A stretch of 64,000 nucleotides of DNA from an uncultured virus (IMG/VR IMGVR_UViG_3300031951_000103) (taxonomy: Duplodnaviria; Heunggongvirae; Uroviricota; Caudoviricetes). Of the stretch, positions 1-64,000 are shown piece after piece. The notes under the pieces were generated by a model. It had not been told where the DNA came from and ran no database searches. It was given only the letters and a program-made list of their open reading frames with translations. The position numbers and the translations under genes are program-made. The first letter of the stretch is position 1, and every line of letters starts with the position of its first letter. The stretch is from the IMG/VR virus record IMGVR_UViG_3300031951_000103, one strand, 5' to 3'.

Positions 1-26
1 CTCCTTGCGGGATTGTTAATGTAATA

Positions 27-263
27 TTAACTTGTTCTTACATAAACTTCAGTATTAACAAGGTTATCATTAATAGTAACAAGCCAGTTATTACCGCTAC
101 CATCTTCTGGCCTAATACCATTTATAATACCACGAATATAAGATCCTTCTGGATTATGTAAGATAATAGCAACTCGGCCCCTATCCTGCATTTTCTTACA
201 AAGCCACTCATAACTATAAACAGGAACTTTACTATTAACAACCATACCAGAAAGCGTACCCAT
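27..263 (-). CDS. small early-region hypothetical protein (78 aa)
   Basis: ORF track; AAGGA RBS immediately upstream; last complete gene of a tightly packed minus-strand operon. Confidence 0.75.
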   Translation of the reverse strand: MGTLSGMVVNSKVPVYSYEWLCKKMQDRGRVAIILHNPEGSYIRGIINGIRPEDGSGNNWLVTINDNLVNTEVYVRTS

Positions 264-274
264 GTTATATTCCT

Positions 275-391
275 TTACATTGTTAACATAACAGCAACGG
301 CCAATGATTTACGATCATAACATCCGTAGATACTATTACCAATTTTAATCGTCCAAAATCCCGGTTTATTAGGATGATTTACAACCTTCAT
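275..391 (-). CDS. small hypothetical protein, 38 aa (MKVVNHPNKPGFWTIKIGNSIYGCYDRKSLAVAVMLTM), not in ORF track
   Basis: Translated by hand; ATGA overlap with the upstream ORF stop; GAGGAGG RBS upstream; fills the operon gap. Confidence 0.65.
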   Translation of the reverse strand: MKVVNHPNKPGFWTIKIGNSIYGCYDRKSLAVAVMLTM

Positions 392-549
392 GCAAAATCC
401 TCCTCACCTTGCATATCTTCGGGATAATCGGTATCGGCGTCGATCCATGTATCATCATACCATCCATCATCATCATTTACAATCCACTCATTACCATTAT
501 CATCTACCATCATACTATCGTTAATAATACGCTCAAAAGAATGATACAT
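388..549 (-). CDS. very acidic 53-aa protein (MYHSFERIINDSMMVDDNGNEWIVNDDDGWYDDTWIDADTDYPEDMQGEEDFA), not in ORF track
   Basis: Translated by hand; GAAAGG RBS upstream; translationally coupled to 275..391. Confidence 0.7.
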   Translation of the reverse strand: MYHSFERIINDSMMVDDNGNEWIVNDDDGWYDDTWIDADTDYPEDMQGEEDFA

Positions 550-568
550 TGTAATATTACCTTTCTAC

Positions 569-775
569 TTAAACGGGTTGACCATTACAAATCGAGCAGG
601 ACCATCCGCCCGTGATATCATCCATATAAAAACTTTTATAAGCGTTATCAGACTGCTTAATAATTACCAACATACGATCCCCGATAGACTTCACACTCTC
701 CACCACACCCTTAAAGATTCTACCATCCTTCCGGGTGCCACGGAAACCATACCCAACATAATCGGAAATCTTCAT
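569..775 (-). CDS. small beta-rich early protein (68 aa), paralogue of 1280..1501
   Basis: GAAAGGG RBS; directly downstream of promoter 799-826; shares R.DGR.F.G..E.V motif with 1280..1501. Confidence 0.75.
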   Translation of the reverse strand: MKISDYVGYGFRGTRKDGRIFKGVVESVKSIGDRMLVIIKQSDNAYKSFYMDDITGGWSCSICNGQPV

Positions 776-798
776 TTTCTGTCCCTTTCTTTTTCCCT

Positions 799-826
799 GT
801 TATACATTACCTATCGGCAATTGCAA
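799..826 (-). promoter_or_regulatory. early promoter copy 1: TTGCAA-16 bp (containing GCCGATA)-TATAAC
   Basis: One of three near-identical motifs, each directly upstream of an RBS plus ATG; upstream T-tract. Confidence 0.65.
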
Positions 827-858
827 GCGGAAAAAATTAGAGGAAAAATTATTTTTTT

Positions 859-874
859 TGGCATGATAATTGCT
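859..874 (+). promoter_or_regulatory. sigma54 (RpoN)-type -24/-12 site TGGCATGATAATTGCT
   Basis: Matches TGGCACG-N4-TTGCW with exact GG/GC spacing. Confidence 0.6.
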
Positions 875-876
875 CG

Positions 877-892
877 TGCAAAAACTGTGCCA
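877..892 (-). promoter_or_regulatory. sigma54-type -24/-12 site TGGCACAGTTTTTGCA
   Basis: Near-perfect consensus on the minus strand; faces 859-874. Confidence 0.65.
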
Positions 893-908
893 AAACTTTT
901 TTTGCGAT

Positions 909-924
909 TGGTACGATATTTGCT
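909..924 (+). promoter_or_regulatory. sigma54-type -24/-12 site TGGTACGATATTTGCT
   Basis: GG-N10-GC spacing with TTGCT. Confidence 0.55.
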
Positions 925-928
925 CTGC

Positions 929-972
929 CTGCCATTTTGGCAGTCCGGGCCCGCCGTCTGCCATTTTGGCAG
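929..972. repeat. two identical palindromic sites CTGCCATTTTGGCAG (929-943 and 958-972), UAS/operator-like
   Basis: Exact 15-bp direct repeat with dyad CTGCCA-N3-TGGCAG, 29-bp period, next to the sigma54-type sites. Confidence 0.8.
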
Positions 973-974
973 TT

Positions 975-1243
975 CCCCTACCGTAGTGGGGGTGGCGTTT
1001 TGTTCATCCCCTATATTTGGGGGGATAACTCCCAAGCCATACCATATGGTCCCTCCACTCCCTCGCGTGGGGGGTTCCGTGCCTCTTGCGAATGAGGCGG
1101 AGTTGTGCCGCGAGCGTACCCCTATAAATGGGGGATGGGTCGCGTTGAATCCACTCCCCTATCCACTTATTCGCGGGAACCGCTACCAAAAGTCTATGAT
1201 CAAAAACTTGCATGATTTTTCTTTCTATCCCCCCATAAGGGGG
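975..1243. repeat. cluster of five CCCC-N7-GGGG-type palindromic boxes
   Basis: Copies at about 975-992, 1008-1024, 1058-1074, 1119-1134 and 1229-1243. Confidence 0.7.
1004..1213 (-). CDS. small basic early protein (69 aa from ATG 1213)
   Basis: Internal ATG of track ORF 1004..1252, preceded by purine-rich GGGATAGAAAGAAAAA; same strand as neighbours. Confidence 0.55.
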   Translation of the reverse strand: MQVFDHRLLVAVPANKWIGEWIQRDPSPIYRGTLAAQLRLIRKRHGTPHAREWRDHMVWLGSYPPKYRG

Positions 1244-1279
1244 AGGTTTCAAAGTACCCCTCTAATGGCCGGTCTATGG

Positions 1280-1501
1280 TCAAACTTCGACCGGGCGAAA
1301 ATCGTCCAGTTCCACAGTGGCACAATTTTCAAGGTAGACCGTAGCGTAGTCCTTCCCTCCGTTGCTCCACCCTTCAAAAATCACCACCATGGTACCCTTT
1401 GCGGTTTCGCGGACTTTTTCGATCATGCCCTGAAACTTCCGGCCATCGTTCCGAATGACAAAGATATACATTCCGGCGGAAGGCAGCATTTTCATTTTCA
1501 T
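1280..1501 (-). CDS. small beta-rich early protein (73 aa), paralogue of 569..775
   Basis: AGGA RBS; downstream of promoter 1536-1563; similarity to 569..775. Confidence 0.75.
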   Translation of the reverse strand: MKMKMLPSAGMYIFVIRNDGRKFQGMIEKVRETAKGTMVVIFEGWSNGGKDYATVYLENCATVELDDFRPVEV

Positions 1502-1535
1502 TTTCCTATTCTAAGGTTATCGTTCCGTTTCCACT

Positions 1536-1563
1536 ATCCTATATTTCATATCGGCATTGTCAA
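1536..1563 (-). promoter_or_regulatory. early promoter copy 2: TTGACA-16 bp (GCCGATA)-TAGGAT
   Basis: Perfect -35 hexamer; repeated motif upstream of a gene. Confidence 0.7.
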
Positions 1564-1573
1564 ACGAAAAAAA

Positions 1574-1681
1574 TTAGACGTTCTCGATTGTTTCCAAAAT
1601 GATTCTCCGTTGGGCTTCGTTCCGAACGATTGTGGAGTGTACCAAAATTGCCACAAGATTTTCGATCATTTTCGTTCTCAT
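1574..1681 (-). CDS. 35-aa peptide (MRTKMIENLVAILVHSTIVRNEAQRRIILETIENV), not in ORF track
   Basis: GGAG RBS; lies between promoter copies 3 and 2. Confidence 0.6.
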   Translation of the reverse strand: MRTKMIENLVAILVHSTIVRNEAQRRIILETIENV

Positions 1682-1701
1682 GATTTTTCTCCGTTTCCCC
1701 A

Positions 1702-1729
1702 AGGATACATTCTATATCGGCATTGTCAA
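1702..1729 (-). promoter_or_regulatory. early promoter copy 3: TTGACA-16 bp (GCCGATA)-TATCCT
   Basis: Perfect -35 hexamer; repeated motif upstream of a gene. Confidence 0.7.
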
Positions 1730-1771
1730 ATGGAAAAAAATAGCATGGTGAAAAGTTCACCGCTCGATTTT

Positions 1772-1787
1772 TGGCATGATTTTTGCT
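1772..1787 (+). promoter_or_regulatory. sigma54-type -24/-12 site TGGCATGATTTTTGCT
   Basis: Consensus match; near-identical to 859-874. Confidence 0.6.
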
Positions 1788-1807
1788 TGAAATATTCTAG
1801 GCTGTTT

Positions 1808-1896
1808 CCCCACGTTAGGGGGGTTGGCGTCATTCCCCACGTTAGGGGGGTTTTTTTGTTTTACCACGATTGGGGGGTGTCACCCCCAAAACGGGG
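1808..1896. repeat. second cluster of CCCC-N7-GGGG-type boxes, including two exact TTCCCCACGTTAGGGGGGTT copies
   Basis: Copies at 1808-1823, 1835-1850, 1864-1877 and 1883-1896. Confidence 0.75.
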
Positions 1897-1963
1897 CGGT
1901 GGTATAAACACAATAAGTACTTCATATATAATTGGCCAGTTTAATAGCCACTATTTATAAATT

Positions 1964-1995
1964 AAAAAAAAGCAAGAGATCCATAGACCCCTTGC
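1964..1995 (-). terminator. intrinsic terminator after 2028..2252
   Basis: Minus strand GCAAGGGGTC-TATG-GATCTCTTGC hairpin (two G-U pairs) followed by T8. Confidence 0.75.
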
Positions 1996-2027
1996 TTCTT
2001 TAGTATCACATTCCTATCTTCCAACTA

Positions 2028-2252
2028 TCAAATAGTAGTCTCCGTTTCGTTATTTTTAACTAATGGTCTACGACCTCGTGGCTTAACAATACTTAATTTT
2101 CGTCTTTGGCGCCTAACCATACCCACAGTAATTACTCTTGATCCGTCTATCTTATTCAAGTATTGAGCAATTTCTTCGTCTTTCATAGTTTTGGCATTAT
2201 TTGCCACAAACTCCAACTCTTCTTTTGTCCACTTTTTATATGTTTTTGACAT
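2028..2252 (-). CDS. small HTH/Myb-like DNA-binding protein (GcrA N-terminal-like)
   Basis: WTKEE..F...EIA..L...T...VRR..RKL pattern with basic RGRRP tail; AAGGAG RBS; TTGACC-16-TATGTT upstream (2295-2322). Confidence 0.7.
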   Translation of the reverse strand: MSKTYKKWTKEELEFVANNAKTMKDEEIAQYLNKIDGSRVITVGMVRRQRRKLSIVKPRGRRPLVKNNETETTI

Positions 2253-2332
2253 AAATGTCTCCTTATTTGCTAAAAGTGTATTATCTACTATAATAACATA
2301 AATAGATCAAAATTTCGGTCAAGGTATATTTT

Positions 2333-2500
2333 ATGAAAAACCCCCATAATTTAATTTCTTCCACATTAAAAACTGTAGCTTGTGATAATATAGTTAGTGA
2401 ATATGAACTAACCCAAGCTAATGATAAAAACCTACAGGATATATTAAATGAGCAAAACAAAAAAGATAAAGAAAGAGACGAAGAGCAAACTACCCAATAA
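2333..2500 (+). CDS. possible 55-aa hypothetical protein, not in ORF track
   Basis: AAGG RBS plus ATG downstream of the AGTGTAT motif; overlaps the start of 2448..3089 in another frame. Confidence 0.35.
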   Translation: MKNPHNLISSTLKTVACDNIVSEYELTQANDKNLQDILNEQNKKDKERDEEQTTQ

Positions 2501-3089
2501 TGTTAGCGAACAAGAATTTTTACAAGTTTGGGAAAAAATTAGTAAAAAATTAGGATATAAATTTAAATTTGGATATCATAGTCACGAAGACATGAAGCAA
2601 CAAGCAGCAATATTCGCCCTAGAAGGTTTAAAAAATTATGATAATAGTCGCCCACTAGAAAATTTTTTATGGACCCATGTTAGAAATAGGTTGTTTAATT
2701 ACAAAAGAGACAATTATCAAAGACCAGACAAACCATGTTTAACATGTCCTCTTTATAATAGTAAAGATAAAATTTGTACAGAATTTACGAATACTATGGA
2801 CTGTTCATTATACGAAGGATGGGTTAAAAGAAATGATGCTAAAAAAAATATAATGAAACCAGTAAATATGGAAAGTATAGTACATACTCCAAACGAATTA
2901 TCTTATGAAAATTTATTTGAAAGTATCAGCAATAAAGAAATTTTAAATATTATAGATAACAATATTAGCATTAAAAATCGCCCCATATTTCTTAAAATTA
3001 AAGGTGGTAGCAAAGTATTAAAAAGCGATATGAAAAAACTTCTTAACGAAATTAAAAAAATCTTAAAAAATCATGACATCCAATTCTAA
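2448..3089 (+). CDS. phage-encoded sigma70-family (region 2) RNA polymerase sigma factor, putative late sigma
   Basis: EDMKQQAAIFALEGLKNYD..RPLENFLWTHVRNRLFNYKR resembles sigma regions 2.2-2.4; Cys4 insert follows. Confidence 0.7.
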   Translation: MSKTKKIKKETKSKLPNNVSEQEFLQVWEKISKKLGYKFKFGYHSHEDMKQQAAIFALEGLKNYDNSRPLENFLWTHVRNRLFNYKRDNYQRPDKPCLTCPLYNSKDKICTEFTNTMDCSLYEGWVKRNDAKKNIMKPVNMESIVHTPNELSYENLFESISNKEILNIIDNNISIKNRPIFLKIKGGSKVLKSDMKKLLNEIKKILKNHDIQF

Positions 3090-3909
3090 TAATTCGGCCC
3101 CTAAAAAACGAGGTCAACTAAGCTTAGATGAAGAAAAATTTATTAGAGAAAATATACAATCTCTGACTATTGATCAAATAGCCCACAACTTAAATCGTAA
3201 TCCTGCACCAATAAAAAGATATATCTCTGAGACTAACTTATATCAAAATTCTGATCAACAAAAAGAAGACGAACTATTAAAACAAAAACTCTATAGTAAA
3301 AGTTTCTGGAGCGAAATCAAAAAACAATTTGATGATGAGAGTGGAGAATTAGAATATTTTGAAAATGTATGGGTTAATTTAATCAAACAATTTCGTGAAG
3401 ATGTATTACCAGCAGAAGAACTTCAGATTAAACAATTTATTACCATAGATATTCTTATTAACAGAAGCATGAAAGAACGCAAACGACACATTACCGAAAC
3501 GGAAAAACTACAACGTCTTGTTGATAAAGAATATGAAAAACCCGAAGACCAAAGAGATGTTCCAAAACTTGCTAATTTAGAAACTCAATTAACTTTCGCC
3601 CGAAATAGTATTGCTAGTTATACTAACGAATATACCAAGCTCCTTGCTGAACAACAAAAAATAAGCAAAGATCTAAAAGCCACAAGAGAACAACGTATTA
3701 AAAGAATCGAAGATGGCAAAAGCAGCTGGGTTGGATTAATTCGTATGTTAGAAGACGAAGAAATAAGAGAAAAAGAAGGGCGCGAAATGGTAATACTTAA
3801 TATGGCCACAGAAAAAGCTAAACAAAAATTGAGTGAATATCATCAATATCAAGATGGCAAAGTAGATATTCCACTATTAACACCAGAAGTTGTTTTAAAA
3901 AATGACTAG
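3073..3909 (+). CDS. HTH plus coiled-coil protein, candidate terminase small subunit
   Basis: N-terminal HTH (LTIDQIAHNLNR), helical coiled coil, upstream of TerL. Confidence 0.45.
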   Translation: MTSNSNNSAPKKRGQLSLDEEKFIRENIQSLTIDQIAHNLNRNPAPIKRYISETNLYQNSDQQKEDELLKQKLYSKSFWSEIKKQFDDESGELEYFENVWVNLIKQFREDVLPAEELQIKQFITIDILINRSMKERKRHITETEKLQRLVDKEYEKPEDQRDVPKLANLETQLTFARNSIASYTNEYTKLLAEQQKISKDLKATREQRIKRIEDGKSSWVGLIRMLEDEEIREKEGREMVILNMATEKAKQKLSEYHQYQDGKVDIPLLTPEVVLKND

Positions 3910-4165
3910 AGACTATAGTGATCCACAATATAAAAAATGGAGACAATCTATAAGACAAAGAGATAAAAGTAAATGTCAATGGCCTAATTGTAATAGCTCG
4001 CTTAAAATACATGCTCATCATATTATGCCATGGAGCAATTTTCCATCACTAAGATATGATATTAATAATGGTATATGTTTATGTAAAATTCATCATGACT
4101 TAATAAAAAGCAATGAAGAATCATATGCCCCATTATTTTTTAAAATACTTAAAAATAAATCATGA
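3902..4165 (+). CDS. HNH endonuclease (packaging-associated)
   Basis: RD..KCQWPNC...HAHHI...NGICLCKIHH HNH motif. Confidence 0.9.
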   Translation: MTRDYSDPQYKKWRQSIRQRDKSKCQWPNCNSSLKIHAHHIMPWSNFPSLRYDINNGICLCKIHHDLIKSNEESYAPLFFKILKNKS

Positions 4166-4638
4166 ATAATAATTTTACTATTATAATAGACACAAGAGAG
4201 CAAAAGCCGTGGACTTTTGAAGAACACGCAACCGCTCATCATAAATTAGACACCGGAGACTATAGCATAGAAGGATTACAAGAAATAGTAGCTATAGAAA
4301 GAAAAAGAAATGTTGCGGAAGTAGCCAACAATATCACAGAAAGTAGATTTCAAGATGTTGTTGATAGGTTAAAAAAAATAAAATACCCATTTGTATTATT
4401 AGAATTTAATTTAGACGATGTAATGAGATATCCAATTGGTTCTACTATACCTAAAAAACTATGGAGTAAAATTAGAATAACACCAAATTTTATTATTAAA
4501 CATCTATTAGACCTAGAATTAGAACATAACATAAAAATTATTTTTTGTGGTAATTCATCAAATGCTGAAAAAATGGCTCTTAATATCCTAAAACGTATTT
4601 ATAAAAAATCTTTAATTCAGGACAATAACAATGTTTGA
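4162..4638 (+). CDS. ERCC4/XPF-type nuclease domain protein
   Basis: IIDTREQ...LDTGDYS...IERK motifs. Confidence 0.85.
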   Translation: MNNNFTIIIDTREQKPWTFEEHATAHHKLDTGDYSIEGLQEIVAIERKRNVAEVANNITESRFQDVVDRLKKIKYPFVLLEFNLDDVMRYPIGSTIPKKLWSKIRITPNFIIKHLLDLELEHNIKIIFCGNSSNAEKMALNILKRIYKKSLIQDNNNV

Positions 4639-6634
4639 TGATGCGTGGCTAAACCTAGGCGAACTTTCTAAGATTACAATTCCTAAAAATCCTATGATAA
4701 ATAGGAATAAAAAAGATATAGAAAATCCAGACTCTCACCTATTAAAACTCTTAAGAAATCCGGCTAATTTTGGATCCACATGCAAACTCCTTTTTGATAT
4801 TGAACTCCATCCTGTACAAATTGCTATATTACAAGAATTTTGGATAAGGCCATTTCCTATGTTTATTGCTAGTCGTGGTTTCGGCAAAAGTTTTTTAATG
4901 GCATTATATTGCACATTAAAATGTATATTAGTTCCAGGAACAAAAATCGTTGTTGTTGGAGCTGCTTTCCGACAAAGCAAGTTAGTTTTTGAATATATGG
5001 AAACTCTATGGAGAAACAGCGCTATTTTACGAAGTATTTTTAATGGCAATGATGACGGACCAAGGAGAGATGTTGATAGATGCACAATGAGGCTTGGAGA
5101 TAGTTGGACTATAGCTATCCCAATGGGCGATGGAAGCAAAATTAGAGGTTTGAGAGCGCACATTATCATAGCTGACGAATTTGCAAGTATTAGTCCTGAT
5201 ATTTATGAAACCGTAGTATCAGGTTTCGCAGCAGTGTCTGCTACTCCTATACAAAACGTTAAAAAAGAAGCAAAAAAGCAAGCTATGAAAGAAGCTGGTA
5301 TATGGAACGACGATCTTGAACAACTTAATTTTAAAATGGGTAATCAAGCAATTATAGCTGGTACAGCAGATTATGCATTTAAACATTTTGCCTCTTATTG
5401 GAAAAGATATAAAGCAATTATAGAAAGCAAAGGAGAAAAACATAAATTAGAAGAAATTTTTAAAGGAGAAGTTCCAGAAAATTTTAACTGGAAAGATTAT
5501 AGTATTATTCGTATTCCATACGAACTCATTCCTAAAGGGTTTATGGATGACAAACAAGTAGCACGAGCCAAAGCAACAATACACACAGGCATATACAACA
5601 TGGAATATGCCGCTTGTTTTACAGAAGATAGCGATGGATTTTTTAAGCGTAGTCTTATAGAGAGTTGTGTAGTTAAAGACAACAATCCAGTTCTCATTAA
5701 TAATGAAAAAATTATTTTTGAACCTAAAATTTTTGGAGATTTAAAACATAAGTATGTTTATGGCATTGATCCGGCTAGTGAAAAAGATAATTTTAGTATA
5801 GTTGTATTAGAGATGCATCCTAACCATAATAGAGTTGTTTATTGTTGGACTACTAATAGAACAAATTTTAAAGAAAGACAAAATGCAGGACTAGTAAACG
5901 AACATGATTTTTATGGATTTTGCGCTAGAAAAATTCGTAATCTAATGAAAGTATTTCCTTGTGAAAGAATAGGTATTGACGCTCAAGGCGGCGGTATAGC
6001 GATAGAGGAAGCTTTGCATGATCCAGGAAAATTAGAAGAAGGAGAGCATTTAATTTGGCCAATCATAGAAGATAAACCTAAAGATACAGACGATCAACAA
6101 GGACTTCATATTTTAGAATTAGTGCAGTTTGCAAGAGCCGATTGGACAAGCCAAGCTAATCATGGTTTACGCAAAGATTTAGAAGATAAAGCCTTATTAT
6201 TTCCTAGATTTGATGAACTTAGTTTAGTATTAGCTTTAGATCAAGAAAATAGAAATATACAAACAGCAGACTTGACACCTATTTATGATAGTATTAGCGA
6301 GTGTATTCTAGAAATAGAAGAATTAAAAAATGAATTAACAACTATAGTTATGACCCAAACTAGTACAGGCTCTGGAGCTAGAGATAGATGGGACACTCCT
6401 GATGTTAAACTTCCAAACGGCAAAAAGGGTAAATTACGCAAAGACAGATATAGTGCTTTATTAATAGCTAATATGATAGCTAGACAAATTAATAGATCAA
6501 TTGCTCCAGTATCTTATGAAGTAATTGGAACAAATGCTTCATTAGCAACAAAAAATAATGGACAAATGTATAAGGGGCCAAGTTGGTTTACAGACTCAGC
6601 AAATGATGATATTTATATAGGAATATACAAATAA
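4631..6634 (+). CDS. terL: terminase large subunit
   Basis: Walker A ASRGFGKS, IRGLRA..IIADEF Walker B, RNase-H-like YGIDPA, C-terminal KDRYSA. Confidence 0.93.
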   Translation: MFDDAWLNLGELSKITIPKNPMINRNKKDIENPDSHLLKLLRNPANFGSTCKLLFDIELHPVQIAILQEFWIRPFPMFIASRGFGKSFLMALYCTLKCILVPGTKIVVVGAAFRQSKLVFEYMETLWRNSAILRSIFNGNDDGPRRDVDRCTMRLGDSWTIAIPMGDGSKIRGLRAHIIIADEFASISPDIYETVVSGFAAVSATPIQNVKKEAKKQAMKEAGIWNDDLEQLNFKMGNQAIIAGTADYAFKHFASYWKRYKAIIESKGEKHKLEEIFKGEVPENFNWKDYSIIRIPYELIPKGFMDDKQVARAKATIHTGIYNMEYAACFTEDSDGFFKRSLIESCVVKDNNPVLINNEKIIFEPKIFGDLKHKYVYGIDPASEKDNFSIVVLEMHPNHNRVVYCWTTNRTNFKERQNAGLVNEHDFYGFCARKIRNLMKVFPCERIGIDAQGGGIAIEEALHDPGKLEEGEHLIWPIIEDKPKDTDDQQGLHILELVQFARADWTSQANHGLRKDLEDKALLFPRFDELSLVLALDQENRNIQTADLTPIYDSISECILEIEELKNELTTIVMTQTSTGSGARDRWDTPDVKLPNGKKGKLRKDRYSALLIANMIARQINRSIAPVSYEVIGTNASLATKNNGQMYKGPSWFTDSANDDIYIGIYK

Positions 6635-6679
6635 GTGTGTAATACAATTATAATACCATTACAATAAAATTATATAATT

Positions 6680-8878
6680 ATGACCAAAAAATATCCAAAA
6701 AGCGATGCTATAGCTGATGCTGCGCTAGAAAACCAAGAAGCATATGTTACATGGGGAGAAGATCTTCAAAGTAAACAGGATGCTCTTAAACAATCATCAG
6801 AATGCTTGAATGAATATGGCCTATATAAGGCAACCTCAGCATACAGAGGAAGAACAAATGACTATAGTAATCTTTTACCAAATGTAAGTGGTAAACCAGG
6901 ATTAACTCGTGGTGGATATGATTATTTCCGACCAGGAGAAGCAGTTCCTACACAAATTAAAGAAATTATAGACAGAGCAGAAGAGATATATCAAAAAGTT
7001 GGATTAGTTAAAAATGTTATTGATCTAATGGCAGACTTCGCTGTACAAGGAATAAAACCAGTATGTAAAAATAAAAGAACAGAAAGATTTTATCGTAAAT
7101 GGTTCAAAAAAGTCAAAGGCAAAGACAGAAGTGAAAGATTCTTAAATAATTTATATAAAACAGCAAATATAGTAATTAATAGACAAACAGCTAAAATTAG
7201 TTTAAAAACAGCAGAAGATTTTTTTAGAGCCACATCGACAGCAGATACTACAGAACAAGACGAAGACAATATACCTGTAGATAAAAGAGAAATTCCTTGG
7301 AGATATACATTTATAGATCCTGTTTATGTTAATGTTGCGGCAGGGTCTTTATCTTCATTTGTTGGTAAAAAACGATATGAATTATTAATACCGTCATCAT
7401 TAAGAAAAATTATTAATAGTCCCAAAACAGATAATGAAAAATTAATTGTTTCATCATTACCAGAACAAATAGTATTAGCGGCTAAAAATAAAAAACCCTA
7501 TCCATTAGATCCAGAAAAAACCTTAGTATTTCATTATAAAAAAGACGATTGGCAGAGCTGGGCATACCCAATGATTTATAGCATCATGGATGATATAACA
7601 GTAATAGAGAAACTTAAATTAGCTGATATGTCAGCCTTAGATGGTGCCATTAGTAATATTCGTATTTTTAAACTTGGTAGTCTTGAGCATAAAATTGCCC
7701 CAACAAAAGCCGCTGCTAGTAAATTATCTGGAATATTACAAAATAATGTGGGAGGAGGAACTTTGGATCTTGTGTGGGGTCCAGATATCGAGTTAATTGA
7801 AAGCAATACAAATGTTCATCAATTTTTAGGTGAAGCAAAATATATTCCACACTTAAATAGTGTTTATGCTGGACTAGGAATTCCTCCAACTCTTACAGGA
7901 ACTTTTGGAGCAGCAGGAACTACGAATAATTTTATTAGCCTTAAAACATTAACTCAAAGATTGCAATACGGAAGAGATATGCTTGTCTCTTTTTGGGAAA
8001 AAGAATTCGAACTTGTACAAAAAGCTATGGGTTTTAAATATGCAGCAAAAGTAGAATTTGACAGAATGGATTTAAGTAATGAAGATGCCGAAAAGGCATT
8101 ACTTATACAACTTGCTGATAGAAATCTTATTAGTGATGAACTTATACAAAGCAGATTTGGTTTTGATCCGGAGATGGAAAAAATTAGACTTAATAGAGAA
8201 AATAAAGACAGAGCAGCCGAACGGATGGTTCCAAAAGCTGGTCCTTGGTATGATCCTATGTTCGAAGAATCATTGTTAAAAACTGCACTACAAATTGGAC
8301 TTGCTACCCCGAGTCAAGTTGGTCTAGAATTGCAAAAGAAAAAGGCTGGAGAAAAGACAGTTTTAGAAATGAAAACTCCATCAGGTCCTTTTGGTAATCC
8401 TGTTGGTGTTAAAGATTCGCCAGAATCTTTAAAAGGTCAACCAGAACAAGGAAGACCCAAGAATTCGAAAGATTCTAATAAAAGAAAAACAAAAAAATTT
8501 AGTCCACAAATTGGAGCAAAACTTCAACTTTGGGCAGATAATGCTCAAGACAATATTACAGATATATTAAATCCAATATTATTAGATTTCTATCAAAAGA
8601 AAAATATGAGAAGTTTATCTAATGATCAATATGCCGAGGCAGAAGCAATTAAAACCAAACTGCTTCTTTCTGCACAACCATATAAGCCTATAGATCAATC
8701 ATTTATTTCGTCTGGTTTAAAATTATTAAATAATAATACTAGTATTAATAAAATATATAATTATTATCAAATATTTTTAAATAATATGAAACACACTTTC
8801 TCTAGGGAGTTATCTGTACAAGAACTAAAACAACTTAAGTCGTATTTTTACTCTATGGTGTATGACAACTTAACCTAA
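6680..8878 (+). CDS. portal protein
   Basis: 732 aa directly after TerL; portal-like helical core with low-complexity C-terminus. Confidence 0.8.
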   Translation: MTKKYPKSDAIADAALENQEAYVTWGEDLQSKQDALKQSSECLNEYGLYKATSAYRGRTNDYSNLLPNVSGKPGLTRGGYDYFRPGEAVPTQIKEIIDRAEEIYQKVGLVKNVIDLMADFAVQGIKPVCKNKRTERFYRKWFKKVKGKDRSERFLNNLYKTANIVINRQTAKISLKTAEDFFRATSTADTTEQDEDNIPVDKREIPWRYTFIDPVYVNVAAGSLSSFVGKKRYELLIPSSLRKIINSPKTDNEKLIVSSLPEQIVLAAKNKKPYPLDPEKTLVFHYKKDDWQSWAYPMIYSIMDDITVIEKLKLADMSALDGAISNIRIFKLGSLEHKIAPTKAAASKLSGILQNNVGGGTLDLVWGPDIELIESNTNVHQFLGEAKYIPHLNSVYAGLGIPPTLTGTFGAAGTTNNFISLKTLTQRLQYGRDMLVSFWEKEFELVQKAMGFKYAAKVEFDRMDLSNEDAEKALLIQLADRNLISDELIQSRFGFDPEMEKIRLNRENKDRAAERMVPKAGPWYDPMFEESLLKTALQIGLATPSQVGLELQKKKAGEKTVLEMKTPSGPFGNPVGVKDSPESLKGQPEQGRPKNSKDSNKRKTKKFSPQIGAKLQLWADNAQDNITDILNPILLDFYQKKNMRSLSNDQYAEAEAIKTKLLLSAQPYKPIDQSFISSGLKLLNNNTSINKIYNYYQIFLNNMKHTFSRELSVQELKQLKSYFYSMVYDNLT

Positions 8879-10353
8879 TGGAATATAATATGATTATATA
8901 TAACCAAGAAAAATTAGATGGATTAGAACAAGCTATTGCTTCACAACAATTTATATCTGTAGCATCTATTGCTTCTCCAATTTCAGAAAACAATCAAAAA
9001 GTTGTTGCTAAAAACTTAAAATCATTAGCTTCTTATGATGATTCTGATCTTTATTATGTACAATCTATTTTAGTTACATCATCTTGGAATAAAAATGATG
9101 ATATATTTGATAAAGCAGAAGTGTGGGCAGCAAAAAATACTCCAGAAGATAAGCCAACAAACTTAGAACATGATGAAAACACTATTATTGGCCATATAGT
9201 ATCAAATTGGTCAATTACTGACGATGGAATTCTTATTGACGATTCCACACCTATAGAAAATTTGCCAGAAAAATTCCATATTGTAACAGGTTCTGTTATC
9301 TATAAAGCTTATGTTAATCCAGAATTAAAAGAAAGAACATCAAAATTAATAGCAGAAATAGAAAATGGATCAAAATATGTAAGTATGGAATGTATGTTTA
9401 AGGGTTTTGATTATGGATTAATCGACGAAAACACTGGCGAATATAAGATCTTATCAAGATCTAATGATACTGCTTTTCTAACAAAACACTTAAGAGCATA
9501 CGGAGGAAGTGGCAAATACGAAAACCATAAACTAGGAAGAGTACTAAGACAGATCACATTCTCTGGTAAAGGATATGTTGACAAACCAGCTAATCCAGAT
9601 AGTATAATATTTAGTAAAGAAAATTTTATGAATATTGAAAATATAAAAAATACTGAAAAAAGTTTTTCAGGTGTATCAGAAATAAGTACAAATCCAATGG
9701 AGACTAATAATATGAGTTTAGAAAAAGAAATAGCCGAAATTAAAGAAAAAGTAGAAGCCATGAAAGATTGTGCTTCAGCAACTCAAGAGGCATATGCTCA
9801 AGTTAGTGAGCTTAAAGATAAACTAGTTGCTTTAGAAACAGAATTATCACAAACTAAAACTGCTTACGACGAACTCGTTTCTTCAACAGAAGCAGCTAAA
9901 AAAATGAGTGAAGAAGAAATGATGAAGAAAGAAGAAGAAATGAAAAAGGCTAAATCTGATTTAGATGAGGCTTTGGCAGCTGTAGCTGCATATAAGATGA
10001 AAGAAGAAGAAATGATGAAGAAAGAAAAGAAAATGAAAAGAATGGCAAGTCTTTTAGAAAAAGGACTAGACCAAGAAACTGCTTCATCCGCTGTCGATAA
10101 TTTCGAATCACTAGAAGATAATGCTTTTGATGCTATGGTAGCACTAATCAGTAATGCTGCTAAAAAAATGTCACCAAAAAGCAAAGAAAACAACACAGTA
10201 AAAGCTGAAGAAGCTCTTGATAGTGTTGAATCTGAAACTGAACTTGATCTTAGTGCTGGTGAAGACAACACAGATAGTGTTGACTCAACTCGTGCAGCAT
10301 TAGTAGATTTTGTATGCGCTAGACTAGGTAAAAAACTTAATAAGGGAGAATAA
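8878..10353 (+). CDS. prohead protease-scaffold fusion
   Basis: N-terminal NKNDD.F / NLEH / VSMEC / V.KPANP protease-like motifs; C-terminal charged coiled coil; lies between portal and capsid. Confidence 0.7.
   Translation: MEYNMIIYNQEKLDGLEQAIASQQFISVASIASPISENNQKVVAKNLKSLASYDDSDLYYVQSILVTSSWNKNDDIFDKAEVWAAKNTPEDKPTNLEHDENTIIGHIVSNWSITDDGILIDDSTPIENLPEKFHIVTGSVIYKAYVNPELKERTSKLIAEIENGSKYVSMECMFKGFDYGLIDENTGEYKILSRSNDTAFLTKHLRAYGGSGKYENHKLGRVLRQITFSGKGYVDKPANPDSIIFSKENFMNIENIKNTEKSFSGVSEISTNPMETNNMSLEKEIAEIKEKVEAMKDCASATQEAYAQVSELKDKLVALETELSQTKTAYDELVSSTEAAKKMSEEEMMKKEEEMKKAKSDLDEALAAVAAYKMKEEEMMKKEKKMKRMASLLEKGLDQETASSAVDNFESLEDNAFDAMVALISNAAKKMSPKSKENNTVKAEEALDSVESETELDLSAGEDNTDSVDSTRAALVDFVCARLGKKLNKGE
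9712..10353 (+). CDS. nested in-frame scaffold protein (213 aa)
   Basis: GGTGTAT motif at 9670-9676, GGAG at 9699-9702 and in-frame ATG at 9712 at the start of the coiled-coil region. Confidence 0.5.
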   Translation: MSLEKEIAEIKEKVEAMKDCASATQEAYAQVSELKDKLVALETELSQTKTAYDELVSSTEAAKKMSEEEMMKKEEEMKKAKSDLDEALAAVAAYKMKEEEMMKKEKKMKRMASLLEKGLDQETASSAVDNFESLEDNAFDAMVALISNAAKKMSPKSKENNTVKAEEALDSVESETELDLSAGEDNTDSVDSTRAALVDFVCARLGKKLNKGE

Positions 10354-10357
10354 TAAT

Positions 10358-10816
10358 ATGGCTCTTAAATCAGATCGTATCGAACATTTAACAGATATCT
10401 CTTTTTTCATGACAACAACTGCCGAAAGAGGAGGTGTTGTTAGTGCCACCGCAACTAGTGGTTCTGGAGTATCAATGGATGATGCCAATGCAGTAGTAGC
10501 ATACAGTGCTGTAGGCACAGGCGTTAATCCAGTTGGCGTTCTTCTTAATGATGTTGTTAATTATGATTTAACAAGACAACACATCAATTGGCACAAAGAT
10601 GAAGTTCAAGTTGGTGGTAAAGTAACTTTACTTCGAGTAGGTCAAGTTACAACAAACATGCTTGTTCCAGGTATTAGTCCAACAGTAGGCACCAAAGCTT
10701 ATGTTGGCGCTAGTGGTCTAATTGGCACAAGTAGCACAAATTCTGTTCAAATCGGTTCGTTCCTCAGTAGTAAGGACGCCGATGGTTATGCCAAAGTATC
10801 CGTAAACATCGCTTAA
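10358..10816 (+). CDS. capsid decoration/cement protein
   Basis: 152 aa, Gly/Val/Thr-rich beta protein immediately before the major capsid gene; GGGAG RBS. Confidence 0.65.
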   Translation: MALKSDRIEHLTDISFFMTTTAERGGVVSATATSGSGVSMDDANAVVAYSAVGTGVNPVGVLLNDVVNYDLTRQHINWHKDEVQVGGKVTLLRVGQVTTNMLVPGISPTVGTKAYVGASGLIGTSSTNSVQIGSFLSSKDADGYAKVSVNIA

Positions 10817-10835
10817 TTTAAGGGAGAATAATAAT

Positions 10836-11864
10836 ATGTCCAATAAAGCTTTTGAACCAACACCAGAGCTTACTGATCTTCTAGTTCGTTCTGGTTCTTT
10901 AAATAAAGAAGAGGCTCTTGCAGCTAATGCCGAATTTGCAAAAGCTCTAGAACTTCCTCTTCGTCAGGGTATTTTAAATGGCGATATTCTAGACGGTATC
11001 TTTGAGCCAATCACACTAAGTCAAAGTGCCACTCCAGAATTTCCATTAGACTTTTTAGCTCCAGGCACCGAAAAAGATTTCGTAGCCTATACTATCCCAA
11101 ATCATGGATATATTCCAGAGCGTCACGTTGAAGGCGATTATGTCATGGTTCCAACCTATGATATTGGTGCTTCAATCGACTATCTCCTAAAATATGCTCG
11201 TGATGCTCGTTGGGACGTAGTTGGTCGTGCTATGGAAGTTATGGAAGCCCAATTCGTAAAGAAGATGAACGATGATGGCTGGCATACACTTCTAGCTGCT
11301 GGTGTTGATCGTAACATAGTAGTATTCGATAGTGATGCTGATCAAGGTCAATTTACCAAACGCTTAGTCAGTCTTATGAAGACTGTTATGCGTAGAAATG
11401 GTGGCGGCAATAGCGCAAGTAATAACCGTGGTATTCTAACTGACCTTTATGTCAGCCCAGAAGCTATGGAAGATATCCGCAACTGGGGGGTTGATCAAGT
11501 TGATGAAGTAACACGTAGAGAAATCTATGTTGCTGCTGATGGTAGTCTTAATCGTGTATTTGGAGTTAATTTACATGATCTAGACGAACTAGGCGAAGAT
11601 CAAGAATATCAGTTGTTCTACGAAAACGTTCTAAATGGTACACTACCACAAGATGTTGGTGGAGATGTAAATAACGACAAAGTTGAACTTGTTGTTGGTT
11701 TAGATCTTCGTAAGAGAGATAGTTTTATCATGCCAATTCGTGAACAAGTTCAAATCTTTGAAGATGATACATTACATCGTCAAAAGAGAGCTGGTTTCTA
11801 TGGATGGGCTGAACAAGGCTTTGCTGTTCTAGATAATCGCAGAGTTTTACTAGGCGCTCTCTAA
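10836..11864 (+). CDS. major capsid protein (HK97 fold)
   Basis: 342 aa, strong RBS, highly biased codons, followed by a terminator; canonical position. Confidence 0.85.
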   Translation: MSNKAFEPTPELTDLLVRSGSLNKEEALAANAEFAKALELPLRQGILNGDILDGIFEPITLSQSATPEFPLDFLAPGTEKDFVAYTIPNHGYIPERHVEGDYVMVPTYDIGASIDYLLKYARDARWDVVGRAMEVMEAQFVKKMNDDGWHTLLAAGVDRNIVVFDSDADQGQFTKRLVSLMKTVMRRNGGGNSASNNRGILTDLYVSPEAMEDIRNWGVDQVDEVTRREIYVAADGSLNRVFGVNLHDLDELGEDQEYQLFYENVLNGTLPQDVGGDVNNDKVELVVGLDLRKRDSFIMPIREQVQIFEDDTLHRQKRAGFYGWAEQGFAVLDNRRVLLGAL

Positions 11865-11892
11865 TTATCAGTTTATTTTCTCTTAAACAAGA

Positions 11893-11920
11893 AAGCCGCT
11901 CCTTTGGGGCGGCTTTTTTT
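11893..11920 (+). terminator. intrinsic terminator after the major capsid gene
   Basis: AAGCCGCTCC-TTT-GGGGCGGCTT hairpin followed by T-run. Confidence 0.9.
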
Positions 11921-11925
11921 GTATC

Positions 11926-11932
11926 GGTGTAT
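11926..11932 (+). promoter_or_regulatory. putative late promoter motif GGTGTAT (also 2275, 6637, 8857, 9670, 15110)
   Basis: Recurs about 15-55 nt upstream of structural gene starts; here directly after a terminator. Confidence 0.55.
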
Positions 11933-11967
11933 ATACTTTTATATCAAAATCAATAAGGAAATATTTT

Positions 11968-12492
11968 ATGTCATGGCAAAATGAAATGACTATTATGGTT
12001 AGAACGCTAATTAATGACAATATTGCTCCATACCAATTTTCTGATGAAAGAATACAACAGACTATCTTAGTTGCTGGAAAATATGTTCAATTTGATGTTG
12101 TTTTAGATCATCCATATACTATTGATGTTGTTAACGGTACTATTAATCCTGATCCTACTACTGATAGTGATGAAATTTTTATTATTTTAACTTCTCTTAA
12201 GGCTGCGTGTTTAGTAGACCAAGGCACACTAAGAACTAAAGCAGCAATGGATGGCGTTAGAGCAGCTCTTGGTCCAGCTAGTTTAAGTGTAACGGGATCC
12301 TCTGCTGGATGGGAGATGATTTTAAAACATGGTCCGTGTAAATTATATGACGATCTTGTTGAGCATTGGGACGTTGCTAATGCTAGCGCTATAGCTGCTG
12401 TATTAGGTCCATTTTCTGGTAATCAATTCGATCCAGAATTACAAAGAACTAAAAGTAGATTTGATCCATATAGAACTGGTTTTTATTCATAG
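11968..12492 (+). CDS. head-tail adaptor (neck) protein
   Basis: VRTLIND..YQFSDE.I motif typical of gp6/gp15-like adaptors; position after the capsid gene. Confidence 0.6.
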   Translation: MSWQNEMTIMVRTLINDNIAPYQFSDERIQQTILVAGKYVQFDVVLDHPYTIDVVNGTINPDPTTDSDEIFIILTSLKAACLVDQGTLRTKAAMDGVRAALGPASLSVTGSSAGWEMILKHGPCKLYDDLVEHWDVANASAIAAVLGPFSGNQFDPELQRTKSRFDPYRTGFYS

Positions 12493-12501
12493 GAATAATT
12501 T

Positions 12502-12897
12502 ATGTCATCATTTTGTGTTTCAATTTTTAATACATTAGAAAATCCAGCAGAAAATGACTCTTGCTTTGTGACAGCTACAAAAAATTTGACCTTAAATAAA
12601 GGAAGTAGTTATAGAATTACATTTTTAGTATCTAAAAACGGAGACGGTGTTGATCTTAGCTCATACTCATTAAGAGGAGATATTAGATCCTCGTCAACAT
12701 CAGATTTAATTTTATTAAATATGTCTACCTCAAATCTATTACTAAAAATAGATACTAATAATAGCGCTATAATTATGAATATTCCAGAAACTTTTACTCG
12801 GAGAATACAACAAAATATCGCTATCTATAATATAGAATTATTGAATAATAATTCTGAAACTAGTAAAATTGTTACTGGTATTATTACTTTTGTTTAA
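12502..12897 (+). CDS. virion structural protein with BppU-N-like beta domain
   Basis: LNKGSSY.I.F......VDLS.Y....IR pattern. Confidence 0.45.
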   Translation: MSSFCVSIFNTLENPAENDSCFVTATKNLTLNKGSSYRITFLVSKNGDGVDLSSYSLRGDIRSSSTSDLILLNMSTSNLLLKIDTNNSAIIMNIPETFTRRIQQNIAIYNIELLNNNSETSKIVTGIITFV

Positions 12898-12911
12898 TAT
12901 AAATATATAAC

Positions 12912-13421
12912 ATGAATATCATTACTAATGATTTAAAACTTCTATATAAAAATATGATAGATGAACTTCTCAGAGAAGGATCTTTATCTTTGCCATGTAA
13001 GCTTATCTATGAGGGATCAAAATTTATAGAGTGTGTTAATTGTTATATAGATCCTATATCTCATAAATCCAGCAACAGGCACAAAACTGGAGGACCATTA
13101 GTTTTCGCAGAAGGACAATTGTGTCCTTATTGTTCTGGCGCTGGAGGAATATTTCAAGAAGCATCAGAAACTATTAATATGTTGGTTTTGTTTGATTATA
13201 AATATTGGATTAATTTTAATGCTAAAATACATAGTCCAGACGGACTTGTTCAAACTATTAGTAAATTTGAAGATTTTCCTAAAATTAAAAGCTGCAATCA
13301 AATTATTATAGATAGCAATATACAAAACTATACTGAAAGTTATTATAAAAGAAATAGCGAACCAGAACCGTGCGGATTTGGAGATAGTTCTTATATTTTT
13401 ACGTATTGGAAGAAAATATGA
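12912..13421 (+). CDS. head closure/stopper-like protein with Cys4 motif
   Basis: CxxC...CxxCxG; neck-module position. Confidence 0.45.
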   Translation: MNIITNDLKLLYKNMIDELLREGSLSLPCKLIYEGSKFIECVNCYIDPISHKSSNRHKTGGPLVFAEGQLCPYCSGAGGIFQEASETINMLVLFDYKYWINFNAKIHSPDGLVQTISKFEDFPKIKSCNQIIIDSNIQNYTESYYKRNSEPEPCGFGDSSYIFTYWKKI

Positions 13422-14062
13422 CAAAACTATCATTTTCAATTAAATTATTAGAGAATAATTCTACTATATCTAAAAATATTGCACAGGCATTATTGTCGGA
13501 TGTGACAGCATATTTTAATAATATAGCAAATAAAATAAAACAAAATATACCAGATATAGTTATAAATAATATTATTAATCAACCAGAATATTCAGCATTA
13601 TCGAGTGGTAATTTACAATATGAATTAGGTATCACTAATCCAGCAGCTAGATTATCAGAAATTTTAGATACAATCAGATCTGGAACACTAGTAAATATTA
13701 AACCGCCTAAGATTATATCAAATAAAATTTCTGCTGGTATTAAATTACAAATGATACAAAAAGACTTTTCTGATTTATTAAGCTTGGGGTCATCTAGTTT
13801 TATAAGCGAAAAAGGGTCTCAAATAGATTGGTTAAGGTGGCTCTTATTAGAGGGTGATTCTGTTATTATTAGTGACTATAATTTTATTCTTGGACCAAAT
13901 GACGCATCAAGAACTGGCGGAGGTATAATGAGACAAACAAATGGAGGATCATGGAGAGTTCCTCCTGAATATGCTGGTAACATTAATAATAATTGGATTA
14001 CTAGAGGCTTAGACAGTGCCACATCACAAATAGATCAATTTATAACAAGTCTGATTAAATAA
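13418..14062 (+). CDS. neck/tail-completion protein
   Basis: Position; ATG at 13418 overlaps the previous stop. Confidence 0.45.
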   Translation: MTKLSFSIKLLENNSTISKNIAQALLSDVTAYFNNIANKIKQNIPDIVINNIINQPEYSALSSGNLQYELGITNPAARLSEILDTIRSGTLVNIKPPKIISNKISAGIKLQMIQKDFSDLLSLGSSSFISEKGSQIDWLRWLLLEGDSVIISDYNFILGPNDASRTGGGIMRQTNGGSWRVPPEYAGNINNNWITRGLDSATSQIDQFITSLIK

Positions 14063-14073
14063 AGGAATAAATT

Positions 14074-15057
14074 ATGGTTTTTAATCCATCTTTTATTGGT
14101 GTTCAAAGCTTAGGACAATCATTATTCATTAATGAATTAATAAATAATTATAAGTCTTTTCTGGACTGGGGATTTTTGAACATCGGAGGATTTACCAATG
14201 TATCGACACCAACAACAAATATAAATAATTTTAATTTACATATTTTAAAACCTACTAAAGATCCAAACTATACCACAAATACGGTATGGCAAACTCCTAG
14301 AAAAGATTGGGTTTACGAAAGTGGCATAAATTATAGTGGTGTACAACCAATAAATTTTAGTGGAATATATGTTGGATCTTCTTTTTACCCAGCTCCTACT
14401 GGAGATGCTAATATTGGATATAAAATTAATTATCCAGATGGTAGAGTTGTCTTTAATCAACCAATTCCCACAGGAACATCTGTGACAGCAGAATATTCTT
14501 ATAGAAATATTCAAATTTATAAAATGGAAGAATTTCCTTATTGGAAAGAAATCCAACAGGCGTCGTTAGAAAATAAAACAGGCTTTAGCTTATCAGACAA
14601 AGGGGAATTCAGTATTTCTGCTGAAAAACGAATTCAACTACCAGCCGTTATTATAGAAGCTGTAGCAAGATCAAATAGCAAGCCACTTCAACTAGGAGAC
14701 GTATCACAAATAATTGAACAAGATTTATTATTTCATATATTATCTGATAATTCTAAAGATAAAAATAATATAATTGATATTTTAAGATTACAAAAAGATA
14801 GAATTCTTTATTTATATAATACTGATAATGTAGTAAAATCTGGAGTATATCCTTTAAATTATGATGGTTCTAAAAATATAAATGGTCAAAATTATAATAT
14901 TATTGTAAATAATCCATCATACCAATGGATAAAATGTCGAATAAAAGATATTAATATTTCTGATATTAATTTTATTAATATTAGATTATATGGAGCTATT
15001 GTTAGAATTACAAACGAAGTATTGATATATAATCAAGATAATAGTTTATGTAATTAG
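14074..15057 (+). CDS. tail terminator/completion-like protein
   Basis: QLPAVIIE motif, inserted beta domain (INYPDGRVVF); precedes the tube genes. Confidence 0.5.
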   Translation: MVFNPSFIGVQSLGQSLFINELINNYKSFLDWGFLNIGGFTNVSTPTTNINNFNLHILKPTKDPNYTTNTVWQTPRKDWVYESGINYSGVQPINFSGIYVGSSFYPAPTGDANIGYKINYPDGRVVFNQPIPTGTSVTAEYSYRNIQIYKMEEFPYWKEIQQASLENKTGFSLSDKGEFSISAEKRIQLPAVIIEAVARSNSKPLQLGDVSQIIEQDLLFHILSDNSKDKNNIIDILRLQKDRILYLYNTDNVVKSGVYPLNYDGSKNINGQNYNIIVNNPSYQWIKCRIKDINISDINFINIRLYGAIVRITNEVLIYNQDNSLCN

Positions 15058-15161
15058 CCATAATTTATTTATATATTTATTTATATGATTATCGTTTTTT
15101 AATATTTTGGGTGTATGATAAGATATCATATTCCCAATGCAACTATTACGGAGATATTAAT

Positions 15162-15965
15162 ATGGCAGAGCGTATATTTTATGCCACACATAACGTTACT
15201 TTAGGAGGCGCCTCTCTTCAAGGCGTACAAAGTGTAAGCTTAACATCAAGCGTAGGTTTAGATCCAGTTTTTCAATTAGGTCAATGTGATCCGGTTGACT
15301 TTATTCAAAACGTGCCAGAAGTTGAAGTAACTATTACACGAGCAATACAGGGCGGGGCAGCTATTTCATTAGCTCTTAATAACCAAAGTTGTGAACTCGC
15401 TGAAGAACTTCTTAATGAAGAAAAAACAATTGTAATAGGTAGTTCAGAAGGTGGTTTTACAGTTGATAATGCTTTAATTAGTGGATATAGTGTTAACTTT
15501 ACTACTGACGGTGTGTTTACAGAAGAAATTACATATGTTGGAGACACTTTAACATCTGGTGGTTCTTTTAGCCCAAGTAATGATAATATCCATTTACCAT
15601 ACAGGCCAGACTGGACTGGTGTTAGTGGAGCTACTAGCGCTAGACTTACTCTTGCTATCAATAGAGAGCCAACCTTTGTTCTTGGTCAATATAGACCACT
15701 TAAAAGATTCGTACAGTTTCCAATCGAAGCTACTCTAGAAATTGGATATCTATTACCAGACGCTGGATCAACCCCAACAGATCCACCCGTTTGTGCCACT
15801 TTACCAAATGGTAATCAAAGCTTTAGTATTGGCGCTTGCGGTAGCACATGGTCTGTGAGTAACGCCAGATTAAGTAATATTGGTTATAGTGGTGGTGATG
15901 TTGGTGGTGGTAATGTTGAGGTTACCTATACATATACATCCTATAATAATTTTAGTATTGGCTAA
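15162..15965 (+). CDS. major tail tube protein, paralogue 1 (start revised to ATG 15162)
   Basis: GGAG RBS plus ATG; GVQSVSL...VFQLGQ...PEVEVTITR tube-like beta pattern with internal two-fold repeat. Confidence 0.65.
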   Translation: MAERIFYATHNVTLGGASLQGVQSVSLTSSVGLDPVFQLGQCDPVDFIQNVPEVEVTITRAIQGGAAISLALNNQSCELAEELLNEEKTIVIGSSEGGFTVDNALISGYSVNFTTDGVFTEEITYVGDTLTSGGSFSPSNDNIHLPYRPDWTGVSGATSARLTLAINREPTFVLGQYRPLKRFVQFPIEATLEIGYLLPDAGSTPTDPPVCATLPNGNQSFSIGACGSTWSVSNARLSNIGYSGGDVGGGNVEVTYTYTSYNNFSIG

Positions 15966-16022
15966 TAATAAGAATTCTTAATTTTTAAATTTAATTTATA
16001 TACAAACTAAAAGGACAAGTTT

Positions 16023-16889
16023 GTGCCTACAGGACCTACTATAAAAGTAAATCAGTTTCATAAGTTATCTGTTAGTAACTGTGGATATAATTTATCAGGA
16101 TTAATATCAGCAGAATATTCATTAAGTAGAAATATTAATGCTTTATATAGGCTTGGAAATAGAAGTCCTATAGCTACATACGGCGATATGCCAGAAATAC
16201 AAGTGTCATATACTGGACACGCACCAGAAATGGGCTCTTTTAATGTTACAGAAGCTAATAAATTAGCTACTATTGATATTTCTGGTTCTAATGGAGGAGT
16301 TAGTGCTAGTTTAGCTTTATTATCTAAATTTAGCTATAATTTTCAAACCGACGGACCTTTTACTATAACTAAATCATACACAGGATTTGCTAAACCATCT
16401 GGAGGCGGAGGCGGAGGAGGAGGTGGTGGTGGCGGATATGGCTCAGTATTAGTTGCTAAAAGACAGGATTATGGTGGAAATTTGCCAGCAGGTATTTCTG
16501 GCAATTATTTACAGTCTGTTAGTGCAGAGGTATCTATAAATAGACAAAATATAGGAGAATTTGCTACAAGAAAACCATATGCTTCTGTTGTGCAGTTTCC
16601 TTTACAACAAAGTATAACATATGAAGTAATAGCATCGTCTATGGATTCTATAACAATAAATGACTTATATACTGCTTGTAAAAATCCAGGTAGTCAAACA
16701 TATAGCGCTAGCATTAGTGCTTGTGGGGTCTCGTTTTCAATTAGTAAAGCTTATGTTACCAGTATACAATATAGTGGAGGAGAAGCTTCTTTAGGAAGCA
16801 AGCCACAAACAATTAGTATAACATATACTAGTTACGAAGATATACCAGGAATTAAACCAATAATTTATTTCGATGACACACCATGTTAA
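16023..16889 (+). CDS. tail tube-like protein, paralogue 2, with poly-Gly linker
   Basis: Shares INR...VQFP and ACG....S.A....I.YSGG...TYTSY with 15162..15965; AAGGA RBS, GTG start. Confidence 0.6.
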   Translation: MPTGPTIKVNQFHKLSVSNCGYNLSGLISAEYSLSRNINALYRLGNRSPIATYGDMPEIQVSYTGHAPEMGSFNVTEANKLATIDISGSNGGVSASLALLSKFSYNFQTDGPFTITKSYTGFAKPSGGGGGGGGGGGGYGSVLVAKRQDYGGNLPAGISGNYLQSVSAEVSINRQNIGEFATRKPYASVVQFPLQQSITYEVIASSMDSITINDLYTACKNPGSQTYSASISACGVSFSISKAYVTSIQYSGGEASLGSKPQTISITYTSYEDIPGIKPIIYFDDTPC

Positions 16890-17922
16890 TTTAGAAAAAA
16901 TATTATATAGAATATTATTAGGATATTATTATATTTATATAGATAATGAAGAATATAAAGTAATAAGTCCTAATCTAACTATTAAATATCAAGCAGAAAT
17001 TTTATATGATAAAACTATAGAAGAAAATAAATTTGATAAAAGATTATTAACATCAAAAGAAATTGAAATGCAGTTAATAACAAATGGGGTCTGGAATCCA
17101 GAACTAGATAAAAGATTAACTATAGTAAAAGAAGATATTGATAATGCTAAGGTAGATATTTATTTAAACTTTTTAAATAGTACTAAAAAAAAGTTTTTAA
17201 AAAATAATCTATATATACAAGAAAAATTATTAAACGAATTATTATCTAAAAAAAATTGTTTAAATCATCTGAGCATAGAAGAACATGCGACTACTATAAA
17301 AAATGAATTTATATTAATGCAAACTATCTATGATAAAACAAATAATTTAGTATTTAATTATAATGATTCAACAATAGATTATACAAAATTACAAATTTTT
17401 ATTAGAGAAATTGTTAATGATATTATTACTATAGATGATATAAGATCTTTAGTGAAGTCAGATATATGGAAATCATATTCTTCTATTAGTAATTTAACTA
17501 AAGATATAATTGATATTAATGATGATTATAAACATTTAATAAATTTCCATAATATGTATAATAATGTTAGACAACACCCTGAATGTCCATCTGAGGATAT
17601 TATAAATGATGATATTGCTCTTGATGGATGGTTTATACATCAAAATAGAAAATCAGAAAAAGAGAAAAAGAAAAATGCTATTCTCGATAAAATTGGGGGT
17701 AATATAAAAGATAAGGCACAACATATCTTTGTTATGACCCAAAATGAAGAAGAGATAAAAGCTATTCAAGATCTCAATGGACCGGAAGAAAAACAATTTA
17801 TAAAGGAAGTTACGGAATATAGTAAGCAATTCCCAGGAACAAGATGGGAAGATATACCAGCAGTTAAGCGTAAAGCACAACTTGAGGCTCAACAAAAATG
17901 CTCTATTAATAAGAAGAAATAA
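16873..17922 (+). CDS. tail-module hypothetical protein (possible assembly chaperone)
   Basis: Long ORF between the tube genes and the tape measure gene. Confidence 0.45.
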   Translation: MTHHVNLEKILYRILLGYYYIYIDNEEYKVISPNLTIKYQAEILYDKTIEENKFDKRLLTSKEIEMQLITNGVWNPELDKRLTIVKEDIDNAKVDIYLNFLNSTKKKFLKNNLYIQEKLLNELLSKKNCLNHLSIEEHATTIKNEFILMQTIYDKTNNLVFNYNDSTIDYTKLQIFIREIVNDIITIDDIRSLVKSDIWKSYSSISNLTKDIIDINDDYKHLINFHNMYNNVRQHPECPSEDIINDDIALDGWFIHQNRKSEKEKKKNAILDKIGGNIKDKAQHIFVMTQNEEEIKAIQDLNGPEEKQFIKEVTEYSKQFPGTRWEDIPAVKRKAQLEAQQKCSINKKK

Positions 17923-17924
17923 TT

Positions 17925-18251
17925 ATGAAAAAAAATAATTCTAGAAAAAGTGTTATTCAACAGTTATCTAAAAGATTTCAAACCACGATCATTGGTTCTT
18001 TGGCTCGCTTCGAAGATCAATTTGGATATTTGTGGGGATTAAATTCTGATAAAGAATTAACAGATAGACAAAAAGAATTTTTAGATTTGTGGGAATATAC
18101 TAGAACATCTATATTAAATCATGGCAATAATCAAATGAGAGATGCTATAGATGAAGTTGTAGATTATTTGGAACAAGAAACAGATATAGCTAGACACAGA
18201 TTAACTTTTATAAACCCATTAAATAAACAAGACCATCACAGAGAGGAATAA
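17925..18251 (+). CDS. hypothetical protein
   Basis: ORF track, operon-packed. Confidence 0.6.
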   Translation: MKKNNSRKSVIQQLSKRFQTTIIGSLARFEDQFGYLWGLNSDKELTDRQKEFLDLWEYTRTSILNHGNNQMRDAIDEVVDYLEQETDIARHRLTFINPLNKQDHHREE

Positions 18252-18252
18252 T

Positions 18253-19116
18253 ATGAATATTGATTCATTTTCGATAACTATTGATAATAAGGAACAAAAT
18301 TTTACCATTAGATCAGCTTCTTTAGCAGATCAGAGAGAGGCCCAAAAAGTATATAATCAGGCTTTCTCTGATGCTGTTAAATCTGGCTGTATTGTTAGAG
18401 CTAGACTAGACGATCTTTTAAAAGAGCAAGGATTATGGGATGAAAGCAAACAGGCTAAACTTAACAATATTCAACAACAAATTTCTGATAGCGAAAAGAG
18501 TTTGGCTAAAGGCGGAATTAGCCTAAAAGCGGCTAAAGAAATAGCTATTAAAATTAAAGAACTTAGAGAAGATCTTAGAGATTTAATTTCTGTTAGAACT
18601 AATTTGGACAATCACACAGCAGAAGGACAAGCCGATAACGCTAGATTTAACTATTTAATCTCATGCTGCTTGGTGTATTCTGATAATAAAGAAAAGAAGT
18701 TTTTTAAAGATTATGCAGACTATTTAGCAAGAGCGGCCGAACCTATAGCTATTAAAGCAGCACAGGTTCTAGCCAACATGATGTATGGTTTGGATAATGA
18801 TTATGAAAAGAAACTTCCAGAAAATAAATTTTTGATTAAATATAAATTTGTTGACGATAATTTACGTTTGGTTGATAAAGAAGGTCGTTTAGTCGATAGC
18901 GAAGGAAGGCTTATTGACCAGAGTGGCCGCTTTATTAATGAAAAAGGCGAGTTTGTTGATAAAAATGGCAACCTGGTAGATGTTAATGGAGATTATGTAG
19001 CAGACTTTGCACCATTTACAGATGATAATGGCAATCCTATTATTTTAGAGGAAGATAAGGAAAAAGTTAATAATGTTTCAAAATCATCATCAACAGAACC
19101 AGTTGCTTCGTCTTGA
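18253..19116 (+). CDS. tail assembly chaperone-like protein with C-terminal 7-residue DxxG repeats
   Basis: Immediately upstream of the tape measure gene; GAGG RBS. Confidence 0.55.
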   Translation: MNIDSFSITIDNKEQNFTIRSASLADQREAQKVYNQAFSDAVKSGCIVRARLDDLLKEQGLWDESKQAKLNNIQQQISDSEKSLAKGGISLKAAKEIAIKIKELREDLRDLISVRTNLDNHTAEGQADNARFNYLISCCLVYSDNKEKKFFKDYADYLARAAEPIAIKAAQVLANMMYGLDNDYEKKLPENKFLIKYKFVDDNLRLVDKEGRLVDSEGRLIDQSGRFINEKGEFVDKNGNLVDVNGDYVADFAPFTDDNGNPIILEEDKEKVNNVSKSSSTEPVASS

Positions 19117-19143
19117 AATAATATTTCTTAAACCAACTACTTT

Positions 19144-19175
19144 AAGGCATCATAGTCAAACTGTGATGCCTTTTT
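19144..19175 (+). terminator. intrinsic terminator/attenuator before the tape measure gene
   Basis: AAGGCATCATAG-TCAAA-CTGTGATGCCTT hairpin plus T-run. Confidence 0.8.
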
Positions 19176-19195
19176 GTTTTTAAGGATTTATACTA

Positions 19196-22100
19196 ATGGC
19201 AGCATTTAATCTTACAGCAGAACTAAATTTAAGAGGCCCATCTAATATTAACCAGGTTGTTGGCAATATTAGAAGACAATTATCTACTCTTACTTTAGAT
19301 TTAAATATTAATCCTAATACTTCTAGAGGTGTTCAGGCTGTTACTGCAAATATTAGAACGTTGAGCACCGCATTAAGAGATGCTCAGAGCAATGCGGCGG
19401 CTTTATCTACCACATTATCTAATTTAGTTACCACTATCAATAACGCTGGTAATGCGGCTGCTAATGCTGGTAATGCCTTAAATAGATTAAATACTCAAAC
19501 AAGAGCCGCTCAAGCTGCTGCTAGAGATGGAGCAACAGCAATGGAGAACTTTGGTGCTCAATCTGCTCTTGCTATTCGTAGATTTGCCGCTTTTAGTGTT
19601 GCTACTGGAGCAGTTTATTCATTTACTCGTGCCTTATCATCAGCATATTCAGAATTTATTAATTTTAATAAAGAATTTGTTAGATTACAACAGGTTACCA
19701 ACTCATCTGCTTCCGGTCTTGCTGGATTATCACAAGAAATCACCAGACTATCTACTGGTCTTGGCGTTAGTTCATCAGAACTATTAACAGTATCATCAAC
19801 TTTAGCACAGGCTGGCTTATCGGCTAATCAAACTAAAACAGCACTAGAAGCATTGGCAAAATCCGCTCTTGCCCCATCTTTTGATAACTTAAATGAAACA
19901 GTAGAAGGTAGTATTGCTTTAATGAGACAGTTTGGATTAAGCGCTGGTGACTTAGAATCAGCGTTAGGGTCGATTAACGCGGTCGCTGCTAAATTTGCTG
20001 TAGAATCCAGTGATATTATTACTGCTATTCAGCGTACTGGTGGTGTTTTTGCTTCGGCTAGTAAAGGAGTAAGTCAAGGCAAAGATGCTCTTAATGAATT
20101 TATTGCTGTATTTACAAGTGTTCGTGCTACTACTCGTGAAAGCGCAGAAACTATCGCTACTGGCCTGCGAACAATCTTTACTCGTATTCAACGAGGAAAT
20201 ACAATACAAGCATTAAAAGAGTATGGTATTACATTAACAGATTTAGAAGGCAAGTTCGTTGGACCATATGAGGCTGTTCGTAGACTTAGTGAAGGCTTAA
20301 GAGGATTAGATCCTAGAGACTTAAGATTTAGTGAAATTGTTGAAGAACTTGGTGGATTTAGACAAATTGGTAAAGTTATTCCATTAATTCAACAATTTGC
20401 TACAGCACAACAAGCATTAAGTGTTGCTCAAAGAGGAGCAGGATCATTAGCAGGAGATGCTGCCAAAGCACAAGAATCATTAGCTATTAGAGTAAATAAA
20501 GTAAGAGAAGAATTTATTGCATTAATTAGAGATATTGGACAAACACAAAGTTTTCAAAAGTTCGTTGATATATCTTTACAACTAGCTAGCGCATTAATTT
20601 CAGTAGCATCTGCTGCGAAAGATGTTTTGCCTGCTATAACTGCTATAGCAGCGATTAGAGCGGTTCCAGCAATAGCACAATTTGCTGGAGGATTTGGTCG
20701 TGGAATAACAAGAAGGAATGAAGGTGGTCCTATTAGAAAATTTGCTACTGGAGGCCTGGTTCCTGGTAGTGGCAATAGAGATACTGTTCCTGCGATGTTA
20801 ACCCCAGGAGAATTTGTTATTAGGAAAAAGGCTGTTGAAACAATTGGAGCTAGTAATTTAGCCAGGATGAATGTTGGTGGCAAAGTTCAAAAATTTGAAG
20901 ATGGTGGATATGTAGAAGGTTCAGCGTTAAGAGCATTAAAACAATTAACCAGAGATTTCTTAATGCCAAAATCAAGAAAAGGAGGAAGAAGAAAAATATC
21001 TTTTGTGGGCCAACAAGCAGTTTCTATATCCAAAAATATTTCACCAGAACTATTAAAACAAATAGAAGAAGAAGGAAGACTTGTTTATGGTACCGGCTTA
21101 GGCGCCTTAGCAAAAGGCGATCCTGGATTAATAGTAGATAAAATTATTAATGTTGCTTTAGCTAAAACACAAAAACAAAAAGAAGGAAGACTTAAAAAAA
21201 CACAAGGAGCCTTAACATTTAGTGCTGCCGGATTACAACGTGGTCCGCGAGCACCAAAAGGACAAATGGAAAAGGCATTAGTCAGATATCAGCAAGATCC
21301 AGAATATCGTAAAGCTATGGGCCTAGGAGCTTCAGGAGATGTTCTTCAAGCATTATCAGCATTTAGAAAAAGCGGAGGACAAACTAGTTTAGCTGGTGTT
21401 TTTTCTGAAGAAGCTATATCAAAAATTGAATCAGGAATACCTCGATATATAGCCGCATTAGGAAATGAACCACAAAAAATAGCAAAAGCAAAAACAGCTC
21501 AACAATATCTTAGATCTTTTGCTGGAGGAGCTACTGCTAGTAAGGCCGGACATGCAACAGCATTTAGTGAAACCATTAATCAGATGTTAAAGTCTGGTAT
21601 AATTCAAGAGTTTGCTGATGGGGGTTTTGTTCAAAAATTTGCTCAAAAACAACCGAAATATAATTCTGGATTAGTTAAGTCGGTTCAAAAAGCTGGTAGT
21701 TTTGAAAATTTAATTAATCAAAATATGGTAGACAGTAACGGTAATTATAATTTTGGTTTAGTTTCTCTAAGATCTGGTACAAAAACTGGTAGTAGAACAG
21801 AAACTCGTCCTATTGAGGGCACTGATAAAATAGCTCGTATTAATGTTGGTGTTCTATCTGATGTGAATAACTTTAATAAACAGATTGAAAAAGATATAAC
21901 TAGTAAATTAAAAGAATCTATTTTTAATACTGGCAAAATGTTATCTGGTAAATTAAGAGGTAGTAGTAAAATCAGTCTTAGTAGTACTAAACAGGCTTTA
22001 GGAGGAGCTACTCTTAGTAGTGCAACCGGAAGTATATTCGAAGCAGCACTACAAATGGTTGGTGCTCCTTATGTAGATAAAATCGAATCTATTAAATCTA

Positions 22101-25100
22101 TGGATTTTCCATTTGGATTAGGACCAGCAGCTCCATTATTTGGCGCGGGTTTTCCACAGCAAGTTCCTACTGATGCTACTAGAACTATTGGAGGAAGTGG
22201 CAAAGGAATATCTGATTTTATGGAACAAGTTAGTAGATTTGTTAAAGCTACAGAAACAGGTAAGTTTACAAAATCGCTTGGATCTCCCATTGGTACTCCA
22301 TCAAGTCTAATATCCTCTAGACTTATATCTCAAATTAAAACACCAGCTCAAATTGAAAAAGTAAATGAAATTTTAAGACGATTTCAAATACCTAATTTTA
22401 GAATTGGTGATCTTTCTGATCCTAAAAAACTATCCAAGTATGAGAGTATTTTAAATAAATCACTACAAAGAAATCCTAATGCTATTCAAGCTTTAGAGGT
22501 TGAACAGTTCGCTACAGGAGGTTCTGTACAAGATACTGTACCAGCTCTTTTAACTCCTGGTGAATTTGTAATAAATAAAACAGCGGCACAAAGAATAGGA
22601 TATAGTCAACTTAATAGATTAAATAAGGCAGATAAAGTACAGGGATTTAATAAAGGAGGCGCTGTTGGTAACATACAAAATTTTGCGAATGGTGGTATGG
22701 TTCAGTCATTTTTTATTGGAGGAGCAGTACAGGCTGGATCACAAATTATTCGACAATTACCACAGTTAGCAACAGCGATAGCTCAGGCAGTTAGAATATT
22801 GCCAAGAAATTTACCGCAAGGAAATGGGTGGTTAGCGTCTAATACTGGCACAAGAGCTATGGGATTACCTCAAAGTAGAGGAGGAATGTTGAGAAACTTA
22901 TTATCAGATCCTATGTCATTAGTATTTGGTTCTGGCTTACTAGGAGAGGGTATAAGTGGGGTTATAGGAGGTAAAAGAGGAGAAGCGGCTGGATCTGCAT
23001 TTGCTGGAGGTGCTGGAGTAGCTGGCGTTGTTGCTAGTATTGTTGGAGTAACAACGCCGTTTGGATTATTGGCAACAGCAACCACTGGATTAATAGCTGG
23101 TTTTAATGCGTATAATAAATCTATTAGAGATTCTAATATAGCAGAAAATAATAAAAAGGTTGAGGATTCTTCTGAAAGATTATCTCAAACATTAGATAAA
23201 CTATCTCAATCCGGAAAGATTACGTCTACTTCTCTAGACTCAATAAGAACAGAAATTGGATCTATTATATCCGCTCAACAGGAGAATATTAGAAGTAGAA
23301 CAGAAGAGGCTCAGCCAGGAATAATGTCAAATATCACTGAGGCTTTATACAATATAGGAACTACTTTTGGATTAGCTCCATCTTCTGGAGCTGGTAGAAT
23401 TGATAGAGGAGCATTAAGTCAAAATTTATTTAGCGAAAGTAAAACTGGGGCCGAACAAATTGCTCAAACCTTTTCTACTCTTATGCAAAGAGGAATGACA
23501 TTTAACCAAATTTCTGCTAAACTAGATACAGGAGCTAAGGTTGAGATACCAGGATTAAGAGATATTCTTGGAGAAGAAAGAACTCCACAAATATCAGAGC
23601 TGAGTAGATCTCTTGCTATTGCGCAAAGAGGCACGCAAATTACAGATCTAGAGGCTAAGCTTGCAGATTTGATAGAAAGTCGTAATAGTTTAGCGTCTTT
23701 TGATCCTGGAAGAGAAGTTTTTGATATCAGAATCAAAGAAACTGCTCAAGCCTATGCGTTAGCTATTAATGCATCTAATGCTGAACTTCAAAGACAACAA
23801 CAAGAATTAAATAATGTACAAAAAGCAACAGCTGTGGTCGTATCAAGATTAAATCTTTTTGCTGAAGCAATGAAAAATGTTGATGCTGCTACTATTAGAG
23901 CTTCCTCTGAATTTGAAGAAGCTCAAAGACAAATTGATGTTGGTGTTGGCTCCAGATTAGGAGGTCGTGCGACTATTGCTCAACCAAGCAGAATGAATGA
24001 GGCGGTATTAGAAAATCTTAGAGCATATTCTCCAGAAGAAATTAGTAGAACTATTAGTCAATTTGGTCAAAATCTTAATTTAAATCCTGAGTTTACGAAA
24101 AGAGCACAAGGAGCAGCATTATCACAAAGAGTATTACAAACAGATTTACCAAAAATATTAAATAGCATAGCAGCAGAAGAAAGAGATGCAAACTTTGGAG
24201 ACACTAGTAGAGCAAATACAATAAGAAATCAATTAAAAGAGGCATTAAAGGCAGGAGGTGTTACTGATACTACAGAAATAGATCGTGTTATTGAAGACGT
24301 TATTACTAATATAGAGAAACTTGGTAAGGGCGAAATTACATTTGATACTATCGCAGCTAATAGCGAAACTTTTGCTAAATTATTTAAAACTAATTCTGAG
24401 GCCCTTCAAGCTTATTCAAATGTTGTAAAATCTGCTAATAATATATTTGCAAATTTTGTTTCTAAAATAAATGAATATTCTAATGCTATAGAACAATCTA
24501 TTAACACTCAACTACAAGCTAATCAAATTAGAGCTGGTGGAGATATACAACTTAGAGAAGCATTAGGACAAAGGGTTTCTCTAAATGAACGTAATCAATT
24601 ATTTAATAATGAAATATTAGGAATGACAGCAACTATTGGGGCTGGTAACAGACCAATTGCTGGTACTGGAACTACCGACCCTAATGAAATAGCCAGAAGA
24701 TTAGCGGCTGCCGAGCAAAGAAAAAGAGAGTTAGAAGCTCAATCAACAACCGGCGGGCCACAAAAATTTGCTAGTGAATTATCTCAAGTTACAATACAGA
24801 TTAATCAATATGAAAACGCTCTTAAAAAGTTAGCTAATGATACTAATAGAGCGGCCAATGCTTTAAATGAAATTAGTAGATTAAGACAACTTAGAGAGAC
24901 CAGAAGAGAATCATTCTTAGATTTTGCTAGTAATCTTAATGATCCAGAATACATGACCAACTTTATGCAACAAGCAGCATCATTAAGCGCTGTGATGTCT
25001 GGTCGTGGTACTATGGATGATATTAGATCTGCTAGAGAAGGATTCCAAAGACGAGTATCAGCAGGATTTGTTAGTCAAGATCAATTGCAAATAGAAAGTA

Positions 25101-28100
25101 CACAACTTACTCAACAGATTGTGGCTATCTTGGAAAGAGCTATGGGTGGACCACTACCACAAGGATTAAGAGAACAAATAGCATCAGATTTTGGAACTCT
25201 TCCAGAAGAGCAAAATGCTATTAAAGAATATAAAGATGCCACAGAGGCTCAAGCGCGAGCTACTGAAATTATGGGAATAAGAATGCAAGAAGGAGCAAAT
25301 TATCTATTTACTAAGGTTAGAGAAGCTGGAGATTTATGGGTTGCTGCTGTACGACTATCTGCTAATCAAGCAGCAGCACAAATGGCGGCTCCTCCTGGCG
25401 CGCCAGTTCAACAAGCAGGAGCAAAAGCTAAGGGAGGATTAATATACGCTAATGAAGGACAATATATAGATTTTCAACCAAAAGGCACTGATACTGTGCC
25501 TGCAATGTTAACTCCCGGAGAATTTGTGGTCAATGCTAAGGCTACTAAAAAGAATCTTGGATTATTAAAACAAATTAATTCTAGTGGTAAAGCTAGCGGA
25601 TTTAGTAAGGGCGGTGTGGTTTATTTGGCTGATGGTGGACAAGTAGAAGCAATAGAAAGAGATAGAAGACAATATAGTCTGAATATACAAAGTTTGAAAG
25701 CACAAAGAGATTCTCTTGGTTATTTGGGTGTTGATGGACAATTTGTGTGGAATGCACAATCAGGAGCATCAAAAGAATTTGCCGAAAAAAGATATAATGA
25801 AATTGAAACAGAAATACAAAAGGCAGAACAAGAATTAGCTAATTTTAATAATAAGTACCCAGAAACTCCAAAACCACCAGCACAACAACAAGCAGAACAA
25901 CAGAGACAGCAAGCTCAACAACAACAACAACAACAAGTTCCACTTTCTCCTAAGCAAAAAGCTCAACAAGAAAAAGAACGCCGTAAGCAAGCTGTATTAG
26001 ATGAAAAAGAACGTCGTAAACAAGCTGCTATGGCTAATAATCCTGGATATGCTGCTAGAGTAGGGAGAGAACAAGCTAAACAACAAAAAGAACAGATGGA
26101 GGCGGTACAAAGATTTCCTGATCTTGATCCAAAAGATGCTATAAAAGAATATAGGAAAGAAAAAAGAGCTAGAGTGCAAGAAATGAACGAAAGATATGGA
26201 CGTTCTGTATCTATATTTACGTCCTCTAATAATAGACAAACAGATGATGTTAAAATAGAAGAATCAATAGGACCAATTTTATCTCAAACAGAAGTAGAAG
26301 CTATAGAACGTAAAACTTATGGAGGATTAACAAAGGCAGAGTATGATAATCAAAGAAAGCAAGAGGAAGAAGCTAGACGAGCTAGACTTGATGAAATACA
26401 AGCTTCTGTAGCCTCCACAGAAACACCTGAAGCTAAACTAGAAGAACAGAGAAGAAATAAAATAATAGCTGATTATGAAGCTCAACAAAAGATAGATAAA
26501 GAAAAAAGAAACAAAAGTATAGCTGAAAGACAAGCCAGGGATGCCGAAGCTAGAAATAGAGGATTTAGAGATGCTGCACAAGAAGCTGGTGTTAAAGCCA
26601 AAGAAAAAGCTGAGGCTAAAATAGCAGAACAACGAGCAACAGATAAAGAAAAAAGAGCAGCTGATAAAGCTAGCATAGAAGCAGGAACAAATGCTGGTGT
26701 TTCTAAAACACAAAGAATACAAGAATTATTAGCCACAGATCCTGCTTATGAAAATCAAAGAAAAGATTTTGCTTTAACTGAATATATTAAAACAAGAATA
26801 CAAGAAAAATATTCAGATGATTTAACAGATAAAAAAGACCCAGCTAGAGATCGTGCAAATTTAGAAAGACTAATATCTGATGCTACTGCTGATTATAATG
26901 CTAAACGAAGACAACTACAAGAACAAGCTAATGTAAGTAAAGAAAAATTTGCAAACCAAAATGTACAGATAGGTCTTCAACAATTTCAAGAAGGAGTTGA
27001 TAAGAGTCCATTAGTAGCTGCTGGCACCGCTATACCAAAAGCTGGATACGGAGTAATTAGGGCCGGTGTTGGCTATACTGTAGCAGGAGCGATGGCATTA
27101 AAAAATCTTAATCCAGCCAATAGACCAGAGGATATAGCTTTTAATAATGAAATTATTAATTCAGCAATGGCCCAGGGAGAAGCGGGATTACAAACAATAC
27201 TAGCTACTGGTGCTGATCTTGGATATAAATTAGGATTAGATAATTTAGACCTAATTACTACACCCGAAGCATATGGTATGGGGCCTGCTGGGGCTGGTTT
27301 GCGTCCAAGAATGACCATGATGGAAGAATCTGATAAACAACCTTCCAATATAGAAGCATCAACAGAACCATCTAGAGGATTGTTTGATAAACAAGGACGA
27401 GGAGATGCTCAGGCTAGAGCCGCAATTGCTAATTTTATAGCTAGTGGTCCACGCACATCAGCTTATGCTGGAATTGTAGGAGATGCATCGACAACACCCT
27501 CTGCTATAATACAACCTAAAAGAAATAAAACACCAGGAGCCTATCAAGCAACAGCAGAAATGGCCAGAGCTAGAATTAATCAAATTAATGAACAAGAAGC
27601 TAATAAAGCAAGAGGGGCATACTCTACAGAAGCTATCAAACAAAACAAAACTATAAGAGCTTTTGAAGAATCGGTCATTGGTCAAACGCTAGGGCTTTCT
27701 CCGGGTTCACTTGGAGAATTAGTAACGGCAGAAAACGTACAACGAGGAGCAACAAATATTGCTCAAGTTGCTGGTGAAGGAGCTATTGATGCTTTTGGTG
27801 GCGCTAGCTCATTGGTAAAAAGTGGAGAAGCAGCTGTTGCTAAAGGATTAACACGAGCAGCTAGTGCTACTAATAGAGGCATAGAGAGAGTTGGTGGTAA
27901 ACTAGTAGATATTGCTGAAGCTGGAATAGAATCTGCTCGCACCAACGCCCCATTATTACCTCAATTACCGCTACCAAAAATTGGTTCAAAAATCACAGAA
28001 GCTTTAAAAGCAAGACGAGTTGCTAGAGAAACTAGAAGAGGACAAGGAGCTCTTACTAGAGAAGCTTTAGAAACAGCAGAAAAAAATGCAAATTTAGCCG

Positions 28101-29398
28101 AGGCCAATAGAAGAATTAGTATAATTCCTATGGAAGATATACAGAGTGATATTGCGCAACGAGTTACTAGAGGATACGAAAGTAGTCAAAGATTAGCTGA
28201 TATGGGATTACCACCGTTAGATTTTAGCAATAAATCATTAGCTCAGATAGCAAGAGAGACTTCTGAAAATATAACTCCAGAAAATTTACCTACAACAATC
28301 CGTAATTTTTCTAAAAAAACCGGAACAACAAAGCAAGCAGAAACAGCAAGCAAAGCATACGAAATGTCTTCACGAGAAGAATTCTTAAGAAGACAAGCAG
28401 AAATACAAGCTAGAAAACAAGCAATAACTCAAAGCGACAAATCATCTGGTTCATTATCAACACCATTGAATCAACCAGAATCTATAATACCAAATGTAAT
28501 CTCACAACCAACTCCTACAGCCGCAACATTATCTACTTCCGAATCAATATTAATGGCCAAAGTAGCAAGAGCCAAAGAATTATCACGAGCTGGACTGTCT
28601 GGATTATCACCATCTGAACAAGAAATTTTCCAAAAACTTATGAGGGATCCAGATGTATTACAAGCTCTAAATCCTAGAAAAGTACAAAATAGATCTTTAG
28701 GTGGATTAATCTATGCGAGCAAGGGAACGCTAGTTCCATACCAACCACGAGGCACCGACACTGTACCAGCCATGCTAACTCCTGGCGAATTTGTGGTCAA
28801 TAAAGCAGCAACTCAAAGAAACTTGCCATTATTAAAAGCTATTAATAATAATAGTCAATATATGAGTAGGGGTGGAAAAGTAAGTTATTTTGCTGATGGA
28901 GGACAAGCATCTGGAAGCATGGGCGCTGGCGGTGTATCTTCATTTAGCTTAGATTCATCAGCATTTTCTGATGCTGTTGGAACATTTGGAACATCAGTTT
29001 CTGAACTTAAAACTGTGCTTGGTAATTTTGGAGACGGAGCAGGAACTTTAGCAAAAAGCGCTACTGATTTAGCATCTGCTTTTGGTGGCATAAGCACATC
29101 AGCAGGAGCATTATCAGCAGCAGCATCAATACTACAAGGAGCAACACAAGGTTTAGCATCACCAATAGCAGCGTTTACATCATCTATAGACAGAATATCC
29201 TCTACATTAAATAATATGAAAGATATTAATGTAAATATTACTGGTTCTATTCCTCCTATAAGTATTGTGGTTGAAGTTAATGGTGGGGATGGATTAAAGG
29301 ATGAATTAAAGCCATTTGCTGATGAAATTTACAATAAGATTGGTCAACGCTTGGCACAAGCTACAAACGGCCTATTTAAAATAGAAACAACTAGTTAA
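19196..29398 (+). CDS. tail tape measure protein (3,400 aa) with repeated DTVPAMLTPGEFV modules
   Basis: N-terminal TP901-family TMP core (Ala-rich, ESAETIATGLRTIFTRI); position after chaperones. Confidence 0.88.
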   Translation: MAAFNLTAELNLRGPSNINQVVGNIRRQLSTLTLDLNINPNTSRGVQAVTANIRTLSTALRDAQSNAAALSTTLSNLVTTINNAGNAAANAGNALNRLNTQTRAAQAAARDGATAMENFGAQSALAIRRFAAFSVATGAVYSFTRALSSAYSEFINFNKEFVRLQQVTNSSASGLAGLSQEITRLSTGLGVSSSELLTVSSTLAQAGLSANQTKTALEALAKSALAPSFDNLNETVEGSIALMRQFGLSAGDLESALGSINAVAAKFAVESSDIITAIQRTGGVFASASKGVSQGKDALNEFIAVFTSVRATTRESAETIATGLRTIFTRIQRGNTIQALKEYGITLTDLEGKFVGPYEAVRRLSEGLRGLDPRDLRFSEIVEELGGFRQIGKVIPLIQQFATAQQALSVAQRGAGSLAGDAAKAQESLAIRVNKVREEFIALIRDIGQTQSFQKFVDISLQLASALISVASAAKDVLPAITAIAAIRAVPAIAQFAGGFGRGITRRNEGGPIRKFATGGLVPGSGNRDTVPAMLTPGEFVIRKKAVETIGASNLARMNVGGKVQKFEDGGYVEGSALRALKQLTRDFLMPKSRKGGRRKISFVGQQAVSISKNISPELLKQIEEEGRLVYGTGLGALAKGDPGLIVDKIINVALAKTQKQKEGRLKKTQGALTFSAAGLQRGPRAPKGQMEKALVRYQQDPEYRKAMGLGASGDVLQALSAFRKSGGQTSLAGVFSEEAISKIESGIPRYIAALGNEPQKIAKAKTAQQYLRSFAGGATASKAGHATAFSETINQMLKSGIIQEFADGGFVQKFAQKQPKYNSGLVKSVQKAGSFENLINQNMVDSNGNYNFGLVSLRSGTKTGSRTETRPIEGTDKIARINVGVLSDVNNFNKQIEKDITSKLKESIFNTGKMLSGKLRGSSKISLSSTKQALGGATLSSATGSIFEAALQMVGAPYVDKIESIKSMDFPFGLGPAAPLFGAGFPQQVPTDATRTIGGSGKGISDFMEQVSRFVKATETGKFTKSLGSPIGTPSSLISSRLISQIKTPAQIEKVNEILRRFQIPNFRIGDLSDPKKLSKYESILNKSLQRNPNAIQALEVEQFATGGSVQDTVPALLTPGEFVINKTAAQRIGYSQLNRLNKADKVQGFNKGGAVGNIQNFANGGMVQSFFIGGAVQAGSQIIRQLPQLATAIAQAVRILPRNLPQGNGWLASNTGTRAMGLPQSRGGMLRNLLSDPMSLVFGSGLLGEGISGVIGGKRGEAAGSAFAGGAGVAGVVASIVGVTTPFGLLATATTGLIAGFNAYNKSIRDSNIAENNKKVEDSSERLSQTLDKLSQSGKITSTSLDSIRTEIGSIISAQQENIRSRTEEAQPGIMSNITEALYNIGTTFGLAPSSGAGRIDRGALSQNLFSESKTGAEQIAQTFSTLMQRGMTFNQISAKLDTGAKVEIPGLRDILGEERTPQISELSRSLAIAQRGTQITDLEAKLADLIESRNSLASFDPGREVFDIRIKETAQAYALAINASNAELQRQQQELNNVQKATAVVVSRLNLFAEAMKNVDAATIRASSEFEEAQRQIDVGVGSRLGGRATIAQPSRMNEAVLENLRAYSPEEISRTISQFGQNLNLNPEFTKRAQGAALSQRVLQTDLPKILNSIAAEERDANFGDTSRANTIRNQLKEALKAGGVTDTTEIDRVIEDVITNIEKLGKGEITFDTIAANSETFAKLFKTNSEALQAYSNVVKSANNIFANFVSKINEYSNAIEQSINTQLQANQIRAGGDIQLREALGQRVSLNERNQLFNNEILGMTATIGAGNRPIAGTGTTDPNEIARRLAAAEQRKRELEAQSTTGGPQKFASELSQVTIQINQYENALKKLANDTNRAANALNEISRLRQLRETRRESFLDFASNLNDPEYMTNFMQQAASLSAVMSGRGTMDDIRSAREGFQRRVSAGFVSQDQLQIESTQLTQQIVAILERAMGGPLPQGLREQIASDFGTLPEEQNAIKEYKDATEAQARATEIMGIRMQEGANYLFTKVREAGDLWVAAVRLSANQAAAQMAAPPGAPVQQAGAKAKGGLIYANEGQYIDFQPKGTDTVPAMLTPGEFVVNAKATKKNLGLLKQINSSGKASGFSKGGVVYLADGGQVEAIERDRRQYSLNIQSLKAQRDSLGYLGVDGQFVWNAQSGASKEFAEKRYNEIETEIQKAEQELANFNNKYPETPKPPAQQQAEQQRQQAQQQQQQQVPLSPKQKAQQEKERRKQAVLDEKERRKQAAMANNPGYAARVGREQAKQQKEQMEAVQRFPDLDPKDAIKEYRKEKRARVQEMNERYGRSVSIFTSSNNRQTDDVKIEESIGPILSQTEVEAIERKTYGGLTKAEYDNQRKQEEEARRARLDEIQASVASTETPEAKLEEQRRNKIIADYEAQQKIDKEKRNKSIAERQARDAEARNRGFRDAAQEAGVKAKEKAEAKIAEQRATDKEKRAADKASIEAGTNAGVSKTQRIQELLATDPAYENQRKDFALTEYIKTRIQEKYSDDLTDKKDPARDRANLERLISDATADYNAKRRQLQEQANVSKEKFANQNVQIGLQQFQEGVDKSPLVAAGTAIPKAGYGVIRAGVGYTVAGAMALKNLNPANRPEDIAFNNEIINSAMAQGEAGLQTILATGADLGYKLGLDNLDLITTPEAYGMGPAGAGLRPRMTMMEESDKQPSNIEASTEPSRGLFDKQGRGDAQARAAIANFIASGPRTSAYAGIVGDASTTPSAIIQPKRNKTPGAYQATAEMARARINQINEQEANKARGAYSTEAIKQNKTIRAFEESVIGQTLGLSPGSLGELVTAENVQRGATNIAQVAGEGAIDAFGGASSLVKSGEAAVAKGLTRAASATNRGIERVGGKLVDIAEAGIESARTNAPLLPQLPLPKIGSKITEALKARRVARETRRGQGALTREALETAEKNANLAEANRRISIIPMEDIQSDIAQRVTRGYESSQRLADMGLPPLDFSNKSLAQIARETSENITPENLPTTIRNFSKKTGTTKQAETASKAYEMSSREEFLRRQAEIQARKQAITQSDKSSGSLSTPLNQPESIIPNVISQPTPTAATLSTSESILMAKVARAKELSRAGLSGLSPSEQEIFQKLMRDPDVLQALNPRKVQNRSLGGLIYASKGTLVPYQPRGTDTVPAMLTPGEFVVNKAATQRNLPLLKAINNNSQYMSRGGKVSYFADGGQASGSMGAGGVSSFSLDSSAFSDAVGTFGTSVSELKTVLGNFGDGAGTLAKSATDLASAFGGISTSAGALSAAASILQGATQGLASPIAAFTSSIDRISSTLNNMKDINVNITGSIPPISIVVEVNGGDGLKDELKPFADEIYNKIGQRLAQATNGLFKIETTS

Positions 29399-29411
29399 AA
29401 AGGGTTTTATA

Positions 29412-32400
29412 ATGTCAATTAAATACTATGCTAATAAAGTTCAAGAAACATCAACCACAACAGGCCAGGGTAATTTATTGTTGGCCGGTTCGCCAATAGG
29501 ATTCAAGAACTTTGTTTCAACAATAGGGCCTAATAATAAGTTTACATATTATATTCATAGATTAGATTCTAATTTAGAATGGGAAATTGGTACAGGATAT
29601 ATATTAAGCAGTGGTGGCCTTAACCAATTAGTAAGAGAAAGTGTTATCTCATCTACCAATCTTGATACTTTTGTTGGATTCACAGCTGGTACAAAATATA
29701 TAGAACCAATCATAGGTCAAGATAGTGTTAATAATTCTTTTGTAAATGTAGAAAATAAAAACTCTAATTTCTCACCACCCTATGTTTCTGCAACATATCT
29801 CGTAGATGCTTCTAGTGGTAATATACAAGTATCTTTACCAGAGGTATCGGCGGAAAATGATCCTATTATTTTAGGCTTTTTATTAAAAAATACTATAGGC
29901 AATCAATATCAACAACCAAACGCTATTAGTTTATTACCAAGTGGATTAGAGACCATAAATGGAACACCATCCGCTGAAATTGATATTAATCAAGATTATC
30001 TTCAGTTGGTTTCTGTGCCATCACAAAGTGGTTGGTTTAAATTAGATCCTATTCAAGATGCTACTTATCCATATGGTAACGATGGCTCTATTCAAATTAA
30101 ATATGATAATGCTTTTAGTGGGGTTGCGAACTTAAATTGGAATCTAAATAATCATGCTTTATTAATTGGTGGCACTGGCACAATGACCAGCGCGGATATA
30201 ATTATTCCAGCATCAGGACAAACTATAGTTTTTAATGAACAATCTTTAGATAAAGATTTTAGAGTAGAAGGTAGCGGAAATCCTTACTTATTATTTTTAG
30301 ACGCTAGTTCTAACAAAATAGGTATTAACACATCAAATGCTACAGATGCTTTAACTATTAATAGCCAAACCGGCGATGGTATTACCGTATATAAAAGTGG
30401 CGTTGGTCCAAAATTAGTTTTATCCAATACGTCTGTTAGTGGATTAGCAACAAATAATATTATTGGTTATGTTGTTTTTTCTGGACTTAATAGCACCAAC
30501 TCTCCTGTAGAATATGCTAGAATTTATTCTAGTATTGAGTCTGCTACTAATAGTAATGAAAATTCATCAGTTTCAATCGAAATAGTTAATAATGGATCTA
30601 ATGAAAATGTTGCTGTATTTAGTTCTAGTGGCATTAATTTAGGATTTAATAATCAAAATATAGATGGCATTATGCTAGGTGGAGCATCTACTAATGATGG
30701 AAATAATATAGTATTAGGTTATTATAATACTATTTGTGGCGAAAACTGTATTATTCTCGGTAATAGTATTGATAGTTCTGGCAATTTTGGTGGACTATTA
30801 GGATATAACCATGCTGTGTCAGGCAATAATATATGGGTGCTTGGTGGCTCTGGTATAGTTGTTAGCGGAGATAATCGTGCCTACTTAGGTATTAACAATA
30901 ATAATCATATAGCAATCATCAACTCGGGTAGTTTAGATTATACAACATTTAGTAATCAAGATATTAATTTTAATATTCATAACCAAGCTATACTTAGTAG
31001 TGGAATTAAAGAGACTATTAATTTTAACTTTACTAATAGTACTGGTATTGCTAAAACTGGTGTGAGACTAGGATCTAATATCGTAAATGTATTAAATAAT
31101 AATGAAAGTTCCAATCTTTACGCCCAGACACTGCACAATGGATCGGTAATAGACGTTTTAAATATAGGTGGTTCTGGAGTTAATATTGGTCCTAATACTA
31201 CCTCTAATAATATTGTTTGCGGTTTGAACAATAATATTAGTCATACTGGCAATATTGTTTATGGAAAATCTATTAGTAGTAGTGGTAATAATAATATTTT
31301 AATCGGAGATAATATAGTTTGTTCTGGTAACGATATTACAATACTAGGATCAGACAATACTTGTTTATCGTCTGGTAATTTGGGTGTTGTAATCTTAGGA
31401 AATAATAATATTTCTGATGAAGATTATGCTGTAAGCATCGGTAATAATAATGCTAGTAGCGGATTATATTCGGTATCATGTGGATATAACAACGGGGCGC
31501 ATGGGGCATATTCTGTTAGTATAGGCTCTAATAATAATGTTTTAAGTAATAGTTCGGTAGCAGTTGGAAGAAATAATAGCTTAAATAATTTAGATTTATA
31601 TAGCACAATGTTCGCTGTTGGCATAGGTAATTATGCTGAAATATATGGTAGTGGTTCTATAGTTGGCTATAACAATCAATTAAGAGGCGATGGAGGTCTT
31701 ATTATAGGCAATAATTCAGCATCTTCCGGACTTAATAATTTAATTATTGGAAATGGTGTGGATAGTACAGGAAATAATAATATTGTAATAGGTCATAATA
31801 TTAGTAATACTGGATCTAATAACCTATATCTCAATAATAATAATATTAATATTAGTGGCGTAAATTCTATTAATATTAGATGCTCTGGCTCTGGTCTTAC
31901 AGTATTTCCAACTGGAATAAATTTAAATTCACCAATAGTAGGCACCAGCGGTCAATTTAATACTTTATCTGTAAATACTCTAACTATAACTAATGGTAGT
32001 GGTATTATTTTTGGCTCTGGAACATCAGGATATATAACTAAGTTTACTTCTAGTTCTACTATTGGTTCTGGCACAATTTTTGATAATGGAAATGTTGGTA
32101 TTGGAACAAATGATCCACAATATAAGTTACATGTTATTGGAGATGTAGCAGTATCCGGAGTTAGTGGTATTTATTATTATAATACTCCTTCTGTTGTAGG
32201 ACCAACATTTAGCTTATATATAGAAAATAATCAAATTGTTAAATCTTCTAGTTCAATATATACTAAAGAAAATATTAAGCTTTATAATAAAGGATTAGAA
32301 GATGTACTAAAACTACAACCAGTATCATTTAATTATATTGGAGGATCAAGACGCACAGCTGGTTTAATAGCAGAATCTGTTGATAAACAAGGATTAGATG

Positions 32401-32531
32401 AGTTTATTGTTAAAAATGAAAACAATGAACCAGCTGATATTACATATCCTCAAATGATAGTATTATTAATTAATGCAATTAAAGAATTAAAAAATGAAAT
32501 TAATATACTAAAATCTCAAATAAATAATTAG
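29412..32531 (+). CDS. tail fibre with YadA-head-like repeats and C-terminal intramolecular chaperone (peptidase S74)
   Basis: VQETSTTTGQG N-terminus; about 14-aa IG..N..SG repeats; SS...KENI...GL..V..LQPV.F.Y...GLIAE.V...LINAIKEL. Confidence 0.85.
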   Translation: MSIKYYANKVQETSTTTGQGNLLLAGSPIGFKNFVSTIGPNNKFTYYIHRLDSNLEWEIGTGYILSSGGLNQLVRESVISSTNLDTFVGFTAGTKYIEPIIGQDSVNNSFVNVENKNSNFSPPYVSATYLVDASSGNIQVSLPEVSAENDPIILGFLLKNTIGNQYQQPNAISLLPSGLETINGTPSAEIDINQDYLQLVSVPSQSGWFKLDPIQDATYPYGNDGSIQIKYDNAFSGVANLNWNLNNHALLIGGTGTMTSADIIIPASGQTIVFNEQSLDKDFRVEGSGNPYLLFLDASSNKIGINTSNATDALTINSQTGDGITVYKSGVGPKLVLSNTSVSGLATNNIIGYVVFSGLNSTNSPVEYARIYSSIESATNSNENSSVSIEIVNNGSNENVAVFSSSGINLGFNNQNIDGIMLGGASTNDGNNIVLGYYNTICGENCIILGNSIDSSGNFGGLLGYNHAVSGNNIWVLGGSGIVVSGDNRAYLGINNNNHIAIINSGSLDYTTFSNQDINFNIHNQAILSSGIKETINFNFTNSTGIAKTGVRLGSNIVNVLNNNESSNLYAQTLHNGSVIDVLNIGGSGVNIGPNTTSNNIVCGLNNNISHTGNIVYGKSISSSGNNNILIGDNIVCSGNDITILGSDNTCLSSGNLGVVILGNNNISDEDYAVSIGNNNASSGLYSVSCGYNNGAHGAYSVSIGSNNNVLSNSSVAVGRNNSLNNLDLYSTMFAVGIGNYAEIYGSGSIVGYNNQLRGDGGLIIGNNSASSGLNNLIIGNGVDSTGNNNIVIGHNISNTGSNNLYLNNNNINISGVNSINIRCSGSGLTVFPTGINLNSPIVGTSGQFNTLSVNTLTITNGSGIIFGSGTSGYITKFTSSSTIGSGTIFDNGNVGIGTNDPQYKLHVIGDVAVSGVSGIYYYNTPSVVGPTFSLYIENNQIVKSSSSIYTKENIKLYNKGLEDVLKLQPVSFNYIGGSRRTAGLIAESVDKQGLDEFIVKNENNEPADITYPQMIVLLINAIKELKNEINILKSQINN

Positions 32532-32538
32532 GATTTTT

Positions 32539-33960
32539 ATGTTAGTAGGATCTATAGATTTATCATCAGCTTCTGTAGTAGCAACAAGTAAATATGATTA
32601 CTACAAATCAGACGGAGGAGAAATTATAGGAGGAGTACAAACTATAACTATATCAGGATCTGTGGTTGTTGGTGATGACCAATCCTCAATCCCAGGATCA
32701 TTGGTCATGAATCAGTTACAAAATATTGTTAAATTAGGACAGGACCCAAAGTGTATCACTGTCAGTATCCCTGGACAATATTCTGGACAAGCAAAAATAG
32801 AAAATGTTACGACAAATCAAGGATCTGATCCTGCATGGATTAATAAAGGAGAATTTTCTATAGAATTAAAAGCTCCACTACAATCTATACCAACTAATTC
32901 TTTTAATATTACAGCACAAGATAGCGTGACACAAATTAGTAGATCTAGCAAAATTGAGTTTCCAGAAGATCATCATGGCTATTTATATGATACAAATTTT
33001 CATAAAACATATGTTATACAATCAAACGAGACAAATTTTACTTGTGAACCAATATGTCAACCAAATTTTAGCCTAAGTAATGTAATTAATAAACTTAGTA
33101 GTAATAATAATAATATACATCCGTCATTATCAAGATTTAGTTCTTATAATAAATACGGAAAAACCAAATCTGTACAAGTATCTGGAAATTCTGCCACAAT
33201 TAAAACGGAATATATATTAACCCCACATAATGGAAAGGCTTTTACAGATTTAAATTTTAGTCATAATAAATCATACGGAGATAGTCCGTCTACTAAAAAA
33301 ATTATAAGTGGAACTATTACTGGCTTAACAGATAGTAATGTTTTTGATGCTAATGGTATGACTGGAACATGTGTAGCTAGTAGGTTAGCTAATGCCGAAT
33401 CTGTTTTTTCACAGATTAGCTCTAGATTTGCGAATATTTCAAGTTGGGAAGGAATTGAACTAGAATTGCTTGAATTACCGAATCCATTTGTTAATAACAT
33501 AGCACCAGGATGTATTTCAGTTAATAATACAAATAAACAACCATGTATTAAGCCGTCATTAAGTACAGTAGCGAGATCTAGAACCGATGGTACTATTGAT
33601 TTTACTTTTGAGTGGTCAACTAGTGAAAATTGTTCTAGCTCAAATAATCGCATATCTACAGATTTCACCATAGATATAATAGAACCACAGCCACAATTTG
33701 TTGAACATGTTATTCCAGGCTATGGAACATTAATACAAAATTTAAATACTAGGAATGCTAGAAGAATTAATATTCAAATTGTTACTACATACCCACAAGA
33801 TTTATGTGGTCCACCGCCACCTATATGTGAAACCGATAATGATATGATCAACGAGATATTAAGTAAATATAATATAACTAATGCTATTTTAATTAAGGAT
33901 ACTCTTACAACATCGAAAAGAAGCATTACCAAAGACCAAACATATATTCAATGTAACTAA
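32539..33960 (+). CDS. distal tail/baseplate protein, paralogue A
   Basis: Beta-rich; shares I.GTI.GL, G.I.F..E and E..IP....IQ motifs with 33990..35459. Confidence 0.5.
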   Translation: MLVGSIDLSSASVVATSKYDYYKSDGGEIIGGVQTITISGSVVVGDDQSSIPGSLVMNQLQNIVKLGQDPKCITVSIPGQYSGQAKIENVTTNQGSDPAWINKGEFSIELKAPLQSIPTNSFNITAQDSVTQISRSSKIEFPEDHHGYLYDTNFHKTYVIQSNETNFTCEPICQPNFSLSNVINKLSSNNNNIHPSLSRFSSYNKYGKTKSVQVSGNSATIKTEYILTPHNGKAFTDLNFSHNKSYGDSPSTKKIISGTITGLTDSNVFDANGMTGTCVASRLANAESVFSQISSRFANISSWEGIELELLELPNPFVNNIAPGCISVNNTNKQPCIKPSLSTVARSRTDGTIDFTFEWSTSENCSSSNNRISTDFTIDIIEPQPQFVEHVIPGYGTLIQNLNTRNARRINIQIVTTYPQDLCGPPPPICETDNDMINEILSKYNITNAILIKDTLTTSKRSITKDQTYIQCN

Positions 33961-33989
33961 TAGCAAGATTTTTATAAGGAATAGTATTT

Positions 33990-35459
33990 ATGCGTACAAC
34001 GTCTGCTGTTAAATTAGGCTCAAGATACCTTATTCCTGCTCCTTACGTAAATAGTAATTATGAATATACAAAATTTGGATCATATATTATTGGAGGAGTT
34101 TTAAATGTTGTCTTAGATGGCACTATTGCTAGTGAAGAGATAGCAAAAGAAATACAAGACATAGCTAGTTTATCAGCTAATACTGATTGTATTGAGCTTA
34201 TTATAGGTTGTGATGGATCTCCAGACTTTTTGCAAGGTGCTGGAAGAATAACAAATGTATCAGTAAATGCATCTGATAGTTCTCCATTCACAGCCACATA
34301 TTCTATAACAGTATCATTAGAGGTAGTAAACGGACAACCTGCTGTTAAGCCAGACACAGACTTTTTACAATTATTCGGATTACCATCTAATGCATCATTT
34401 ATTAAAAACTATAACGAACAAATTACTGTTGAAGGAGATGCTACTGTTATTGGTTATTATGATAGTGTACTTGGTATATCAAAGTCATTTATTAAAGCAT
34501 CAGGCAGCATATCAATAACTTGTTCTACAAAAGCAATATGTGGCATTCCATCATTTAATGGTCTAGATCAAGCAATAAATTTATTAAAGACAAGATATCA
34601 GTCTTTATCTTCTTTTAATTTTAATCAGTCAGGACATCCTTTATCAAGATATGCTGGTTGGGCAAGATGGTTGGATAGTAAATCTATTAGTATTGATGAG
34701 GGAGGCACAGTATCATGTTCTTTTGATATTTATCTGACTCAAGGCAAATGTCTGCCTATAGCTCGTATTGATATTAGAACAGAAGATAAACTTGATCATA
34801 CATTAGGTTTGACCACAGATATATTAAATAGAAGCATTAATGGAACTATTAATGGACTATCCACAACCACAAGTGATCTTCTGCAGGACAAAACAACGAC
34901 CAATGAAAGAGTAGGTAATGCTAGAGCGGCATATGATGTAATAATAAAATTAGTTGAAAGTGGTGCTTGGCCAGGAAATACAGTGAAACTGTCAGGTGAA
35001 GAAGGCTTATGCGTTCCTCAAGAATGTCCTCCCGGCCAACAAACATTATATTATCAAAGATTATCTAGTAATGTTAATATTTCTAAGGTGGCCGGCGAGA
35101 TATCCTTTTCTGCTGAATTTGGTCCGACTAGCGGTTGTCGTTTAAATAATTTTGATATTGATACTACAATTGAAGAAGAATTTCCTGTAACAAGATTCAG
35201 AGAATTCATTATTCCTAATTCTCCCAATCCAGTTATTCAATATATAGGAGATACTCCTCATAAAGCTACAGTAACATCACAAGGATCAATTAAAGATTGT
35301 GATAAAACAAAAAAACCACAATTAATTTCTTGCGTCAGAGCTGCTTTCAACCAAGCGGTTAGTCCGTATAATGGATGGCTTAAAACATCAGAGCAAATAA
35401 CACAATCTAAATTTAGTTATAAAATTATGGCAACCTTTATTAAGGTTGTATGTAATTAG
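33990..35459 (+). CDS. distal tail/baseplate protein, paralogue B
   Basis: Same shared motifs as paralogue A; AAGGA RBS. Confidence 0.5.
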   Translation: MRTTSAVKLGSRYLIPAPYVNSNYEYTKFGSYIIGGVLNVVLDGTIASEEIAKEIQDIASLSANTDCIELIIGCDGSPDFLQGAGRITNVSVNASDSSPFTATYSITVSLEVVNGQPAVKPDTDFLQLFGLPSNASFIKNYNEQITVEGDATVIGYYDSVLGISKSFIKASGSISITCSTKAICGIPSFNGLDQAINLLKTRYQSLSSFNFNQSGHPLSRYAGWARWLDSKSISIDEGGTVSCSFDIYLTQGKCLPIARIDIRTEDKLDHTLGLTTDILNRSINGTINGLSTTTSDLLQDKTTTNERVGNARAAYDVIIKLVESGAWPGNTVKLSGEEGLCVPQECPPGQQTLYYQRLSSNVNISKVAGEISFSAEFGPTSGCRLNNFDIDTTIEEEFPVTRFREFIIPNSPNPVIQYIGDTPHKATVTSQGSIKDCDKTKKPQLISCVRAAFNQAVSPYNGWLKTSEQITQSKFSYKIMATFIKVVCN

Positions 35460-35472
35460 GAGAATATAAAAT

Positions 35473-37815
35473 ATGGATATAGAATATAATAGTATTAATA
35501 ATCTTTGTTTTTCTGATTCTAATGGCATCATAGATATAACTGTTATTAATTTAACAGAACCAGAGTCTTTATTATTTGGATCATATACAATAGAGTGGTT
35601 TGGAGATTTAACTAATACCATACTATCACAGAATAAAAGAACATTAAGTAATTTAAAAAATGGTACATATAGTTTTAGATTAGTAAACCCAGATAATCCT
35701 AATGTTACTAGTAATTTAACTACAATTAATATTACATCGCCAAATCAATTATTTATAAAGAATATTTATTCGTCGCAATTTAGCTGTGGGAATAATGGGT
35801 TTATTCAAATATTTATTTCTGGAGGACAATCTCCGTATACATATAGCTTAAATGGAGTATCTAATACTATTTCAGCTAATAATTATACATTTGAAAACTT
35901 AAACCCAGGAATATATAACCTAAGTATTATAGACGCCAATGGTTGTTCTGTTAGCGCTAGTAATATTGAACTATTAGAGAGCATAGTAGAATTAAATATA
36001 GATCAAATAATTTCCCCAAAACAATTAAATGATATGGGAGGAATATCTTTTAGTATTACTGGTAGCGGTCCATTTGGTATGTCCTTTGAATCTCTCAATA
36101 GCCAAGACATAATTAATATAGATAAATTTGATACTACATATTTAAAATCTATTAATAATAGTACATATAATTATATAATTAATAATTTATATCCAGGAGA
36201 TTATAATTTAACCATAATTGATAAAAATAATTGTGTTAATAATTTTGAAATTAATATACCAAACATAGATCCTATAATAGTAAATATTAATGTTTCTACG
36301 GATACTACTCAAAATATACTCACTATTAATAATACTATACCAATATTTGATACTTTATTAATTCCATATAAATTTATAGTTAATGATACTAAAGAATGGC
36401 AAGCCATTAAAGAATATAATCTTAAAAACTATTTATCAATTTCTATTGATGGACAAATATATCAATTTCTTATTGCTAGAACAATGTTAAATAAATATTG
36501 TTTAGACAATAATAAAATAGAGGTTCTTAGATTAGGCAATACTGATAAAGACTGGTTTTTTTATCTACAGTTGGCTCCATCAATTAACTTGAATGATAAT
36601 CCTGAATTTATGAACTCTAAAATAGAACTTAAAACATCAGATTCTACTATTCCAATAACTTTAGGATTAAATGATCATCAACAATTAGATAATAATAATT
36701 TAAGTTTAATTAGAGGTAGTTTTATAGTATCAGGATTAGTAGATTCACAATTTAAAAATGGAGAAAAATGCTATATATCAACCAGTGATCAAATCTCTGA
36801 TATCAATCAATATAATTTTATGGTTAAAGACATTAAAATAGCTACACATAGAAATCTATACTCTGTTGGTCTTGTTACAATCATTAATTTCTTAGAGAAC
36901 TTCAAAACTTTAATATCAACAGTGAGCTTGCATCAAAATTTTTGCGATTTAAATATTTTAGATTATCAATACCTACTGAATATAAAAAATTTATTAATTA
37001 CATTAAATAATTTTAATAATAATAACAATATTTTTATATATAATATTAATGAACAGGGTAATGGTTCTATTGTATCTTCAATACGTAATCAAAATGAATT
37101 TTATTTTTTTAATGAGACAATACAAAATGAAGTTTATATCAACTACTCTTATTTTAAAGAGGATTCTGAAAAATTATCCAATTTATTTTTAAATAATAAA
37201 TTAGTTGAAAATATTTTATCTGTATCTAATATAAGAACAGGTTTTTATATAATTAAAATTAAAGATAAATTTAACAATAAACCATCTATAATAATTAATA
37301 ATAATAAAATTATAGAATATAGTATTCATAATACTGAAGCAAAACAATTTATACAAATATATAATCCTAAAATTATTTCCTTATTTGAAGATGGAGATAT
37401 TTTGGTATATGTTCCTCAAACTAATAGTGATCCTATTTTGAATAAATTGAATAACATACCAACTATAGCAAAAATTAGTATTAATAATTCTATTACGTTT
37501 ATACCACAAAGACAAACTAAAATTATTTCCCAAACTAATGACCCTAATAATAAATCCTCTTTAAATATTAAAATTAGTCCTAATTTAACGAAATGTATAA
37601 TTAATGGCCCAAATAATTATCTTTTAGAAATCGACACAGATACTAAATTAATCAATATGATTCCAGGTGTATATACTATAGTAGGAAACGAAGAAGATTT
37701 ACTAGCTAAAAATCTAGAACAAAACTATAATAGGATATTAGTGGATAAAAATAGCGAAACTAATGTTATTATTAAGTTTGAATCTTATAAAGATAAAATA
37801 TTAATTAAGGAATAA
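35473..37815 (+). CDS. SprB-repeat/Ig-like domain virion protein
   Basis: C..NG.I.I.ISGGQSPYTYSLNG...FENLNPGIYNLSIIDANGC and two weaker copies match the SprB repeat pattern. Confidence 0.7.
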   Translation: MDIEYNSINNLCFSDSNGIIDITVINLTEPESLLFGSYTIEWFGDLTNTILSQNKRTLSNLKNGTYSFRLVNPDNPNVTSNLTTINITSPNQLFIKNIYSSQFSCGNNGFIQIFISGGQSPYTYSLNGVSNTISANNYTFENLNPGIYNLSIIDANGCSVSASNIELLESIVELNIDQIISPKQLNDMGGISFSITGSGPFGMSFESLNSQDIINIDKFDTTYLKSINNSTYNYIINNLYPGDYNLTIIDKNNCVNNFEINIPNIDPIIVNINVSTDTTQNILTINNTIPIFDTLLIPYKFIVNDTKEWQAIKEYNLKNYLSISIDGQIYQFLIARTMLNKYCLDNNKIEVLRLGNTDKDWFFYLQLAPSINLNDNPEFMNSKIELKTSDSTIPITLGLNDHQQLDNNNLSLIRGSFIVSGLVDSQFKNGEKCYISTSDQISDINQYNFMVKDIKIATHRNLYSVGLVTIINFLENFKTLISTVSLHQNFCDLNILDYQYLLNIKNLLITLNNFNNNNNIFIYNINEQGNGSIVSSIRNQNEFYFFNETIQNEVYINYSYFKEDSEKLSNLFLNNKLVENILSVSNIRTGFYIIKIKDKFNNKPSIIINNNKIIEYSIHNTEAKQFIQIYNPKIISLFEDGDILVYVPQTNSDPILNKLNNIPTIAKISINNSITFIPQRQTKIISQTNDPNNKSSLNIKISPNLTKCIINGPNNYLLEIDTDTKLINMIPGVYTIVGNEEDLLAKNLEQNYNRILVDKNSETNVIIKFESYKDKILIKE

Positions 37816-37816
37816 A

Positions 37817-40800
37817 ATGCCAACAAATTGCAGAACAGCATACGCAACTTTTAGTTTTAATTATGTGTACGGTGGGCAAGTATACACAGGTTCTGTAACA
37901 CTAAATGATTTTAATGTTAATTATGGAGTTGGTTCGAATAATTCCTCATTAGATATTTCTGTATTATATGGAGGATGTAATAATATTAGTGATATTCCGA
38001 CTACGGTGGCTAGCGTTGGAAGATTAGCCACATTTAATTGTAATAATTTTAGTTTTACTGGAATAGTTCACGAATCATCTTATAACGAGAGCGAAGGCGG
38101 ATTTATATTTAAATGCAAATTAATTGATGCAAATAAAATATTAGAAAATGTTACAATTTTATTAAAAGACTACTATTGTCCATTAGAAGCTCCTAATTTT
38201 ATTAATGTTGCAAATCTTATAGAGGGAGCATCAGCAATATGTCCCCCTGGTATGGATTCTCAGAACTGGCCTAGAACCGGGAATTGTGGTGTTTTTGGTA
38301 CTTCTGGTGTTGGAACAACAAGCCCAAATAATGGAGTATCATTACGTAAAATTTTTCAAGTTCTAAATGGTAGAACTATTTATACTACAGCTGGAGAACA
38401 AATAAGTTTAGATTTATCAGCACTAGTATCCGCCTTAGCGTCTGTTGAATATGCTTCTGTTAATAGTACAGATATGTCATTGATGCAACTAATAACAACA
38501 GCATGTGATTCTTTAGCTGCTGATTGTTATGTGCAATTAAATGGACCAATAGTTAGCGTACTGTTAATCCCCAGATCTTCACAACCTGTTTTTGGAATCA
38601 TACAAGGATTAATCGAAGAGGCTAGATCTACAGGAAGTTTAATCAGAAATGAGATAGGAGCACAAGAAATTTATGCAGAAAGCAATAAGGTAATTATTGG
38701 AGATAAGGTATCTTACCTGTCTGAGAAACTATTTAGGGGCGCATCAATGATGTTTGGTTATGATACTAATAATGAAATTATTAGAGCTGAACCAAAACGT
38801 AATTTTAAAGTAAAAATAAATACTACCCCATTAAAAGCAGCTATTGGATTTCCTCATGATATGTATGAGATTACAGAAGAAGAAATTATTTGCGCTGGAT
38901 CTCAACACTTATGGACAACTTGGGGTTGTAAACCAGGTAATGAAAAAAGTTTATCGCGAGCAGTATCAAAATTTTTAGGATTATATACGGATGGTAGTCG
39001 TGAATTGAAAGCTATTGTAGACGCATGGATTTTCTGCAATACAAAATTACCAACTGAAGAAGGATGGAAACAACAAGCAGATAATTTAATGGTTAATGTT
39101 GCTGGTGGTACTATGGATGAAAAAATTATTAAGCTAAGAATGGCTTATGATTGGTTTAGAAGAGAAATTATTGACCAGTATTATGGTAAAACATGGTTAA
39201 TACCAATGGGAGCAAGTAAAACATGTGCTTTTCCAACAGTGAGAACCAAAACTGTAAGAGGAGACACTGGCGAATTTCATTTAGCTGATGTTACATCTGA
39301 TTCTGGATATCCTAGTCCATCACAAATTAATAATATTAGAGGATTAATTCCATGGGTAGATACTAATTTATATGAAGCTTCTGATAATAAAATTAATGGA
39401 TTTGCAGATTCAAAAGAAAATAAAAAAGACACAATTAATATCACAGGAAAAGATATTCCATTGGTTTTTAGCCCAGATGCATTAGCGGCAGAATCTTCAA
39501 CATATTATGCTAAAAATCAAAGAATATATATAGGAATAAAAGCAGATACTGCTTATTATCAAAATCCAAAAACAAGAGGAGGAGAAATATTAATTACACT
39601 AGACTCTAAACTACCAATGATTCCTGATATTAATAATGGAGAATTATTAAATCATGGATTAGCAACAATGGCTATATTATTTGGTGCTGCTGCTTATAAT
39701 GCATTATCACCAAAAGGCAAAGATGGTTTTGCTGATTTAAGCACTATTAATATTAAAAATATAAATTTACCAACAGTATTATTTGATGATACAGATGGTT
39801 GTGTTATACCTTTTACTAGTAATATGTATGTTTATGGACCATGGACAGCAAGTAAAGGTACTATAGGCTCTACTAAAGTTGATATTATTAGCGATCTAAA
39901 TCCATGGAACTATGGTGGTTGGGATGCTATGTCTAATATTGGTACTCAATTAGCAAATATTGGACTTAGAGCAAGCAATGCTCAAGAGTCTGGTTCTTTT
40001 ACTTTAGCAGAACCGCCTGGCTATAATATAGATTATTTTATTAATTTTGGATTATTATTAGACTCTATTAATGTAAATTATAATTCTAATGGTGTTACAA
40101 CAGACTATTCATTCAAGACCTTTAGTGCTAAATTTGGACAATATGCGCAAGCATTATCAGAAAGAGTTAAACAAATTGTTCAAATTAGATCTAAATTAAT
40201 AGAAAACATTAGATCACAAAGAAGAAAAACATTAACATTAATTTATAATGTTAGAAGAGAGATTGCTGTTCGTAAACTAGGTAAATTTTTACCAGGAAAT
40301 ATGGGACAAAACAACACTCCTCCGCCTCCAGAACATCCAAGTCCTGGATTCTTATTAATAGGAGGATATACGGTTATTCCTTCTAAAATTTCTACAGGCG
40401 CAACAACAACATCACAATGTATCAATCCTAAGAAACAAAATCCAGAAAGAACCAAGGTTTGTAATCCATATAGCCCACCATTATCTGAGTCATCAGAAAA
40501 ATATAATAATACTATTATGTCATATCAAGTTGGATTAGAACCAAAATACGCAATATCTCATGGTGCTAAAGATGATAGGTGGTGGCTTACAGCAGTTATG
40601 TCATTAGATGGATTAATAAGTCCAGTATCCACTAAAGGTAGACACGATAAACTATCTAGATATTCTGTATCTTGGACTGGACTGACACTATCCAAACCCA
40701 GACCATCTATGCCACCAATTATGTTAACAGTAGGCACAACAGACGTAAATTCTAATCTACCAATAAATCAAACATATTTAAATCCAATTTTAACTAAAAA

Positions 40801-43792
40801 ATTATTAACACAATGGGATGATAGAAAAGGCAGCACATCAAAGGGATGTAATATACAATATTTATCCTTTGGAGATAGTGTTGGGAGCATGTCGTTATAT
40901 GATGAAAGAGAAAATCATGATGATTTAGGGTTTCAAGCTCTGAGGGGGCCTTTGGTGTTACAGGCTTGGGGGTATGATACACTGAATAAACCTATTCCAA
41001 ATGCTGTGGACGATCCAATAGACGCATCTTTGGGCAAATTTCAAAATTGTCAGACTAAAGATAAGTTTATGAGCAATTGGTTGCAAAACCCAATGACTTG
41101 GCCTGTTGGACCAATAGATTTACGTTTTGATAGAGATAGAGGCGTATGGGTCAGTCCTCCACAAGATAGAATTGTTATGGCTAGATTAATACAAGATCTT
41201 CCTGCTATGGGAAAAGCCAAAGCTATATTAATTAATCCAGAAGGAGATGGAATTACTTTTTATGGAGACTATAAATTTTATGGACCAAAAGGAGAAGACT
41301 TACCAGAAGATGTTACTGCGGCTAAAATTACAGTTTATGATTTTTTAAATGAGCCTTTATATATAGATGCAACTGTATATGCATACTATGATGATAATAA
41401 ATATATAATACTAAATCATGATAATCACCAACCCAAAAGTAAATATTTTAAACTTACAGGAACATTAGATCCTTGTGGAACAACATATGCTGATGAAGTT
41501 AAGCTGAAACAAATTGAATGCCCGGATTTTTTTGAGCCATGCAAAAGATTGACTAACGAAAACGTTTATGATATAGCAAATATTGTGAGAATTCATAACT
41601 TAGCAACTAAAAAAGATATAGATACTGCCGCTTTATCCGGAGAATACGTAGAAGCTGTATTAGATAGATATTATCCTAATAAAGATAATGATAGGGGTTT
41701 GCCATATTGGAAAATTTTAAGATTTATAGATTGTGAATGTGATAGTTCTAGCAGTAGTTCTAGTAGTAGCAGTAGTAGCTCTAGTAGTAGTTCTAGTAGT
41801 AGCAGTAGTTCTTCTAGTAGTAGTTCTAGTAGTAGCAGTAGTTCTTCTAGTAGTAGTTCTAGTAGTAGCAGTAGTAGCTCTAGTAGTAGTTCTAGTAGTA
41901 GCAGTAGTAGCTCTAGTAGTAGTTCTAGTAGTAGCAGTAGTAGCTCTAGTAGTAGTTCTAGTAGTAGCAGTAGTTCTTCTAGTAGTAGTTCTAGTAGTAG
42001 CAGTAGTTCTTCTAGTAGTAGTTCTAGTAGTAGCAGTAGTTCTTCTAGTAGTAGTTCTAGTAGTAGCAATAGTACTAGCAGTAGTAGCACTAGCACTAGT
42101 ACTAGCAGTAGTAGCTCTAGTAGTAGTTCTAGCACTAGCAGTAGTAGCTCTAGTAGTAGTTCTAGTAGTAGCTCTAGTAGTAGTTCTAGTAGTAGCAATA
42201 GTACTAGCAGTAGTAGCACTAGCACTAGTACTAGCAGTAGTAGCTCTAGTAGTAGTTCTAGCACTAGCAGTAGTAGTTCTAGTAGTAGCAATAGTACTAG
42301 CAGTAGTAGCACTAGTACTAGCAGTAGTAGCTCTAGTAGTAGTTCTAGCACTAGCAGTAGTAGCACTAGTACTAGCAGTAGTAGCACTAGCACTAGCAGT
42401 AGTAGCACTAGTACTAGCAGTAGTAGCACTAGCACTAGCAGTAGTAGCACTAGTACTAGCAGTAGTAGCACTAGTACTAGCAGTAGTAGCTCTAGTAGTA
42501 GTTCTAGTAGTAGTAGTAGCTCGTCTAGTACTGAAGAACAAGAAGTCTATACTATACAAGTTTTAACTAATGTAGAATTAACTGGTAATGGACTACAATT
42601 TGAAGCTACCAAAATACAAGTACTAGATCCTCCAGATTACTATGTAGCAGCAGTAATTCCAACAACCGACTGTGAAATAGCAAGCTCTAGTTATAGTAGC
42701 ATTAGTAGTAGTAGTAATAGTAGTAATAGTAGTAGCTCATCTAGCAGTACTAGTAGTGAAGAAATTATTGGCTATAGATATACTAATAGCGCTGGAGATG
42801 GTAATTGGTGCAATATTTCAAACTGGGTTGATGAAAATGGAACCCCAGCAACTAAATTACCAGGACCTAGTGATGATGTTATTGTAGAAGGAGACGTTAC
42901 TAATTCTAGTGGATGCACGGCACATGCTGATACTTTGACAATAAACGGGTCTTCGTTTAATGGAGTAACTATTTTTGTTAATGCTCTTTTAGCAAATAAT
43001 AGTATTATTGGCGCAGCAGCAGTTATTACAATTAATGGAGGAGGAGAGTCTGTTCTAAACAATACAAATAATTATGGAATAATAATCATTATTCCTCCTG
43101 GATATATCATACTATTGAATGGTTCAATTAATTTTGGAACTATCGACGGTAATATATCTAATAGTAGCAGTAGCGACTCTACAGATAGTTCAAACAACAC
43201 CAGTTCCAGTAGCACTACCAGTAATTCAAGTAGTAGTAGTACTAGTAGCAGTAGTAGCTCTAGTAGCAGTAGTAGTTCTTCTAGTAGTAGCTCTAGTAGT
43301 AGCTCTAGCACTAGCAGTAGTAGCTCTAGTAGTAGCTCTAGTACTAGCAGTAGTAGCTCTAGTAGTAGCTCTAGTACTAGCAGTAGTAGCTCTAGTAGTA
43401 GCTCTAGTACTAGCAGTAGTAGCTCTAGTAGTAGCTCTAGCAGCACCAGCAGCACTAGTAGTAGCTCTAGCAGCACCAGTAGTACTAGTAGTACTAGTAG
43501 TACTAGCAATAGTAGTAGTAGTGAAGAAGATATTGTTTTATTGGCAACTTGGCGAACAATATCTGGAACAGAGCTCTGTTATAGACAATTAGTGTTTCTT
43601 GGTCCTTCAGAAGCTTTGCAAGCTATATTTGGTAGTCCTTTTTCAAGAGATGGTGGACCTTTACAAGAATGTCCTCCAGAAGGCGCTTTTGCATATCCTA
43701 GTCTATATCGTCCATTAGCTTATTATCCTTTTTATGAGTTAGATTACGACAACCACCCTAATTGGCTTGAAGCTCCAGGAAATCCAGAATAA
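37817..43792 (+). CDS. large tail-tip/baseplate hub protein with serine-rich repeat tracts (1,991 aa)
   Basis: Hub-like N-terminus; three Ser/Thr tracts; W....NW.....P...DDV beta-helix motif. Confidence 0.7.
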   Translation: MPTNCRTAYATFSFNYVYGGQVYTGSVTLNDFNVNYGVGSNNSSLDISVLYGGCNNISDIPTTVASVGRLATFNCNNFSFTGIVHESSYNESEGGFIFKCKLIDANKILENVTILLKDYYCPLEAPNFINVANLIEGASAICPPGMDSQNWPRTGNCGVFGTSGVGTTSPNNGVSLRKIFQVLNGRTIYTTAGEQISLDLSALVSALASVEYASVNSTDMSLMQLITTACDSLAADCYVQLNGPIVSVLLIPRSSQPVFGIIQGLIEEARSTGSLIRNEIGAQEIYAESNKVIIGDKVSYLSEKLFRGASMMFGYDTNNEIIRAEPKRNFKVKINTTPLKAAIGFPHDMYEITEEEIICAGSQHLWTTWGCKPGNEKSLSRAVSKFLGLYTDGSRELKAIVDAWIFCNTKLPTEEGWKQQADNLMVNVAGGTMDEKIIKLRMAYDWFRREIIDQYYGKTWLIPMGASKTCAFPTVRTKTVRGDTGEFHLADVTSDSGYPSPSQINNIRGLIPWVDTNLYEASDNKINGFADSKENKKDTINITGKDIPLVFSPDALAAESSTYYAKNQRIYIGIKADTAYYQNPKTRGGEILITLDSKLPMIPDINNGELLNHGLATMAILFGAAAYNALSPKGKDGFADLSTINIKNINLPTVLFDDTDGCVIPFTSNMYVYGPWTASKGTIGSTKVDIISDLNPWNYGGWDAMSNIGTQLANIGLRASNAQESGSFTLAEPPGYNIDYFINFGLLLDSINVNYNSNGVTTDYSFKTFSAKFGQYAQALSERVKQIVQIRSKLIENIRSQRRKTLTLIYNVRREIAVRKLGKFLPGNMGQNNTPPPPEHPSPGFLLIGGYTVIPSKISTGATTTSQCINPKKQNPERTKVCNPYSPPLSESSEKYNNTIMSYQVGLEPKYAISHGAKDDRWWLTAVMSLDGLISPVSTKGRHDKLSRYSVSWTGLTLSKPRPSMPPIMLTVGTTDVNSNLPINQTYLNPILTKKLLTQWDDRKGSTSKGCNIQYLSFGDSVGSMSLYDERENHDDLGFQALRGPLVLQAWGYDTLNKPIPNAVDDPIDASLGKFQNCQTKDKFMSNWLQNPMTWPVGPIDLRFDRDRGVWVSPPQDRIVMARLIQDLPAMGKAKAILINPEGDGITFYGDYKFYGPKGEDLPEDVTAAKITVYDFLNEPLYIDATVYAYYDDNKYIILNHDNHQPKSKYFKLTGTLDPCGTTYADEVKLKQIECPDFFEPCKRLTNENVYDIANIVRIHNLATKKDIDTAALSGEYVEAVLDRYYPNKDNDRGLPYWKILRFIDCECDSSSSSSSSSSSSSSSSSSSSSSSSSSSSSSSSSSSSSSSSSSSSSSSSSSSSSSSSSSSSSSSSSSSSSSSSSSSSSSSSSSSSSSSSSSSSSSSSSSSSSSSSSSSSNSTSSSSTSTSTSSSSSSSSSSTSSSSSSSSSSSSSSSSSSSSNSTSSSSTSTSTSSSSSSSSSSTSSSSSSSSNSTSSSSTSTSSSSSSSSSSTSSSSTSTSSSSTSTSSSSTSTSSSSTSTSSSSTSTSSSSTSTSSSSSSSSSSSSSSSSSTEEQEVYTIQVLTNVELTGNGLQFEATKIQVLDPPDYYVAAVIPTTDCEIASSSYSSISSSSNSSNSSSSSSSTSSEEIIGYRYTNSAGDGNWCNISNWVDENGTPATKLPGPSDDVIVEGDVTNSSGCTAHADTLTINGSSFNGVTIFVNALLANNSIIGAAAVITINGGGESVLNNTNNYGIIIIIPPGYIILLNGSINFGTIDGNISNSSSSDSTDSSNNTSSSSTTSNSSSSSTSSSSSSSSSSSSSSSSSSSSSSTSSSSSSSSSSTSSSSSSSSSSTSSSSSSSSSSTSSSSSSSSSSSTSSTSSSSSSTSSTSSTSSTSNSSSSEEDIVLLATWRTISGTELCYRQLVFLGPSEALQAIFGSPFSRDGGPLQECPPEGAFAYPSLYRPLAYYPFYELDYDNHPNWLEAPGNPE
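41744..42532 (+). repeat. poly-Ser/Thr coding repeat (263 codons; first 108 all Ser; 33-nt unit)
   Basis: Unit TCT AGT AGT AGT TCT AGT AGT AGC AGT AGT (AGC/TCT), followed by ACT-containing variants. Confidence 0.95.
43157..43522 (+). repeat. second long Ser/Thr coding repeat (about 122 codons)
   Basis: AGT/AGC/TCT/ACT repeats. Confidence 0.95.
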
Positions 43793-43804
43793 AATATTTT
43801 TATA

Positions 43805-45103
43805 ATGATAAATATAAAACTTAATCGTAAATATACGCAAAATGATATTTGGGGAAAATATTTAATATATCATTTAAGTAATCATCCTGACATCAAAACA
43901 GAAATATTAAAAAATCCATTACCTATTTTAATAGGAGGTAGGCGTGGAATTAATAATTTAACACCATTTATATATAATGATGTAGTTTTTATTGTTGATG
44001 ATTGGGATCATGCTAGTCCTACATGCTATTTACTAAATAATCCAAATATTCCTAAATTTTATTTAAATAATAATGTATGTATATTAAAAATACAATATTG
44101 TCATAGTGAAATTAATAATTATGATAAAATCTATAAACAATGCAATATTAAAATATTACCATTCACTATGTTTTCTGAACACTCTTTTAAATTAGCAAAT
44201 TTTAAATATAATATTAACTATAATCATAAATATAATTATATTATTACAGGTAGACCATGGAGACATAGGCTTTCCTGGATAAGAAATGCTCAACAACTAG
44301 AATATGGATCAAATAATCTAAATACAAAATATAATTTTGATAATGATTCAATATCCCCAGATATAAGATTTTATGAAATGTTGAAAGAATCCCGTTGGGG
44401 ATTAATATTAAAAGGAAAAGGATGTGGAGGAAAAAATAGAAGAGAGGTTGAGTTTAGCTCATTAGGAATGCCACTAGCCCTTAATTATATTCCAAATTAT
44501 CCTTTTCACTTTGTCCCGAATAAAGATTTTTTACTTTTAGAATCTCCAGAAGATTTAATAAAATTAAAGGACATTGATCCAGAACCTTTTGCAAAAAGAT
44601 CAGAGTACATCTATTATGAGTATTTTTCTCCAGAATTTGGTATATACAATAGTTTTAAAAAAGCATATGAAGAATTCAAATATTATTCTATGCTAGACAA
44701 CACATTATCATCAGCAATAGACTATACTTCTATTGAAGAAGACTATAATATTATTGAAATAATTCCACATATAGGATATAATCTAGGATTATTAAATAAT
44801 GGAGACTATATTAGTCTTCAATACAAGAAGGGATCTTGGAAATCTTGGGGACGCAAAAAACGCAAACAGGTAAATCCTGACAACACCAATGGCAGAGGAG
44901 GCAACAGAGCAAGACTAGGAATTTTTTGTATTAATAATAATAGTAAAACCCTTATACAGATTATACCAGAATATACACATAAAAATCCATTTATTTTTAA
45001 TGTTCCAGAAAATAATATGAATCTATATATAGATATATGTGATCAAGAACATCTAGCTGAAGGCTCGGTGTCGTACTTTATTAAAGTTAATAAAAAAAGT
45101 TAG
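43805..45103 (+). CDS. GT-B glycosyltransferase (exostosin/CgeB-like) with C-terminal beta-sandwich domain
   Basis: FYEMLKESRWGLILKG.G...RREVE...LGMP nucleotide-sugar-binding motif. Confidence 0.65.
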   Translation: MINIKLNRKYTQNDIWGKYLIYHLSNHPDIKTEILKNPLPILIGGRRGINNLTPFIYNDVVFIVDDWDHASPTCYLLNNPNIPKFYLNNNVCILKIQYCHSEINNYDKIYKQCNIKILPFTMFSEHSFKLANFKYNINYNHKYNYIITGRPWRHRLSWIRNAQQLEYGSNNLNTKYNFDNDSISPDIRFYEMLKESRWGLILKGKGCGGKNRREVEFSSLGMPLALNYIPNYPFHFVPNKDFLLLESPEDLIKLKDIDPEPFAKRSEYIYYEYFSPEFGIYNSFKKAYEEFKYYSMLDNTLSSAIDYTSIEEDYNIIEIIPHIGYNLGLLNNGDYISLQYKKGSWKSWGRKKRKQVNPDNTNGRGGNRARLGIFCINNNSKTLIQIIPEYTHKNPFIFNVPENNMNLYIDICDQEHLAEGSVSYFIKVNKKS

Positions 45104-47268
45104 TTATAGTCTACTATTTTTCTAAAATCTATAATTAGAGAAGTATATGTTAATTTATTTTTTTTATTTCTTCTATCATATCTTGAGCTTCTTTTAATAA
45201 AACCATCTTCTATGTCCCATTCTTGAAAATGAAACTGACCATTTTCATCAAAATACTCCAATAAGTCACCCTCAAATCCATTTTCTTTAAATAGCTCTAG
45301 TAAAGTTACATAATTGTATAAGAATTTATGATCATGAGCAGAAGCTCCAGATCCCTCAACATCCACGCTTTTTATATAATCAGCACTTGGATGGTAACCA
45401 TCTGGCACAGCTATTCTAATAGATCCATCTTTATGCAGAAATTTTTTAAAATTATTTATAGTATTGATTCTATCTTTATCGTTCAAATGCTCAAAAACAT
45501 GTTCTGCTAATATTCTATTAATAGAATTATATTCTATATTATTTTTAATCCATGAATCTTCATTTGTTATATCTAATATGTCTTTATTTGTATTTATCCA
45601 ATTTCTATACTGTTTTCTTCCACATCCAACATGTAATTTTATCGCATTATTTTCTGGCTGTTTTATTTTAGCTATAGAATCTTTTATTTGTTCTGCTGTT
45701 CTTTTATTATATAAACCACACCGTCTTTTAAAATCATACCTAAGAGTTTTTTTATTAAGGGCCATAGCAATATACCATAAATATGTATCTTGACTAGGTA
45801 TGGGCAATCTTTCTCCTGCTAATTCAGCTGCTTGTTTTGTAAATTCAGTTGAGTGTAATTGCACAAAACTATTGGTTCTGTGATGATAATATCTATTTTT
45901 TATAATTTTTGAACTATCTATTATGTATTGAAAATTGAGATTTTTATTTATAGACCATTCATTAAGAGTATTTATCCAGGACCACGGTTTTGTATAGTTC
46001 CATTTATGGCCAACAATGTCAAATCCAGAAATATTTTTATTTAAAATTTCTCTACTGTCTACGGCATACGTATCACAATCTAACTTTAACCAATATTTCG
46101 TATTTACATTTTTTGCTGAACCAAATACAAAAGCACTCAACATTTTTTCTCTTTGGGAATCAGCATTATTCATTTCCCAAGGGATAAGTGTAATATTTTT
46201 ATAGTTTTTTATAAAATCTAGGCGTTCATCATTTTCTTTAAATCCATTAATAAATATTATTATTGGAAATTTTAATATATTTTTATATTTAATCCATGTT
46301 GGAAAAGTTAGTTTTAAGCATTCTACATATCTTGTATCACAAGCTGTTACAATTGTAGTATTTGTATAGTTAGGGTCATCGTTTTCATTATAATTATATT
46401 CTCTAGTATTATTTATAATTTTATTACATTCATTGACATATGACTCCATACCATATCTATTTTGTAAAAATTTATTAAGATTATAATCATGTTTTATATT
46501 GTCTATAATATTATCTATATTATTTTTTTCATTATGTAATAAATTAATAAATTCTTTTATCCATAACTCCGCCAAACTAAATTTTCTACAATGTTTTCGT
46601 CCATGATAATGTATAATCCTTTTGTCTTCTTGATTTTGGCCAAATTTAACACTAGTATTAAATTTTGAATCTAATATTTTAATATTATACTTAGGTAAAA
46701 GAATTTGACAAGCAATTTCATCTGGTATGTATAGTCTATTTGATTGTCCTATTCTTGCTATTTCTAGCCAATCTTTAAATATTCTAGAATTTTTCATAAA
46801 AGCATAAATTCCAGTATTAATCGCTGGACCATAAGATATTGCTTTAGATATGACTTCGTTGCCTAAATATTTTTCATAATTTTTAATACGACGAGATATG
46901 GTTTTTCCACTAGACAACCAGTTACTAAATTGAGTTACGCATAAATCATAATTTTGTATATCAATAAATAACTCATCAATATTACCAATAATTAATGTAT
47001 CAGCGTCTATAAAAATTGTTTCATCATAAGGAGATAATTGAGACACAATAATTTTTCTTACATAAGTATTATCTAATTTTTCAGAATCTAAGTTTATAAT
47101 AGAAATTTTATATTTTTCTAAAAACCAATTTATCTGATTATAGTTATAATTTTCCATTAAAATAGTGATATTTCCATTATAAAATTTTCTTAAGCTTTGA
47201 ATAGATACCATAAGTCGTATAACACAACCCTGTCCTCTATTGTAATAAATAATGCCTTGAGTAGTCAT
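45100..47268 (-). CDS. fusion of GT8-like glycosyltransferase, second GT-A domain and SAM-dependent methyltransferase
   Basis: TIFIDADT (DxD), INTG, DE, HYHG; WLKLDCDT; LHVGCG...EHVFEHL...L..DG.IRIAVPD. Confidence 0.8.
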   Translation of the reverse strand: MTTQGIIYYNRGQGCVIRLMVSIQSLRKFYNGNITILMENYNYNQINWFLEKYKISIINLDSEKLDNTYVRKIIVSQLSPYDETIFIDADTLIIGNIDELFIDIQNYDLCVTQFSNWLSSGKTISRRIKNYEKYLGNEVISKAISYGPAINTGIYAFMKNSRIFKDWLEIARIGQSNRLYIPDEIACQILLPKYNIKILDSKFNTSVKFGQNQEDKRIIHYHGRKHCRKFSLAELWIKEFINLLHNEKNNIDNIIDNIKHDYNLNKFLQNRYGMESYVNECNKIINNTREYNYNENDDPNYTNTTIVTACDTRYVECLKLTFPTWIKYKNILKFPIIIFINGFKENDERLDFIKNYKNITLIPWEMNNADSQREKMLSAFVFGSAKNVNTKYWLKLDCDTYAVDSREILNKNISGFDIVGHKWNYTKPWSWINTLNEWSINKNLNFQYIIDSSKIIKNRYYHHRTNSFVQLHSTEFTKQAAELAGERLPIPSQDTYLWYIAMALNKKTLRYDFKRRCGLYNKRTAEQIKDSIAKIKQPENNAIKLHVGCGRKQYRNWINTNKDILDITNEDSWIKNNIEYNSINRILAEHVFEHLNDKDRINTINNFKKFLHKDGSIRIAVPDGYHPSADYIKSVDVEGSGASAHDHKFLYNYVTLLELFKENGFEGDLLEYFDENGQFHFQEWDIEDGFIKRSSRYDRRNKKNKLTYTSLIIDFRKIVDYN

Positions 47269-47609
47269 ATTATACTCCCAGTATCTTCTCTTACTATATC
47301 ATGCTCGTCTATAGACACATAATATATTTCTATGGCTGAAGTATTTTCTTTGGCTGTAAATCTATGATAGACGCCTGACTTAATTTCTGTCATTTGTTCA
47401 TTTTCTAAAATCGTAATATCAACCAAGCCATTAGATTTCCATTCTTCTATCTCAAGTCTACCGTTTTGCACAAAAAAAATATTGTTTTTATGTTTGTGCA
47501 TATGCTTTGAGCATCTGCCTCCCTTTTTGATATAAATTTGATTAATTTGTATATTATCATTCTTAAAAAGAAGCATATTTTCGCCCCAAATCTTACCCTC
47601 TTTAATCAT
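47265..47609 (-). CDS. cupin (mannose-6-phosphate isomerase-like)
   Basis: KIWG...CSKHMHKHK.N.F.V..G...G.YHRF cupin motifs. Confidence 0.8.
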   Translation of the reverse strand: MIKEGKIWGENMLLFKNDNIQINQIYIKKGGRCSKHMHKHKNNIFFVQNGRLEIEEWKSNGLVDITILENEQMTEIKSGVYHRFTAKENTSAIEIYYVSIDEHDIVREDTGSII

Positions 47610-48520
47610 CTTCCCCTCTGTGCTAATCTAGTTGCCTTTGCATTTTCTTTATTAATTTTTTGTTTAATTTTAGCTTCTCTGTCGTATAGTCCTTCTGCTT
47701 TTTCATTTTTAATATCAACACCAAATTTAGAATAAATACTTAAGATGGCTGTGTCAAAATCTATAAATTCAAAACTTTTAAGTTCAGATTGTTTATTACA
47801 ATTAAAAATCTTTAGACCGGCTTGTGAGAATATTGGGTTTAACTGATTGAATCTATCTATCATTCTTTGATATGTTTTAGTATTATTTTTAATAGCTTGT
47901 TTGGATCTATCTTGTTTGAAATGATACTTATGATTTTCATCCATTTTAAAATCACACCCCAATAGATAAATTTCTCTAATACCAAGATAATATAAGAGCT
48001 TAATACCTATTAACATTACAGACCTACCGCCGCCATAATCTTTATGATCACCCCAATTAAAGGTCGGTTCTGTTAAAAATGTACTAGCATTAAATCTATC
48101 GTTTCTTTCTATACCAAAAACATTTGCACATGTAGATACCGGAACATTAGTTTCTTGCCATGAAATATTATCAAAAATATTTTTATTCATATTTTCATAT
48201 GGAATAAATTTTTGTATTTTTGGATCTAGCCAAATTGATTTCATAAATCTGCTAGGATCATCAACAGATGTCCATAGATTTGGCCTAAAGCTTTTAACAG
48301 AATTGTTAACTCCCATAGTTAAAAAACCAGGATATTTTAAAGCGTCTTTATACCAAAACTCTTTGCTTCCAAGATTAATTTTTTCTTTAGAATCTAATAT
48401 TTGTTTAAAACTCGGTCCGCTTAATATTAAAAAAGCAGACGAATTTTTATAAATATTTTTTAAACTTATCCTGTTGTTATCTGTTGTAAAAATAGATATT
48501 TCTTTATGAAGTTGATTCAT
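47606..48520 (-). CDS. Maf/DUF115/CST-like glycosyltransferase-fold protein
   Basis: AFLILSGPSF, GVN, D, S....L.YYLG..EIYLLGCDF, IFNCN motifs. Confidence 0.65.
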   Translation of the reverse strand: MNQLHKEISIFTTDNNRISLKNIYKNSSAFLILSGPSFKQILDSKEKINLGSKEFWYKDALKYPGFLTMGVNNSVKSFRPNLWTSVDDPSRFMKSIWLDPKIQKFIPYENMNKNIFDNISWQETNVPVSTCANVFGIERNDRFNASTFLTEPTFNWGDHKDYGGGRSVMLIGIKLLYYLGIREIYLLGCDFKMDENHKYHFKQDRSKQAIKNNTKTYQRMIDRFNQLNPIFSQAGLKIFNCNKQSELKSFEFIDFDTAILSIYSKFGVDIKNEKAEGLYDREAKIKQKINKENAKATRLAQRGR

Positions 48521-48531
48521 AGAACTAGAAA

Positions 48532-48861
48532 CTATTTATCTTTAGAATCTTTGCTCCATTTATGCCAACCTTTATTAGGCAGATAATTTCCATCATCATC
48601 TTTACGTTTTGGAAATAATGTACCGCCTTTTTTGTGTTGTCCAAAAGCTAATATAGCCCCACAATCAGAACATCGTAATTCGTAATAGTCATTACCATCA
48701 ACATTACGTACCACAAAACGCAGATTTGTATTATTACAAAGGCCGCATTTTTCTTCAGCAAAAATTTCCTGAATTAGTGCTAATTCCTTAAAAATTTCTT
48801 TTTGGCCAGCTCCTTCAAGCTCAAACTCTAATTTATCGCCAACTTTATATTTAACTTTCAT
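48532..48861 (-). CDS. zinc-ribbon protein (replication/recombination-associated)
   Basis: CGLC...YYELRCSDCGA; adjacent to the Sak-like gene. Confidence 0.6.
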   Translation of the reverse strand: MKVKYKVGDKLEFELEGAGQKEIFKELALIQEIFAEEKCGLCNNTNLRFVVRNVDGNDYYELRCSDCGAILAFGQHKKGGTLFPKRKDDDGNYLPNKGWHKWSKDSKDK

Positions 48862-48866
48862 AATTA

Positions 48867-49589
48867 TTATTTCCAGTTTGAATCATATCCTAGAATATCA
48901 TCAGATATTGACGAGATATTTTGCTGATATGATGATAGTGTTTTAATAAGATTTACAGCATCGCTGTGCTCTATATTATAGATATTTTTAGTATCATGTC
49001 CAATTTTTTCTATCATCTTAAGAGCGTTTATATCGAGTCTCTTACATAAGACATCTATAAAATTAAGTTGATTATTGCTAATCTTATTAATATTGTGAGA
49101 ATCAGGATTATCTTCAATATCCTTAGCGATTTCTTCTGCTGCTACTACTTTTCTTAATCTTAATGCTCTTCTTAATGCTCTTCCTTCTGCTCTTGTTTCA
49201 GCAACCGCAACAGGATGGTTTCTATAGATTTTGTCACAATTTCCATAATACACATCTGCTGCTCCATCTGTGGTTATCGTATTTAAATGATCCCTATCAC
49301 CATCCATATCTTTTAATACAAAGGTTATGGAATGAACCACGGTGGCTCTTTTTTCATTATTTGGTTCAGGAGATTGAACCACTTGGGATGTTGAGCTTAT
49401 TACTCTACAATCTAATGCTAATTCAAATATTCTTCTTAATCCATCTGTTGTAGGATTACCACTTATTTTTTCATCTTCGGACAATAAGCTTAATACATAA
49501 TCAGTCCATTCTATCGAATGAATAGATGGCTTAATATTGTCTTTTTCAACAGATTTTTCTTCAAGATTTGTATTTTTTTTAGCTGGCAT
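48867..49589 (-). CDS. Rad52/Sak-like single-strand annealing protein
   Basis: G.AD...AVAETRAEGRALRRAL...AEE motif; C-terminal S..Q..FI..L domain. Confidence 0.65.
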   Translation of the reverse strand: MPAKKNTNLEEKSVEKDNIKPSIHSIEWTDYVLSLLSEDEKISGNPTTDGLRRIFELALDCRVISSTSQVVQSPEPNNEKRATVVHSITFVLKDMDGDRDHLNTITTDGAADVYYGNCDKIYRNHPVAVAETRAEGRALRRALRLRKVVAAEEIAKDIEDNPDSHNINKISNNQLNFIDVLCKRLDINALKMIEKIGHDTKNIYNIEHSDAVNLIKTLSSYQQNISSISDDILGYDSNWK

Positions 49590-50381
49590 TTAATCCCCTA
49601 TTTCTATTAGTCTATTATTGATATCTGGAAACTTATTTTTAATATTTGATAAATTGGTTAATAATTGTTTATAAAGTAGTTTGGCTCGTGTTGGAGAAAA
49701 GTCGCTTAACTGCTTAATTCTAATTAAAACCAAGCCCTTGCCAAGTATTAAGCCACTTTTTTTATTATCATATTTGATATTTCTTTGTAAAGCATCCTCT
49801 CCCCATACTGGTAAAAAATGTGATGGACCATCGATTTCTATAGCCACATTTAATTCTGGTAAAAACAAATCAATTTGTAGCTTAGTATTAAGCAAAGCTT
49901 GCTCTTTATGAAAGTCTACTCTATAACCATTATTTAATAATTCTTTAAAGAGATATTTTTCTAATTTAGAACCATTTTTGCTAGACTCTCTAACGGCATC
50001 ATTGGCTAACTTAGTAAAATTTTGTTTCTGATCCTCTGATAAAGAATCCCACCTTTTTTTAGCATCTTGTTTGCGTTTATTTAATTCTGTTGCGTCGAGA
50101 TTTTCCCAATTTTGTAAAATCTTTAAACCTATTTTATCTTTGGTGTTTTGTGATCTGGTAGTGCCTTTTGTTGGATGCTTATGATTTCCTGTAATAAGTG
50201 CGTTTTTTTGGGCTTCGCTTTTATCCCTAACAGCTATATTGAATTTCTTAGCATCTCTACGTATTTTATTAGCATATGTATCATACTGATCAGCTATTTG
50301 TTTGAATGATTTTTTATCTGTTAAATATAATTTTTGTATCAGATTTTTTTTAGCAGTGTCCGTCATTTCTTCATATTTCAT
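49590..50381 (-). CDS. DUF559/Vsr-like endonuclease with N-terminal HTH, putative homing endonuclease
   Basis: SKLE...IDLFLPELNVAIEIDGPSH...D..K....G..LIRI. Confidence 0.75.
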   Translation of the reverse strand: MKYEEMTDTAKKNLIQKLYLTDKKSFKQIADQYDTYANKIRRDAKKFNIAVRDKSEAQKNALITGNHKHPTKGTTRSQNTKDKIGLKILQNWENLDATELNKRKQDAKKRWDSLSEDQKQNFTKLANDAVRESSKNGSKLEKYLFKELLNNGYRVDFHKEQALLNTKLQIDLFLPELNVAIEIDGPSHFLPVWGEDALQRNIKYDNKKSGLILGKGLVLIRIKQLSDFSPTRAKLLYKQLLTNLSNIKNKFPDINNRLIEIGD

Positions 50382-50749
50382 ATTTCACCTATTTGTGTTA
50401 AACTATTTATAGTAGTTACTCCTGGTATTGAGTGGTTATTAAATAATATATAGTATCTATTATTTGGAAATGTATCAATTAGCCAGTCATCATTCGCATT
50501 TTCTAATATAACATGATGAAATTTATTAGCTAAATATAAGGTATGAAATACTGGTATATAAATATTATCTTTTAAGTACGAAGATTCGGTATAGCAAGCA
50601 TAGGTATATTTATATGGGTCATTTTTAACCAAAGAGATTAATTCTATAAATCTATTATCTTTATAGATATTATCGTTTAATATATTAAAAAATAACGATA
50701 TATCGATATTATTATTATTATTATTATTTGTAAAATTTTGTAATTGCAT
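50378..50749 (-). CDS. hypothetical protein
   Basis: ORF track, overlapping operon packing. Confidence 0.55.
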   Translation of the reverse strand: MQLQNFTNNNNNNNIDISLFFNILNDNIYKDNRFIELISLVKNDPYKYTYACYTESSYLKDNIYIPVFHTLYLANKFHHVILENANDDWLIDTFPNNRYYILFNNHSIPGVTTINSLTQIGEI

Positions 50750-51389
50750 TTCTTTGTCTCATATTGTTAAAATAAATAAAGTTATTACTATTGATATTAG
50801 ATATTTTAAATACTTCATTAGCAGATACTAACATATTTATGATTTCAAAATATAATAAATTTTTGATACTATATTTAGTATCAGAAAGAATTTTATTAGT
50901 ACTATATTCATTAATATAAAAAATATTACAAAACTTATTATTTGGTAAATCAAAAAACATATTAATAAGGTTAGATGATTGGTCTGAGATACATCCCACA
51001 TCAATAGCACTATCTTTAGTGCTATGTAAACATAAAATCGAAGAATTATCGAATTTTATAGCGGATAATGTTTTTTCATTAAAAATGCAACCATAATCTA
51101 TAAATACTATATTTTTATATTTAGCTTTTAAGCACCCAGTGTATATCGGATTATGTTCTAAACAATTAACAACTTTAATCTTATGAAAGTTTTTTTGTAT
51201 TTTTATTGTATTAAAAGAACTAATAACTATTATTTCATAACTAGTATTTTTCTTATTAAAATTATGGATAGCTTTGATCTGATGATCTAATAATTTTTGA
51301 TTATTAAACATCATTAAAGACTTGGGTCCACGAGACTTCATGCCCTTATCCGTATAACAAGCTAATATTATATAAGAAATATTATTCAT
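50724..51389 (-). CDS. nucleotidyltransferase (NTP_transferase)-like protein, degenerate
   Basis: IILA....GMKSRGPKSL....LLDHQI. Confidence 0.6.
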   Translation of the reverse strand: MNNISYIILACYTDKGMKSRGPKSLMMFNNQKLLDHQIKAIHNFNKKNTSYEIIVISSFNTIKIQKNFHKIKVVNCLEHNPIYTGCLKAKYKNIVFIDYGCIFNEKTLSAIKFDNSSILCLHSTKDSAIDVGCISDQSSNLINMFFDLPNNKFCNIFYINEYSTNKILSDTKYSIKNLLYFEIINMLVSANEVFKISNINSNNFIYFNNMRQRNAITKFYK

Positions 51390-51822
51390 ACAACATACAC
51401 TCTATATAATATTGTGATGCATTAATATAATTAATAGATAATATCTTGAGCCCATCTATTTCTAATAAAAGCTCTTTAATATCGGATGTTGTATATGTAG
51501 ATTTTTTTCCTATTCCATAAATCATAGACTTATAAACTTTAGTATTGATTTGACCATATAATAATGCCGCCGATGCTGACTTTATGTCTGTGCCTTGTAT
51601 GTATAGTTTTCCATTATGAATTAATTTACTTTTTAATATTCTAATAGTTTTGTTTAGATCTTTTTCTTCAATATAGTCTAATAAATCATGTATATAAATA
51701 GATTCTATGGAACCAGGTTCTATACTATTTATTTTTTCAAAAGATATAAATTCAAAATCTTTAAGATCATTTATAGGTTGAAAAAAATGTATAAAATATT
51801 TTTTATTTATCGTGGTATTCAT
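51382..51822 (-). CDS. truncated SAM-methyltransferase-like protein
   Basis: SIESIYIHDLLDYI.......L...L..NGKLYI..D; lacks an obvious motif I. Confidence 0.5.
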   Translation of the reverse strand: MNTTINKKYFIHFFQPINDLKDFEFISFEKINSIEPGSIESIYIHDLLDYIEEKDLNKTIRILKSKLIHNGKLYIQGTDIKSASAALLYGQINTKVYKSMIYGIGKKSTYTTSDIKELLLEIDGLKILSINYINASQYYIECMLYE

Positions 51823-52294
51823 TGTATGTATTATTAATAATAAATGGACTAGAACATAATTCTAAAATGTATGATCGCCATTGATCTATACTTTTTTTAT
51901 TATAGATGTCAAATTTTATTATGGCACTATATTTCTTAAGCAAAATTTTATTTAATGTGCTTGATAAAGAGACCACTGGAGATGGCTGAAAATAAATATC
52001 TACATCTAAAGTTTTATAATCATCAGCTTTATCAAAGATTAATAATAATGGTATATGAAAATATTTACATAATTCTACGCTCTTAATAAGAGTCTCTTCT
52101 GTCATATCCATAGTAATAATAATATGCGGATTATTTATTCCATAAAAAGTATCATCAAAATTAACAAAACTAACCACAGGAAATAAATTGTATACAAATG
52201 CGTTGAATTCGTGGTCTTTGTCTTTTGGTATATATAAAATATTTATCCTATTCTCTATAGTTAGAGACTCTTTTTGTATAATATTTTGTATCAT
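51803..52294 (-). CDS. hypothetical protein (possibly a degenerate GT domain)
   Basis: ORF track, operon packing within the GT cluster. Confidence 0.5.
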   Translation of the reverse strand: MIQNIIQKESLTIENRINILYIPKDKDHEFNAFVYNLFPVVSFVNFDDTFYGINNPHIIITMDMTEETLIKSVELCKYFHIPLLLIFDKADDYKTLDVDIYFQPSPVVSLSSTLNKILLKKYSAIIKFDIYNKKSIDQWRSYILELCSSPFIINNTYNEYHDK

Positions 52295-53394
52295 AATATT
52301 TTAAATTGTTCCGAAACTTTTTGCAAAGTAAACTGTTTTATTTGTTCTGTTTGGTTTTTTATTCTTTGTTTTTTTGATGCCTTAGATTCATTAATAGCTA
52401 AAAACATTTTTTCAACAATATCATCTATTTTGGGTTCGTACCATTTTTGATATACAGAATTATATATAGGGAAAATTCTATTTTTATCTTTACATGGCAC
52501 AAGATCGCTTGCAATTTTTAATCCGCAAGCATTATTTATAATATCGTCAAATCCTGTATTTTCTGTTGTTATAATTTGATTATTAAATGCCATAGCTTCT
52601 AGTGCTGAATATCCAAAACTTTCACCATATGATGTATTTATATAACAATCATTATTATTATGTAAATATAGTATATTTTTATAATCAGTATTTCCTATAT
52701 ATAACTTTGGCTTTTTAACAAAATTTTTTCTTACAGTTGTATAAATTTTTTCAAATTCATACTCTATATACTCTTGCATATTAGCAACGTTATCTATATG
52801 TCTAAGTTTTATAGATAAATCTATATCAGAATAATGATTTGAACATATTAGAAAAGCCATCAATAATGAATTTAAATTTTTTCTATCTTCAAAACTAGTA
52901 ATAGCATAAAACTTGTAATTATAATCTGTAATTTCTATAGGATTATTATTTCTATAATTTATTATATAATCAAGATCAATTGGTTCTGGTACAATAGAAA
53001 TTTTTGATTTAATATCTAATTCATTTAAAGCAAGTTTGACAAATCTAGATCCGACAATAATTTTATCCATAATATTTAGATGGTCTTTTAGCATATTAGT
53101 ATTATTAATGGATTCTAGATGAATTAATCCTATATTTTCATCAAATCTACTATCAAATACCAGCTGATGTGGATAGCAATGCTGTATAATTTTATGATAA
53201 TGTTTACTATGATTTTTCTCTAATTCTAAAATCGAACTATCTATAGATTCTGGTGGGTATGAAACATAATAATTATACGATGGTCTAATAGATATATTAT
53301 GACCAGAAAGAGCTAGTGCTCTAATATATTGTCTGGATGCGTTACCCATACCAGAAAATTCTCTATATGGGCCTATATATAGTATATTATCCAT
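52291..53394 (-). CDS. GT4-family glycosyltransferase
   Basis: SG.G.A...Y, RKNL..L, DCY...S.GESFG..ALEAMA. Confidence 0.85.
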   Translation of the reverse strand: MDNILYIGPYREFSGMGNASRQYIRALALSGHNISIRPSYNYYVSYPPESIDSSILELEKNHSKHYHKIIQHCYPHQLVFDSRFDENIGLIHLESINNTNMLKDHLNIMDKIIVGSRFVKLALNELDIKSKISIVPEPIDLDYIINYRNNNPIEITDYNYKFYAITSFEDRKNLNSLLMAFLICSNHYSDIDLSIKLRHIDNVANMQEYIEYEFEKIYTTVRKNFVKKPKLYIGNTDYKNILYLHNNNDCYINTSYGESFGYSALEAMAFNNQIITTENTGFDDIINNACGLKIASDLVPCKDKNRIFPIYNSVYQKWYEPKIDDIVEKMFLAINESKASKKQRIKNQTEQIKQFTLQKVSEQFKIL

Positions 53395-53400
53395 ATTATA

Positions 53401-55008
53401 TTATTTATTCAAAAAAATATCATTTATTGAGATTTCGCCAGACCTTACTTTTTCACAATATATTTTGTTATTCAGCAATGTCTCTAGAACCCTAACAAAA
53501 TCTTGTCGTTGTGTTTGAGATACTCCAGTATTTGATGTTATAAAATTTTCGTCTAAAGATTTAATAATTGATTGAATATAGTGAGTACGATTTAACTGTG
53601 GTTCTTTTAATAGATTATTGACTATAAAATATACAAAAGCTCTATTGTTAGATATTGTGGGAACAGACAAGTCTGGATTTGTTAATAATGGCTTGTTCCA
53701 CATATTTTTTGGCTCTAAGCTATTAAAAACTTTTGTCCATACTGCTGCTGTTTTATCCCAACTATAATTATCTAATAATAATTTTCTAGTATTTTTTGAA
53801 ATCTGTTTTTTTTCTTGCGTCGGCTTATTAAGCCAATCAATAACTTTATCTATTAAATCATCATTGTCTGGAACAGCTCTATCAGCACCAGTTTCAAGTT
53901 CTTTAGATAAGAGACACTTAATTTTAGTCCCACCCAGCAAAGATGTCAATTCTTCCATACCACTATAATTTACGGCAAATAATGGAATTCCACAAGATGC
54001 AGCTTCTAATTGTGGTATTCCAAGACCTTCACATATTGCATATTGTACATATATATCGAATATATTGTATATATCACATAGTTGAGAATTAGACACTCCA
54101 TTAGAAACATTAGGGAAGAACGCATATTGATTGGGATTAAAAATACAATTTATTCTAGCTCCCTTATATAGTGACGGAAAAATTACTTTAGATGTAGGAT
54201 TATAATAGGTAAATAGAACATTATTATAAACGCCGTATTCCTGTAATAATTCTGGTATATTCCATCCAGCGTTTTCTGGATACGAAGTGTGTAAGTATAG
54301 AAAAACTTGATGATTTTTAATTTTTTTGATTAAGGATTTGAGACTACGAAATAATTCAGCAATAAGTTTTCTTTTTTGGTTTCTCATTACAGAACCAATA
54401 ATAAAACTATCTCCAGGAATACCAAATTTTGCTTTATGATAATTTTTTGTCCATTGTATTGGCTTAAATTCTTCTGGATTTACAGAGTCGCTAACGCATG
54501 GACCAATATTAATTGGTCTATTTAAAGATTTTAAATAATTAGACGCCCATTCGGTATGTGTTAAAACTAAATCCGCATTCTCAAATGTTTTTAACCATTC
54601 TGGTTTTTGTGGGATACTGTCTATAGTTGGAGCAACTACCCAGTGATAATATGGTCTTAAACAAGACAATTCTTGATATGAAAACATCCAATAGTCACGA
54701 ATATCAAAAACAATATCTGGTTTAAAATGTAAAACTACTTTATCGAATCGCCATTGTCCAAAATGATTAATGGGATTACTATTATAAATTTTTAATTCAT
54801 CGCTATTATCATATGGAACATTAGGATAGACTTTCCATGGAACATCTCGAATATAATCGTCTTTTAAATATGAGGCGAATTCTGCAATTTCATAATTTGG
54901 ATCTTTAGATAATCTAGACAGAATCTCATAGGTATATCTGCCAAATCCACTTTTTATGGTGTGTGATTCACCACACATTAAAATTCTTTTTTTTCTTTGT
55001 ATTTGCAT
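53401..55008 (-). CDS. GT4-family glycosyltransferase (start revised to ATG 55008)
   Basis: SGFG, RNQKRK, YN.FD.YV....EGLGIPQLEAASCGIP; the track's TTG start lies inside a terminator. Confidence 0.88.
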   Translation of the reverse strand: MQIQRKKRILMCGESHTIKSGFGRYTYEILSRLSKDPNYEIAEFASYLKDDYIRDVPWKVYPNVPYDNSDELKIYNSNPINHFGQWRFDKVVLHFKPDIVFDIRDYWMFSYQELSCLRPYYHWVVAPTIDSIPQKPEWLKTFENADLVLTHTEWASNYLKSLNRPINIGPCVSDSVNPEEFKPIQWTKNYHKAKFGIPGDSFIIGSVMRNQKRKLIAELFRSLKSLIKKIKNHQVFLYLHTSYPENAGWNIPELLQEYGVYNNVLFTYYNPTSKVIFPSLYKGARINCIFNPNQYAFFPNVSNGVSNSQLCDIYNIFDIYVQYAICEGLGIPQLEAASCGIPLFAVNYSGMEELTSLLGGTKIKCLLSKELETGADRAVPDNDDLIDKVIDWLNKPTQEKKQISKNTRKLLLDNYSWDKTAAVWTKVFNSLEPKNMWNKPLLTNPDLSVPTISNNRAFVYFIVNNLLKEPQLNRTHYIQSIIKSLDENFITSNTGVSQTQRQDFVRVLETLLNNKIYCEKVRSGEISINDIFLNK

Positions 55009-55017
55009 ATAATTAAT

Positions 55018-55039
55018 AAAAAAGGGGCGTTGCCGCCCC
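55018..55039 (-). terminator. intrinsic terminator after ssb
   Basis: GGGGCG-GCAA-CGCCCC followed by T6 on the minus strand. Confidence 0.9.
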
Positions 55040-55066
55040 AATTTTAATTTGAACTATTTTAATTCC

Positions 55067-55435
55067 TTAAAAAGAAACAACTTCTTCTGAGACAGTATCT
55101 GTCTTTTTAAGTTTTGTAATTTTTGCAAAATTATTAACTCTAATTTTGAGACTTGAGCGTTTAACGCCATCCTTTTCCCAAGTATCGTTTCTAGCAGTAC
55201 CTTCGATCATAACCAAATCTCCTTTCTTAAAAGATGATGCAATAACTTCCGCACCACTATCCCATGCTTCGCATGGCAAGTATGAAACCACCTTATCTTT
55301 GGTTCCATTCGCTCTTGTAAAATCCTTAGATACAGCAACAGTAAATGAAACTACTGATGTTTGTTTATCTCCAGTAGTTACTGTTCTTAGTTCTGGATCT
55401 CTTGTTAAGTTACCACGCAAAAGTACAATATTCAT
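55067..55435 (-). CDS. ssb: single-stranded DNA-binding protein
   Basis: MN.V.L.GNLTRDPELR...F.VAV...CEAW...KKG..V..EG....W; AGGAG RBS. Confidence 0.92.
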   Translation of the reverse strand: MNIVLLRGNLTRDPELRTVTTGDKQTSVVSFTVAVSKDFTRANGTKDKVVSYLPCEAWDSGAEVIASSFKKGDLVMIEGTARNDTWEKDGVKRSSLKIRVNNFAKITKLKKTDTVSEEVVSF

Positions 55436-55476
55436 CAAAGTCTCCTTTTTAAAAAATAATCACAACAAGTTAACAT

Positions 55477-55504
55477 ATTATATACAATATTGATCACTGG
55501 TCAA
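55477..55504 (-). promoter_or_regulatory. sigma70-type promoter for ssb: TTGACC-16 bp-TATAAT
   Basis: Near-consensus hexamers in the intergenic gap. Confidence 0.7.
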
Positions 55505-55505
55505 G

Positions 55506-57101
55506 CTATATGACAAAACATTTTTTTACAATAACACTATTGTCTTTTTTTGCTTTTTGACCATTAAACATCAACACTCGACCATCTACTAATAGGTCTT
55601 TGTAATTCATAAATTCATCTGGAAAGATAACGCAATCTGTTGATCCATAAGAATCTGACACTTTTATAAAACACATTTCCTGACCGGGATTTTTCCCTTT
55701 TTTAGTTTTGATAATATTAATGCTATCAATTTCTGCTATTAGAAAAAACTGTTTTTCTGATGGAAAAGTTTTTATATTTTTACAGTCTGTATTTGCATAA
55801 GAAGAGTCATAAGAATCAGTTTTAGCACACGTGATTGACGCTCCTAAAAATTCTTTCTCGTTGTCCGCTATCCATTCTGGTTCATCTATCATAGAATAAG
55901 AAGGGTCTGCAACTTGATTCAATATACTAATTACTTTCGTTTGTCTATTTTTCATAATTTTGCCATCACCAACCAGTTGTCTTAATGTTTCTAAAACTGT
56001 TTTATTATTGATACAAAATAATAAGCACTGTTCTATTTCTTTTTTTGATAATTGTGTTATTAAATTAAACTCATACAGCATTTGATTTCTTGATACTTTT
56101 AGATAGTCTAAAGCCCCACTACATATCAATGCTTTTGCGGATGAGCTGTTGATGTTCAATAATATAGAGAATAGTGTTTGTGGCCAATAAAGTTTATTTA
56201 AATCTATATCTTTGATTAATTCATATAATTTATCATATACAGAATCTCCAAGGCTCTTGATATTCGTGAGACCAAAATATATTTTTTTATTATTGATAAT
56301 AAATTCTTTATTTTTTAATCTCAGGTCTGGACCAAATATATCTATATCCATCTCTCTAGCATTATTAATTAATTCTAACATTTCTTCTTGAGGATCTATT
56401 TTATCCTTAGCTAATTTTAAATAGGACAAGAAAAATATTAAAGGAAAATGAGCTTTTGCATGGGCGCTGATGTAGGCATTTATAGCATAGCTCACAGCAT
56501 GGCTTTTATTAAAAGAATATCTTTGGCTTTTTTCTATCCAGCTAAAAATTTGCTCTGTTTGATCTTCAGCAACTAAACCCTTAACTTTAGATCCTTCCAA
56601 GAACTTTAATTTAATTTTTGCCATTTCTTCTGGCTTTTTCTTACCAATAGCCTTTCTTAGCATATCTGCTTCTTGCAAATTAAAACCAGCTATGTCTTTA
56701 GCTATCTCCATAGCTTGTTCTTGATAGACCATCTCCCCATAAGTATTTTTTAATATAGGCTCCAATGCTTCATGAAAATAGTCAATAGACTCTAATCCAT
56801 TTTTTTTATCTATAAAATGATTACTAACACTTTTTCCATCCCTTATCGCTTCCAAACATCCTGGTCTCATTATGCTAATTAAAGCCGATAATTGCTCTAT
56901 ATTTTCTGGTTTAAGTTTTTTTGCCATACTTTGGCCAAGCCTAGACTCTAATTGAAATACTCCTTTTGTATTTCCTTCGGAAATTAAACTCCAGGTCTTA
57001 TTACATTCAAAATCTATAGATGACGGATCATATTCTATAGTTTTATTAGATCCAAATACCGAACAATTAAACTGACAACCGCAAGCAAAATTAAGATTCA
57101 T
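55506..57101 (-). CDS. dnaE: DNA polymerase III alpha, C-terminal half (fingers, HhH, OB fold)
   Basis: GVFQLES, RPG, YQEQ.M, AD.LRKAIGKK, YSFNKSHA..Y, GL..IK.LG, C-terminal OB fold. Confidence 0.93.
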   Translation of the reverse strand: MNLNFACGCQFNCSVFGSNKTIEYDPSSIDFECNKTWSLISEGNTKGVFQLESRLGQSMAKKLKPENIEQLSALISIMRPGCLEAIRDGKSVSNHFIDKKNGLESIDYFHEALEPILKNTYGEMVYQEQAMEIAKDIAGFNLQEADMLRKAIGKKKPEEMAKIKLKFLEGSKVKGLVAEDQTEQIFSWIEKSQRYSFNKSHAVSYAINAYISAHAKAHFPLIFFLSYLKLAKDKIDPQEEMLELINNAREMDIDIFGPDLRLKNKEFIINNKKIYFGLTNIKSLGDSVYDKLYELIKDIDLNKLYWPQTLFSILLNINSSSAKALICSGALDYLKVSRNQMLYEFNLITQLSKKEIEQCLLFCINNKTVLETLRQLVGDGKIMKNRQTKVISILNQVADPSYSMIDEPEWIADNEKEFLGASITCAKTDSYDSSYANTDCKNIKTFPSEKQFFLIAEIDSINIIKTKKGKNPGQEMCFIKVSDSYGSTDCVIFPDEFMNYKDLLVDGRVLMFNGQKAKKDNSVIVKKCFVI

Positions 57102-57786
57102 TAATAAAAGATCCTTTAAAATTTACTTTTTCTGCCAATCTTCTATGTAGTCTTAAAAATCTAACTAAGATTTTAGCGCAATCCTGTACATCTTTTAGAG
57201 CATCATGCGCTCCTTCTTTTGAAATGCCTAAATAATCTCTTACTGTATCCAATGAATAGCTTTTTAAATCAGAACTTTCGAACCAATAAAAAACTAAATT
57301 CATGATATCTAAGACATCTCTAGGATAAAATAATGATGAAATATTTTCTTTTGCTTCAATATTTTTATATTTATGAGACAATCTATTAATAATTTTTAAA
57401 TCAAATCTATGGATATTATATCCAGCAGCTATTGGCGCAGAAAATACACTCTTTTTCTTTCTATTCCCGCAATGATATTTATCAAGATAAGAAATAAATG
57501 AATTCCATGCTATTTGTTGCGAAGGATATTGTCTCCATTGTTTGTATATATCCTCTTTAGAACACCCTTTAACTCTAGCATGAAAATCCATTATATCAGT
57601 ATCATATATGTACTCGGAGTTAGTTTCCATAACTTCTGGTTTACAGAAAACATTAAACTCTGAATCTTTTATAATCTCTAATCTTATTGGATCTATCATT
57701 ACCGCAGATAACTGTACTGGACTACAAATCTCTGGATCAGATCCATCTGTCTCAAAATCAAAAACGCATATTTTTTTAGTTAACAT
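57091..57786 (-). CDS. DEDDh 3'-5' exonuclease (DnaQ/epsilon-like)
   Basis: VFDFETDG, AGYNIHRFDL, AHDALKD motifs. Confidence 0.88.
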   Translation of the reverse strand: MLTKKICVFDFETDGSDPEICSPVQLSAVMIDPIRLEIIKDSEFNVFCKPEVMETNSEYIYDTDIMDFHARVKGCSKEDIYKQWRQYPSQQIAWNSFISYLDKYHCGNRKKKSVFSAPIAAGYNIHRFDLKIINRLSHKYKNIEAKENISSLFYPRDVLDIMNLVFYWFESSDLKSYSLDTVRDYLGISKEGAHDALKDVQDCAKILVRFLRLHRRLAEKVNFKGSFINES

Positions 57787-57965
57787 CAATTACTTTCAAT
57801 CTTTTCAACTTCATCTAATGGTTTTAGGACGATCTTTTCATTGGTCTGAACAAGTTCACAGTTATATTTTACTTTACAACAACTTGCTTTGACTTCTTGA
57901 ACCTTTAAATACTCTTGATTATTAAATTTAAATTTTTCACCAACTGCTAATTCATGAAATTTCAT
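57786..57965 (-). CDS. 59-aa SH3/KOW-like protein (MKFHELAVGEKFKFNNQEYLKV...), not in ORF track
   Basis: AAGGAG RBS; TGATG coupling to the exonuclease; overlaps the DnaE-N stop. Confidence 0.7.
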   Translation of the reverse strand: MKFHELAVGEKFKFNNQEYLKVQEVKASCCKVKYNCELVQTNEKIVLKPLDEVEKIESN

Positions 57966-59835
57966 TATTAACTCCTTTTCTAAGATATTCTGAGATATAC
58001 ATAATTTTATCTAACATAGCGACGCCTAAAATATCAAATTTTACTACGCCTATACTTTCTAAATCTTCCATTTCCATACCAGCAATTTTAGTTTTTGTTT
58101 TTGGGTCATATATCATTGGACATATTTGAGAAAGATCTGAATCGGCAATAACTACTCCTGCGGCATGTTTTGACTGATTAACTTTCGTTCCCTCAAGTCT
58201 TATAGCCTGTTCAAATCTTTTGGCAAGTGGTCCTTGAAATTCATTATTTTCATCAATAAAGCACCATTCCTTAAGTTTTTCTGATTCGTTTTCTAAGGCC
58301 CATCTTATAATAGAGGCTTCTCCAGTTTCATCTTTCATTTCCTGTAATTCATCAGCAATTTTTGCTTCATCTGGAATATTTTTAGTAATCTTATTCATTT
58401 CTTCAAAATTAATATTGCCATAAACTCTCAAAACATCTTTTATTGCTCCACGACCTTTAATAGTATTAAAAGTAACCATTTGAGAAACTTGATTTGCTCC
58501 ATATTTTTCTTTTATATAAGAAATAATTTCTTCTCTTTTTTCTATCGGAACATCGACATCAATATCTGGCATACTAACTCTATCTTTTGTATTACGTCCA
58601 GAATTATAAAATCTATCAAACATTAGGTTATATTTAATAGGATCTATTCCTGTTATACCTATTAGGTAAGAGACAAGACAACCTGCCGCACTACCCCTTC
58701 CTGGTCCTGGAAGCCACCTATTTTGTCTAACATAATCAACTATATTTTGCACTATTAAAAAGTAGCTTGATAATCCAGCTCCTTGCAAGATATCTAATTC
58801 ATATTTAATCCTATCTAAATATACTTGTTGATTATCTTTATCAATCACATTAGCTATTTTTTCTTTCCATCCGTTTCTACACAGTTGTCTTAAAAATTCA
58901 TCTGGGTTTGGACTACAATCAAATGGGGGTAGTCGTGGTCTGCTAGTTATATCGTATTGTTCACACATATCAGATACTAAAATAGTATTATTAATTTCTT
59001 CTTCTGTATGCAAAGACCTAATTTCTTCTTGTGATAAAATATGAAAATTATCAGATAGAAAAAAACATCCCAATGGAACGTCTTGGTTGTTATTAATTTT
59101 TTTACTAATTTCTGGTAGTGTTGTTTTTAAATTATTACAAAGAAGAATTCTTTGATCAGAAGCGTCTTCTTTTCTGACATAATGAGCGTCTGGAGTAGCA
59201 ACTAATTTTGTCTGTGTTAAAATACCGAGTTCTCTAATACAATCTGTTAAAGGTTTTTGTATTGGAGTATTTTCACTATCCATTAATTGAGCCTCTAAGA
59301 AAAAATTATCCTTACCAAAAATATCTTTTAGTTGCCAAATAGTATTTTGTCCAATATTTTTCCAGTCGCTAACAATTTGATTATTATCTACTAATTTATC
59401 GGCCAATAACGAACCAAGATGACCACATATGCCTATCAAATTGCCGTCACAGAACCTTCTCAGGTTGTTTAAATCGATTCTAGGCTTGTGATAATAAAAG
59501 TCCGGCCTGTTGGACTCTGAAACTAAACCAATCAGTTTCTTCCATCCTTCTAGGTTTTTGGCTAAAATTAAAAAATGACTTAATTCTTTGTTGTCTTTTG
59601 TTTGATTAGTAACATCAGAATCGCAAACATATATTTCACAGCCTAATATTGGTTTGATTCCTGCTTTAGTCATTTCTTTATGAAATTTGATTGATCCAGC
59701 TATTGTTCCGTGATCGGTTAATGCGCACGCAGTTGCGCCAATTTCTAAACATCTTGAAGCTATTTGAGATGGTTTGGATAATCCATCTAATAAGCTATAC
59801 ATAGAGTGACAGTGTAGAGGATTATAGTTTTTCAT
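57952..59835 (-). CDS. dnaE: DNA polymerase III alpha, N-terminal half (PHP plus palm)
   Basis: HCHS.YSLLDG, TDHG, GPGRGSAAG, PDIDVD, HAAGVV, KFDILG. Confidence 0.95.
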   Translation of the reverse strand: MKNYNPLHCHSMYSLLDGLSKPSQIASRCLEIGATACALTDHGTIAGSIKFHKEMTKAGIKPILGCEIYVCDSDVTNQTKDNKELSHFLILAKNLEGWKKLIGLVSESNRPDFYYHKPRIDLNNLRRFCDGNLIGICGHLGSLLADKLVDNNQIVSDWKNIGQNTIWQLKDIFGKDNFFLEAQLMDSENTPIQKPLTDCIRELGILTQTKLVATPDAHYVRKEDASDQRILLCNNLKTTLPEISKKINNNQDVPLGCFFLSDNFHILSQEEIRSLHTEEEINNTILVSDMCEQYDITSRPRLPPFDCSPNPDEFLRQLCRNGWKEKIANVIDKDNQQVYLDRIKYELDILQGAGLSSYFLIVQNIVDYVRQNRWLPGPGRGSAAGCLVSYLIGITGIDPIKYNLMFDRFYNSGRNTKDRVSMPDIDVDVPIEKREEIISYIKEKYGANQVSQMVTFNTIKGRGAIKDVLRVYGNINFEEMNKITKNIPDEAKIADELQEMKDETGEASIIRWALENESEKLKEWCFIDENNEFQGPLAKRFEQAIRLEGTKVNQSKHAAGVVIADSDLSQICPMIYDPKTKTKIAGMEMEDLESIGVVKFDILGVAMLDKIMYISEYLRKGVNNEIS

Positions 59836-60875
59836 TCGGCGCTTCCTGGTGCTTTATATTTTCCAAAAGAATGATTAGGGTGTTTATATAAATTGGTGGT
59901 TTCATCAATTCCATAAAGTTCTATATCATGTTTGATTTGTTCACATTTTGTCATAAAACTATCTTTGCGAGACACCTGACCATCACGATACTCCATAGTC
60001 GGCAAAATGCAAGTATTCTCAAAAGTTGTTTTGCCAAAATGACACAGCTTATTACACATCCATGTTTTTGATAATTTAGGTTTTTTGGTTCTTTTGATAA
60101 TTTCGAATTTATTCTTTAACATAGATTCTGTTTCTGTCATATCATTTTTATCAAATAATACCGAAAATGGACCACCATCATTAATAAAATATATAGTAAA
60201 AATTACGTGATCAAATTCAGGAAAGATATGACTAATAGCATAATGGTATATCATTAACTGAGGATCTTTTTGTAATTTTTCGTGTGTTTTTTCTTGACCG
60301 GTTGCCCAGTCTAATCTTTTGCCTGTTTTCCAGTCTATGACTTCTAATGTTTTGTCATCTACTTTTGTTATTAAATCTATTGTGCCTTTTAAAGCTAAAT
60401 TTCCTTTCATGTTTCCTTCAGGAGTGTTAAAATCATATTCTGCCCATTTTTTATTAATAGTAAAATCAAAATGTTGTTCTGGACTTAATATTTGTCGATT
60501 TCTTGGATCAAACATACCATTATTAAATTCAATAGCTTTATATGACCATTCTTTACAATCTTTTAGATCTTTGGGGGTCCATTTATGATGATCAAATTTG
60601 GCGGAATAATATTCATAAACTTTATTTATGATTGAATCCAATGAATAGTTATTAACATTAATTTCTCCAACAACATCATCAATAAAAGTTGAATTACCAT
60701 CTTGTTGTTGTTGTTTAATAACTGCTAGTATCTCTAATATCTTATGAACGATGGTTCCCTTATCTGCTTTTTGTCCAGAAGGACCTCTCCATCCCAATAC
60801 GTATTCGAGATAGTATTGTTGTTCACACATATTGTGCGTATTAAAAGAACTGCTTCTAAAATATGTTATTATAAT
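59832..60875 (-). CDS. PD-(D/E)xK Cas4/RecB-like exonuclease (likely ATT start at 60875)
   Basis: S.S....C...Y.LEY.LG, GT.VH, GTIDL, IDWKTG, QL..Y; C-terminal Cys cluster. Confidence 0.85.
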   Translation of the reverse strand: MIITYFRSSSFNTHNMCEQQYYLEYVLGWRGPSGQKADKGTIVHKILEILAVIKQQQQDGNSTFIDDVVGEINVNNYSLDSIINKVYEYYSAKFDHHKWTPKDLKDCKEWSYKAIEFNNGMFDPRNRQILSPEQHFDFTINKKWAEYDFNTPEGNMKGNLALKGTIDLITKVDDKTLEVIDWKTGKRLDWATGQEKTHEKLQKDPQLMIYHYAISHIFPEFDHVIFTIYFINDGGPFSVLFDKNDMTETESMLKNKFEIIKRTKKPKLSKTWMCNKLCHFGKTTFENTCILPTMEYRDGQVSRKDSFMTKCEQIKHDIELYGIDETTNLYKHPNHSFGKYKAPGSAE

Positions 60876-61489
60876 GATATTATTCCTTGTTTAATAAGAA
60901 ATCTTTTTATAAGATAATTTTTTTGATCTATATTGCAGCCGTCGTTATCAATGATACAACTAAATTTAGTCCAGTCATATTTATCTGGATCCAAGGCACA
61001 TTCTGGTTCAGATATAGACCTAAAGGGGTTTCTTGTTAATCTAACAACATAACCACCGATATCTAATATTGGATCTACTTCATTAGGAAATCTATTATCT
61101 AACAATAATGCAATGTCTGGTTTATCGTCTTGTATTTTTTTGAGCGTGGTAGTTACCCATATATCGTCCTTCATTTTTCTAAATATTTTTGTACCAACAT
61201 ATTCCATAACTTCTCTTGCTGTCATGAATCCTTTTAGATTTCCGTTATACCCAAGCATATCTTCCCACCGTATCATGGTAATGGTATTTTTATCTTCATC
61301 GCTACCATAACATTGTTGTTCTGTTAATCCTAATAAATTGATACAAATATCCTTTTTTAATGGATCAGCAAAACTATAGGTTTTAACGCTGATTGTTGGT
61401 TCTATGTCATAGATAAGATTTTTTATGTATTCTCCAGATGTGCTTTTGCCCGATTGTTTTCTTCCAGAAAATGCTATAATTTTAGTCAT
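60869..61489 (-). CDS. deoxynucleoside monophosphate kinase
   Basis: SGRKQSGKST, FADPLK, RE.ME..GT...R, D.RFPNE. Confidence 0.88.
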   Translation of the reverse strand: MTKIIAFSGRKQSGKSTSGEYIKNLIYDIEPTISVKTYSFADPLKKDICINLLGLTEQQCYGSDEDKNTITMIRWEDMLGYNGNLKGFMTAREVMEYVGTKIFRKMKDDIWVTTTLKKIQDDKPDIALLLDNRFPNEVDPILDIGGYVVRLTRNPFRSISEPECALDPDKYDWTKFSCIIDNDGCNIDQKNYLIKRFLIKQGIISL

Positions 61490-62637
61490 ATTTTACTCTT
61501 AATTTCTTCATTTATTTGATCACAAGATAATTCTGCTATATCATTTTTACTAATTCTAATATTGGTTATATTATATGTGTTTTTGCATTTGTCGTAAATA
61601 ATTTGTCTAGCTTTTTCACCAGCTTCATCATTATCAGTTATTATAATAATATTCATTGCTCCAGAACCATCCAGTATAATTTTTTGTCTATCGCTTAGAT
61701 TAGAACCAAAAAGAGCCACAGAGTTATGAATGCCACATTCCTCTAGTCTCCATACATTACCAGGACTTTCTACAAGGATAACGCTAGATTGTTCCATAAT
61801 AAAATCTTTCGCATACCAAAAATTATATAAATAATTTTGGCTTTTGAAATCAGCATTATGTTTCCATTTTGGGTATTTCCATGTTTCTTCTTTGTTTGGA
61901 CAGATATTGTCTGGATTGTGATAACAGTTGCATGATGAACATTTTTCAAAAATACTACGACCAGTACACCCAACGACATACTTATGATTTTGGTCATATA
62001 TAGGAGCTACGGCCCTATTATACATTTCTTTTTCTGGCTTATCACACAATCCCACATCATATTTATCCAATATATTTTTTGAAAAACCCCTAGAAATAAA
62101 ATATTCACATGGTATAACCAAAGCATTTCTAGCAATAGGTCTTGTTATTTGGCTTTTAACTAAAACGGTATCTGTTGATACTATGTTTTTAACTATATTA
62201 GCAAATTTTTTCTTTTCTATTTCTGTCTTAGATATTTTAATATTGTGTAATTTATTACCTAAAAATTCTTCGATAAAATCAATAGTTTCTTTAAAAGATG
62301 CTGTGGTGTCTCCATTTTTTTGCCAATTATATTTTTTATTAGAAAGAACACCTCTAATAAATCCTATAATAGATCCTTTAAAAATCTTATCACAATTGTG
62401 TGTCCTACATTTCCAATTTCCTCTATAACTATCGCCGTCTGGATATAGGTTAAAAGCGCTTTTGTTATCTCCATTATGAATTGGGCATTCTCCAACTAGC
62501 ATTTTACCATTGTTTTTTATGGAATCTATTCCTAGTGTATCTAAAAGATTTTCTATATTATCGCACAATGAATCACAAATTACTTTTAATTGGTGTTGAT
62601 TATACGAACGGAATGTTTTGGTCATTTGTTTGTTCAT
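61486..62637 (-). CDS. dnaG: DNA primase (zinc finger plus TOPRIM); start uncertain
   Basis: CPIH.GDN...W.C..H.C; LVES...; DNDEAG; extra Cys/His insert. Confidence 0.88.
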   Translation of the reverse strand: MNKQMTKTFRSYNQHQLKVICDSLCDNIENLLDTLGIDSIKNNGKMLVGECPIHNGDNKSAFNLYPDGDSYRGNWKCRTHNCDKIFKGSIIGFIRGVLSNKKYNWQKNGDTTASFKETIDFIEEFLGNKLHNIKISKTEIEKKKFANIVKNIVSTDTVLVKSQITRPIARNALVIPCEYFISRGFSKNILDKYDVGLCDKPEKEMYNRAVAPIYDQNHKYVVGCTGRSIFEKCSSCNCYHNPDNICPNKEETWKYPKWKHNADFKSQNYLYNFWYAKDFIMEQSSVILVESPGNVWRLEECGIHNSVALFGSNLSDRQKIILDGSGAMNIIIITDNDEAGEKARQIIYDKCKNTYNITNIRISKNDIAELSCDQINEEIKSKI

Positions 62638-64000
62638 CAATTGAAAACCCATTATTATTTTTATCAATATTATTAGAAATTTCTAGTTTAGTTCTGCCTT
62701 CTGTAATTTTAGCACACCAGCCTTTCATATGACAATTAATATAATCATTGTCATCCAATCCTCCTCCATGTCTACTAATTATTGGAACCAATTTTCTATT
62801 ACCTTCATTTGGTCCGTCTTCAGCTATTTCCTCATCACTTTTTCTCTTAAAAATACTAAAATTACTACATAACCAAATAATTCTATCAGAACCGCTGGCA
62901 GAATCAGTGCTTTCTTTTGTAATGCCATCTCTGTTTAATTGAATAAAAGCCAATATTGGTATTTGATATTTGACGGCAAAATTATGAAGTGCTGTCATCA
63001 TAAATCCTAATACCTGATATTCTTTCATATCAGAAGATATGCCCGAAGCATCCATGAGCTTTAAATAATCATATATAACAACACAATTTTTAGCTGTTCC
63101 ATCATCATTTAATCCAACAGTTTTTATTAACCATCGTTTCATAATAGACAGTTGTTCATCAAACCCCTTACCCGCTATAACTTTATGGTATAGTGGTGTA
63201 TCATTTAAGTCTTTGATAGCTTTTTGAATTTTATTTTTGTTATTCGGGGTATCAGTTGATTTACCTGTTTCTATTTTTTTTATCTCAATTTCTGTATGCA
63301 TCGCCATTAATCTATGGATATGATCCTTTTTACTCATTTCTGTATCCATATTTAAAACTGGAATTTTTAATTTATTTGCTATATAAAAACCAATATTATC
63401 TGCTAATAATGTTTTACCAGTTTTGGGTCTAGCTCCTATTACATTAACAGTACCACGCCTCAAACCTCCGCCTATTGCTTCGTCATATACTGAAAAACCA
63501 GTCGGTATTCCGACTTGATCAATCTGATTTTCTGATAAATATTGAATATATTCTTCTAATCCATTACCGATATGTTCTGGTTCATTTTCTTGATCATTTC
63601 CAAGAGATGTTGAAAAATCTAATACAGCATCTTCAGCTATGCTTAAAATAGAAGAAATAGATTCAGAGCCGGTAACATCCAATAAATTGTCTTGTGTTGA
63701 TTCTAGTTTAGCGTGTAACAATCTAGCTATTTCAAGTTTTCTTATTTTAGAAGCAAACTTTTTAACATTTTCTTTATTAACTGGAAAATCGATAATAGCT
63801 TTTAAGTGCTGTGCTTCTTCTTTTCTGGATAATATATCATTAAAACCAAGTTCTTGTGCGGCTGAATATATTGATGGTAAATCTATATTTTTGGTTGAGT
63901 GGCCAGATGAACAAATTAGTTGCATGCATTTAAAAATCATGCTATTACTATCTATAGTAAAAGAGGAAGGCTGTAAAATATCAGCAATTTCAATATATGT
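62600..64000 (-). CDS. dnaB: replicative DNA helicase (5' end beyond the window)
   Basis: GIPTGF..D...GG, GARPKTGKT, EM, YDYL, QLNR; frame stays open to 64000. Confidence 0.93.
   Translation of the reverse strand, partial: TYIEIADILQPSSFTIDSNSMIFKCMQLICSSGHSTKNIDLPSIYSAAQELGFNDILSRKEEAQHLKAIIDFPVNKENVKKFASKIRKLEIARLLHAKLESTQDNLLDVTGSESISSILSIAEDAVLDFSTSLGNDQENEPEHIGNGLEEYIQYLSENQIDQVGIPTGFSVYDEAIGGGLRRGTVNVIGARPKTGKTLLADNIGFYIANKLKIPVLNMDTEMSKKDHIHRLMAMHTEIEIKKIETGKSTDTPNNKNKIQKAIKDLNDTPLYHKVIAGKGFDEQLSIMKRWLIKTVGLNDDGTAKNCVVIYDYLKLMDASGISSDMKEYQVLGFMMTALHNFAVKYQIPILAFIQLNRDGITKESTDSASGSDRIIWLCSNFSIFKRKSDEEIAEDGPNEGNRKLVPIISRHGGGLDDNDYINCHMKGWCAKITEGRTKLEISNNIDKNNNGFSIDEQTNDQNIPFV

Follow-up and report, generated by a model that had tools for sequence, protein, structure and literature searches.

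Candidate O-glycosylation of a serine-rich tail-module protein by a sugar cassette of an uncultured freshwater phage

The window, meaning the whole stretch of 64,000 nucleotides that was analysed, comes from a large uncultured freshwater phage. It carries a tail-module gene with three serine tracts and, next to it, four sugar genes. Genes are named below by their first coordinate, and the features are as follows.

37817..43792, plus strand: tail-module open reading frame, 1,991 aa, last large protein of the module, probable tail-tip or hub protein
41744..42532, plus strand: tract 1, aa 1310-1572, 263 aa (S233 T27 N3), candidate glycan acceptor
42533..42703, plus strand: short module that follows tract 1 and ends in T-D-C
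42704..42757, plus strand: tract 2, aa 1630-1647, 18 aa of Ser/Asn/Thr, then EEI
43187..43522, plus strand: tract 3, aa 1791-1902, 112 aa (S94 T14 N4), then EED
43793..48531: swap site of variable content, bounded by the tail gene and by the conserved, convergent gene 48532
43805..45103, plus strand: GT-B-fold glycosyltransferase, 432 aa, GT90/GT47-like over aa 1-300, with a C-terminal PllA-lectin-like beta-sandwich
45100..47268, minus strand: fusion of 722 aa with a GT8-like GT-A domain (aa 1-260), a second GT-A domain (295-538) and a class I SAM methyltransferase (541-720)
47265..47609, minus strand: sugar-isomerase-like cupin, 114 aa
47606..48520, minus strand: Maf/CstII/WaaZ-fold transferase-like protein, 304 aa
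50724..51389, minus strand: nucleotidyltransferase-like gene, clade-wide (45/90 groups); LicC profile E 5e-7, IspD and GlmU weaker
52291..55041, minus strand: two GT4 genes, 367 and 546 aa; Glycos_transf_1 E 7.8e-10 and 1.2e-12

The tail gene is located downstream of the tape measure gene 19196, and from gene order alone we infer that its product is a tail-tip or hub virion protein. Searches of Pfam, PHROG and PDB gave no match, nor did its profile match the single Mu gp44 hub sequence that was compared (probability 0.1%). Its 32 homologues share 30-54% identity, and one distant homologue contains a peptidase M23. A conserved core (aa 1-1200) is followed by a variable C-terminal part bearing the three tracts, and the whole protein contains 465 Ser and 156 Thr. 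The original prediction of about 400 Ser/Thr in three tracts agrees with the 384 that we count among their 393 residues; the 108 consecutive Ser at the start of tract 1 (aa 1310-1417, 41744-42067) were given exactly, and all three tracts do end in S/T-E-E, being followed by EEQ, EEI and EED, respectively. Tract 1 is preceded by C-E-C-D. At the 7.4% Ser of the core, a run of 108 would arise by chance with a probability of about 1e-122. The Ser codons of tract 1 (AGT 138, AGC 55, TCT 39, TCG 1) are mixed within a 33-nt unit repeated 23.5 times with 80% matches, and therefore the tract is not a plain trinucleotide slip. Minus-strand open reading frames over the tracts (41671-42566 and 43072-43509) were rejected as shadows produced by the repeat. 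By eye, a module similar to that at 42533..42703 follows the tract in the relatives P0001, P0013, P0015, L050, L125 and L153; BLAST of this module gave matches in its own genome only.

As for the assembly, IMG/VR contigs are identical to the window over 27817-41822 and 42207-55100, so that the 384 nt at 41823-42206, which hold most of the pure-Ser run, come from the window assembly alone, and none of the contigs compared spans the tracts. Tract 3 is identical in L161, and Logan contigs carry its 30-nt units in differing order. Repeat unitigs occur about 5x in the window and show about 4 times the depth of the flank in runs X1 and X4; from this agreement of copy number and depth the tract length should be roughly right, though not exact. 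An assembly artefact was rejected as the origin of the tracts as such, a rejection that does not extend to their exact length. Short-read assemblies break at long tracts, and databases therefore probably under-count proteins of this kind. The contigs L002, L082, L084 and L127 stop within the tract, and a glycosyltransferase cassette is predicted to lie behind it.

The originally described gene order and strands hold, with 43805 starting 13 nt past the tail gene stop on the same strand and the other three genes convergent on it, on the strand of the replication genes. A scan revealed no terminator at the convergence point and 130 promoter-like sites vs 135 expected. The enzyme classes that had been assigned also hold at the level of the fold by models and profiles. 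The GT-B next to the tail gene looks GT90/GT47-like by fold rather than like a GtfA-type GT4. Its model (pLDDT 90.5) is closest to POGLUT2 (Z 12.7, VIA; rmsd 4.7, 233 aligned), tied with EXTL3 (Z 12.5), and its aa 313-432 to PllA (Z 9.8, VIA; rmsd 2.9, 107 aligned). GtfA and SdgB are generic GT-B matches (TM about 0.3, 10-12% identity), and the sequence has no match in Pfam, GT4 families included, or in PDB. We found 37 homologues. The model of the fusion protein 45100 (pLDDT 92.4) resembles LgtC (Z 19.4, VIA; rmsd 3.1, 234 aligned) and GlyE (Z 18.4) in domain 1, a GT-A fold with a DxD motif (D88-A-D90) and conserved His (H220/H222) but without a match to Pfam GT8, and Kre2 in domain 2 (Z 15.0, VIA). 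The methyltransferase domain reached Z 12.5 (VIA) and an E of 1.2e-4 for Methyltransf_23 in Pfam. D88/D90, H220/H222 and D397/D399 are invariant in 101 alignment rows. The cupin matches MannoseP_isomer above the cut-off (E 1.2e-5), and its homologues accompany the cassette in L180, L184, L185, L186 and L189.

The Maf-like protein 47606 belongs to a family of 1,283 representatives at 50% identity. It matches PF01973 MptE-like below the cut-off (E 2e-4, 21.6 bits vs 34.6, aa 154-194), the sialyltransferase phrog_4603 with E 6e-11 and MptE-like clusters (Atlas) with TM 0.59-0.63, and its profile aligns weakly (E 0.03) with CstII over both the GPS and the LGxDF motif. G35, S37, G188 and D190 are invariant in 67 rows, with P36 almost invariant. 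Transmembrane stretches are absent from all four enzymes, and the window and its two sister contigs do not encode a CMP-sugar synthetase.

Both the cassette and the tract are accessory in the phage clade and can be swapped. Downstream of the tail gene, 57/90 groups have homologues of 48532 and 48867, whereas the four genes of the window are singletons there. This swap site was absent from the original description, as were the clade-wide GT4 pair and the nucleotidyltransferase-like gene, which are encoded shortly beyond its coordinates. Sister phages have at the same site a PF11397 (GT60-like) protein (E 8e-71) beside Thr/Pro-repeat proteins, and the phage L189, with a distant tail homologue (E 2e-27), has there a poly-Ser tract, a CMP-sugar synthetase, a Maf-like protein, a cupin and both GT-A genes. 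Long tracts were found in 11/16 groups with an accessory glycosyltransferase at the site vs 4/52 without one, a link that comes down to 5 independent pairs and lacks significance on the tree. The original expectation that poly-Ser relatives carry these same glycosyltransferases stands only in part: complete relatives without them exist, but other glycosyltransferases occupy the same site, and the 47606 family is present in 0/9 near-complete relatives with short poly-Ser tails. As a side observation, homologues of the GT-B and GT-A genes may share contigs, and the S-rich tail protein P0024 and the GT-B P0061 may share one contig of 129,547 bp; both were left out of the evidence.

Such a site also allows a reading in which the tracts are unmodified polyserine linkers, like those joining the domains of secreted carbohydrases, and the glycosyltransferase genes are hitchhikers at a hot spot of recombination by the tail gene. 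The site does take up unrelated genes in relatives, the S/T/P/E tracts of most tail relatives are short or missing, the 4/52 groups mentioned above have long tracts without any accessory glycosyltransferase at the site, and enzymes of Teredinibacter and Saccharophagus are described as commonly having polyserine linkers some 40 residues long, their function unknown (PMC2699552). We nevertheless consider this reading rather improbable, as hitchhiking in one clade cannot account for a pairing in unrelated phages whose gene order differs, nor can it explain bacterial loci with RHS proteins or tracts of 400-1,150 Ser that adjoin Maf-GT fusions in other loci.

This pairing was seen when loci of the 47606 family were collected and clustered at 70% identity, with a tract defined as a mixed-codon run of at least 17 Ser, a threshold chosen because a tape measure gene gave a 13-Ser false positive. 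Tracts were present in 20/40 viral clusters vs 1/80 random viral windows (Fisher p 8e-11) and vs 7/89 tail-family groups (p 2e-7). Bacterial loci, which are mostly from PVC bacteria, had a tract in 13/40 clusters vs 0/40 PVC control windows (p 8e-5). The predicted co-occurrence of poly-Ser genes with Maf-like and GT-A genes is thus far above controls in unrelated phages and PVC bacteria. In 100/100 tracts the strand is that of the 47606-family enzyme, and the tract carriers include a head-completion protein. Inside the 20-kb loci proximity is not beyond chance (11/20 within 2.5 kb vs 8.6 expected). Among the 20/40 viral clusters without a nearby tract, G006 (an 88%-complete record) has none at all, and 3/4 near-complete viral records with a tract-free locus encode poly-Ser proteins elsewhere. 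Starting from unselected viral poly-Ser loci with flanks, the 47606 family was found in 1/11. The mixed-codon measure misses TCN-only tracts, such as that of G003 near 15.3 kb; it took the place of a degenerate Ser/Thr pattern (21 records), which was dropped because antisense shadows of acidic runs satisfied it as well. Bacterial genomes scanned with a single protein yielded nothing, and 50,697 GenBank phage records gave no match. The tail-family profile is absent from 401 genomes each of two PVC phyla and from 4 genomes bearing the Maf-like enzyme; a PVC host would be a guess from the enzyme homologues only.

The tracts are Ser-dominant in 26/26 tract-bearing Maf clusters (two of them antisense shadows) and Thr/Pro-dominant in 22/24 tract-bearing GT60-like clusters, and therefore tract chemistry tracks the enzyme family. 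The GT-B, originally noted as the next gene of the tail operon, is the member least linked to tracts, with a tract in 2/6 Maf clusters having a GT-B homologue vs 18/34 without, making the Maf-like 47606 the better priming candidate.

Alternatively, the cassette could serve to block superinfection by altering glycans on the host surface (those of the LPS core, the O antigen or S/T-rich surface proteins), with the tract as an unrelated flexible linker. Variable glycosyltransferase clusters of phages that include cupin isomerases are usually read in this way (PMC7824862), and GT8 and CstII/WaaZ folds are those of LPS/LOS enzymes acting on sugars. The replication-gene strand of three of the four cassette genes and the presence of the 47606 family in PVC bacterial genomes also fit. 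But neither the same-strand pairing with poly-Ser in phages and bacteria nor the matching of Ser with Maf-like and Thr/Pro with GT60-like enzymes is predicted by it, and the cassette has no membrane glycosyltransferase or flippase-like gene; we regard it as unlikely.

The main glycosylation of the tract might also be the work of host enzymes or of the GT4 pair found across the clade, leaving the cassette to decorate another virion protein or to be dispensable. PVC bacteria carry the 47606 family beside poly-Ser proteins of their own, and both the GT4 pair and the nucleotidyltransferase-like gene, for which donor activation is possible, are present in L012, L005 and L032, which bear tracts without an accessory glycosyltransferase. 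However, each GT4 gene occurs in 30/90 groups and is equally frequent in tract-free relatives, so the pair probably serves another function, and ten other virion-module proteins checked in the window contain no tract (at most 11 Ser/Thr per 25 residues). This makes such a division of labour very unlikely. Glycosylation and methylation of a modified DNA base as a defence against nucleases is hardly credible to us. Phage glycosyltransferases can add sugars to 5hmC and are sometimes encoded near structural genes according to 10.1101/2023.12.21.572611, a deoxynucleoside monophosphate kinase is encoded in the window, and the window covers less than half of the genome; but no C5-methyltransferase, TET-like dioxygenase or hydroxymethylase is present among the scanned genes of the window or in the 150 representatives of neighbouring genes taken from 28 Maf loci, which were sugar-nucleotide enzymes, glycosyltransferases and methyltransferases, with one Mom protein.

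Because the tract adjoins four sugar genes of a kind that is paired with Ser runs elsewhere, the phage probably encodes the O-glycosylation of its own tail-protein serine stalk. The original proposal of virion O-glycosylation is partly supported: the comparative pairing lends it real weight and a DNA substrate finds no support, but its GT-B is not tied to tracts, and its tail tip and adhesin domains are putative. In the host cytoplasm, the Maf/CstII-fold protein 47606 would prime Ser with an ulosonic acid from a CMP-activated donor, either Kdo or a nonulosonate and mostly supplied by the host. Chain extension would fall to both GT-A domains of 45100, possibly joined by the GT-B 43805, the methyltransferase domain would cap the glycan and the cupin 47265 would adjust a donor sugar; alternatively 47606 may add the ulosonate not as a primer but as a cap. 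Carrying sugars, the tracts would form a stiffened, hydrated stalk, with tract 1 reaching about 65 nm at a rise of 0.25 nm per residue, and this stalk might space or shield the C-terminal modules. A more far-reaching and rather doubtful version would have aquatic phages carry exchangeable glyco-stalk modules where the tail operon ends, each a low-complexity acceptor with its chemically matched initiator swapped as a unit inside one clade, poly-Ser with a Maf-like ulosonate transferase and Thr/Pro repeats with a GT60-like GlcNAc transferase. If the two GT-A domains here worked in alternation as a LARGE-like polymerase and the methyltransferase terminated the chains, hundreds of Ser could carry methyl-capped chains, forming a phage-built capsule brush on the tail, tens of nanometres long.

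The proposed system would work like the Maf and serine-rich repeat protein (SRRP) systems and belongs to neither. With the Maf flagellin O-glycosyltransferases (PF01973 MptE-like/DUF115; PDB 5MU5; GT42 CstII fold) 47606 shares the fold class, CstII-type motifs and solubility, and CMP-sugar synthetases stand beside some of its homologues. It differs in falling below the Pfam cut-off, in its 304 aa, in being paired with GT-A and methyltransferase domains and in its inferred acceptor, a homopolymeric Ser tract instead of flagellin; no flagellin was found among the scanned window proteins or the 150 neighbours of homologues, and tail and replication genes surround 47606. Like the SRRP systems (Fap1, GspB and PsrP with GtfA/B and GlyE; SdgA/B), the phage has a long Ser-rich tract beside a glycosyltransferase cluster and, in the GT8 domain of 45100, a GlyE-like fold. 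SRRP repeats are Ser-X dipeptides, whereas the phage tract is nearly pure Ser, and its adjacent GT-B is closer to GT90/GT47 folds, with no GT4 match in Pfam. SRRP systems also use accessory SecA2/SecY2 export and a cell-wall anchor, none of which was found in a Pfam scan of proteins 29412 to 63940. Virion glycosylation in the mycobacteriophages Che8 and Rita has reportedly been described by Freeman et al. 2023. As in these phages, whose glycosyltransferases glycosylate their own particle (PMC11256854), the enzymes here are phage-encoded, and they are soluble as judged from the genes; the mycobacteriophage acceptor is the major capsid protein and the enzyme families are others, whereas here a dedicated low-complexity stalk is the candidate, in an aquatic and probably Gram-negative host. 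Maf enzymes are described to place Neu5Ac or Kdo on Ser/Thr, with D324 and E415 as catalytic residues in Magnetospirillum (10.1101/2020.06.03.131540). The GT60 polypeptide alpha-GlcNAc-transferases (PF11397), to which TcOGNT from Trypanosoma cruzi belongs, making GlcNAc-O-Thr on mucin-like proteins (PMC9472816), are absent from the window and form the alternative cassette of the sister phages. Carbohydrase linkers of Teredinibacter, Saccharophagus and Cellvibrio likewise exceed 80% Ser between folded modules, but have about 40 residues compared to 263 and 112 here, and the excerpted account describes no paired glycosyltransferase cassette (PMC2699552).

Phage virion glycosylation has so far been documented for a few mycobacteriophages. 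The idea is testable without phage culture, since all four enzymes are soluble, the acceptor is defined and an assay in E. coli has already served for Maf, and enzymes that densely load sugars on poly-Ser would be useful for mucin mimics. If true, the large uncharacterised Maf-like family would gain a substrate class, and if the tracts are glycan acceptors, self-glycosylation would be a widespread and swappable trait of environmental phages.

The 1,991-aa open reading frame of the tail gene (37817..43792, + strand), its run of 108 Ser at 41744-42067 and the three serine-rich tracts closing in E-E were all found as described in the original prediction. These tracts (41744..42532, 42704..42757 and 43187..43522) are 263, 18 and 112 residues long, with a Ser/Thr total of 384, and tract 1 is built of a 33-nt unit in which AGY and TCN codons are mixed. 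The window is identical at 27817-41822 and 42207-55100 to two IMG/VR contigs that may stem from the same sample, and none of the public contigs compared spans a tract. Repeat unitigs with about 5 copies in the window showed 3.7 to 4 times the depth of the flank in two runs. The tract is genuine, its length in the window approximate. For the closest relative, one record gives a tract of 22 residues and another a tract of 51 or more that runs into the contig end; such tracts are therefore under-reported in databases.

The tail protein matched nothing in Pfam, PHROGs or PDB sequences, nor Mu gp44. A tail-tip or hub protein is suggested by its position at the end of the tail module and by a distant homologue that carries an M23 peptidase. 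Its core is common to 32 homologues (1,235-2,224 aa), none of them with a Ser run above 11; in many, a short cysteine-flanked tract of Thr, Thr-Pro, Thr-Glu or Ser occupies the same position. Ten other virion-module proteins of the window were checked and none has a tract. In several subclades (tail-family loci such as L020, L021, L050 and L059) the tail protein is apparently split, the frame with the conserved C-terminal motifs having only about 720-1,040 aa.

Four genes, named by their lowest coordinates, lie at 43793..48531 behind the tail gene, and the enzyme types proposed for them hold at the level of fold and motif, with 47606 scoring below the Pfam cut-off. The model of 43805 is a GT-B fold (best Z 12.7 for POGLUT2 and 12.5 for EXTL3, tied) with a C-terminal domain (aa 313-432, window 44740-45103) like the galactose-binding lectin PllA (Z 9.8), which is absent from about half of its homologues. 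In 45100, for which LARGE1 was the top Foldseek match, a GT8-like domain (Z 19.4, LgtC) is joined to a second GT-A domain (Z 15.0, Kre2) and a class I methyltransferase, and two DxD motifs are each invariant in 101 rows. Gene 47265 encodes a cupin, and 47606 has the fold and motifs of MptE/Maf/CstII/WaaZ. All four enzymes are soluble, and the folds they have in common with known enzymes do not tell the acceptor.

The window belongs to a large tailed phage: as far as 45103 the + strand encodes terminase, head and tape-measure proteins, and beyond that point replication genes lie on the - strand. With a completeness of 27% estimated for a 40-kb sister contig, the genome would have about 150 kb. 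At least half of the sampled words are present in six public runs (four labelled freshwater, two fungus metagenome), one of which may be the source, and GenBank phages gave no match to the tail core, 45100 or 47606. The following were also observed in the window:

Other features of the window
29412-32531: 1,039-aa tail protein, weak C-terminal match to S74 chaperone
35473-37815: 780-aa SprB/Ig-repeat protein, low GC (0.23), immediately before the tract gene
50724-55041 (-): clade-wide block of a nucleotidyltransferase-like gene (LicC profile match), an unknown gene, two GT4 genes and, judged by eye, the small methyltransferase-like gene 51382; occurs both with and without tracts
55506-59835 (-): two genes for DNA polymerase III alpha, separate exonuclease gene between them

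Within the clade sharing the tail core, the best 80 of 267 viral and best 80 of 248 metagenome loci gave 90 groups, to which the group counts in this paragraph refer. The conserved gene 48532 stands downstream of the tail gene in 57/90 groups, and the four genes found between them in the window are singletons. A search of 47 whole records, 46 from the clade and one control, gave one weak match to the Maf-like family; the 9 near-complete records had none. Poly-Ser tails exist without a Maf-like gene. The distant homologue L189 has both, together with a CMP-sugar synthetase, the cupin and the two GT-A genes, at this same site. Four groups with poly-Ser tails (L002, L082, L084, L127) end inside the tract, leaving downstream unreadable. 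In 13 groups the site holds a GT60-like gene (PF11397), in most cases accompanied by genes for HtrL, GT4 or a methyltransferase. S/T/P tracts of at least 100 residues occur in 10 of these 13, often in the form of a Thr/Pro protein of 228-360 aa encoded behind the tail gene; in these proteins the repeats run nearly throughout, often with Cys at both ends.

Stand-alone Thr/Pro/Ser-repeat proteins
L050:14384-15073
L059:14271-14960
L065:14083-14772
L071:14389-15075
L080:4214-4969
L129:8672-9484
L070:3428-4435
L143:16558-17640
L153:4272-4961

Among the 68 groups with a readable site, tracts of at least 100 residues occur in 11/16 with an accessory GT versus 4/52 without (p 3e-6); on a FastTree tree (86 rows) this corresponds to 5 independent pairs, which is not significant. 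Sulfotransferase-family genes at the variable site of L056, L028 and L118 suggest that some relatives may carry sulfated glycans. The variable site of 20/90 groups also holds a small Cys-rich family (G-x-G-T-E-L ... C-x-C ... W-C; e.g. L005:7047-7511, L056, L065, L128, L157, L185:7639-8163) without a Pfam match, which adjoins the cassette in an unrelated phage as well.

Beyond the clade, we collected 100 viral loci that encode a member of the 47606 family, leaving out the own genome; 79 of them come out of the best 80 of 190 and 21 from other searches. At 70% identity they form 40 clusters, the largest with 41 loci. With a tract scored as at least 17 Ser in stop-free windows mixing AGY and TCN codons, 20/40 cluster representatives from these best loci have one, versus 1/80 random viral windows (shorter, mean 14 kb vs 19 kb) and 7/89 tail-family groups (best 80+80 loci). 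The rate was 29/56 at 90% and 16/31 at 60% clustering, and 100/100 tracts lie on the enzyme strand. Of four near-complete tract-negative records rechecked whole, G013, G014 and G020 encode poly-Ser proteins and G006 does not; nor do the partial records G018 and G019. In L316 a 1,153-Ser tract immediately precedes a Maf-GT fusion. Maf-like and GT8-like domains in one open frame were seen beside very long tracts in L316-L319 and L321.

Very long tracts in other phages
L316:1046-5320, 1,153 Ser
L172:13577-17494, 773 Ser
L317, L318, L321

Ser predominates in the tracts near Maf-like genes in 26/26 tract-bearing clusters (56 clusters at 90%, best viral loci), two of the tracts being antisense shadows, and Thr/Pro in those near GT60-like genes in 22/24, from 29 clusters at 90% which are weakly independent as only 4 remain at 70%. 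Poly-Ser stretches, mostly C-terminal and tag-like, were also seen in three adjacent small proteins, one for head completion (L176:440-3547), and in a structural-looking protein (L181:15154-15939).

Half of the Maf clusters among the best viral loci have no tract nearby, and tracts are no closer to the gene than by chance (11/20 within 2.5 kb, 8.6 expected). From the predicted GT set, GT-B adds nothing (tract in 2/6 with, 18/34 without), whereas a GT8-like gene does (16/25 with vs 4/15 without). In the 42%-complete record whose 773-Ser protein adjoins GT-A and GT-B genes, no Maf-like gene is seen. A pattern search of viral contigs gave 117 poly-Ser stretches, 13 with a scored tract, and the 47606 family in 1/11 of those having flanks; poly-Ser therefore does not require the cassette. 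That the tracts are an unmodified linker (PMC2699552) is a less likely reading. With a three-sequence profile, CMP-sugar synthetase was detected in only 4/100 viral loci (best loci) and not in the own genome's contigs.

The pairing recurred in bacteria. Of the best 80 of 205 loci there, 67 carry Verrucomicrobiota, Planctomycetota or Lentisphaerota in their titles; tracts occur in 35/80 loci and 13/40 clusters vs 0/40 control windows from two PVC phyla, 52 on the enzyme strand and 4 opposite. Taken over all loci, the tracts sit in RHS proteins and a head-completion protein, among others. A conserved Phycisphaerales locus (L340-L385, L602-L627), filed as viral contigs too, places a Ser/Gly-rich protein, whose Hint-like domain gave a weak Pfam match, directly behind a Maf-like gene.

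Large PVC proteins (RHS-repeat or similar) with poly-Ser near a Maf-like gene
L566:11653-18984
L594:13812-17837
L586, L579, L562

Freeman reportedly described virion glycosylation of mycobacteriophage capsids in 2023. The proposed system would work like those of Maf-flagellin and SRRP, but its genomic context does not match theirs. Phage virion glycosylation as such is known from mycobacteriophage capsids (PMC11256854). A search of titles and abstract openings, largely confined to open-access papers, found no poly-Ser phage proteins paired with GTs. What the window adds is that two putative cassettes (Maf-like and GT60-like) replace each other at a single site within the clade.

The comparative pairing partly supports the predicted glycosylation of the tracts, and the best explanation, which we hold to be reasonably probable, is that the phage encodes enzymes glycosylating its own serine tracts. 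Remodelling of the host surface by the cassette, the usual reading of such clusters (PMC7824862), is a less likely alternative. Modification of DNA (10.1101/2023.12.21.572611) is unlikely, as the neighbours of 28 loci are sugar-nucleotide enzymes, GTs and methyltransferases (150 of 154 clusters scanned), with no TET-like enzyme or C5-methyltransferase among the 150. To glycosylate the tracts, the cassette would act while the tail is being assembled or earlier, in the cytoplasm. Priming is assigned to the Maf-like 47606 as the minimal poly-Ser partner, since in many loci it is the only cassette member beside the tract; it would use host CMP-ulosonate as donor; the GT-A pair of 45100 may then extend the glycan and the methyltransferase cap it, an order of steps and choice of sugars that we likewise infer. 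Such a glycosylated tract might serve as a spacer or protease shield, or for solubility or host-range tuning.
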